DNA of 35,878 nt from positions 1 to 35,878 of the forward strand of contig JBEEGD010000065.1 of NCBI GenBank assembly GCA_041166685.1, read 5' to 3'. The DNA is from Acidimicrobiaceae bacterium. GTDB taxonomy: Bacteria; Actinomycetota; Acidimicrobiia; Acidimicrobiales; JACDCH01. Below are positions 1 through 35,878 of the stretch, piece after piece; position 1 is the first letter of the stretch; each line of letters starts with the position of its first letter. Position numbers and translations under genes: made by a program. A model generated the notes under the pieces. That model made no database searches. It saw only the letters and a program-made list of their open reading frames with translations, and was not told where the DNA came from.

Positions 1-731
1 TGGCGCATGCCGCTCATCATCCGCCACATGATCCCGAAGTCGACCTCGCTGAACATCCGGACGTGGCGCTCGACGTCCTCGAACTGCACGTTCTCACCGG
101 TGCGCAGGATCGCTTTGATGGCCCGCATCGTGAAGGCCTCCGGCATCCGGTGCGCCTGGGCCATGACCGGCCGGAGCACGTGAAACGGGATGCGCCCGAA
201 CAACACATCCGCGATGGGAAAGAGGCGGTCGAGGATTTCCTTCTCCATGAAGGTCGGCACGGGGTTCTCGAATGTGCCCGCCACGGGAACGATGCCGGCG
301 ATGCGCGCAGGGCCGCCGACCCGGTACGCCTCGAAGATGCCCTGAACCCCCATCGAGTGACCCACGAGCACCGCCTGCGCGAACCCAGCATGCTCGATGA
401 TCTCGATGATGTCGGTGGCGATGCGGCTCACCGATACCTCGTCCTTGGGGATGTCGTTTGGCGCCCTGCGAATCGCATCGTCCGGCAAACCCGATTGGCC
501 GTGGCCGCGGTTGTCGAAGAAGACAGTGGGATGACCGGCCTCGATCACACCGGGCGCGATGTTCTTCCAGTACGCATCCGGGCACGTCCAGCCGTTCATG
601 AAAACGACTGGAACCCCCGCGGCCGACTCGCTGCGCACCGTGTAGGCAAGCCGTGCACCGTCTGACGCTTGAACGAATCGATCTTTGGGCCAAACCGCGT
701 TCTGCTCGGATAACGACGTCGCAGGGCTCAC
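1..731 (-). CDS. alpha/beta-fold hydrolase (3' end runs off the window)
   Basis: This is the third minus frame and is not in the ORF track because it has no stop inside the window. It translates as ...DRFVQASDGARLAYTV..VPVVFMNGWTCPDAYW..FFDNRGHGQSG..AVLVGHSMG (GxSxG nucleophile elbow at 348-371) and ends ..RMFSEVDFGIMWRMMSGMR at the edge. The only plausible start is GTG at 731-729, which overlaps the glyQS stop as GTGA. Confidence 0.8.
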   Translation of the reverse strand, partial: MSPATSLSEQNAVWPKDRFVQASDGARLAYTVRSESAAGVPVVFMNGWTCPDAYWKNIAPGVIEAGHPTVFFDNRGHGQSGLPDDAIRRAPNDIPKDEVSVSRIATDIIEIIEHAGFAQAVLVGHSMGVQGIFEAYRVGGPARIAGIVPVAGTFENPVPTFMEKEILDRLFPIADVLFGRIPFHVLRPVMAQAHRMPEAFTMRAIKAILRTGENVQFEDVERHVRMFSEVDFGIMWRMMSGMR

Positions 732-2074
732 GACAGTCGGTCTCGTACGACATCCACGAGCTCATCGATCGCGACTCGCGACTGCTCCATCGAGTCGCGA
801 TCGCGGAGTGTCACCGCGTTGTCCTCGAGCGATTCGAAGTCGACCGTGACCGCGAGCGGCGTTCCGATCTCGTCCTGCCTGCGATAGCGACGGCCGATGG
901 CCTGAGTCTCGTCGTACTCCGTCATGAAGTGCGGCTGCAGGCGTTGCAACACTCCGCGCGCCAGCGGCGAGAGCTTCTCGTTCTTCGAGAGCGGAAGCAC
1001 GGCCACCTTGTACGGCGCCAGCCGCGGGTGCAGTCGCAACACGGTCCGCTTCTCACCCTTGCCCGCACCTTCGCGATCGACTTCTTCCTCGTCGTACGCG
1101 GCCATCAGGAACGCCATCGTCGTGCGCGTTGCTCCGGCGGCCGGCTCGATCACGTGCGGGACGTAGCGCTCGCCCGACGGTTGGTCGAAGTATTCGAGCT
1201 TCTCGCCCGAATGCTTCGCGTGCTGTGTGAGGTCGTAGTCGCCGCGGTTGGCGATGCCTTCCAGCTCGTCCCAACCCCACGGGAAGAGGAACTCGACATC
1301 GCTCGTGCCGGATGAGTAATGGGACAGCTCATCGGGCTCGTGGGGACGCAGCCGTAACTTTGACTGGGGTATGCCGAGCTCCGTGTACCAGCGGAAGCGC
1401 TCCTGGCACCAGTACTCGTACCACTTCGTAGCCTCGTCGGGCGGCACGAAGTACTCCATCTCCATCTGCTCGAACTCGCGGGTGCGGAAGACAAAATTCC
1501 CGGGCGTGATCTCGTTGCGAAACGACTTGCCGACCTGCGCGATGCCGAACGGCGGCTTCTTGCGGCTGGTCGTGAGCACGTTCATGAAGTTCACGAACAT
1601 TCCCTGCGCGGTTTCCGGCCGTAGATAGACCTCCGCGGCCGAATCCTCGACGGGGCCGGCGTGGGTCTTGAACATCAGGTTGAACTGGCGCGCCTCCGTA
1701 AACGAGTCCTTGGCGCCACAATTCGGGCAGATGTCGGGATCGTCGAGCTTGTCGAGCCGGAACCGCTCCTGGCATTTGCGGCAGTCGACCAGCGGATCAG
1801 TGAAGTTCGTCAAGTGACCTGACGCTTCCCAGATCGCCGGCGGGCCCAGGATGGCTGCGTCGAGGCCAACGATGTCGTCGCGCAATTGCACCATCGACCG
1901 CCACCACGCCTCCTTCACATTGCGCAGCGTGAGCACACCGAGCGGCCCATAGTCGTAGGTCGACCGAAAGCCGCCGTAGATCTCCGCAGACGGGAACACG
2001 AACCCACGCCGCTTGCTGAGATTCACGACCTTGTCGAACAGCGACGGGTCGGCGGCGACCGCCTCCTGGGACAT
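728..2074 (-). CDS. glyQS: glycine--tRNA ligase (class II, alpha2-type)
   Basis: The product reads MSQEAVAADPSLFDKVVNLSKRRGFVFPSAEIYGGFRSTYDYGPLG... and is typical dimeric GlyRS throughout. I chose ATG at 2074-2072. The 116-aa N-terminal extension of the track ORF is low-complexity and antisense to the neighbouring lipoprotein gene. Confidence 0.95.
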   Translation of the reverse strand: MSQEAVAADPSLFDKVVNLSKRRGFVFPSAEIYGGFRSTYDYGPLGVLTLRNVKEAWWRSMVQLRDDIVGLDAAILGPPAIWEASGHLTNFTDPLVDCRKCQERFRLDKLDDPDICPNCGAKDSFTEARQFNLMFKTHAGPVEDSAAEVYLRPETAQGMFVNFMNVLTTSRKKPPFGIAQVGKSFRNEITPGNFVFRTREFEQMEMEYFVPPDEATKWYEYWCQERFRWYTELGIPQSKLRLRPHEPDELSHYSSGTSDVEFLFPWGWDELEGIANRGDYDLTQHAKHSGEKLEYFDQPSGERYVPHVIEPAAGATRTTMAFLMAAYDEEEVDREGAGKGEKRTVLRLHPRLAPYKVAVLPLSKNEKLSPLARGVLQRLQPHFMTEYDETQAIGRRYRRQDEIGTPLAVTVDFESLEDNAVTLRDRDSMEQSRVAIDELVDVVRDRLS

Positions 2075-2135
2075 CCGTCGAACACTACCGGCGGCACCCT
2101 CCGGTCCCCGACGGACATTTCGGTCGCTCGAGTTG

Positions 2136-2972
2136 ATGCAGACTGCACCGATGGCCGCCCCCCGACGACCTGTGGTTCTCGTCTGCGCCGCGCTTCTCCT
2201 ATTGCCGCTGGCAGCGTGCAGCAAGGATTCCAAGCGCCCATCCGCCGCGTCGAACTCGAGTTCAGCTGCTTCGTCTCTGTCGTCGTCGAGTTCCTCGTCG
2301 ACGGATTCGGCTCCGCCTCCCACGACCGGGCTGTGCAGCGCGCCAGAGATTCCGCCGTCGGCAGTCAACGTCACCCATGCCGACGGAGATTTCAACGGCG
2401 ACAACACCACCGACTCGCTCACCGTCTACGGGACGGGCACGAACACTCAGCCGTCGCCGTACCACGTCCGAATCGAGCTGGCCGAAAGCCACGGCACCGT
2501 CGACACCGTCATCGCGGACGCCGCCACGGACAACAACCAGACCGTCAAGGCATTGGGCGGAGCGGATGTGAGCTCGAGCGCCGGGCTTCCGCCGGACGGA
2601 TCGGGGGCGGAGCCCTTCGTCGAAATTGGATCGGGTGCGTCCGACAGCCTGATCGGTGTGTTTCAACTCATTGGCTGCTCACTCACACGTCTCACCGGTC
2701 CACAGGGCACGGCGCCGTCGCAGTTTCCTATCGGTGGCAGCGTCACTCACCTCGACGGGCTGCGCTGCGACGGCTCCGCTGGCGGCCAGCGCCTGGTGCA
2801 GCTGTCCGCGACTAGCAGCGACGGCGTGAGCTACGACACGAAGGAAACGCGGCTGGAGGTGCAAGACGGCAAGTTCACCGCGACGGCCAACGTCACCGAC
2901 AAACTCGATGCTCGCGACGCTCGACTGCAGGAGTTCAGCACCCTCAACTGCCCAGGGGTGCAAACACCCTGA
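2136..2972 (+). CDS. secreted lipoprotein with Ser-rich linker and FG-GAP/VCBS-like DxDxNGD motif
   Basis: The signal peptide ends in a lipobox (MQTAPMAAPRRPVVLVCAALLLLPLAAC, L-A-A-C). A poly-Ser linker (SAASNSSSAASSLSSSSSSSTDS) follows, then HADGDFNGDNTTD. GC3 is strong in this frame. An alternative start is ATG 2151. Confidence 0.75.
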   Translation: MQTAPMAAPRRPVVLVCAALLLLPLAACSKDSKRPSAASNSSSAASSLSSSSSSSTDSAPPPTTGLCSAPEIPPSAVNVTHADGDFNGDNTTDSLTVYGTGTNTQPSPYHVRIELAESHGTVDTVIADAATDNNQTVKALGGADVSSSAGLPPDGSGAEPFVEIGSGASDSLIGVFQLIGCSLTRLTGPQGTAPSQFPIGGSVTHLDGLRCDGSAGGQRLVQLSATSSDGVSYDTKETRLEVQDGKFTATANVTDKLDARDARLQEFSTLNCPGVQTP

Positions 2973-2979
2973 CCGCGCG

Positions 2980-3696
2980 TCAACCCCGATCCAACACGCC
3001 GACCGAGCGCAGCCGGCGCTCGAGGTGGTGCTCGATCGCCCTGGTCGCCAGATGCTCCACATCGAGGGTCGCGGAGGAGATCGGCTGCGCGAGTGCGGCC
3101 GCCACTCGTCCACCGAGGATCGCCTGTAAGAGACCGATTGCCTCCGGCGTGAGCGCGCTCCCGCGCCGGTGATCAACGCAGAGCACGCCACCCGCTTCGA
3201 GGTCAAAGCCGCACAACTCGTCGTCGCGGTCGCAGATGACACAGGTGTCGACCACCGGCCGGAAGCCTTCGAGGGCGAGCAGCTTCCAGAAGAACGCCGG
3301 AACAACGAGTGGATGGTCGTGCATCGCGAGCGTGCGCAACGCCCCAACGAGCATCGTGTAGAGCTTGGCGTTGGGCTCTCGTTCCTCCGTGATGTGATCG
3401 ACTGCCTCGAGGATCGATGCCGAGCGGGTGATGCGCTCGAGGTCATCGCGTAGACCACGAAAGTTCTCGAGCGACTCGGCTTGGGTGATGGTGTCGAGCT
3501 CTCGACCTTCGTAGAGCTGGAGCGCGACATGGCTCATGGGTTCAAGCCGCGCACCAAACCGTGACAAGGTCTTGCGCACTCCTTTCGCTACGGCGCGCAC
3601 CTTTCCGCGGTCGCGCGTGAACAGCACCACGATTCGGTCGGCTTCTCCCAACTTGTAGGTTCGAACGACGACCGCCTCGTCGCGATAGAGAGCCAT
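2980..3696 (-). CDS. recO: DNA repair protein RecO
   Basis: MALYRDEAVVVRTYKLGEADRIVVLFTRDRGKVRAVAKGVRK... is a typical RecO OB-fold N-terminus. A Cys-containing C-terminal region (CVICD..C..) follows. It sits next to uppS and near era, as in other actinobacteria. Confidence 0.95.
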   Translation of the reverse strand: MALYRDEAVVVRTYKLGEADRIVVLFTRDRGKVRAVAKGVRKTLSRFGARLEPMSHVALQLYEGRELDTITQAESLENFRGLRDDLERITRSASILEAVDHITEEREPNAKLYTMLVGALRTLAMHDHPLVVPAFFWKLLALEGFRPVVDTCVICDRDDELCGFDLEAGGVLCVDHRRGSALTPEAIGLLQAILGGRVAAALAQPISSATLDVEHLATRAIEHHLERRLRSVGVLDRG

Positions 3697-3701
3697 CTCG
3701 A

Positions 3702-4463
3702 CTACTGAGTCTCGACGGCGCCGAAGCGACGATCACGGCGCTGGTACTCGCGCACGGCATCGAAGAGATGCTCTCGCCGGAAGTCAGGCCACAGCACATC
3801 GGTGAACACCAGCTCGCTGTAGGCCAGCTCCCACAACAGGAAGTTGGAGATGCGGTATTCGCCCGACGTGCGGATCATCATGTCGGGGTCCGGCATACCC
3901 GGCTCGTAGAGATGCTCGTGAATCGTCTTCTCGGTGATCTTGTCGGCTGACACGCCCGCCCGAACGATCGACTTCACCGCATCCACGATCTCGGCACGCC
4001 CGCCATAGTTGAAGGCCACCGTGAACGTCATGCCTCGATTGTGGCGCGTGAGCTCCTCGGACTCCTCGATGCGCCGCAGTACGCGTCTCGGAACGCGCCA
4101 GTCGCGTCGGCCAGTGAAACGGATCCGAACACCCCACTCGTTCAGCCGATCGCGGTGACGTACGAGGATGCCGTCGTTGAACCTCATGAGGAACTTGACC
4201 TCATCGAGCGGACGGCGCCAGTTCTCTGTCGAGAAGGCGTACACGGTGAACCAGTCGAGGCCGAGTTCGAGCGCGCCCTCGACCGTGTCGAACAACGCTT
4301 CTTCTCCTGCGGCATGCCCCTCGGTGCGCTTCAGTCCCCGTTGTGTCGCCCAGCGGCCGTTGCCATCCATCACCGCGGCGACGTGCTTCGGCACTCGGTC
4401 GGGGTCGATTCCCGGCACTTCGCGCGCCGTACGGAAGCCGGGAGGGGGGTCCACGGTTTGCAA
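3702..4463 (-). CDS. uppS: isoprenyl (undecaprenyl/decaprenyl) diphosphate synthase
   Basis: It carries the cis-prenyltransferase signatures HVAAVMDGNGRWA, ..YAFSTENWRRP.. and RTSGEYRISNFLLWELAYSELVF. The longest ORF starts at TTG 4463. GTG 4454 is an alternative. Confidence 0.95.
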   Translation of the reverse strand: MQTVDPPPGFRTAREVPGIDPDRVPKHVAAVMDGNGRWATQRGLKRTEGHAAGEEALFDTVEGALELGLDWFTVYAFSTENWRRPLDEVKFLMRFNDGILVRHRDRLNEWGVRIRFTGRRDWRVPRRVLRRIEESEELTRHNRGMTFTVAFNYGGRAEIVDAVKSIVRAGVSADKITEKTIHEHLYEPGMPDPDMMIRTSGEYRISNFLLWELAYSELVFTDVLWPDFRREHLFDAVREYQRRDRRFGAVETQ

Positions 4464-4491
4464 GCTACCCCTGCTCGGGTACCGCTCCGCT

Positions 4492-5394
4492 GTGCGTGAA
4501 CGGCTGAACCGGTTGAGGAACCGGTGGCCGTGGTTCGACCTCGTGATGGCCGTACAGGACCGCTACAACGAGCTCGAAGGCAGCGTGATCGCCTCCGCGG
4601 TCACCCTCTCGATCTTCATCTCCTTGTTCCCCGCAATGCTCGTCGGCACGGCGATCATCGGTTTCGTGGCTTCGGGTCAGGTCGATCTCTCGGGGCAGAT
4701 CATCGAAAAGCTGGGGCTCACCGGAACCGCTGCTGACACCTTGCGCGACGCGATCGGGTCGGCGAGGAGCAGCCGCAAGACCGCATCGATCATCGGTCTC
4801 GTCGGATTGGCCTGGTCGTCGCTTGGGGTCGTGCAGGCGATCCAGCTCGCGGTCGATCGCGCGTGGCAGGTACAGGCGAAGGGCATCGTCGACAAGATCA
4901 AGGGCTTCGGCTGGCTGCTCGCGACCGGAGCCATCGTCGTCGCGACGACCGTTGGTACCGCCTTGGTCGTGTCGGCGTTGCCTGCTTGGGCGGCTCCGCT
5001 CATCATGATCGTGACGGTCGCCACGAACGTCGCAATGTTCTGGTTCACCTTTGCCTTCATCGGCACTCAGAAGGTCGGGTGGCGGCCGCTCCTTCCGGGC
5101 GCGGTCTTCGCGGGTGTCGGGTTCCAGGTACTGACTCTGGCCGGAGCGATTGTCGTGCCTCGATCCGTTGCGTCGTCGTCAGCGCTGTACGGGTCGCTCG
5201 GAATCGTCTTCGCCATCCTTGCCTGGCTGTACTTCTTCGGCCGCCTTCTCGTTTACGCCTCGACGCTCAACGTCGTCCTGTACGAGCGTGAGAAGGGGAC
5301 GGTCACGCTCGAGGTCGAGGCCCCGCGCATCCCAGGCGAGGTCCCAACCGAAGCCACCCGGAGCGGCGTGGTCGTGGAGACAGCTGCGAAGTAG
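4492..5394 (+). CDS. YihY/BrkB (ribonuclease BN-like) family membrane protein
   Basis: The N-terminus ..WFDLVMAVQDRYNELEGSVIASAVTLSIFISLFPAMLV.. is followed by multiple TM helices. I chose GTG 4492 because the upstream part of the track ORF overlaps uppS in antisense. Confidence 0.8.
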   Translation: MRERLNRLRNRWPWFDLVMAVQDRYNELEGSVIASAVTLSIFISLFPAMLVGTAIIGFVASGQVDLSGQIIEKLGLTGTAADTLRDAIGSARSSRKTASIIGLVGLAWSSLGVVQAIQLAVDRAWQVQAKGIVDKIKGFGWLLATGAIVVATTVGTALVVSALPAWAAPLIMIVTVATNVAMFWFTFAFIGTQKVGWRPLLPGAVFAGVGFQVLTLAGAIVVPRSVASSSALYGSLGIVFAILAWLYFFGRLLVYASTLNVVLYEREKGTVTLEVEAPRIPGEVPTEATRSGVVVETAAK

Positions 5395-5483
5395 TCCCTG
5401 TCGCTGTCACACCGAGCGGTCAGGATTGCACCGCGACCACGGTGGTCATTCCGTAACGGCGCCTTGCGCGTGTCGACGCAGCG

Positions 5484-5530
5484 ACGTGTCGGTCCAGATC
5501 CGGCGAAAAGCCGGATGTGAGCCGACACGT
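5484..5530. other. nested stem-loop in the yihY-dinG intergenic region
   Basis: The outer arms ACGTGTCGG (5484-5492) and CCGACACGT (5522-5530) are perfectly complementary. The inner arms ATCCGGC (5498-5504) and GCCGGAT (5510-5516) close a GAAAA loop. No U-tract follows. Confidence 0.3.
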
Positions 5531-5600
5531 TCGAGAGTTGCGGCTTGCGCGGAAATGCCGGGTACAGGGCGGGTCCGCTCTAAGTGTCGCACCCTGTGCC

Positions 5601-5606
5601 TAGGTT
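5601..5606 (+). promoter_or_regulatory. candidate -10 hexamer (TAGGTT, TANNNT type) 6 nt upstream of the dinG-like GTG; possible leaderless transcript
   Basis: TAGGTT lies at 5601-5606 and the GTG start at 5613. I found no convincing -35 element and no Shine-Dalgarno sequence. Confidence 0.2.
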
Positions 5607-5612
5607 GACTGC

Positions 5613-7490
5613 GTGGACGTTGGTTCTGCACTCGATGAAGTCGTGGGCGCCCTCCCGGGTGGGGGGGAAGCACGCCTCGGCCAGCGACAGATGGCGCAGG
5701 CCGTTGCCGACGCCATCACCTACAAACGCCACCTCGTGGTGCAAGCCGGTACAGGCACCGGGAAGACCCTTGCCTACTTGGTCCCCGCGATCCTCCTAGG
5801 TGCCAAAGTCGTAGTGGCCACCGCCACGAAGGCGCTCCAAGACCAGCTCGTCGGCAAGGACTTGCCGTTCCTCGCGCAGCACCTCGAGCGACCGTTCACG
5901 TACGCGTCGTTGAAGGGCCGAGCCAACTATCTGTGCCTACAACGAGCGAAGGAAGTCCTCGGCGGCGACGAGCAGCTGGCCATCAGCGGCATCGACCCTC
6001 TCGCCGACCGAGCGCCGCGCTCTGAGCTGCTGCGACTGATCGAGTGGGCGACGGAGACCGAGACCGGCGAGCGGGCCGACCTCGCCTTCGAACCGTCGTC
6101 GAACGCGTGGGCCGCGCTCTCGGTCAGCGCGCGCGAGTGTCCCGGCGCCGCGCGTTGCGCCATCGGCGAAGCGTGCTTCGCGGAGCGAGCGCGTGCCGCG
6201 GCATCGGCCGCGGATGTCATCGTCGTCAACGCCCATCTGTATGGCATGCACATTGCCCACGGCGGCGCGGTGCTGCCGGAACACGACATCGTCGTGTTCG
6301 ACGAGGCCCACCAGTTGGAAGAGGTCATCTCCGCCACGGCGGGAATCGAGCTCGGAGGCGGAAGCTTCATCGGGCTCGCTCGCCTCGTGAAGGCGATCAT
6401 CGCCGACGAGCGACTGGTCGCCGACCTGGAGGCCACCGCCGGCCAGCTCAACGATGCCCTGGCCGCCCACCACGGGCAGCGCATCCGCGGGCTGGATGAG
6501 GTCTTGGCCGCAGCCGTCGAAGTGGGACGGGGCCGAGTGGATCGCACGCTCGCCGCGCTCCGAACCATCAGCAGCGACGCCGGCGACACCGCGAACAGGA
6601 AGCTCCGCGCGGTGAACGCCGCTGCCGGTCTCGCGGGCGATCTCGCGACCGTGGCGGCGGTCCCCGACGGCGACGTGTCGTGGGTCGAAGGACCGCGGCA
6701 CGCGCCGCGCCTCCGCGTCGCGCCCGTCGATGTCGCCCCGTCGCTCCAACCGTTGTGGGGAGACGTCACTGCCATCCTCACGAGCGCCACCATCCCGCGT
6801 ACGCTGCCGATCCGCCTCGGCCTGCCTCCCGAAGGCCACGAGCAGCTCGATGTGGGGAGTCCCTTCGACTACGGGGCCAACGCAATCCTCTACTGCGCCG
6901 CGCACCTTCCCGACCCGCGTGCCGCCGGTTACGAGGCGGCGATGCACGCCGAGCTCGAGGCGCTCATCCTCGCCGCCGGCGGACGCACGCTCGCCTTGTT
7001 CACGTCGTGGCGAGCGATGGAGGCCGCTGTCGCCGCGCTGCGCGATCGCCTTCCGTTCCCCGTGCTCGATCAGAACTCGCTGCCAAAACCCGCACTCGTG
7101 AAGGCATTCAGCGACGACCCCGCCGCCTGCCTGTTCGCCACGATGGGCTTCTGGCAAGGCGTCGACGTACGAGGCCCCACGCTCTCACTGGTCACGATCG
7201 ATCGTCTGCCGTTCCCTCGGCCCGACGAACCGCTGATGCAAGCGAAGCGCGAGCAGGCCCGGGAGGGAGCCTTCGCGCTCGTCGATCTCCCACGCGCCGC
7301 CACGCTGCTGGCGCAAGGTGCTGGTCGGTTGATCCGGTCGGCGACCGACCGGGGGGTCGTGGGGGTGCTCGATCCTCGACTGGCGACTGCGCGGTATCGC
7401 TGGGAGATCGTGAACGCACTTCCGCCGATGCGGCGAACCCGCGACCGAGCCGAAGTAGAGGCGTTCTTGGAGACGATTCGCGATGCTTAG
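5613..7490 (+). CDS. dinG: ATP-dependent DNA helicase, DinG/XPD (Rad3) family
   Basis: It has Walker A QAGTGTGKTLAYLVPA and a DEAH box (VVFDEAHQLEE). Four Cys (YLC...ECPGAARCAIGEAC) are placed as in the Fe-S cluster insertion of XPD/DinG helicases. No N-terminal exonuclease domain is present. Confidence 0.9.
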   Translation: MDVGSALDEVVGALPGGGEARLGQRQMAQAVADAITYKRHLVVQAGTGTGKTLAYLVPAILLGAKVVVATATKALQDQLVGKDLPFLAQHLERPFTYASLKGRANYLCLQRAKEVLGGDEQLAISGIDPLADRAPRSELLRLIEWATETETGERADLAFEPSSNAWAALSVSARECPGAARCAIGEACFAERARAAASAADVIVVNAHLYGMHIAHGGAVLPEHDIVVFDEAHQLEEVISATAGIELGGGSFIGLARLVKAIIADERLVADLEATAGQLNDALAAHHGQRIRGLDEVLAAAVEVGRGRVDRTLAALRTISSDAGDTANRKLRAVNAAAGLAGDLATVAAVPDGDVSWVEGPRHAPRLRVAPVDVAPSLQPLWGDVTAILTSATIPRTLPIRLGLPPEGHEQLDVGSPFDYGANAILYCAAHLPDPRAAGYEAAMHAELEALILAAGGRTLALFTSWRAMEAAVAALRDRLPFPVLDQNSLPKPALVKAFSDDPAACLFATMGFWQGVDVRGPTLSLVTIDRLPFPRPDEPLMQAKREQAREGAFALVDLPRAATLLAQGAGRLIRSATDRGVVGVLDPRLATARYRWEIVNALPPMRRTRDRAEVEAFLETIRDA

Positions 7491-8329
7491 TAGCCGAGGC
7501 GCTCGAGGGCAGCCGCTCGCCGCTGCCAGTCCTTGTCGACTTTGACGAACAGCTCGAGGTAGGTCTCTGGCGGCAACTGCTCGCGCACCGCGATGCCCAC
7601 CTGCTTGAGCACCGAACCGCCCTTGCCGATCACGATCCCCTTCTGCGAATCACGCTCGACGAGAATCTCGACTCGGATACGGGGCAGCTCCCACTCCGTC
7701 ACCCTCGTCGCAATCGAGTGCGGCAACTCATCCCGCGCGACCGCCAACAACTGCTCACGCACGAGCTCGGCAACCCACGTCGCCTCGGGTGTGTCGGCGA
7801 CCATGTCGTTCGGGTAGTACGGCGGGCCTTCCGGAAGGCGGCCGATGATCGCGTCGACCAACGCCGGAACACCGGCACCCGTGACACCTGACACCGGGAA
7901 GTACTCGCTGAGGTCGAGGTCGGCTGCGGCCGCCAGCTGGGTCAACACCTGGTCCGGAGACGCCGCGTCGACCTTCGTGACGACCACAATCGCATCACGC
8001 GGCACGCGCGCCGCGATGAAGCGATCGCCTTTACCAAGGGGTGCGGTGGCGTCGAGTACGAGGCACACCGCGTCGACGTCGCCTATGGCGCCGGTGGCCG
8101 TGTCGTTCAAGCGCTCGCCGAGCAATGTGCGCGGCTTGTGAATACCAGGTGTGTCGACGAACACGATCTGCGAGTCGGGTCGGTGCAACACGCCGCGCAC
8201 CTCGGTACGCGTCGTCTGCGGTTTGTCCGACACGATGGTGACCTTGGTGCCCAGGATGAAGTTCAGCAGAGTGGATTTCCCCGCGTTCGGTCGACCGACC
8301 AACGTGCAGAACCCGGAGACAAAACTCAT
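7487..8329 (-). CDS. era: GTPase Era
   Basis: G1 is GRPNAGKSTLLN, G3 is DTPG and G4 is TKVD, with a C-terminal KH domain (..VERDSQKGIVIGKGGSVLK..). The ATG overlaps the upstream stop as ATGA. The stop overlaps the dinG stop convergently by 4 nt. Confidence 0.95.
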   Translation of the reverse strand: MSFVSGFCTLVGRPNAGKSTLLNFILGTKVTIVSDKPQTTRTEVRGVLHRPDSQIVFVDTPGIHKPRTLLGERLNDTATGAIGDVDAVCLVLDATAPLGKGDRFIAARVPRDAIVVVTKVDAASPDQVLTQLAAAADLDLSEYFPVSGVTGAGVPALVDAIIGRLPEGPPYYPNDMVADTPEATWVAELVREQLLAVARDELPHSIATRVTEWELPRIRVEILVERDSQKGIVIGKGGSVLKQVGIAVREQLPPETYLELFVKVDKDWQRRAAALERLGY

Positions 8330-9579
8330 CGTGAACTGGGGCTGATCACGATGTGGCCGATGCGGCGGCCGTGGACCCGCTCGGCACGCAGCTGGTGACC
8401 GTCGACATCGGCCGTCTCCCCCTCAGCCGGCACGTGACCGAGCAACGCGATGAGCAATCCACCGACCGAGTCCCAGTCGCCCTCCGGCAATGCGGAATCG
8501 AGGAGCTCGTTGAGGTCGTCGATGTTCATGCGGGCGTTGACCCGCAACTCGCCCGAGGGCAACCGCTCGAGCTGCGCTTCCTCGATGTCGTACTCGTCGA
8601 CGATCTCACCCACGAGCTCTTCGATGAGGTCTTCGAGCGTGACCAAACCGGCTGTGCCGCCGTACTCGTCGATCACGACCGCCATGTGATAACGCTGCGC
8701 CTGCATCTCGCGTAGCAGCGCGGGGACCTTCTTGGTCTCAGGTACGAAGATCGCCGGTCGCAAGAACTCCCCTACCGGGGACTCAGACTTGCCATCGCGC
8801 TCGGCCCGCATCAGATCCTTGGCGTGCACCACCCCAACGATGTCGTCGATGCCGTTACCGGACACCGGCAGGCGGCTGAAGCCGTTGAGGATCACGACCT
8901 CCATCACATCGCCCACCTTGAACTCGCACGACACCGTCACCATGTCCGGCCGGGGCACCATCACCTCGCGCACCACGGTGTCGCCGAACTCGATCGTGTT
9001 CTCGATCAGCTTGCGCTCCTCGGCGGCGAGAACCTCGTCGTCGACCGCAACGCCGGCAAGCGCGATGAGGTCGTCCTCGGTCACGGTTGGGCCCGTGGCC
9101 CGCCCCTTACCGGGAATGATCACGTTGGCCGCGCCGATGAGCAGCCGGGCGGCCCACCGCAGCGGGGCGATCGCCGCAATTGCGCGCGCCAGTGGGGCAA
9201 CTCGCAATGCGGATTGATCGGTGGCCAACAACGCGTAGGTCTTCGGCACGGCCTCGGCCAGCACGAAGATCACGACGAGCTCGACCACGAACGCGCCAAC
9301 GACCCCACCGTTCCCCCAGCGGTTCCTCGCGAGGATCGCGACGATCGTGGCGGCCGCCAGGTGACAGGTGAGCAGCACGAGCAATACGGGGTTGATGACG
9401 CGCTCGCGCCGCTCGAGCAGCCGGGCCAGCATGGCCGCGCGACGGTCGCCGTCCTCCGCCAGTGCGGCCGCTCGACCTCGGGTGAGGTGCGTCAGGCTGG
9501 TCTCGGCCACGGCCAGCACGGCCGCGAAGGCGACCAGCCCTACAAAGGCCAGCAGCCCGATGATCTCGTCGGTGCTCAC
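8326..9579 (-). CDS. hemolysin-family protein (DUF21/CNNM membrane domain + CBS pair + CorC_HlyC)
   Basis: An N-terminal TM region (VSTDEIIGLLAFVGLVAFAAVLAVAETSL..) is followed by a CBS pair (..TVVREVMVPRPDMV.., ..IVGVVHAKDLM..) and a C-terminal transporter-associated domain. GTG 9579 overlaps the ybeY stop as GTGA. Confidence 0.9.
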   Translation of the reverse strand: MSTDEIIGLLAFVGLVAFAAVLAVAETSLTHLTRGRAAALAEDGDRRAAMLARLLERRERVINPVLLVLLTCHLAAATIVAILARNRWGNGGVVGAFVVELVVIFVLAEAVPKTYALLATDQSALRVAPLARAIAAIAPLRWAARLLIGAANVIIPGKGRATGPTVTEDDLIALAGVAVDDEVLAAEERKLIENTIEFGDTVVREVMVPRPDMVTVSCEFKVGDVMEVVILNGFSRLPVSGNGIDDIVGVVHAKDLMRAERDGKSESPVGEFLRPAIFVPETKKVPALLREMQAQRYHMAVVIDEYGGTAGLVTLEDLIEELVGEIVDEYDIEEAQLERLPSGELRVNARMNIDDLNELLDSALPEGDWDSVGGLLIALLGHVPAEGETADVDGHQLRAERVHGRRIGHIVISPSSR

Positions 9580-10136
9580 GGGGGCGTGTGGAAACGCTCC
9601 AGGAGCGAACGTTCCTTCGCCTGCATCGCGGCCTCGTCCTCCGGATCCGCATGATCCATTCCGAGAACATGCAAGATGCCATGGACGACGAGTAGCGCAA
9701 GCTCGTCGTCGTACGTGCCCGCGTGCGTGGGGGCGTTCTCCGCGGCCACCTGGGGACACACGACGACGTCACCCAAGAGCAACGGCGGCTCGTGGCTCTC
9801 TTCTCGGTGACCGCTCGGGCCGCTCGGGCCGTTGTCCGGCCAACGTCCGGCGCCCACGGCGTCGTCTTCGAGCGGAAAGGCGAGCACGTCCGTCGGTTCT
9901 TCGACACCCATGAACCGTTCGTTCAACTCGGTGATCGTCGTCGCGTCGACGAAGAGCAACGAGAGTTCGGCGTCACCTCGGATGCCCTCGGCGTCCAACA
10001 CCCGTTGCGCGAGAAGCTGCCACCGCGCCGTGTCCACGGGATGCGCCGCTTGTTCGTTCGCCACGAACACTTCGAGCGTGCCCTCGTCGGGCAGACGCCG
10101 GCGCTTCGACGTCAGCGGATAACTCGGGTCACTCAT
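9576..10136 (-). CDS. ybeY: rRNA maturation endoribonuclease YbeY
   Basis: It carries the metal-binding motif HGILHVLGMDH. ATG 10136 overlaps the phoH stop as ATGA. The phoH-ybeY-CBS-era order is classic. Confidence 0.95.
   Translation of the reverse strand: MSDPSYPLTSKRRRLPDEGTLEVFVANEQAAHPVDTARWQLLAQRVLDAEGIRGDAELSLLFVDATTITELNERFMGVEEPTDVLAFPLEDDAVGAGRWPDNGPSGPSGHREESHEPPLLLGDVVVCPQVAAENAPTHAGTYDDELALLVVHGILHVLGMDHADPEDEAAMQAKERSLLERFHTPP
9811..9831. repeat. tandem 9-bp repeat (CCGCTCGGG x2 plus a partial copy) inside ybeY
   Basis: CCGCTCGGG at 9811-9819 is repeated at 9820-9828 and followed by CCG. On the minus strand it encodes GPSGPSG within an apparent insertion loop (..DNGPSGPSGHREE..). 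Confidence 0.9.
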
Positions 10137-11098
10137 GTGATTGGAGGCGGCGGCGCGGCGCGCTCGTAGGCGTCGACGATGTCCTGGACGATGCGATGCC
10201 GCACGACGTCGCGGCTCGTCAGGCGAACCCACGCGAGTCCATCGATGCCCGCGAGCACCTGCTCGAGGCCCATGAGGCCGCTGCGGCCACCGGGCACGTC
10301 GACTTGCGTCACGTCGCCGGTCACGACGACCTTCGAACCGAAACCGATGCGCGTGAGGAACATCTTCATCTGCTCGGGCGTCGTGTTCTGCGCCTCATCG
10401 AGGATGATGAAGCTGCGGTTGAGAGTTCTGCCACGCATGAACGCCAGCGGCGCGACTTCGACCGTTCCTCGCTCGAGCAGTCGCTGCGCACCATCCAGCT
10501 CCACCATGTCGTAGAGCGCGTCGTACAAGGGCCGCAGGTACGGATCGACCTTGGCCATGATGTCGCCGGGCAAGAACCCCAACCGTTCACCCGCCTCGAC
10601 AGCTGGGCGCGTGAGGATGATGCGGTCGACGTCTTTGGCCTGAAGGGCCTGCACTGCCATCGCAACCGCCAGCCAGCTCTTGCCGGTACCCGCGGGGCCG
10701 ATCCCGAATGTGATCACGTTCTCTCGGATCGCGTCGACGTACCGCTTCTGGCCGCTCGACTTCGGCCGCACGGAACGGCCCTTGGCCGCTCGCAGTACTT
10801 CCGCCGTCAACACCTCGGACGGGCGCTCGTCGGCCTTCACCATGTCGATCGTGCGCGTCACGCTGGCGGGCTCGAGGCGCTGTCCCTGTTGCAGGAGGAT
10901 GACGAGCTCCTCGAACAGGCGACCGACGAGGTCGGCTTCAACCGGCTCACCCTCGATGGCGATCTCGTTGCCCCGCACGTGGATCTCCACACCGGGGAAC
11001 GCACCTTCTACGAGCCGCAACAGTTCGTCACGCTGGCCGAGCAAACCCGTCATCAAGTGATTTCCGGGCACGCTGATCTTGACTTGGGTCGAGCTCAC
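10133..11098 (-). CDS. phoH: PhoH-like ATPase (PhoH/YbeZ)
   Basis: Walker A is GPAGTGKSWLAV, followed by ..FIILDEAQNTTPEQMKMFLTRIGFGSKVVVTGDVTQVD... I chose GTG 11098 (VSSTQVKISVPG..), which gives about 321 aa. The longer track ORF adds an Arg/Pro-rich, non-protein-like extension. Confidence 0.93.
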   Translation of the reverse strand: MSSTQVKISVPGNHLMTGLLGQRDELLRLVEGAFPGVEIHVRGNEIAIEGEPVEADLVGRLFEELVILLQQGQRLEPASVTRTIDMVKADERPSEVLTAEVLRAAKGRSVRPKSSGQKRYVDAIRENVITFGIGPAGTGKSWLAVAMAVQALQAKDVDRIILTRPAVEAGERLGFLPGDIMAKVDPYLRPLYDALYDMVELDGAQRLLERGTVEVAPLAFMRGRTLNRSFIILDEAQNTTPEQMKMFLTRIGFGSKVVVTGDVTQVDVPGGRSGLMGLEQVLAGIDGLAWVRLTSRDVVRHRIVQDIVDAYERAAPPPPIT

Positions 11099-11121
11099 GA
11101 TCAGACAGAGCGTACCGTTGG

Positions 11122-11712
11122 GTGGTGGACGAGCCCCGCCGTGCGGTGCCTCCAGGGGCGGGCTTGCTGGGCGGGCCTGATCTTGCTGCTCGCCTCGAAC
11201 GCTGGGTGTCTGACGCCCGAAGCGCCGACGCTGCAGGTGCGAAAGCACGCCAGCGTTGGCTGCAAGTGCAGGCGGACGAGTCGGCGACATTCATCGGCGT
11301 CCTCCTCGATCTCGCAGAACGCGCCACTCCAGTGATGATCCACGGTCGCGGCGGACGCCGGCATCGCGGCGCAATTGCGGCCGTGGCCGCCGACTTCTGT
11401 GCGCTGCGAACGAGCGGTGGGCGCGATGTGCTGCTCGCCTTCGCGGGCATCGGGTCCGTACGGCCGGATTCGCGCGCTCCGGGGCCGAGTGGAGATCGTG
11501 CGGTGCACGCCGACCTCGGACTGGCGGAAATGCTCAGTGTTTTGGCCGCAGAGCGCCCGCGCGTGCTGATCGTGACGACCGCCGACGCGGAGGGTGTGGC
11601 CGGAGAGCTCCGCAGCGTTGGCCGCGACATCATCACGATTCGACTCGACGGCGAGCCGAGGGCGGCCGCCTACGTGGCCATCACCGCGATTGCCGAGGTC
11701 AGCTTGGTCTGA
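11122..11712 (+). CDS. hypothetical protein (apparent two-repeat small beta domain)
   Basis: GC3 is strong in this frame, and the second half looks like a real protein (..VMIHGRGGRRHRGAIAAVAADFCALRT.. / ..VLIVTTADAEGVAGELRSVGRDIITIRLDG..). The start is uncertain because GTG 11122 lies only 23 nt from the divergent phoH start. I recognise no family. Confidence 0.55.
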   Translation: MVDEPRRAVPPGAGLLGGPDLAARLERWVSDARSADAAGAKARQRWLQVQADESATFIGVLLDLAERATPVMIHGRGGRRHRGAIAAVAADFCALRTSGGRDVLLAFAGIGSVRPDSRAPGPSGDRAVHADLGLAEMLSVLAAERPRVLIVTTADAEGVAGELRSVGRDIITIRLDGEPRAAAYVAITAIAEVSLV

Positions 11713-11715
11713 CGC

Positions 11716-11943
11716 CTATTTGGCCTGTTCCACGGGTTCGGGATAGAGGTGCTCGAGGGTGCCCGGCTCGATGCGGCAGTGCTCGATGAAGCCGTCGACC
11801 TCTTCTTCCTTGAGCCGAATGACGCGCCCGAATCGGTAGGCGGGAATGTCACCTTGATCTATGAAGCGATACAAGGTACGTGGGGTGATACCCAAACGCT
11901 TGGCGGCTTCTGCGGTCGAGAGCCATCTGATTTCCGCAGGCAT
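11716..11943 (-). CDS. excisionase-family (MerR-like) helix-turn-helix DNA-binding protein
   Basis: LSTAEAAKRLGITPRTLYRFIDQGDIPAYRFGRVIRLKEEEVDGFIE matches the excisionase/HTH_17 pattern. The gene is divergent from cpaB across an AT-rich gap. Confidence 0.85.
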   Translation of the reverse strand: MPAEIRWLSTAEAAKRLGITPRTLYRFIDQGDIPAYRFGRVIRLKEEEVDGFIEHCRIEPGTLEHLYPEPVEQAK

Positions 11944-12024
11944 GGGGAGAGATTAGACCACTTCTTCGTGACTTTCGATACCTAAGATGAATTTTCTGGG
12001 TCGGAGCAGGTTTCGAGGCTCTCC
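11944..12024. promoter_or_regulatory. AT-enriched divergent intergenic region (HTH gene <-> tad operon), probable promoter/operator region
   Basis: It is visibly less GC-rich than its flanks (..gattagaccacttcttcgtgactttcgatacctaagatgaattttctgg..). A TANNNT hexamer, TAAGAT, lies at 11983-11988. I cannot assign exact promoter elements. Confidence 0.35.
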
Positions 12025-12783
12025 GTGGCCAACAACGGGGTCGTGGGGGTGGCGGTTCGGACCGGGGGCAACGGGGCGGCGACAGGGACGGCGAATGCCG
12101 ACTCCTCCCTCCTGCTCAAACGGCGGCGCAGCCTGCCGAGCGGGCGGGCCGTCGTGGGCGGGTTCCTCGTGGCGGTCGCCGCCCTCGGGGCGTTCGTGGC
12201 CGCCCGAGGCACCGGGGGCGGCCCATCGCAGCTGTACGTCGTCGTGGCGCACGACGTCGTCGCCGGCACCAAGTTGAAGGCGTCTGATCTGCGGACCACA
12301 GCCGTCGACCTCCCAGACGACATGGCGGCCCGAGCGTTCACCAACGTCGATGCGGTGGCGGGGAGAATCGCGACGACCTCGCTCGCGAACGGGGAGTTGG
12401 TGCAGGCGAGCTCTGTCGTCGGCGGCGACGCGGCCGACCCGCGCTTCCAGCTCTCGATTCCGGTCGAACGCTCTCGAGCACTCGATGGTCTCTTGGTCGC
12501 GGGCGAGAAGGTCGACGTGCTCGTCACGTATGGCACGGGCAGCGACGCCGCGACGTTCGTCGTCGTACGCGGGGCTGACGTGTTGCGCGTCGACCAGGGC
12601 CAGCGCGGCGCCTTGACCGCCAACAACGACACGATCATTCTGCTTGCCGTCGCGAGACCGGATGACGCGCTGGCTGTCACGCACGCCGCGCAGGCCGGGA
12701 AGATCACGATCGTTCGGGCCACCGCGGCGACCGCCGACAAGGGCCCGGACTCGTACCGTCCTCCGAGCGCGAAAACCTCTTGA
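12025..12783 (+). CDS. cpaB: Flp pilus assembly protein CpaB/RcpC
   Basis: An N-terminal TM helix (GRAVVGGFLVAVAALGAFVAA) is followed by a SAF-like region (LYVVVAHDVVAGTKLKASDL) and an RcpC-like C-terminal part. It has a GTG start and is the first gene of the tad operon. Confidence 0.85.
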   Translation: MANNGVVGVAVRTGGNGAATGTANADSSLLLKRRRSLPSGRAVVGGFLVAVAALGAFVAARGTGGGPSQLYVVVAHDVVAGTKLKASDLRTTAVDLPDDMAARAFTNVDAVAGRIATTSLANGELVQASSVVGGDAADPRFQLSIPVERSRALDGLLVAGEKVDVLVTYGTGSDAATFVVVRGADVLRVDQGQRGALTANNDTIILLAVARPDDALAVTHAAQAGKITIVRATAATADKGPDSYRPPSAKTS

Positions 12784-12784
12784 G

Positions 12785-14128
12785 ATGAGGGGCGAGCGGT
12801 TCGTCGCCCTCGGACTCGCGCACGCGCGTTCCGGGTGGTTCAGCGAACTCGCGCGCTGGTCAACGTCAGCAGCCATTCCGGTCGAGTTCGTCAAGTGCGT
12901 CACCATCGAAGAAGTGCGTGCCCGGCTTGCGTCGGGGCGAGTCTTCTCTGCGCTGCTCATCGACGGCGGGCTTCCTGGGGTCGACCGCGATCTCGTCGAC
13001 CAAGCCCTCGCGTGCGGATGCGCCGTGATTGTGATCGACGACGGCCGAGTGCGACGCGACTGGTCGATGCTCGGTGCGTCGGCAGTTCTGCCGGCGCAGC
13101 TCAGTCGATCCGAACTCCTCGATGTGCTCGAAACGCATGCCGTCGCCATCGGTCGCGGCGATGTCATGCCCACGGTCGACGGCTCCACACCTAGCGCGGG
13201 CTCCTGGCGAGGCCGGCTCATTGCGGTGACCGGAGCGGGTGGAACTGGAGCCTCGACCGCGGCCATCGCGCTCGCACAAGGGCTCGGTAGCGACGTGCGC
13301 TACGGAGGCCTCATGCTGCTCGCCGATTTCGCGCTCGATGCTGACCAAGCGATGTTGCACGACGCGGGCGACGTTGTGCCAGGAGTACAGGAGTTGGTCG
13401 AAGCCCACCGCAATGGCGAGCCAACCACGACCGAGGTGCGATCCCTGGCGTTCAGCGCGGCTGATCGCAACTACCACCTGCTGTTGGGGCTCCGCCGCCA
13501 CCGCGACTGGGTCGCGATTCGCCCGCGGGCCTTCGACGCTGCCTTGGACAGCCTGCGCCGCGCCTACAGGGCAGTCATCGCGGACATCGATCCGGATGTC
13601 GAGGGCGAACAACAGTGCGGCTCATTGGACGTAGAGGAGCGAAACCTCTTCGCCCGAGTCATCTCAGCTCGCGCTGATGTGGTGGTCGTGGTCGGTCTCC
13701 CGGGACCGAAGGGATTGCACCGCATGGTGCGTCTCGTCGACTCGCTCGCGGATCACCACGTCGATCCGGCACGCATTGTCCCGGTCATCAACCGCGCTCC
13801 TCGCAATCCACGCGCGAGGGCAGAGCTGACGTCGGCTTTCGCACAGCTCGTGCGGCCGTTGGTCGCAAGTCGAACCCCGTTCGCCGGTCCCGTGTACCTC
13901 CCCGAACGACGTCGGCTCGATGATGTCGTCGGCGATGGGGTACGGCTGCCGGAGGTCCTCGCGGCACCGCTCGCCGGAGCGGTCGGCGCAGTGCTCGACC
14001 GGGTCGCGACCGACGCACCGTCAGAGGCACCGGAACCAGCACGCTGGCCCGAACCCGTTCCTGTCGCGCCCGGCTCCATCGGGACTTGGACCGAGGACGA
14101 GATCGAGGGTGGCGATGGCCGTGAGTGA
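12785..14128 (+). CDS. CpaE/TadZ-like MinD/ParA-family protein with receiver-like N-domain and degenerate Walker A
   Basis: ATG 12785 lies 1 nt after the cpaB stop. The N-terminal CheY-like region contains ..FSALLIDGGLPGVD... The P-loop reads VTGAGGTGASTAAIALAQGL, compared with the canonical GKGGVGKTT. The overall fold is MinD/ParA-like and the gene sits next to tadA. Confidence 0.85.
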   Translation: MRGERFVALGLAHARSGWFSELARWSTSAAIPVEFVKCVTIEEVRARLASGRVFSALLIDGGLPGVDRDLVDQALACGCAVIVIDDGRVRRDWSMLGASAVLPAQLSRSELLDVLETHAVAIGRGDVMPTVDGSTPSAGSWRGRLIAVTGAGGTGASTAAIALAQGLGSDVRYGGLMLLADFALDADQAMLHDAGDVVPGVQELVEAHRNGEPTTTEVRSLAFSAADRNYHLLLGLRRHRDWVAIRPRAFDAALDSLRRAYRAVIADIDPDVEGEQQCGSLDVEERNLFARVISARADVVVVVGLPGPKGLHRMVRLVDSLADHHVDPARIVPVINRAPRNPRARAELTSAFAQLVRPLVASRTPFAGPVYLPERRRLDDVVGDGVRLPEVLAAPLAGAVGAVLDRVATDAPSEAPEPARWPEPVPVAPGSIGTWTEDEIEGGDGRE

Positions 14129-15452
14129 CGAGACCGCCTCACCCCTCGCCCACATCGAACGGGCCGTGCAGGAGCGGGCCAAAGACATCTCCCTCGACAT
14201 GGCCGGCGGCGACGGCAGCCCGAAGCTGCGGGTGCTCATCGATGAGGAGGTTGCTCGCTGGACCGAGGACTACAAACGCGGTCGCCGCGACTTCGATCTC
14301 GCCGATCCGGACCTCGTCGCAGAACGAGCCTTCCGAAACCTCGCGGGCTACGGGCCGCTCGAACCCCTTCTGGCTGACGATGACGTCTGGGAGGTGATGA
14401 TCAACGCCCCCGACCAGATCTTCATCAAGCGACACCGCGGCACAAGCGGGTACCACACCGAGGTCTTTCATGACGACGAACACGTCGTCCGCACGTTGAC
14501 CAAAATCCTCGATGACGCCAACACGGCCCATCGCAAGCTGGATCCGACCGAGGGTTTGCAGGACGCTCAGCTCGACGACGGAGCCCGCCTCCACATCGTG
14601 CATTCCGACGTGAGCCGCGGCGGACACGTGATGGTGAACATCCGAAAGTTCACCGGCGTCGCCTTCAAGACGCTCGAGGAGCTCGTCGAACGCGAGATGC
14701 TGACTGCACAGGCCGCGGACTTCCTGCGCGCCTGTGTGCGTTCGCGGCTGTCAATCGTCATCGCGGGCGCACCGGGAGCGGGAAAGACGACGATGTTGTC
14801 GTGCTGCGCCGCCGAACTCGATCCGTCGCTGCGTGTGGTCATCGCCGAGGAGGTTTTCGAGGCCGATGTCGCGTTGCCCAACGTTGCCTCGATGCAGACC
14901 CGGCCACAGCGCCTGGATCGTCCGGCCGTCGATCTGCGCCGGTTGGTCGCCGGATTTCTGCGGATGGCACCGGACGTCGCGATCGTGGGTGAGGTGCGTG
15001 ACCGCGAGGCGCTTCCGTTGCTGCTCACGCTGTCATCTGGTGTGAAGGGTCTCACGACGATTCATGCTGGCTCGGCCCGGCAGGCACTCACGCGTTTGCG
15101 CTTCATCTGCCAACTTGCGGACACATCGAACGACTTGCCGATGTCGGCGCTCAACGCGCTTGTCTCGGAGGCGGTCGACATCGTCGTGCACTGCGCGCGG
15201 ACCAAGCACGGGGTGGGGGTGACGGAGATCGTGTCGGTCGAGGACCTCATCGCCGGGCCAGACTCGCTGCAGTTCACCGTGACGACGTTGTTCGAACGCG
15301 CCCACGCGGGTGCACCGCTGCGCTGGAGCGGGAACCTTCCCGTGCGGGCGACCAAGGCGCTGCGCGAGGCCGGGTTCGACTCCCGCAAGCTGCTCGACCC
15401 CGACCGCGTGGCCGGCTCGAGCGGCGCGCCGGCGGAGGTGCCCTCACCATGA
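14115..15452 (+). CDS. tadA: Tad/Flp pilus assembly ATPase (CpaF/TadA, VirB11-like secretion ATPase)
   Basis: ..DDDVWEVMINAPDQIFIKRH.. is followed by Walker A IAGAPGAGKTTML, then ..IVGEVRDREALPLLLTLSSGVKGLTTIHAGSA... The start at ATG 14115 (or GTG 14121) overlaps the upstream gene. Confidence 0.95.
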   Translation: MAVSDETASPLAHIERAVQERAKDISLDMAGGDGSPKLRVLIDEEVARWTEDYKRGRRDFDLADPDLVAERAFRNLAGYGPLEPLLADDDVWEVMINAPDQIFIKRHRGTSGYHTEVFHDDEHVVRTLTKILDDANTAHRKLDPTEGLQDAQLDDGARLHIVHSDVSRGGHVMVNIRKFTGVAFKTLEELVEREMLTAQAADFLRACVRSRLSIVIAGAPGAGKTTMLSCCAAELDPSLRVVIAEEVFEADVALPNVASMQTRPQRLDRPAVDLRRLVAGFLRMAPDVAIVGEVRDREALPLLLTLSSGVKGLTTIHAGSARQALTRLRFICQLADTSNDLPMSALNALVSEAVDIVVHCARTKHGVGVTEIVSVEDLIAGPDSLQFTVTTLFERAHAGAPLRWSGNLPVRATKALREAGFDSRKLLDPDRVAGSSGAPAEVPSP

Positions 15453-16330
15453 TCGCCGCGCTTGTCGCGATCGCCGCGGCGAGCGGTGTGTACCTCGTGT
15501 ACACCGAGTTCGCCCTGGGCTGGCGGGGCTTCCACCGGCGCACGTCGACGACGCGCTACCGAGGCCGCGAACTCGGACGCGAATGGCTCGTGCAGGCTGG
15601 GCTGGCCGACGTCCGCATGGGCGAGTTCATCGGGGTGATGGCCGCGCTGTTCGTGTTCGGAGGAACGCTGGGCTTCGCGATCTTCGGAGGGCCGATACCC
15701 GCGCTCGTGCTCGGAGGCTTCGCCGCGTCGTTCCCTCCTGCATCATCGAAGGCGCGGCGCACCGCTCGGCGAGCCGCCGCGCAGGACGCGTGGCCCCGCA
15801 TGCTCGAGGAGATCAGGATCCAAACGAGTGCACTGGGCCGCTCGATCCCGCAGGCTCTCTTCGAGGTTGGCCGGCGCGGTCCGGTCGAGTTACGCCCCGC
15901 CTTCGAAGCGGCTCATCGCGAGTGGCTCATCTCGACGGATTTCGAACGCACGCTCACTGTCCTGAAGGCGCGCCTCGCAGACCCAACCGCCGACGCCACG
16001 TGCGAGACGTTGCTGATCGCGCACGAGCTGGGGGGCAGCGACCTCGAACGGCGCCTCGAAGCTCTCATCGAGGACCGCGTGCTCGACACTCAGGGTCGCA
16101 AGGACGCACGAGCGAAGCAGGCGGGCGTTCGCTTCGCCCGGCGCTTCGTGCTGCTCGTGCCTCTCGGCATGGCGTTCGCAGGGATGTCGGTCGGTACGGG
16201 ACGAGCCGCGTATCAGACCGCGCAGGGCCAAGCCCTGGTGGTTGCGGGCGTCGGGCTGACCGTCGCCTGCTGGATGTGGGCCGGACGCCTCATGAAGCTT
16301 CCCGAGGAAGAGCGGGTCTTCTACGAATGA
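15449..16330 (+). CDS. tadB: Tad pilus platform protein TadB (T2SS F family)
   Basis: The start overlaps tadA as ATGA. It has an N-terminal TM helix, a cytoplasmic helical domain and C-terminal TM helices (..FARRFVLLVPLGMAFAGMSVG.., ..ALVVAGVGLTVACWMWAG..). Confidence 0.8.
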   Translation: MIAALVAIAAASGVYLVYTEFALGWRGFHRRTSTTRYRGRELGREWLVQAGLADVRMGEFIGVMAALFVFGGTLGFAIFGGPIPALVLGGFAASFPPASSKARRTARRAAAQDAWPRMLEEIRIQTSALGRSIPQALFEVGRRGPVELRPAFEAAHREWLISTDFERTLTVLKARLADPTADATCETLLIAHELGGSDLERRLEALIEDRVLDTQGRKDARAKQAGVRFARRFVLLVPLGMAFAGMSVGTGRAAYQTAQGQALVVAGVGLTVACWMWAGRLMKLPEEERVFYE

Positions 16331-17232
16331 GACTCGTCCTGCTCTCCGCCGTCGTGCTGTGGGTTGGTGCCGCGCTGCTGTTCTCGCAGGTCAGGTGGTT
16401 TGCGCGCCGTCCGCTGGTCGATCGACTGCGGCCGTACGCGCCTGGCGGCCACCAAGGCACCACGCGCAGCGGCTTGCTGTCCGTTGAGTCATTCCGCGAA
16501 GTGATCGCGCCCCTCGCGAGTGAGATCGGAGCCCGTGTCGCGTCCCTGTTCGGTGTCGACGAAGATCTCGCCACCCGGTTGGAGCGCGTCCACTCCCCCT
16601 TGGATGCCACCGCCTTTCGCGTTCGGCAACTCGGCGTCACCTGCGCCGCGTTTGCCGTCGGTTCGTTGGCTGCGCTCGGTCTTCGGGTGCCGGCAGCGTT
16701 CGGTGTGCTGTGCGTGTTCGGGCTGCCGTTGCTGGCCTTCCTGATGATCGAGCAGCAGTTGGCCAACGAGTCCGCCAAGTGGCAATCAGGCATCTTTCTC
16801 GAGCTTCCTGTCGTGGCCGAGCAGCTCGGGATGCTGTTGTCCGCGGGCTACTCCCTCGGAGCCGCCCTGAATCGCCTGGCGTTGCGGGGCAAGGGGAACT
16901 GCGGCCGCGACCTCGCTCGGGTCTGCGGACGCATCCGCCAAGGCCTCAGCGAGGTCGAGGCGTTGCGCGAGTGGGCGGCCCTCGAACGAGTCGAGGCTCT
17001 CGATCGATTGGTCGCGCTGTTGAGACTCAATCGTGAAGCGGGCGACCTTGGCCGCCTCATCGCCGAGGAAGCACGCAGCATCCGCCGCGATGTACACCGC
17101 CAGCTCATCGAGACCGTGGAGCGACGCGGTCAACAGGTATGGATTCCGGTCACAGTCGCCACCCTCGTGCCCGGCGTGATCTTCCTCGCAATCCCGTTCA
17201 CTGAGGCGATGCGCCTCTTCACGCAGTCATAG
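16327..17232 (+). CDS. tadC: Tad pilus platform protein TadC (T2SS F family)
   Basis: The start overlaps tadB as ATGA. ..ELPVVAEQLGMLLSAGYSLGAALNRLA.. is a typical T2SSF core, and TM helices flank it. Confidence 0.8.
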   Translation: MRLVLLSAVVLWVGAALLFSQVRWFARRPLVDRLRPYAPGGHQGTTRSGLLSVESFREVIAPLASEIGARVASLFGVDEDLATRLERVHSPLDATAFRVRQLGVTCAAFAVGSLAALGLRVPAAFGVLCVFGLPLLAFLMIEQQLANESAKWQSGIFLELPVVAEQLGMLLSAGYSLGAALNRLALRGKGNCGRDLARVCGRIRQGLSEVEALREWAALERVEALDRLVALLRLNREAGDLGRLIAEEARSIRRDVHRQLIETVERRGQQVWIPVTVATLVPGVIFLAIPFTEAMRLFTQS

Positions 17233-17240
17233 GAGGACCT

Positions 17241-17474
17241 GTGCTCAGCGATCTTGTGCTCATCACGTACGTGCTGGGGCGATCAGCGGCCAGCCGTGTT
17301 CGCGAACGCTTCGGCGGCGACGACCGAGGAGAAGGTGTGATCTCTACGGCGATTGCTGTCCTCATCGTCGCGTTCTTGGGCGCAGCGATGTACGTCATCT
17401 TCACCCAGATCCTCACCAGTTCGGGATCGAAGGCCAGTACGCAAGTGAACAACATCGGTGGCGGCGGTCCCTGA
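17241..17474 (+). CDS. Flp/DUF4244-like prepilin (candidate major pilin)
   Basis: GTG 17241 is preceded by the RBS AGGAGGA (17231-17237). The 77-aa product has a charged leader ending ..GGDDRG, then the hydrophobic helix EGVISTAIAVLIVAFLGAAMYVIF. It lies immediately after tadC. Confidence 0.6.
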   Translation: MLSDLVLITYVLGRSAASRVRERFGGDDRGEGVISTAIAVLIVAFLGAAMYVIFTQILTSSGSKASTQVNNIGGGGP

Positions 17475-17862
17475 CAGGAGGAGCAGGGATCGGGGTGCCG
17501 GTCTGCTCAGCACATCGTTCGGCATCCTCTTCTTCCTCGGGTTCCTGTTCTTCGCCGTACAACTTCTCTTCAACCTCTACGCGACGTCGGTCGTGACGTC
17601 GGCGACGTACGACGCCGCCCGGAGTGTCGCTGCCAGCGGGCATCCCGCGACCGCGACCGACGCCGCGGAGGCGCGTGCTCGTGAGGCGCTCGGCAGCTAC
17701 GCGAGCCGCGTGACCTTCACCTGGGATCTTGCGGACCCTGAGGTCGTGAAATTGAGGGTCACCGCCGTGAACCCACGCTTTCTCGGTCCCGCGATCGATT
17801 CACTGGTCGGCTTCGACGTGATCGATCGAACGGTCGTCGTCCGCGTCGAGAAGTTCACATGA
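17458..17862 (+). CDS. TadE-like pilus assembly protein / minor pseudopilin
   Basis: ..SRDRGAGLLSTSFGILFFLGFLFFAVQLLFNLYA.. is a TadE-type N-terminal segment. The GTG start overlaps the pilin gene by 17 nt. Confidence 0.7.
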   Translation: MAAVPDRRSRDRGAGLLSTSFGILFFLGFLFFAVQLLFNLYATSVVTSATYDAARSVAASGHPATATDAAEARAREALGSYASRVTFTWDLADPEVVKLRVTAVNPRFLGPAIDSLVGFDVIDRTVVVRVEKFT

Positions 17863-18317
17863 GGGCGCACTGGCGAGATGACGGCGGTCAGGTCGCCGGT
17901 ATAGAGGCCGTTCCGTTCGGGATCCTTTTGTTCGTCGTCGGTGCGCTGCTCATCGCCAATGCTTGGGCGGTGATCGATGTCAAGATGGCCGTCAACTCCG
18001 CGGCGCGCGAGGCCGCGCGCAGCTACGTCGAGGCCCCCGACCATTCCCAAGCCGTTCAGGCCGCCGACCGGGCCGCTCACGAGGCGATGGTCGCCCACGG
18101 GCGAAACACGAACCTCGTCACCGTCGAAGGACCCAGCGACCTGAGCGCGTTCACCCGCTGCAATCGAGTGGCGTTCACGGTTTCCTACCCCGTGCCCGCG
18201 ATCACACTCCCTTTTATCGGCGGGTTCGGCAGCGGATTCACCGTGAAGGCAACCCATTCCGAAATCGTCGACCCCTTCCGCAACGACGTCCCGGGTGAAG
18301 CGGTGTGCGGTGCGTAA
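17859..18317 (+). CDS. TadE-like pilus assembly protein / minor pseudopilin
   Basis: The start overlaps the upstream gene as ATGA. ..RDDGGQVAGIEAVPFGILLFVVGALLIANAWAVID.. is a TadE-type hydrophobic N-terminus. Confidence 0.7.
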   Translation: MRAHWRDDGGQVAGIEAVPFGILLFVVGALLIANAWAVIDVKMAVNSAAREAARSYVEAPDHSQAVQAADRAAHEAMVAHGRNTNLVTVEGPSDLSAFTRCNRVAFTVSYPVPAITLPFIGGFGSGFTVKATHSEIVDPFRNDVPGEAVCGA

Positions 18318-18747
18318 ACCTTTGCGTAGTCGCGACCGCGGCACGGTCCTCATGCTGATGCCCGCGGCCGTACTCGTACTCCTCATGCTCGGCGGTATCG
18401 CCTTCGACTACGCCCACCTCTATCTCGCGAAGCGCGAGCTGTCGACGGTGGCCGAAGCGGCGGCCAACGACGCCGTCACGCACGGAGTCGACCAAGCGGC
18501 GGTGCGCCGGGGCGCCGGCTACGTCCTCGATCCCGCACTGGTCGTGGACTCCGTGACCGCGTCCGTCGCGACGCACTCGCCCGAACTGCACTTCATCGGC
18601 GCTCCTCAAGTCGAGATCGTGTCCCCCACACAGGTCAGGGTCACGATCGTCGCCAGCATCGATTACGTCTTCACCCGAGCCATACCAGGCACCCCCGGAT
18701 CGGAAACCGTGCGGGTGACAGCGATCGCCGAAGCCCGAACGGGCTAG
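18295..18747 (+). CDS. TadE/TadG-like pilus assembly protein
   Basis: ..SRDRGTVLMLMPAAVLVLLMLGGIAFDYAHLYLAKREL.. resembles a TadE/G N-terminal domain. The start is ambiguous (GTG 18295, GTG 18310 or TTG 18322), and all candidates lie upstream of the DRG motif. Confidence 0.7.
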   Translation: MKRCAVRKPLRSRDRGTVLMLMPAAVLVLLMLGGIAFDYAHLYLAKRELSTVAEAAANDAVTHGVDQAAVRRGAGYVLDPALVVDSVTASVATHSPELHFIGAPQVEIVSPTQVRVTIVASIDYVFTRAIPGTPGSETVRVTAIAEARTG

Positions 18748-18763
18748 CTGCTTACATTCCTTC

Positions 18764-18792
18764 TCGACAACTTTCAGTATTTCTTGTACCGT
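18764..18792 (+). promoter_or_regulatory. candidate promoter for the pseudokinase-LysM pair (leaderless geometry)
   Basis: A -35-like TCGACA (18764-18769), a 17-nt spacer and a -10-like TACCGT (18787-18792, TANNNT) lie in an AT-enriched 52-bp gap. The ATG at 18800 sits about 8 nt after the -10 and has no Shine-Dalgarno sequence. Confidence 0.3.
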
Positions 18793-18799
18793 CTCAGAG

Positions 18800-20107
18800 A
18801 TGAGCGCGCGGGTGGTGTCCGCGGTCGACACCAGCGGTTGTTTGGTAGCCCGAAAGCGGTCGCGGGACGACGCCGACGCCGTTCGACTCACCCACGAGGC
18901 GGACGTCCTGACTGCTGCCCAGCACCCCGGTGTCGTCGAGTTCGTGCGCTGCGAACGCGACGACACCGGGGTCGCGCTCGTCACGAACTTCGTCGGCACG
19001 CACTCGCTCGACACCCTTGGGCACGTCACCGTCGAGCGCGCCGCTGGTCTCATCGCCGCGCTGGCCGAGACCGTCGCAGATCTGCACGACTTGGGCATTG
19101 TCCACGGCCGCATCGATCCGTCACACGTCGTGATCGGGCCTGGAGGACGACCCGTGCTGTGCGGCTTCGCCGGTGGTGGCCGGATCAATATGACCCCTCC
19201 TCCTGGGCCTTCCGCCGCCCCGGGGTTCTGCGATCCGGCCACCACCGATGAAGCCGCCCTCACGCCTTCGGTCGATGTGTTCTCCCTCGGGGCCCTGCTT
19301 CGGGCATTGGTCATCGAGTGCGGTTCGGATGTCGAGCCGATTCCCGAACGCCGCATCACGCTCGGTCGACTTCGGGCACCGTGGTCGGGCTACCACCGAC
19401 GAGCGCTGCTCACACTCGCCGATCGCGCAACCGACGAGTCACCGCTTCGGCGACCGCCGGCTCGACGGCTCGCCGCCGACATCCACGACACTGTCCCCAC
19501 CGCGTACCTCGATCGCATGTCGGAAGACACAGCCTCGGCTTCGGCGCCTGGAGCCCACGATCCTGAGCCGTCACGAGGCGGCCGCGCCGCCACGCTGGCA
19601 GCGATCGGTGCCGCGCTCGTGATCATCGTGTTTGGTGTCACCGGCCTACGCGGAGGCGGATCCGTCGCCGCGTCGAGCGAGGTCCTCCGTTCGACGATCG
19701 ACAGTGCGCCCCCAACCAGCGTCGATCCTGCGTCCACCCCGGGCTGTCCCAGCGCGGACAGCAAGGTTGCGGTCGACTTCGATGGCGACGGCTGCCCCGA
19801 TCCGGCGTACGTGGATGACAGCGGGGTTGTCGTGGTCGGTGCCCGCCGCTTCTCGGCCGGCACGGCGGGCGATCGCGTCACGCTTGGCGACTGGAACTGC
19901 GATGGCGTGGCCACCCCGGCCGTGCTGCGGCCGGCGACGGGCGCGGTGTTCGTTTTCGACAAATGGACTACCGGAACCGCAGATGTCTCCGTCTCACCGA
20001 CCACGGTCGTCATCGGCGCGGTCGACGTGCAAGCACGCGACGACTCTCGAAGTTGCTCGACGCTGATCATCATCCGCGACGACGGCACCGAACAGGAGAT
20101 CAACTGA
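18800..20107 (+). CDS. membrane-anchored Hanks-type pseudokinase with FG-GAP/VCBS-like extracellular domain
   Basis: The kinase fold is recognisable: LVARK (VAIK-like), EADVL..HPGVV, LVTNFVGTHSL, DVFSLGALL and ..SPLRRP... The catalytic loop reads HGRIDPSH (19103-19126) instead of HRDxKPxN. DFG is replaced by CGF (19160-19168) and there is no Gly-rich loop. A TM helix AATLAAIGAALVIIVFGVTGL follows, then an ectodomain with DFDGDGCPD and GDWNCDGV. Confidence 0.8.
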   Translation: MSARVVSAVDTSGCLVARKRSRDDADAVRLTHEADVLTAAQHPGVVEFVRCERDDTGVALVTNFVGTHSLDTLGHVTVERAAGLIAALAETVADLHDLGIVHGRIDPSHVVIGPGGRPVLCGFAGGGRINMTPPPGPSAAPGFCDPATTDEAALTPSVDVFSLGALLRALVIECGSDVEPIPERRITLGRLRAPWSGYHRRALLTLADRATDESPLRRPPARRLAADIHDTVPTAYLDRMSEDTASASAPGAHDPEPSRGGRAATLAAIGAALVIIVFGVTGLRGGGSVAASSEVLRSTIDSAPPTSVDPASTPGCPSADSKVAVDFDGDGCPDPAYVDDSGVVVVGARRFSAGTAGDRVTLGDWNCDGVATPAVLRPATGAVFVFDKWTTGTADVSVSPTTVVIGAVDVQARDDSRSCSTLIIIRDDGTEQEIN

Positions 20108-20859
20108 TGAAACGCGGAGCCTTCTTCACGCGGTGGATCGGCTCGATGATCGCGCTCATCGTCGCCGTGACGTGGTTGCACCGACTCGGCCAAGGCGACC
20201 TGGCCGCGCCGCCCTGGTCAATCGACGGCCTGCGCGAGTGGCTCGACCATCGCGAGACGATTGTTGCGGCATTCGCCTTGGTTCGTCTTGTGGCGCTCGG
20301 TTTCGGGGTGTACCTGCTGGCTCTCTCGGTGTGCGGCGGTGCGGCTCGTTGCTTCGCGTTCGAACGAATGGCGACGTTCGTCGACCGGCTCACCCTTCCA
20401 TTCGCGCGGGGGTTGCTCGGCGGGATGGCACTGCTCGGCGTGATGGCCTCGCCACCGCAATTGCAACCACGGGGTCCCGACGCGATGGTCGAGCTGCCTC
20501 CCGAGTCCGATTCGACCACGTCGACGGTCGCGCCCGACACCGCCGTGCTGCACGACACCTCCGCGCCGACCGAGGCTCACGCGACGCTGCAGCTACTTCC
20601 CGAGGCGCCCGCACTCACGGCGCCCGTTTCGGCCAGCCCGAACGACGACACTTGGGTCGTGCAGCACGGCGAGAGCCTGTGGTCAATCGCGACCGAGCAC
20701 CTTGCGGATGCGATCGGGCACGAGGTGGGTGAGCGCGAGGTCGCTCCGTACTGGCGCCGGGTCGTCGAGGTCAACCGACCGAACCTCGTGAACCCTCACG
20801 ACGCCGATCTGCTCTTCGCCGGTCAGGTCATCGCGTTGCCAGCGGTCGTCTCCGGTTGA
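20107..20859 (+). CDS. LysM-domain membrane protein
   Basis: ATG 20107 shares its A with the pseudokinase stop (TGATG). TM helices are present (GSMIALIVAVTWL, IVAAFALVRLVALGFGVYLLALSV, GLLGGMALLGVMA). The C-terminus is LysM-like (TWVVQHGESLWSIATEHL...YWRRVVEVNRPNLVNPHDADLLFAGQVIALP). Confidence 0.8.
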   Translation: MKRGAFFTRWIGSMIALIVAVTWLHRLGQGDLAAPPWSIDGLREWLDHRETIVAAFALVRLVALGFGVYLLALSVCGGAARCFAFERMATFVDRLTLPFARGLLGGMALLGVMASPPQLQPRGPDAMVELPPESDSTTSTVAPDTAVLHDTSAPTEAHATLQLLPEAPALTAPVSASPNDDTWVVQHGESLWSIATEHLADAIGHEVGEREVAPYWRRVVEVNRPNLVNPHDADLLFAGQVIALPAVVSG

Positions 20860-21938
20860 CGGAGGCGCAGCGCGACCTCGTTGGCCAACAGCCGACCATG
20901 CAGCGTGAGCACCATCTGGCCGTCGTCGTTGGCGACGAGAAGTCCGTCGAGGTCCTCGTCATTCGGGAGAGCACTGGCCGGAACGCCTGCGGCGGTGCGG
21001 AGCGCGAGCTGCAGACCCTCGAGTGTGCGCGCCTCCTCGTCGAGACGCTCGTTTCCCGCTTCTGGCGACCTTCGGCCTTCAACCGCGTCGATGTAGCGCT
21101 CCGGAGTGCGAACGTTCCACCACCGACGCCCGTCGCGATGCGAGTGCGCTGCGCATCCGACGCCGAGGTACTCGCCCTGCGTCCAGTACAGGAGGTTGTG
21201 ACGACACTCGTGGCCCGGACGAGCCCAGTTCGAGATCTCGTACCACCGGAGTCCGGCACGATCGAACATCTCGGTGGCGATCGCGTACTTGTCGGCCTGG
21301 TCGTCGTCATCGGGATGACGGGCTTCGTCGTCGGCCAGAGGTGTTCCCGGCTCGACGGTCAACGCGTACGCACTCACGTGGGGTGGGTTCAGCGCAAGCG
21401 CTTCTTCGAGCGTCACGCGCCAGTCGGCGACCGACTCCCCGACTCCCCCGTAGATGAGATCAACGTTGAACGTCTCGAAACCCGCCTCGTGGACGAGCGC
21501 CACTGCGCGCCGCACGTTCGCCGGGTCGTGCGTGCGACCGAGGGTCTCGAGCACGTGCGGCACCATCGACTGCACGCCGATCGACACGCGGTTGACACCA
21601 GCCGACCGGTACGCCGCGAGCAACTCGGGTGTCACCGTGTCGGGGTTGCACTCGATCGTGACCTCGGCGTCCGGCCGGCGAGGGATCGCTCCCACCACCT
21701 CCATCAACAGCGCCGCGGGCACGAGTGACGGCGTGCCTCCGCCGAAGAAGACGCTCGTGGCGGGCGGTGCACCGTCTGCGACCATCCGGTCGATGTCGTC
21801 TCGACAGGCGCGCAGGTACCGCTCGACGAGGTGACCGCGATCCGTCCAGGTCGCGAATGCGCAGTAGTCACAGCGCCGCGCGCAGAACGGCACGTGGACG
21901 TAGTAGCCGAACGTGCCCTCGGTCAGCTGGTGAGGCAC
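20823..21938 (-). CDS. hemW: radical SAM family heme chaperone HemW (HemN-like, oxygen-independent coproporphyrinogen oxidase family)
   Basis: YVHVPFCARRCDYCAF is the CxxxCxxC radical SAM motif, followed by ..FFGGGTPS.. and a HemN C-terminal domain. I chose GTG 21938. GTG 21995 is possible but would overlap the upstream gene by 73 nt. Confidence 0.9.
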   Translation of the reverse strand: MPHQLTEGTFGYYVHVPFCARRCDYCAFATWTDRGHLVERYLRACRDDIDRMVADGAPPATSVFFGGGTPSLVPAALLMEVVGAIPRRPDAEVTIECNPDTVTPELLAAYRSAGVNRVSIGVQSMVPHVLETLGRTHDPANVRRAVALVHEAGFETFNVDLIYGGVGESVADWRVTLEEALALNPPHVSAYALTVEPGTPLADDEARHPDDDDQADKYAIATEMFDRAGLRWYEISNWARPGHECRHNLLYWTQGEYLGVGCAAHSHRDGRRWWNVRTPERYIDAVEGRRSPEAGNERLDEEARTLEGLQLALRTAAGVPASALPNDEDLDGLLVANDDGQMVLTLHGRLLANEVALRLRQPETTAGNAMT

Positions 21939-22453
21939 AGTCCCAGGTCGTCGAGGCGTTCGACGGCCTGATCGAGACCTGTATCGAGGATGCACGCGAT
22001 CGCGCGCAGGTCATCACGCCGCACCGTGAGCATGCGCCCATTGAAGTCCTGCCGTTGCACTTGGATCATCTGCAGGTAACGCACGAGCATTTGCGATGCC
22101 GCCGAGTCGAGGTCACGCAAGCGACCCAAATCGATGGTCACGGCCATGCGCGCATCTCGCTGGCCAGCCTCGGTCAGGTCGAGCACGTCCGTGCCGGAGG
22201 TGTCGCCTTCTTCTCGAGGAAGGAGTTGGTCCACGGGCACGGCATAGAAACGAGCGAGCCGCTGCAGTCGGGGCACGGAGATGGCGCGCTCACCGCGCTC
22301 GTAGGCGCCCAGCACCGAGGCCTTGAACTCTTGGCGCGATGCGGCCTCGACGTCTTGGAGCGAAAGGCCCTTTTGACGGCGAATTGCCCGGAGCCGCTCG
22401 CCTACCTTCCGACCGTATCCGGTCGGGTCTTCGAGCTGTTCGTCCTCTGGCAC
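21923..22453 (-). CDS. bldD: BldD-like XRE-family transcriptional regulator with c-di-GMP-binding signature
   Basis: The N-terminal HTH (KVGERLRAIRRQKGLSLQDVE..SVLGAYERGERAISVPRLQRLARFYAVPVDQLLP) closely parallels Streptomyces BldD as I recall it. The C-terminal domain (..LVRYLQMIQVQRQDFNGRMLTVRRDDLRAIACILD) carries RQD-X8-RRDD (22010-22054), the RxD-X8-RxxD motif. GTG 22453 is preceded by a GGAGGG RBS. Confidence 0.8.
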   Translation of the reverse strand: MPEDEQLEDPTGYGRKVGERLRAIRRQKGLSLQDVEAASRQEFKASVLGAYERGERAISVPRLQRLARFYAVPVDQLLPREEGDTSGTDVLDLTEAGQRDARMAVTIDLGRLRDLDSAASQMLVRYLQMIQVQRQDFNGRMLTVRRDDLRAIACILDTGLDQAVERLDDLGLCLTS

Positions 22454-22546
22454 GGGTTCCCTCCACCGTCGGGGACGCCCAAGGCAGCGATCACGCGCTG
22501 TCCTCCCCAACAGGCCAATCTAAACGGAATCGCCCACCTGGGGCAA

Positions 22547-23242
22547 TCACCCTCCGTGACCGTCGACCGATTCGAAGAGTGCCGATCGCAGTCCACACAT
22601 CGCGGCACCACCCACAATCGTGGCCGTTTCGGCCCGTAGCACCGTGGGACCGAGACCCACTGTGGTGAGACCGGCGGCGCGTTCACGGTCCGACCACCCC
22701 CCTTCGGGGCCCACGAGCAGAACTGGCCACTCGAGGTTCGGGGGCCGCCCACCCCGGTCGGCGAGCGCCGCACCGCCGCGGGCAGCCACCTCATCGAAGC
22801 GGCGCAACGGCTCGACCGTGGGCAGCCACGCCCGCCGGCTCTGCATGGCCGCCTCCCGGGCCACGGTGCGGAGGCGCTCGAGTTGGCGAGCCGACTTGGC
22901 TTCGTCCCATTGCACGACCGATCGATCGGCCATGAACGGCACGATGCGGTCGACCCCGAGCTCCGTCAGCTTCTGCACCGCCCATTCGGGCCGATTCCCC
23001 TTGACGAGCGCGAACGCCACCGTGAGCTCGGGTTGTGGACGGTCCTCGTGCTCGATGGGCCCGAGTACTTCGAGCGGACTACCGAACCGGCACCGCCGCC
23101 ATCCACCGGCACCATCGCTCACCGTCATTTCATCGCCTGGAAACACCCGCAAAACGCGCTCGAAGTGATGATGGTCGGCATCGAGGAGCGAGGGGGCATC
23201 CAGATCCACGACAAATCCGTGGGCCTTGCCGGCGGGCTCCAC
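22547..23242 (-). CDS. rsmE: 16S rRNA (uracil1498-N3)-methyltransferase RsmE
   Basis: An N-terminal PUA-like region (..HHFERVLRVFPGDEMTVSDGAG..) is followed by the SPOUT C-terminus ..LLVGPEGGWSDRE... The GTG start lies immediately after the dnaJ stop. hrcA-dnaJ-rsmE synteny is conserved. Confidence 0.9.
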   Translation of the reverse strand: MEPAGKAHGFVVDLDAPSLLDADHHHFERVLRVFPGDEMTVSDGAGGWRRCRFGSPLEVLGPIEHEDRPQPELTVAFALVKGNRPEWAVQKLTELGVDRIVPFMADRSVVQWDEAKSARQLERLRTVAREAAMQSRRAWLPTVEPLRRFDEVAARGGAALADRGGRPPNLEWPVLLVGPEGGWSDRERAAGLTTVGLGPTVLRAETATIVGGAAMCGLRSALFESVDGHGG

Positions 23243-24361
23243 TTACTTGAACGCGGAGCGAATGCGTGAAAAGAAGCCGCTGTCTGCAGGCGCCACATCG
23301 TCGCCTCGCAGCTCGGCCAGTTGTCGCACGGTCTCCTCTTGTTCCGGCGACAAGTCGGTCGGTGTGTCGACCACGATCTGAACAAGAAGGTCACCCCGCC
23401 CGCGTCCTTCGACGTGGGGGACCCCTCTCCCACGTAGACGAAAAACGCGACCGGTCTGCGTGCCGCGCGGCACGACGAGGTCTTCCGCGCCATCGAGAGT
23501 GTCGAACGCAAACTGCGCACCGAGAGCGGCCTGCGTGAAGGGCACGTGCAGCTCGTGAACGAGGTCGTATCCGTGCCGTTGGAATCGCGGGTGGCTCGCA
23601 GCCTTCACGTGGACATAGAGGTCGCCGTAACCGCCACCGCGGATGCCCGCGGCCCCTCGTCCTGCCAATCGCAGCGTCGATCCCGTGTCGACTCCCGCGG
23701 GGACGTCCACGGTGTAGGTCTTCTCGCAGATCTGGCGACCCTCCCCGCGGCAGTCCGGACACGGACGCTCGATGACCTGACCCATTCCGCCGCACTGCGT
23801 GCAGGCTCCGGCGGTCACCATCTGGCCGAGGATCGATTGCCGCACGCGCCGCACTTGGCCCGTGCCGCTGCATTGTGGACACTGCTGTGCGCTGGATCCG
23901 GGCGCCGCACCGGACGCCTCACACGTCTCGCACGCGACGGCTGTGCGCACCGTGACGGGGTGTTCGCCGCCGAACACTGCGAGCTCGAAGTCGACCTCGA
24001 CCACGACCTCGAGGTCTTGGCCCCGCGGCGGACCAGCGCGACCTCCCCCGCCAAACCCGGTCGCGCTGCCGCCGAAGAACGCGTCGAAGATGTCGCCGAG
24101 GCCACCGAAGTTGCCCCCGACGTTGAACGGGTCGCTTGCCGACGCGGCTGCACCCTCCGGACCGAACCTGTCGTAACGCCGACGACGCTCAGGATCGGAA
24201 AGCGTCTCGTAGGCCAGGGTCACTTCCTTGAACTGCGCCTCGGCCGCCGGATCATCGGGGTTGGTGTCGGGATGGAGCTCGCGCGCTCGTTTGCGGTAGG
24301 CGCGCTTGAGCTCGTCTTGGGTGGCGTCGCGACGTACGCCGAGCAGCTCGTAGTAGTCCAC
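23243..24361 (-). CDS. dnaJ: molecular chaperone DnaJ
   Basis: It has a J-domain (DYYELLGVRRDATQDELKRAYRKRARELHPDTNP), a G/F-rich region and four CxxCxGxG zinc motifs (CETCEASG, CPQCSGTG, CTQCGGMG, CPDCRGEG). Confidence 0.97.
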   Translation of the reverse strand: MDYYELLGVRRDATQDELKRAYRKRARELHPDTNPDDPAAEAQFKEVTLAYETLSDPERRRRYDRFGPEGAAASASDPFNVGGNFGGLGDIFDAFFGGSATGFGGGGRAGPPRGQDLEVVVEVDFELAVFGGEHPVTVRTAVACETCEASGAAPGSSAQQCPQCSGTGQVRRVRQSILGQMVTAGACTQCGGMGQVIERPCPDCRGEGRQICEKTYTVDVPAGVDTGSTLRLAGRGAAGIRGGGYGDLYVHVKAASHPRFQRHGYDLVHELHVPFTQAALGAQFAFDTLDGAEDLVVPRGTQTGRVFRLRGRGVPHVEGRGRGDLLVQIVVDTPTDLSPEQEETVRQLAELRGDDVAPADSGFFSRIRSAFK

Positions 24362-24364
24362 CGC

Positions 24365-25363
24365 CTATCCCTCGGTGAGGTGATGGCTGAGGCGCTTGCT
24401 CACCACGGCAACCGCTGCGAGGGCTTGGGGGTAGTTCATACGTGTCGGTCCGAGCACACCGATCGTGCCCGCTTCCTCGCCCTCGATCTCGTACGGGGCC
24501 ACGACCAGCGAGCACTCAGCCAAGGTTTCCAGCCCGGTCTCGACCCCGATGGCTACCTGCAGGCCACGATCGAGCACGTCACGCAACACCGTCACGACGA
24601 CGTACTGCTGTTCGAGGATCCCGAGGACCTCGCGCACGGTCTCGACGGCATCGAAGGCCAACGCCATACGCGACGCGCCGCCGACGAACATCTGCTCGTC
24701 GGTCTCGTGGAGGCCCTCCAGCGCGGCCACCGCAGTCGTGGTCAACGCGTCGGTGATCTGATCACCGGTGGAGGGGACCGTCGGGGGGACCTCGGTCGAC
24801 GCGCTACCCATCAAGTGTCTCGTCAGGTGGGCGGTAGCGGCCGCCAGGCGATCGTCCGTGACATCGGGGCCGACGTCGATCGTGCGTTTCTCGATGGCGC
24901 CGCTCGACAACACGAGCAGGACGAGGGCCACCCCTCCCCCCAGCCCTACGAGTTGAACCGACCGGATCGACGCGGCTTCGTGCGGCGGCCGTCCGATCAC
25001 GACGGCGGTGTGCTCCGTGAGGTCGGACAAGAGGCGGCTGGTGTCGTGGAGCATCTGCTCCAGCTCACCGTGGGCCTTGGCAAAGAACGAACGGACCTGT
25101 TGTACCTGGGCGGTCCCGAGCTGCCCCGGGCCGCGCAGGGTGTCGACGAAGTAGCGGTAGCCCTTGTCCGTGGGTACCCGCCCTGCACTCGTGTGGGGCT
25201 GGCGGAGGTACCCCTCGTGCTCGAGGGCCGCCATGTCATTGCGGACGGTGGCCGACGAGACGTTGACCGCGGGCGCGATGTGGCCCGACCCAACCGGCTG
25301 GGCCGTCGCGATGTATTCCTCTACAACGGCGCGGAGGATGGCGGCTTTTCGTTCGTCGAGCAT
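24365..25363 (-). CDS. hrcA: heat-inducible transcriptional repressor HrcA
   Basis: MLDERKAAILRAVVEEYIATAQPVGSGHIA... is a typical HrcA winged-helix N-terminus. I chose ATG 25363. The 65-aa track extension is Cys/Pro-rich and not protein-like. Confidence 0.95.
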   Translation of the reverse strand: MLDERKAAILRAVVEEYIATAQPVGSGHIAPAVNVSSATVRNDMAALEHEGYLRQPHTSAGRVPTDKGYRYFVDTLRGPGQLGTAQVQQVRSFFAKAHGELEQMLHDTSRLLSDLTEHTAVVIGRPPHEAASIRSVQLVGLGGGVALVLLVLSSGAIEKRTIDVGPDVTDDRLAAATAHLTRHLMGSASTEVPPTVPSTGDQITDALTTTAVAALEGLHETDEQMFVGGASRMALAFDAVETVREVLGILEQQYVVVTVLRDVLDRGLQVAIGVETGLETLAECSLVVAPYEIEGEEAGTIGVLGPTRMNYPQALAAVAVVSKRLSHHLTEG

Positions 25364-25578
25364 CAGCGTTCTGTCTGCCGAGTGCAGACCCGGACAGGCT
25401 CCATTGATGTTACCGATCCCCATTTGGCAGGGGTCGCGTTCGGTAGGCTCATCGGATACTTGAACCCTCTGATCACACGGTGTGTTGGACGCTTTGTCGT
25501 GGCCTGCGCACGGTCCGTAAGAGCAGGGATCACGCGCAGTGACGAGGAATCCTTCCATGACAGATCCGTTGCGGTGCG

Positions 25579-26439
25579 ATGACGGAGGACGAGGAGGAAA
25601 GGGTGCGGGAGCCGGGGCAGGACGGCGTGCCTGACGCGCGCGCCCGTCCGCTGCTCACCGATCTCGTCAATGAGCTGTCCGTGTCCCCTTCGGGGGTCGC
25701 GTTCATTGCTTCGTGTCTCGACCGTCTCGTCGCCGCGTGGGACCTTCGTGAAGCGCAGGCCGTGCTCAACGACGCCGTGCTGGGGCTGCAGTTGTTCAAC
25801 GCGGGACGACGTCCGTTCGAGCTCGACCGCCTGCCGTCAGGAATCTTGAACCGGGGCACAGGGATCCACACTGAACCGACGATGGTCGAGGAAGCCGACG
25901 ACCTCGACGCGATCGCCCGGTTGTGCGAGGTCGCGCTCCGCCTCGACCGGTTGCATTACGAGTCGCTCCACGATCCACTCACTGGCCTGTACAACCGCCG
26001 GGGCTTCGACGATCACCTTGGTGCATCGATCAGCCGTAGCGTCCGGTACGGCTGGAGCTTTGGGCTCGTGATCCTCGACCTCGACGGGTTCAAGGCCATC
26101 AACGACCGCATCGGCCATCAAGGTGGCGACACCGTGCTGCGTCAGGTCGGCGAGCAACTGCGTCACGGCTTGAGGGCGGGCGACATCGCGGCGCGTGTCG
26201 GCGGCGACGAGTTTGCGCTGCTGTTGCACATCGACGGTCCCAACTCCATCGAGGCGATCCTCGATCGGCTACATGGCCACCAAGGCAACAACGACGGCGA
26301 CATCACCTGGACCGCCGGGTTGGCGATGTGTCCCGACGAAGCATCGACCGTCGACGACCTGTACCGCGTCGCCGACCAGCGGCTCTATGAGTCGAAAGCC
26401 GCAACATCGAAGCGCAGCAACGCGCCCTCACGGTCGTAG
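25579..26439 (+). CDS. diguanylate cyclase (GGDEF domain) with uncharacterised N-terminal domain
   Basis: HDPLTGLYNRRGFDDHL...LVILDLDGFKAINDRIGHQGGDTVL...RAGDIAARVGGDEFALLL spans the domain. The GGDEF active site is intact, with an RxxD I-site (RAGD) exactly 5 residues upstream (26173-26214). I recognise no sensor fold in the N-terminal 130 aa or so. Confidence 0.9.
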   Translation: MTEDEEERVREPGQDGVPDARARPLLTDLVNELSVSPSGVAFIASCLDRLVAAWDLREAQAVLNDAVLGLQLFNAGRRPFELDRLPSGILNRGTGIHTEPTMVEEADDLDAIARLCEVALRLDRLHYESLHDPLTGLYNRRGFDDHLGASISRSVRYGWSFGLVILDLDGFKAINDRIGHQGGDTVLRQVGEQLRHGLRAGDIAARVGGDEFALLLHIDGPNSIEAILDRLHGHQGNNDGDITWTAGLAMCPDEASTVDDLYRVADQRLYESKAATSKRSNAPSRS

Positions 26440-26449
26440 CCACATCACG

Positions 26450-26692
26450 ATGACGACCGACCTCGACCGCCTCGAGCTCGAGCTGCGCTGCGTGCCGGGC
26501 GTCGTTGCCGTGGGCCTCGACCGTGACAGCGACGGCGAGGGCCTCCTCGTGCAGGCAGTCGTACTGGCGTCGGTGGCGCCTCAAGATCTACGGGCTCGCA
26601 TCCGGCGCGTCGTCGACGCCAACGTGCGCGAACCGGTCAGCCTCGAGATCGTCGTCGACTCGCTCTCATCGCCGCACTCCGCATCAGCCTGA
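26450..26692 (+). CDS. small hypothetical protein (80 aa)
   Basis: The ATG lies 10 nt after the GGDEF stop and GC3 is strong. MTTDLDRLELELRCVPGVVAVGLDRDSDGEGLLVQAVV..EPVSLEIVVD suggests a small alpha/beta domain. No Shine-Dalgarno sequence is visible. Confidence 0.55.
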   Translation: MTTDLDRLELELRCVPGVVAVGLDRDSDGEGLLVQAVVLASVAPQDLRARIRRVVDANVREPVSLEIVVDSLSSPHSASA

Positions 26693-26701
26693 TCCGGACG
26701 G

Positions 26702-28486
26702 CTAGTCGTCCATCCGCAACGCGCTGATGAACGCCTCTTGCGGAACTTCGACTCGCCCGATCGACTTCATCTTCTTCTTCCCTTCCTTTTGGCGCTCGAG
26801 CAGCTTGCGCTTGCGTGTGATGTCGCCGCCGTAGCACTTTGCCAGCACGTCCTTGCGCTTGGCCTTCACCGTCTCTCTCGCGATGATCCGGCCGCCGATT
26901 GCCGCTTGGATTGGAACGTCGAACATCTGGCGCGGGATCAACTCGCGCAGCTTCTCGGCCATCCGCCGGCCATAGTCGTACGACTTGTCACGATGCACGA
27001 TCGTGCTGAACGCGTCAGCGATCACGCCGTTCAAGAGGATGTCGACCCTCACGAGGTTGCCCGGCTCGTAACCGGCCGGCTCATAGTCGAGGCTTGCGTA
27101 CCCCTGCGTGCGTGACTTGAGCTGATCGAAGAAGTCGATCACGACTTCCGCCAGAGGGATGCGGTACACGAGCTCCACGCGCTCAGGCGAGAGGTACTCG
27201 AGCTTCTTCATGTCGCCGCGGCGTTGCTGACACAACTCCATCAGCGTGCCCGTGTACGTCGTGGGCGTGAGCAGGGTGACGGTGAACATCGGCTCTTCGA
27301 TGCTGGCGATCTCCTGCGCCTCGGGCATCTCCGCCGGGCTGTGCACGGCCAGCGTGTCGCCCGCGGTCGTGTTGACGCGGTACTCGACGGAGGGAGCCGT
27401 CGAGATCAGCGCCAGGTTGAACTCGCGCTCGAGACGCTCACGGACGATCTCCATGTGCAGGAGCCCGAGGAATCCGCACCGGAACCCGAACCCCAACGCC
27501 TGCGAGCTCTCTGGCTCGTACGTGAAGCTCGAGTCGTTGAGCCGCAGCTTCTCCAGCGCCTCGCGCAGGTCCGAGAAGTCGTCGCCCTCGATCGGATACA
27601 GCCCGCAGAAAACCATCGGCTTCGGTTCGAGATAACCGGGCAGCGGCTCCTTCGAGGGGTGCGCCGCGTCCGTGACGGTCTCGCCGGAACGCGCCTCGCC
27701 GACGTCCTTGATGCCGGCAATGAGGTAGCCGACCTCGCCGGGGCCGAGGCTCGCCACCGGGGTGTTGACCGGGAGACGCACGCCCACCTCGTCGGCGTCG
27801 TAGACCGAGTCGGCCTGCATGAAGCGCAAACGTGAGCCAGTGGTCAGCGTGCCGTTCATCACGCGAACCGAACTGATGACGCCGCGGTACTGATCGAAAT
27901 GAGAATCGAAGATCAGAGCCTGCAACGGCTCATCGACACTCCCAGTCGGCGGCGGGATGCGTTCGATCACGGCGTCGAGCAACTCCGGCACCCCCTCGCC
28001 CGTCTTGGCGCTGATGCGCAGGATCTCACTCGCAGGGATGCCGAGCACCCGCTCGATCTCGTCCGCGTAGCGATCTGGCTCGGCTGCGGGCAGGTCGATC
28101 TTGTTCAAGGCCGCGACGATGTCGAGGTTGTTCTCCATCGCGAGATAGCAGTTGGCGAGCGTCTGGGCCTCGATCCCCTGCGCTGCGTCCACCAGGAGAA
28201 TCACCCCGTCGCAGGCGGCGAGCGAACGGGACACCTCGTAGCCGAAGTCCACGTGGCCCGGCGTGTCGATCATGTTGATGATGTGGTCACGCCAGTTCAG
28301 GCGCACCGACTGGAGCTTGATCGTGATGCCGCGCTCCCGCTCGAGCTCCATCGAGTCGAGGTATTGCGCTCGCATGTCCCGCAGATCGACCGCGCCGGTC
28401 AGCTCGAGAAGGCGATCGGACAGCGTGGTCTTGCCATGGTCGATGTGGGCGATCACGGCGATGTCACGGAGGCGGGAGAGATCCAT
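26702..28486 (-). CDS. lepA: translation elongation factor 4 (LepA)
   Basis: [27 protein letters not shown] and NKID are followed by the LepA-specific C-terminal domain (..[31 protein letters not shown]..). I chose ATG 28486 because the 17-codon extension to GTG 28537 has visibly lower GC3. Confidence 0.96.
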
Positions 28487-28508
28487 GGGCACAGCGACGG
28501 TAGCAATG

Positions 28509-28525
28509 GCGGGTGTGACACCCGC
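28509..28525. promoter_or_regulatory. perfect 8+1+8 palindrome in the divergent lepA-rpsT intergenic region
   Basis: GCGGGTGT-G-ACACCCGC lies at 28509-28525, 23 nt upstream of the preferred lepA ATG. It is a candidate operator or 5'-UTR hairpin. Confidence 0.3.
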
Positions 28526-28579
28526 TCGTCCGGCCACTACCCTGTCCCGGCTGTCCTAGAAGCCGAGTCAGGGATTTTC

Positions 28580-28855
28580 GTGGCCAACATCAAGAGCCAG
28601 ATCAAGCGCAACCGTCAGAACGAGAAGCGTCACGCTCGCAACAAGGCCGTGCGCTCCGAGCTGAAGACGCGCGTGAAGCGGGCCATCACCGCCGCCGAGC
28701 AGGGCGGAGAGAATGCTGCCGAGGCCGCCAAGTTGGCCATCCGGCGCCTCGACAAGGCCGCCACGAAGGGCGTCATCCACAAGAACGCCGCCGCCCGTCG
28801 CAAGTCCCGCCTGCAGAAGCGCCTCAACCGCGCGGGAGCGTCCGCGGAGACGTAG
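28580..28855 (+). CDS. rpsT: 30S ribosomal protein S20
   Basis: The product starts at GTG 28580 and reads [34 protein letters not shown]...[13 protein letters not shown], a typical bS20. The rest of the 318-aa track ORF is antisense to lepA. Confidence 0.95.
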
Positions 28856-28857
28856 CG

Positions 28858-29877
28858 CTATCGCGCCGCCCGGCTGAGATTGGTCAGCCGAGCGATCAGC
28901 AGTTCCATCACCAGGTCGTCGGCCACCTCACGCGGATACGCCCGCTCCCCCCGCAGATCACGATCGGCGCGGGCGAGCAGCGCGATGGCTTGGGCGAGCT
29001 TGTCGTGACCGAGGCGCCGGCCCTGGTCGAGCGCCTTGCGCGCCGGGAACGTCGAACCCCGCATACCCAGCGCGGCAGCCGCGTCCTTCTCACTCCGAAC
29101 GTCGACTCCGTCCAGCGCCAGCATCCGGGTGTAGTGCCCATGGAGCGAGGACATGACCTGCAGCGAATGGCGTTCGCCGGCGCCGAGCAGGCGATGCAGG
29201 CGGTCGAGCGCTCCCGGGATGTCGCCCTTGTCGATGGCATCAGTCAATGCCCATGGAGCCAACGCTCCCTCATCGCCGAGGTAGGGCGCGATGTCGTCAC
29301 TCGTGAGCTTCGCTCCTGGACCGTACGTCGAGGTGAGCGTTTGGAGAAGCCCGCGTAGCCGGCCGACGTCCTCACCCAAGTGCGACGCCAGCAACTCGCG
29401 CGCGGGGCCGTCGACTTTGAGACCTGATTGGTCGAGCTGCTCCCCGAACCACGCCTTCGCGTTGCGTCCGGGGGAGGCGTCGACGACCGCGCCGCCGCCG
29501 GCCTTCAGCCCGTCGGCAAGACGTTTCGGGACCGCGCCGCTCTCCCACGTCAGTACCAGGTACACGTCGCCCAGCGGCTCGGCCGCCACCGCACTCAACC
29601 CCGTCAGCTCATCTGCCTTGGCGCCATGGACCCCGCGCCCGACCACGATGCGGCGCGGCGTCAGGAACGGCGGTGTCTGGGCGGCGTCGACCAGCGCCGC
29701 GAGCTGCGAGGCGCGGTCTTCTTTGTTCTCGCCGGTGATCTCGACCTCTTCGACCATCAGCGAACGATCACCGTCGCCGACGAGCGCGTCGACGAGTTCG
29801 ATCACCGCGTCACGGATGAGCGACGGTTCATCGCCCTTGACGAGCTGCACGAGCGGCAAAGATGTGGCCTTCGCCAT
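28858..29877 (-). CDS. holA: DNA polymerase III subunit delta (HolA)
   Basis: MAKATSLPLVQLVKGDEPSLIRDAVIELV... fits HolA in length (about 339 aa) and layout, and the gene lies downstream of comEC. The ATG shares a base with the folP-like stop (TGATG). Confidence 0.8.
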   Translation of the reverse strand: MAKATSLPLVQLVKGDEPSLIRDAVIELVDALVGDGDRSLMVEEVEITGENKEDRASQLAALVDAAQTPPFLTPRRIVVGRGVHGAKADELTGLSAVAAEPLGDVYLVLTWESGAVPKRLADGLKAGGGAVVDASPGRNAKAWFGEQLDQSGLKVDGPARELLASHLGEDVGRLRGLLQTLTSTYGPGAKLTSDDIAPYLGDEGALAPWALTDAIDKGDIPGALDRLHRLLGAGERHSLQVMSSLHGHYTRMLALDGVDVRSEKDAAAALGMRGSTFPARKALDQGRRLGHDKLAQAIALLARADRDLRGERAYPREVADDLVMELLIARLTNLSRAAR

Positions 29878-30707
29878 CACGCCGCTTGGAGGATCTGGCC
29901 GATGACGTGGGCAACCCGTCGAGCAGCACGCACGTCGTGGGCCCGCAGGATTCGGCAGCCGAGCGCGAGGCCGAGCGCATGAGCTGCATTGGTCGCGTCC
30001 GCCCGATCGGTGACCTCTGTACCGAGCAGATGGCCGAGGAATCGTTTGTTGGACGCCGACAGGTAGACCGGATAACCGAGCGTCACCAAGCGATCGGACG
30101 CGCGTAGCAGGATCAGCGAATCGGGCTCGGTCTTCCCGAGGTCCAAGCCGGCGTCGAGCATGATGCGTTCGCGCGGAATCCCGGCGCCTTCCGCCCGTTG
30201 CGCCCGATCCCTCAGGAAGTCGCACACCGCCGCGACTACGTCGTCGTACTGCGGGTTCGGATCGGGCACGCGCGGACGTAGCCGGATGTGCGTCGCGACC
30301 ACTGACGCGCCGGCCTCGCTACACACGGCGAGATAGTCGGGGTCGGCGAAACCACTGATGTCGTTGCCCACCACTGCGCCCGCTCGAAACGACGCGCGGG
30401 CCACAGACGCTCGCCACGTATCGATGCACAGCGGCACGTCGAAACGCGCGAACAAGGCCTCGACGGCCGGCACAACTCGATCGAGTTCTTCTTGCTCACT
30501 GACGTCAGGACCCGGTCCCGCCTTCACACCACCGACGTCGAGCATGTCGGCCCCGTCGGCTACGAGACCCTCGGCCTTGCGCAGGAACTCGTCGAACCCG
30601 AAGTACGTGCCCTGGTCGAAGAACGAGTCAGGCGTCCGGTTGAGGATGCCAACGACGAGCGCGGTGGTGCTGATGTCGAATCGTCGGTCACCCAGCTCCA
30701 AGTGCAT
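29877..30707 (-). CDS. dihydropteroate synthase family protein (FolP-like, diverged loop 2)
   Basis: It keeps the DHPS TIM-barrel signatures GILNRTPDSFFDQG, CIDT, GNDIS, MLDAGLDLGK, SNKRF and ILRAHDV. Loop 2 reads DVGGVKAGPG (30510-30533), where E. coli has DVGGESTRPG. Confidence 0.88.
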   Translation of the reverse strand: MHLELGDRRFDISTTALVVGILNRTPDSFFDQGTYFGFDEFLRKAEGLVADGADMLDVGGVKAGPGPDVSEQEELDRVVPAVEALFARFDVPLCIDTWRASVARASFRAGAVVGNDISGFADPDYLAVCSEAGASVVATHIRLRPRVPDPNPQYDDVVAAVCDFLRDRAQRAEGAGIPRERIMLDAGLDLGKTEPDSLILLRASDRLVTLGYPVYLSASNKRFLGHLLGTEVTDRADATNAAHALGLALGCRILRAHDVRAARRVAHVIGQILQAA

Positions 30708-30718
30708 CGCAAGGGAAC

Positions 30719-32494
30719 CTACACCGGCGGTCCGCGCGCATTGCCGCTCGAAAGGACCGTGATCTCGACCGTTAGCCGCCCACCGACTGGACGGATGTCG
30801 ACCCGCAGTTCACCGGCCGCGACCGTTGCCGGATGGGCACCCGGCGTGGGCGTCACCAACCGCCCGATCGAGAACCGTCGCCGCAGCGCGTCAAGGACTT
30901 CGTTCAGCGACGCGCTCGACGTACGGGCAACAACGACGTCGAGATCGCGAACGCCCTCTCGCCGCAACGCCTCGAGCAGGCGCGGCGCGTTGACGCGCCC
31001 GTCGAGATCAAGGACGGCAGCATCAGCTCGCCACAAGATGGCGCCGGGTGTGAGCGTCGCATGTAACGGCGGCTGTGCGCGAAGACCGAGCGCCGGCGCC
31101 ACCAGAGCGCTGACGATCAGAACCACGCCGCCACGCCGGGCGCCGACGAAGCCGACAGAGTGAGCCGCGGCGACGAGCGCCGAACCGCCGGCGAGGACGA
31201 GTAGCTCTCGCCCATGAATCTCGCCGAGCGGGAGTGCGGCCGCTTGGTGTGCCACCGACGCAATCCATCCGATCATCATGCTCGTCGGCCAGTGCAAGAA
31301 CGCAGCCGTCGGGCGCCCCGTGATGCCGGCGACGACGCCCGCGGCCAGACCCCACACCATGACCGGCCCCGCGGCCGGAGCGGCGAGAAGGTTGGCGGGC
31401 ACACCAGCCCCCGGGAAACCGCCGAAAACGGCGATGAGCAGGGGCGCAACGCCGGCCTGGGCGCCCAGCGTGACGGCCAGGGACTCGGCCAACGACCGCG
31501 GTCCGGGCAGGAACCGAGCGATCACCGGCGACAGCACGACGATGCCCACGCACGCACCAGCGGACAACTGGAACCCGACGCTACGCACGAGAAACGGATC
31601 GACGAGCACGAGTGCCGTGACGGCCAAGGCGAGAAGCCGAATGCTCGACGCCTCTCGACCGAGCGTCGATGCCGCAACCGCCAGCGCAGCCATCGCTGAT
31701 GCCCGGAGCACCGACGGCTCGAACCGGGTGACGAGCGCGAAGAAACCGATCACCGCGAGCGTGGCCGGCAACCGAGACCACAGCCCGAGCCGACGTACGA
31801 ACGGCCCCGCCAGTGCAAGGACGAACGCGACGTTCTGTCCGGAAACAGCCAGCAGGTGCGACAACCCCGCCCCGCGGAAGTCGTCGGCGATGTCGGCCGG
31901 TTGTCCTCTCGTGTCGCCCAGCACGAAGCCGAGGAACAGCGCCCGTTGACGGTCCGGCAGAACGTCGGCGCCCCGAGCGAGCAGGTCGCGGAGCCCGTTG
32001 GCCGCGCGCATCCAAGGCGGCCCCGCGGAGCGCTTCATGACGTGGTCGATCGCGAGTACTCCGACGACATGGCGCGCCGCGAGCCATGTGGCACCCGGCG
32101 GCGGACGCTCGAGCCGCCCGACGAGCAGCACGCGGTTGCCAGCTTGCGCGACGCGGAGCGCGTCGAGGCCGGCCCTCGACCGAGTGACCGCCTGTAGATG
32201 GCGCCCATCCTCGAGTCGCACATCGGCACGCACCCCGGACCCGCTCGACTCGGGATCGGTGAGCATGGTCGCCCATCCCTCGAAGGCACCCGGGTCCGGG
32301 GCGACCAGACCGGCGTTGGCGCGCGCCGCCAACCCACCGGCCAACAGCAGTACACCAACCGCGAGCGCTGTCGGCCGCCGCACCGCCACGGCCAACACCA
32401 CGAACCCCAGACCGATCCACGGCGAAGGCCCCCGCGCGATCAGCGCGCCGACGACGGCGGCGACCGCGACGAGCACCGCAGCGTGATCGCGCAC
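30719..32494 (-). CDS. comEC: DNA internalisation competence protein ComEC/Rec2 (C-terminal metallo-beta-lactamase-like part degenerate)
   Basis: It is a polytopic membrane protein with the ComEC core (..LFLGFVLGDTRGQPADIADDFRGAGLSHLLAVSGQNVAFVL..). I chose GTG 32494. The C-terminal 120 aa or so lack HxHxDH and read VVVARTSSAS at the equivalent place (30908-30928). Confidence 0.88.
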   Translation of the reverse strand: MRDHAAVLVAVAAVVGALIARGPSPWIGLGFVVLAVAVRRPTALAVGVLLLAGGLAARANAGLVAPDPGAFEGWATMLTDPESSGSGVRADVRLEDGRHLQAVTRSRAGLDALRVAQAGNRVLLVGRLERPPPGATWLAARHVVGVLAIDHVMKRSAGPPWMRAANGLRDLLARGADVLPDRQRALFLGFVLGDTRGQPADIADDFRGAGLSHLLAVSGQNVAFVLALAGPFVRRLGLWSRLPATLAVIGFFALVTRFEPSVLRASAMAALAVAASTLGREASSIRLLALAVTALVLVDPFLVRSVGFQLSAGACVGIVVLSPVIARFLPGPRSLAESLAVTLGAQAGVAPLLIAVFGGFPGAGVPANLLAAPAAGPVMVWGLAAGVVAGITGRPTAAFLHWPTSMMIGWIASVAHQAAALPLGEIHGRELLVLAGGSALVAAAHSVGFVGARRGGVVLIVSALVAPALGLRAQPPLHATLTPGAILWRADAAVLDLDGRVNAPRLLEALRREGVRDLDVVVARTSSASLNEVLDALRRRFSIGRLVTPTPGAHPATVAAGELRVDIRPVGGRLTVEITVLSSGNARGPPV

Positions 32495-32616
32495 GCACCC
32501 TCCCGATGGTCGATGTTGTCGGATACCGGGGAAGGGCGCGGTGACGCGCGCGGGAAAGATTAGGAGCGGGGTGTGACAGCGGGAACCAGCGGCAGGAGTC
32601 GTTCGTCCGACCGTGC

Positions 32617-33669
32617 ATGCACAACCGAGTGACCCAGGCCGCTGCCGCCCTCGCCACCCTGACGACCGCAATTCTGGTGGGTGCCGGACCCGCCTTGGCC
32701 TGCGGTGGACTCGTCGGCGAGAACGGAACCATCCAACTCCAACGCACGACCACGTTGGCCGCCTACCACGACGGCGTCGAGCATTACGTGACCTCGTTCG
32801 AATTCACCGGGGAGGGCCAGCAACTCGGCTCGATCGTCCCGTTACCAGGGATCCCGACCAACGTCGAGCGCGGCGGCGACTGGACGTTGCAACGGCTTCA
32901 GCGGGAAGTGAACCCGCCGCCGAAGTTCGCCTCGGACGCCGCCGGCGGAAGGGCATCCGCGACATCCGCCGAGGTCATTCTCGAGACGAAGATCGACGCC
33001 CTCGACATCACGATCCTCAAGGGCGGCGGTGACGAGGTCGGTCGATGGGCCATCGACCACGGATTTCTGCTGACGCCGGATGCGCCGGAAGTCCTCGACT
33101 ACTACTCGCGTCGTAGCCCCATCTTCATGGCCGCCCGCTTCGATGCTGCCGCGGCGAAGACTCGGGGTCAGCGCACGGGCGACGGCACCCCGATCCACCT
33201 GACGATCCCCGTCGACCGGCCGTGGGTGCCGCTGCGCATCCTGGCGCTGGGTCGTGACCCGGGGCAGATCGTGCAAGCCGACGTGTTCCTGCTCACCGAC
33301 CGCCGGCCGCAGTTGCTCACCGGCGACACCGAGCTGCGACTTGCTCGGAGCGACGCGGCATCCACGCAACTGCTCAACGACCTGCGGGCCGACCAGGGAA
33401 TGGAGTGGGTACCAGACAAGGCCTGGCTGACGTATCTCAGGGTGGACACACCGGCAGGGCTCTTGATCCACGACCTCGCCGCGTCGGTCAACCCCTTCCA
33501 GGGACCGTCGCAGATCGATGCTGGCATCACCTCGAAGAACGAGTTGCTCAACACGTTCACCGGACGCGCTCACGGATGGCTCCTGCCCGCGGCGATCGCC
33601 GCAACCGTGGCGGTCGCGCTCGTCGCCTTCCAACTGGGATGGACTCGACGGCGCGTGCTCGCCCGATGA
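32617..33669 (+). CDS. secreted, C-terminally membrane-anchored protein (possibly DUF2330-like)
   Basis: The signal peptide ends ..GAGPALACGG. The central region is ..RRSPIFMAARFD...PIHLTIPVDRPWVPLRILALG.. and the C-terminal TM helix is LLPAAIAATVAVALVAFQLGW. The family assignment is from memory only. Confidence 0.65.
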   Translation: MHNRVTQAAAALATLTTAILVGAGPALACGGLVGENGTIQLQRTTTLAAYHDGVEHYVTSFEFTGEGQQLGSIVPLPGIPTNVERGGDWTLQRLQREVNPPPKFASDAAGGRASATSAEVILETKIDALDITILKGGGDEVGRWAIDHGFLLTPDAPEVLDYYSRRSPIFMAARFDAAAAKTRGQRTGDGTPIHLTIPVDRPWVPLRILALGRDPGQIVQADVFLLTDRRPQLLTGDTELRLARSDAASTQLLNDLRADQGMEWVPDKAWLTYLRVDTPAGLLIHDLAASVNPFQGPSQIDAGITSKNELLNTFTGRAHGWLLPAAIAATVAVALVAFQLGWTRRRVLAR

Positions 33670-34115
33670 CACGAACGCGGATTCTCCTGCCGGTCACGCT
33701 CGTCACGATGGTCGTCGGGGCGGCATTGGTCGGCGGCCACGCCGTGGCTGGTCCCGGGGACCCGACCAACGGGGTGCTCGGTCCGGGCGCGGTGACCGTC
33801 ACGCTCACGATCCGCCACAGCCAGTTCAGTCCCGACCATCTTCACGTGCGGCCAGGAACGATCGTGCGCTTCGTCGTCCGCAACGACGACCCGATCAACC
33901 ACGAGCTGATCATCGGCGACGACGGCGTGCATCGGCGTCACGAAACAGGCACCGAAGCGGCTCACCCGCCCCGGCCCGGAGAAGTGTCGGTCGCCGCCGG
34001 TACGACCGCCGAGACCACCTTCTCGTTCGACGGTGCGTCGGTGCTCTACGCCTGCCATCTGCCCGGCCATTTCGCCTACGGCATGTCCGGACTGGTCGAC
34101 GTCGTTCGAACATGA
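33666..34115 (+). CDS. cupredoxin-like (type-1 copper) secreted protein
   Basis: The start overlaps the upstream gene as ATGA and a signal/TM segment is present (RILLPVTLVTMVVGAALVGG). The candidate His-Cys-His-Met ligand set is ..DPINHELI.. and ..YACHLPGHFAYGMSGLVDV.. (C-X4-H-X4-M). Confidence 0.85.
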   Translation: MTRTRILLPVTLVTMVVGAALVGGHAVAGPGDPTNGVLGPGAVTVTLTIRHSQFSPDHLHVRPGTIVRFVVRNDDPINHELIIGDDGVHRRHETGTEAAHPPRPGEVSVAAGTTAETTFSFDGASVLYACHLPGHFAYGMSGLVDVVRT

Positions 34116-34136
34116 GTCTGGCGGTAGGGTCGCCTG

Positions 34137-34676
34137 ATGGTGCACACGTGCCCCCGGTGCGAGCTTCGATTTCTCACCGCAGCCGAGCTCACCGAGCACC
34201 TCAGGCTCGATCACCACGTCGACACCGAAGCGTTCGACGTCTTCCGCTACAAGCCCCTCGAGCGGCGGCCGCCGAGCAAGCGTTACCTCGTCGTCGCCAA
34301 CCAGACTCTGAATGACGAAGTGGTGATGCAATCCCTCACCGAGCTCGCAAAGGACGGCCACCTCCATCTCCTCGTGCCCGCCACCCCATCGATGCCCGGG
34401 TCTGATCAGGTCGACGACAAGGGTCTCGCGCTCGCGACGTACCGGCTGCGGCACGCCGTCGACAAGCTTCACGAGCTCGGCATCGATGCGGAAGGCGAAG
34501 TCGGCCACTTCGACCCTGTTCGTGCGGTCGCCCGGGCCCTCCAACACGAGCCCGCCGACGAGATCATCGTGTCCACACTTCCGAGCGGCATGTCCAAGTG
34601 GCTCGATGTGGACGTGCCCAAGACACTGGAGCACCGCTTCGGCTTGCCGGTCACCGTCATCACCGCGGCGCCCTGA
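34137..34676 (+). CDS. C2H2 zinc-finger / USP-like (adenine nucleotide alpha-hydrolase-like) fusion protein
   Basis: The N-terminus CPRCELRFLTAAELTEHLRLDH fits C-X2-C-X3-F-X5-L-X2-H-X4-H. The remainder (KRYLVVANQTL...HLHLLVPATP...ADEIIVSTLPSGMSKWLDVDVP..FGLPVTVI) resembles the actinobacterial USP-like family. Confidence 0.75.
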   Translation: MVHTCPRCELRFLTAAELTEHLRLDHHVDTEAFDVFRYKPLERRPPSKRYLVVANQTLNDEVVMQSLTELAKDGHLHLLVPATPSMPGSDQVDDKGLALATYRLRHAVDKLHELGIDAEGEVGHFDPVRAVARALQHEPADEIIVSTLPSGMSKWLDVDVPKTLEHRFGLPVTVITAAP

Positions 34677-34682
34677 CACCGA

Positions 34683-35387
34683 TCACACTCGAACCAGCGA
34701 GCGGATCTGGTCGAGCTTCGCCGGCCCGATTCCCCGCACGTTGAGCAGATCGTCGACTGAGCGGTAGCGGCCGTGCTGCGCGCGGTAGTCGACGATGGCC
34801 TGAGCCGTCGCCGGCCCGATGCCTGGGAGCGCATCGAGTTGCCCGATCGAGGCGGTGTTGAGGTCAATCGGCTGCGAACGTGTCGGCCCGGAGGCTGCAC
34901 CACCGGAAGTCGCGTCCGAGGGAGTTGGCTCTCCAACGCGGGGGATGTAGATCTTCTCGCCGTCGACGAGAGGCGCAGCAAGGTTGACCCGATCGGGGTC
35001 CGCGTCGGGCGCCAGCCCTCCTGCCGCGTGCACCAGATCATCAACCCTCGCTCCCGGTGCAAGCCGGTACAGCCCGGGGTGCACGACCGCACCCGCCGCC
35101 TGCACGACCACGAGCGGCGTCGTCGCCGCAGGCGCCGCGGAGGCCGGCGCGGCGGAGGCGTCTGCGCGCGGCAAGCTCTCCTCGGGCGCGGGGTCGGCCG
35201 TCGAGGGCAGCAACAGCACAGCGGCCACGGCGATCACGCCTGCCGTGACGGCGGCGGCGAGCACCGCGCGTGGCGTGCGACCGAGCGATCGCAACCGCTC
35301 CGCGAGCGTCTCGATGCGCTCGCGCCACGACGGATCGGGAAGCGGACGGAACGGCTCGATCGGAGACGACGGCGGAGCGTCGGGCAC
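34683..35387 (-). CDS. comEA: competence protein ComEA (SLBB + tandem helix-hairpin-helix DNA-binding domain)
   Basis: It has a TM anchor (VLAAAVTAGVIAVAAVLLL), an SLBB-like region (VVVQAAGAVVHPGLYRLAPGARVDDLVHAAGG) and a C-terminus IDLNTASIGQLDALPGIGPATAQAIVDYR...LLNVRGIGPAKLDQI. The GTG start has a GGGAGGG RBS. Confidence 0.9.
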   Translation of the reverse strand: MPDAPPSSPIEPFRPLPDPSWRERIETLAERLRSLGRTPRAVLAAAVTAGVIAVAAVLLLPSTADPAPEESLPRADASAAPASAAPAATTPLVVVQAAGAVVHPGLYRLAPGARVDDLVHAAGGLAPDADPDRVNLAAPLVDGEKIYIPRVGEPTPSDATSGGAASGPTRSQPIDLNTASIGQLDALPGIGPATAQAIVDYRAQHGRYRSVDDLLNVRGIGPAKLDQIRSLVRV

Positions 35388-35453
35388 AACACACCCTCCC
35401 GGGTCGCGAACAGGGAGAGGGGGAAGCGTCGGAGAAGCCGGGGAAACTCTAGA

Positions 35454-35878
35454 TCAGAAGAGCTTTGAGGTGAGCGCCTTGCGGTACTGCGCGGTGCGCG
35501 GGTCCGAGGTCCCGAGCAGTTCGAGCAGGTCGACGAACTCTTGGCGGGCCTCTTCATCGTCCTTCACCCGATCAAGCAACGCATCCAGCTTGGCAGTGAC
35601 CTCAGGGCTGACCTCACCGTTGCTGGCGAACTCGTCGCCGACACGCGCCAAAGCAGCCACTCGGCGCGTTTCCGCGGTCTCCGGAATCCGCTCGAGCAAC
35701 GCGAGGGCCTCTTCGCCCTCTCCGCGACGCACGAGCAATTCCGCCATCGCGACGACCGCGGCTTCGTTGCCCGGGTCGATCTCGAGCGCGGCGCGCAGCG
35801 ATTCCTCGTCCCCGGCCGCCACGAGCGACTTGATCTTCTCTTCCGTCTCCGACGGCAGAACTGTCGCGACGAATTGCC
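35454..35878 (-). CDS. thioredoxin-associated TPR protein (YbbN/CnoX-like), C-terminal part only (5' end outside the window)
   Basis: The frame is open to the window edge (..QFVATVLPSETEEKIKSLVAAGDEESLRAALEIDPGNEAAVVAMAELLV...). The helical TPR-like C-terminus ends ..DPRTAQYRKALTSKLF. Confidence 0.7.
   Translation of the reverse strand, partial: QFVATVLPSETEEKIKSLVAAGDEESLRAALEIDPGNEAAVVAMAELLVRRGEGEEALALLERIPETAETRRVAALARVGDEFASNGEVSPEVTAKLDALLDRVKDDEEARQEFVDLLELLGTSDPRTAQYRKALTSKLF

Follow-up and report, generated by a model that had tools for sequence, protein, structure and literature searches.

The gene at positions 18800-20107 of the DNA analysed here (an Acidimicrobiaceae bacterium contig of 35,878 nucleotides, hereafter the window) encodes a 435-aa membrane protein which, judged from its sequence, is well supported as a pseudokinase that has lost its catalytic residues. 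It lies at the end of a cluster for a Tad (type IVc) pilus, is followed by the gene of a LysM-type membrane protein, and could be a hitherto undescribed regulator or accessory component of this pilus. A link of the pseudokinase to Tad is likely, and gene linkage to Tad operons is shown to recur in two paralogous systems, however, the link is not universal, with other pseudokinase subfamilies being located elsewhere.

The pseudokinase and its LysM partner

The protein is composed of an N-terminal kinase fold, a single transmembrane (TM) helix and a beta ectodomain of 122 aa with Cys bridges. The features of this gene and its partner are:

18800..20107, + strand: bitopic membrane pseudokinase gene, 435 aa, stop TGA 20105-20107 (ORF call; Pfam Pkinase above gathering score)
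18800..19504, + strand: cytoplasmic pseudokinase domain, residues 1-235, without beta1 and Gly-rich loop, Lys19 and Glu33 present
19103..19126, + strand: degenerate catalytic loop HGRIDPSH replacing HRDxKxxN, residues 102-109 (PDB and sister-kinase alignments)
19160..19171, + strand: C121-G122-F123-A124, the DFG-1 residue and DFG-equivalent triplet with Asp changed to Gly (alignments)
19334..19354, + strand: family-specific conserved loop EPIPERR, residues 179-185, at the expected alphaG site
19586..19642, + strand: single TM helix, residues 263-281 (AF2 helix; hydropathy peak 260-291)
19739..20104, + strand: beta ectodomain, residues 314-435, containing two DxDxDG-type loops and four Cys
19775-19801, + strand: first DxDxDG-type loop DFDGDGCPD, residues 326-334
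19886-19909, + strand: second DxDxDG-type loop GDWNCDGV, residues 363-370
20107..20859, + strand: translationally coupled LysM membrane partner, 250 aa, roughly three TM segments, linker rich in Pro/Thr, divergent LysM domain at the C-terminus

The Hanks-type kinase fold proposed by the first-pass annotation is borne out by Pfam Pkinase (PF00069; 40.7 bits, gathering score 31.7), which places the protein in the Hanks-type superfamily, and by an AF2 model (pLDDT 83) with a kinase fold of four N-lobe strands, a TM helix and a beta ectodomain, which matched kinases in Foldseek at E about 1e-11. A profile of the pseudokinase family also matches PAK4, StkP and PknA among PDB sequences at 1e-10 to 1e-16. 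The Pkinase match spans residues 3-172 (profile positions 13-192 of 263), and because it begins only at profile position 13 the Gly-loop region is absent, as had been claimed. Eighteen residues precede the VAIK Lys, which is also the median in 189 relatives, 181 of which have no GxGxxG-like match upstream of this Lys, and no in-frame start upstream of 18800 was found in the ORF list or the sequence.

The kinase subdomains described as recognisable were confirmed against intact kinases of a sister clade (see below): K19 and E33 align with VVALK and RREA of these active kinases, DVFSLG represents subdomain IX and RRP carries the subdomain XI Arg. HGRIDPSH aligns with HRDLKPEN of PDB kinases and with HGDVKPAN of the sisters, in agreement with the earlier reading that the catalytic Asp, Lys and Asn are all changed. 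These changes, to Arg, Asp and His respectively, are fixed family-wide, with HGR in 146/189 relatives, Asp or Glu at the Lys position across the family and His at the Asn position in 182/189. DFG had been read as CGF; the loss of the Asp stands, however, the register was off by one, with the triplet being G122-F123-A124 and C121 the DFG-1 residue. CGF or CGL predominates at this site, no member among the 189 relatives combines a DFG Asp with the remaining catalytic residues, and alignment to the Pkinase profile recovered no functional HRD/DFG set in the window protein. The VAIK Lys (K19) is retained in 171/189 relatives and the alphaC Glu (E33) in 174/189, while alignment and the AF2 model indicate an ordered activation segment and a retained C-lobe core. 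The EPIPERR loop, in which E179, I181, P182, R184 and R185 are nearly invariant, is missing in the active sister kinases; AF2 gives it low pLDDT and predicts no helix from alphaF to the next helix and no alphaG.

All 189 database relatives that possess the kinase part are degenerate, and the full or near invariance of the degenerate motifs shows that they are not due to chance. Against the closest relative (locus L081), the kinase domain has a dN/dS of about 0.15 and the ectodomain one of 0.23, values similar to those of HemW (0.15) and RsmE (0.26). The kinase domain is under purifying selection and is functional, not decaying. Homologues of the 435-aa protein number 278, all from Acidimicrobiia-type MAGs or metagenomes. 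Pseudokinase homologues carry the name "serine/threonine protein kinase" in public annotation, which is misleading.

The single TM helix leading to a Cys-containing ectodomain with the motifs DFDGDGCPD and GDWNCDGV was found as first described, however, "FG-GAP-like" is a tentative label for this ectodomain. Pfam FG-GAP_3 reaches E=0.42 at residues 319-334 here and E=0.002 in the homologue at L061, both below the gathering score, and precomputed PF13517 or PF01839 matches exist in two relatives. A profile search with the ectodomain gave 163 matches below 1e-30, plus multi-repeat FG-GAP/VCBS-like proteins, and profile positions of about 36-84 match 7-28 tandem stretches in giant repeat proteins. 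The isolated ectodomain was modelled by AF2 with pLDDT 93. Foldseek with this model returned nothing significant, with designed or natural propeller blades as the best matches, none below E=0.06, and therefore the fold can be named no further than "propeller-blade-like". C367 and C419 are invariant, with C316 and C332 occurring only jointly with the first loop. The ectodomain is probably a small disulfide-bonded, Ca2+-binding beta domain of FG-GAP/VCBS type.

The stop of the pseudokinase gene was said to be fused to the start of a LysM-type membrane protein, and the two do overlap by one base (TGATG). This partner is directly downstream of the pseudokinase in 43/59 loci. It has two clear TM segments and a weaker third by hydropathy, and its C-terminal domain, which contains an insertion, scores 17.8 bits against Pfam LysM (PF01476; E=0.003; gathering score 20.9) and E=7e-4 with the NCBIfam PRK11198 LysM model. 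The Pfam match recurs below threshold in its homologues (13-20.7 bits), and the domain is homologous to that of the sister-clade partner (BLASTP 5e-7; hhalign 96.8%).

The Tad cluster and its linkage to the pair

The genes upstream of the pseudokinase are:

12025..12783, + strand: CpaB/RcpC-like SAF-domain protein, first gene of the cluster (Pfam RcpC 34 bits, SAF 33 bits, above gathering score)
12644..14128, + strand: TadZ/CpaE-like ParA-type ATPase (weak CbiA match, conserved position; true start probably downstream of 12644)
13920..15452, + strand: CpaF/TadA secretion ATPase (Pfam T2SSE 105.9 bits)
15449-16330, + strand: TadB platform protein (synteny, TM profile)
16327-17232, + strand: TadC platform protein (T2SSF 37.5 bits, synteny, TM profile)
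17241-17474, + strand: Flp-type pilin (size, TM segment, GEGVISTAIAVLIV motif read from the sequence)
17458-17862 and 17859-18317, + strand: two TadE-like pseudopilins (Pfam TadE below gathering score; NCBIfam TadE_Rv3655c)
18295-18747, + strand: TadE/G-like protein, part of the 17241..18747 pilin/pseudopilin block

With CpaF, TadB/TadC, Flp, TadE-type, TadZ and CpaB proteins encoded in one cluster, this is a Tad (type IVc) locus; within its pilin/pseudopilin block Tad PF13400 scores 29.6 bits, above the gathering score. The gene order is CpaB-TadZ-CpaF-TadB-TadC-Flp-TadE-TadE-TadG-like with the pseudokinase at the 3' end, so that its placement at the end of the tad cluster was correctly called. 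The Tad genes overlap or abut, the only gap being 52 nt ahead of the pseudokinase, and operon-like spacing extends from CpaB to the LysM gene. A promoter and terminator scan of 11200-21200 gave sites no more numerous than in shuffled controls. The window ORFs scanned did not include a prepilin peptidase, and the Tad genes yielded neither an FHA domain nor another kind of phospho-reader. That the Tad block was recently acquired by horizontal transfer was considered and rejected on GC (0.63-0.69), which is like that of the rest of the window. Around the pair lies a housekeeping block of conserved order (phoH ... hemW, bldD-like, rsmE, dnaJ, hrcA), and part of the Tad adjacency could therefore be inherited gene order.

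The loci of relatives were examined with 10-kb flanks and 80 were kept. That the pair is tied to tad holds for the window's own subfamily, in which the pseudokinase is Tad-adjacent in 25/28 informative loci, for a second subfamily, where the Tad operon is inverted, and for the sister clade. It does not hold for other subfamilies, nor for L061 and L008, which are members of the window's subfamily, or for L081, all without adjacent Tad genes. The pair may change orientation beside Tad: at L004, L006 and L009 the pseudokinase and LysM genes are inverted as a unit, and at L034 and L072 the operon is inverted, with the LysM gene directly after TadG and the pseudokinase divergent at the TadZ end. 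A Tad gene within 8-10 kb is absent in 14 loci, plus three with short flanks, among them L061, L008 and whole subfamilies that retain the LysM and BldD-like genes without Tad. The pair itself stands without adjacent Tad genes at L061, L008, L018, L049, L068, L071 and the Tad-deleted L081/L082, and a BldD-like and/or HemW gene is near the pair in 33 of the 41 loci that have at least 6 kb downstream. In the cultured relative Salinilacustrithrix flava, the ectodomain is carried on a partly degenerate kinase located between hom and lysA.

At L081 (65% identity), a 6.57-kb deletion has removed the Tad genes from CpaB to TadE2 together with 38 codons at the start of the TadG-like gene, and has left the pseudokinase and LysM genes intact. 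The HTH_17 and TadG-like genes are cut at the junction, which shows short microhomology, and thus it is the relative that carries a deletion, and the converse, insertion of the Tad cluster into the window, was rejected. As the TadG-like remnant has no stop codons and a dN/dS of 0.09, the loss of Tad appears recent, and we therefore do not take the deletion as proof that the pair is independent of Tad.

The sister clade combines the same ectodomain with an intact kinase (G-loop, VAxK, HGDVKPAN, DFG; Pkinase 155 bits) and heads a second Tad operon in 8/8 genomes with enough DNA. There the kinase is followed, at a spacing of 4-12 nt, by genes for a 3-TM LysM-like protein, then CpaB-like, TadZ-like and CpaF proteins. 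No two of the 80 loci kept come from one assembly, so that they show no co-occurrence of the active and the dead paralogue.

Proposed role and alternative explanations

Our preferred but tentative reading, which we regard as a good possibility, is that the pseudokinase-LysM pair is an envelope-spanning accessory module of the adjacent monoderm Tad (type IVc) pilus. The pseudokinase would derive from a Hanks-type receptor kinase by loss of catalysis and be produced at a constant ratio to the 3-TM LysM protein. Its cytoplasmic domain would serve as a docking surface, for which the conserved activation segment and the EPIPxRR loop replacing alphaG are candidate contacts, and TadZ, CpaF, TadB/C or an active paralogous kinase are candidate partners, while the ectodomain and the LysM domain might fasten the assembly to peptidoglycan or to the fibre as it emerges. 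We infer the physical complex, its docking partners, peptidoglycan binding and any effect on piliation, including the anchoring or licensing of pilus assembly through the cell wall that the first-pass annotation suggested, and only gene linkage points to a role in piliation. A broader proposal, conceivable but more doubtful, is that Acidimicrobiia possess a Tad-dedicated (pseudo)kinase-LysM pair in two paralogous versions, the active one heading one operon and the dead one closing another, which would couple the pilus motor to the wall and to outside cues.

The pair could instead be a general cell-envelope module unrelated to the pilus, a wall-homeostasis or signalling device that is Tad-adjacent only through a common chromosomal block. 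Its persistence at the loci listed above without adjacent Tad genes, the frequent BldD-like and/or HemW neighbours (33/41), and window flanks made up of classic housekeeping genes in conserved order are all in line with this explanation, however, the sister clade repeats the kinase-LysM pairing with tight spacing at the head of a different Tad operon in every informative genome, and the LysM gene stays attached to TadG in the inverted operons of L034 and L072. Considering also the 25/28 Tad-adjacent loci of the window's subfamily and the apparently recent deletion in L081, we judge a module unrelated to the pilus to be unlikely. We give still less weight to the dead domain acting as a signalling partner of its active paralogue or of another Ser/Thr kinase, whether as allosteric activator, decoy or phospho-acceptor scaffold, with the ectodomain sensing a surface or wall cue and tuning Tad activity or expression. 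Pseudokinase-kinase pairing and phospho-dependent scaffolding are established modes (PMC12599244), the ectodomain also occurs on the active kinases of the sister clade, and the Lys-Glu pair, ordered activation segment and C-lobe core are kept. Nonetheless, the 80 loci, no two of them from one assembly, show no co-occurrence of the two paralogues, and no gene for an active kinase, phosphatase or FHA protein was found among the window ORFs scanned; this explanation also overlaps with an accessory module instead of excluding it.

Two further explanations concern the kinase domain itself. The domain might be rewired and not dead, with non-canonical activity or ligand or metal binding through Lys19-Glu33 together with Asp/Glu106, His109 and Cys121. 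Lys and Glu are kept in about 90% of members, unlike in catalogued pseudokinase families, and the replacement residues are nearly invariant. Atypical chemistry in "pseudokinases" has precedents in SelO and SidJ. Against this, the domain lacks beta1, the whole Gly-rich loop, the catalytic Asp and the two Mg2+ ligands, and we consider rewiring very improbable. A decaying remnant or annotation artefact, such as a truncated kinase ORF, would account for an N-terminus shorter than that of any active kinase, but it is refuted by the conservation of the same short N-terminus and motifs in 189 relatives and by the dN/dS of 0.15, with the confident AF2 model and the lack of an upstream in-frame start adding to the case, and it retains practically no probability.

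Among type IV filament machines, the Tad (type IVc) machines of single-membrane bacteria are regarded as the smallest. How the monoderm Tad machine is held together and how its fibre passes through the wall have been stated to be unresolved (PMC6916266). A conserved accessory module whose kinase-fold domain lies towards the motor and whose LysM domain lies towards the wall is a concrete, testable candidate for this missing connection. If the broader proposal of two paralogous versions is correct, no kinase-fold subunit or regulator would have been known before in a monoderm type IV filament machine, and the pair would be a natural case of one module turning from enzyme to scaffold. The family would also extend the short list of bacterial pseudokinases; it keeps the Lys-Glu pair that most catalogued members have lost, and its living active paralogue allows direct comparison.

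Comparison with known systems

The first-pass annotation considered a scaffold of this kind uncharacterised. This stands in so far as our literature search for Hanks-type kinases or pseudokinases linked to Tad or type IV pili found none, however, membrane pseudokinases in Gram-positive envelope machines are already known, namely EssB/YukC (PMC9600267) and MviN (PMC12599244).

Receptor Ser/Thr kinases of the PknB/StkP/PknA type share the layout of kinase domain, one TM helix and extracellular domain, and the best bacterial PDB matches of the pseudokinase include StkP and PknA. These kinases, like the sister clade, have a complete catalytic apparatus, whereas the window protein has none. For the partner gene, FimV and TsaP offer an analogy, being LysM-bearing peptidoglycan anchors of diderm type IVa pilus machines with secretins. 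The likeness, a LysM protein encoded with a type IV filament machine, is drawn at the level of the LysM motif, and FimV and TsaP are not known to be paired with a kinase-like protein.

In all seven catalogued bacterial pseudokinase families the VAIK Lys has been lost, and in five of these no member retains it (Atlas of bacterial STKs preprint). Compared by description, ActPs1, ActPs2, ActPs3, GLW and DLHK, with the Lys lost in all, differ from the present family, which keeps it in 90% of members. ActPs1 is similar in being actinobacterial, in having substituted HRD and DFG Asp, in that about 60% of members are without alphaG, and in its C-terminal beta-propeller-type PQQ_2 domain (Atlas of bacterial STKs preprint), but it is set apart, again by description, by loss of the Lys in all members vs 171/189 kept here and by PQQ_2 vs an FG-GAP/VCBS-like domain. 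The MviN (MurJ) pseudokinase of Mycobacterium tuberculosis (ActPs3) is a phospho-dependent scaffold that recruits FhaA in mycobacteria and, like the window protein, is an actinobacterial, membrane-tethered, dead Hanks-type domain, in its case tied to the cell wall (PMC12599244). It is unlike the window protein in being fused to a polytopic flippase and in having a large activation-loop deletion and a lost VAIK Lys, whereas the window protein has an ordered activation segment and retains the Lys. The pseudokinase gave no sequence or top structural matches to MviN, and membership was rejected.

The layout of the module may, by analogy, be compared to that of EssB/YukC of type VIIb secretion (T7SSb). 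EssB/YukC is a pseudokinase-TM-ectodomain subunit that contacts several T7SSb subunits, cannot bind ATP and, according to one proposal, sets the position of the machine with respect to peptidoglycan (PMC9600267). It resembles the window protein in its cytoplasmic pseudokinase of about 200 aa, single TM and extracellular domain of about 140 aa, and in the context of a Gram-positive envelope-spanning machine; it has in part lost the Gly loop, VAIK and the catalytic motifs (PMC9600267). Membership of EssB/YukC was nonetheless rejected, with no Pfam match at E<=1, no NCBIfam match, and no EssB/YukC among the best 60 PDB and top Foldseek matches. The EssB ectodomain is all-alpha and that of the window protein all-beta, and whereas the role of EssB/YukC in its machine, T7SSb, has been shown experimentally, the proposed association of the window protein with Tad is one of gene linkage.

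The pseudokinase and its catalytic positions

The first-pass annotation had proposed a kinase-like membrane protein with every catalytic element substituted, and the open reading frame lies exactly where it was placed:

18800-20107, +, pseudokinase ORF, 435 aa, opening with the earliest start codon available past the upstream in-frame stop

The protein scores 40.7 bits against the Pfam Pkinase profile (curated threshold 31.7), with residues 3-172 matching profile positions 13-192 of 263. Because the match begins at position 13, the Gly-rich-loop stretch has no counterpart, as had been claimed, and residue-level alignments bear out the reading of HRDxKPxN as HGRIDPSH, which aligns onto HRDLKPEN of solved kinases. 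Alignment with intact relatives places K19 at the VAIK Lys, E33 at the alphaC Glu, DVFSLG at subdomain IX and the subdomain XI Arg in RRP. The DFG motif had been read as CGF; its Asp is indeed lost, but the register was one position off, the triplet being G122-F123-A124 with C121 at DFG-1. The automated source annotation of the identical protein (P0001), "serine/threonine protein kinase," is misleading since catalytic residues are missing. An AlphaFold2 model (31-sequence alignment as input; mean pLDDT 83) has a kinase fold with just four strands in the N-lobe and no helix at the alphaG position, followed by the predicted single transmembrane helix (residues 263-281) and a beta-rich C-terminal domain, and the model matches protein kinases in Foldseek (E ~1e-11).

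This degenerate state extends across the family. We found 278 relatives among 5.8 billion proteins searched, all with source names pointing to Acidimicrobiia. Of those retrieved, 189 include the kinase part, and in none of them is the catalytic set complete. HGR is present in 146 of the 189 and His stands in for the catalytic-loop Asn in 182; CGF or CGL occupies the DFG position, and the Lys lies a median of 18 residues from the N-terminus. H102, G103, P118, L120, C121 and F123 are invariant in the 31-sequence alignment, and K19 and E33 nearly so. A family-specific, nearly invariant EPIPxRR loop (residues 179-185) occupies the site of the absent alphaG, a helix commonly used for docking in kinases. 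In comparison with the closest long-contig relative, the kinase domain has a dN/dS of 0.15 and the ectodomain one of 0.23, the same range as the housekeeping neighbors HemW (0.15) and RsmE (0.26), all rough values as dS is near saturation. The protein is very probably a maintained pseudoenzyme and not the product of a decaying gene. D106, H109 and C121 (window 19112-19162) stand at the catalytic-loop Lys, Asn and DFG-1 positions, where the family strongly conserves Asp/Glu, His and Cys, respectively. Residues of these kinds typically serve as metal ligands, and the alignment places them where Mg-ATP would bind.

Ectodomain and LysM partner

Modeled alone, the ectodomain is a nine-strand all-beta domain (pLDDT 93) with two loops of the DxDxDG type. 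Only some members have the first, DFDGDGCPD, which is accompanied by two extra Cys, while the second, GDWDCDG, is invariant, as are its Cys and the C-terminal Cys of the domain. The ectodomain profile finds 163 proteins below 1e-30, and in most of the best 150 it forms the C-terminal end of a protein 400-650 aa long. In giant repeat proteins the central 40-50 residues of the profile match many times over. Structural matches are weak (E>0.06), all to beta-propeller blades. The FG-GAP likeness first suggested, here "FG-GAP/VCBS-like," is therefore a fair label, though unproven.

The stop codon does overlap the start of the next gene, sharing one base in TGATG:

20107-20859, +, LysM partner, 250 aa: roughly three hydrophobic segments, a Pro/Thr-rich linker, and a LysM-like domain at the C-terminus

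Its LysM match (17.8 bits) falls slightly under the Pfam threshold (20.9). The partner is immediately 3' of the pseudokinase in 43 of the 59 loci with enough sequence, including one with a 3-nt overlap counted by hand. The 3' ends of the LysM (+) and HemW (-) ORFs overlap by 37 nt (window 20823-20859), so that an intrinsic terminator would not fit between these convergent genes.

Linkage to the Tad cluster

The position at the end of a tad cluster holds, with a complete Tad-type cluster of overlapping or abutting genes directly upstream; its sole gap, 52 nt, is immediately 5' of the pseudokinase. The cluster, its upstream edge (the first two lines) and other neighbors are as follows:

11122-11712, +, conserved hypothetical ORF, 196 aa, with 81% identity to its counterpart in the closest long-contig relative (L081), dN/dS 0.10
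11716-11943, -, HTH_17 excisionase-type gene
5' of the pseudokinase, Tad cluster: CpaB, TadZ, CpaF, TadB, TadC, Flp-type pilin, two TadE-like, TadE/G-like
21923-22510, -, BldD-like regulator (HTH + BldD-like_C), the pseudokinase's most persistent neighbor across subfamilies
25579-26439, +, GGDEF diguanylate cyclase, 3 kb from the BldD-like gene
30719-32671, -, ComEC (Competence domain), about 10 kb from the Tad cluster
34683-35387, -, ComEA (SLBB + HHH), about 10 kb from the Tad cluster

In Streptomyces, BldD acts as an effector of c-di-GMP. Flp/Tad pili with ComEA/ComEC mediate natural transformation in Micrococcus luteus (PMC4322843), and with ComEC/ComEA nearby a role of this Tad pilus in DNA uptake is plausible by analogy, although their closeness may reflect the ordinary holA-comEC-comEA gene order.

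From one-genome-per-species assemblies we fetched 80 loci, queried them with the window's proteins, and grouped them by context and by sequence clustering. The usual order is PhoH(-), CpaB, TadZ, CpaF, TadB, TadC, Flp, TadE, TadE, TadG-like, pseudokinase, LysM, HemW(-), BldD-like(-). The window's subfamily is Tad-adjacent in 25 of 28 informative loci, three of the 25 having the pseudokinase-LysM pair flipped together, between Tad and HemW. In a second subfamily (loci L034 and L072, apparently also four shorter ones) the Tad operon is inverted, with the LysM gene directly after TadG and the pseudokinase divergent at the TadZ end. Another three subfamilies, in which the degenerate motifs differ, have no Tad genes nearby, one of them keeping the LysM and BldD-like neighbors.

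Part of this adjacency could be inherited gene order. The whole block is embedded in an order-conserved housekeeping region (era, ybeY and phoH on one side; hemW, bldD-like, rsmE, dnaJ, hrcA and lepA on the other), and proteins of this kind can be retained with no Tad cluster alongside, as in loci L061 and L008 and the Tad-less subfamilies. The closest long-contig relative, an Acidimicrobiaceae MAG (65% identity; 732 kb) represented by two assemblies, aligns collinearly to the window (75-80% nucleotide identity) except for window 11843-18408, a clean 6.57-kb deletion in both L081 (junction about 9610) and L082. Starting inside the HTH_17 gene, the deletion takes away the 5' part of that gene, the genes from CpaB to TadE2 and codons 1-38 of the TadG-like gene, with short microhomology, TA(C/G)GC, at the junction; the pseudokinase and LysM genes are intact. 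However, the TadG-like remnant has a dN/dS of 0.09 and zero stop codons, which suggests that the loss is recent and so a weak guide to long-term independence from Tad. In Salinilacustrithrix flava, a cultured member of the Acidimicrobiia (L066 9194-10486, chromosome CP133888.1), a protein with the same ectodomain and a partly degenerate kinase (HRD to HGH; Asn and DFG retained) has its gene flanked by those for homoserine dehydrogenase and lysA, and Tad genes are absent from the surrounding 10 kb.

The strongest argument for functional linkage over inherited gene order comes from a sister clade of 11 loci with the same ectodomain and a complete kinase (G-loop GAGASG, VVALK, HGDVKPAN and DFG; 155 Pfam bits over the full profile in one case). 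The kinase stands at the head of a second Tad-type operon, followed by an identical gene series in 8/8 loci with enough DNA (L025, L022, L026, L028, L029, L031, L039 and L043), with intergenic spacing of 4-12 nt in L025:

L025 9890-18647, sister operon: kinase, 3-TM LysM-like, SAF/CpaB-like, TadZ-like, CpaF-like ATPase, further on T2SSF platform

The sister LysM-like protein and the window's partner have their C-terminal domain in common (BLASTP 5e-7; profile-profile 96.8%, E 2.8e-10), so the triad of kinase fold, LysM membrane protein and Tad occurs twice, differently arranged.

Comparison with known systems

The earlier interpretation, a pseudokinase scaffold tied to pilus assembly through the cell wall, is supported in part: the maintained pseudokinase, the LysM pairing and the recurrent Tad linkage speak for it, but Tad-less loci and subfamilies exist. 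On balance we lean toward the pseudokinase working with the Tad system, whereas a wall-anchoring or docking module is a more tentative possibility. A Hanks-type kinase or pseudokinase linked to Tad or type IV pili was not found in the literature searched, and to that extent the claim of an uncharacterized scaffold stands; as a membrane pseudokinase, however, the protein has precedents. In a recent catalog of seven bacterial pseudokinase families the VAIK Lys is lost in all seven, in five of them in every member. Here it is kept, and judged by their published descriptions the window's family therefore does not fit the catalogued families; about 60% of ActPs1 members likewise lack alphaG. EssB/YukC of T7SSb shares the three-part topology of the window pseudokinase, is unable to bind ATP and has several T7SSb subunits as interaction partners (PMC9600267). 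The pseudokinase of M. tuberculosis MviN serves wall synthesis as a scaffold that depends on phosphorylation (PMC12599244). By sequence the window protein falls in neither family. Gram-positive envelope machinery thus already offers known membrane pseudokinases; the window protein is best seen as one that has a LysM partner and is attached to a monoderm Tad operon.
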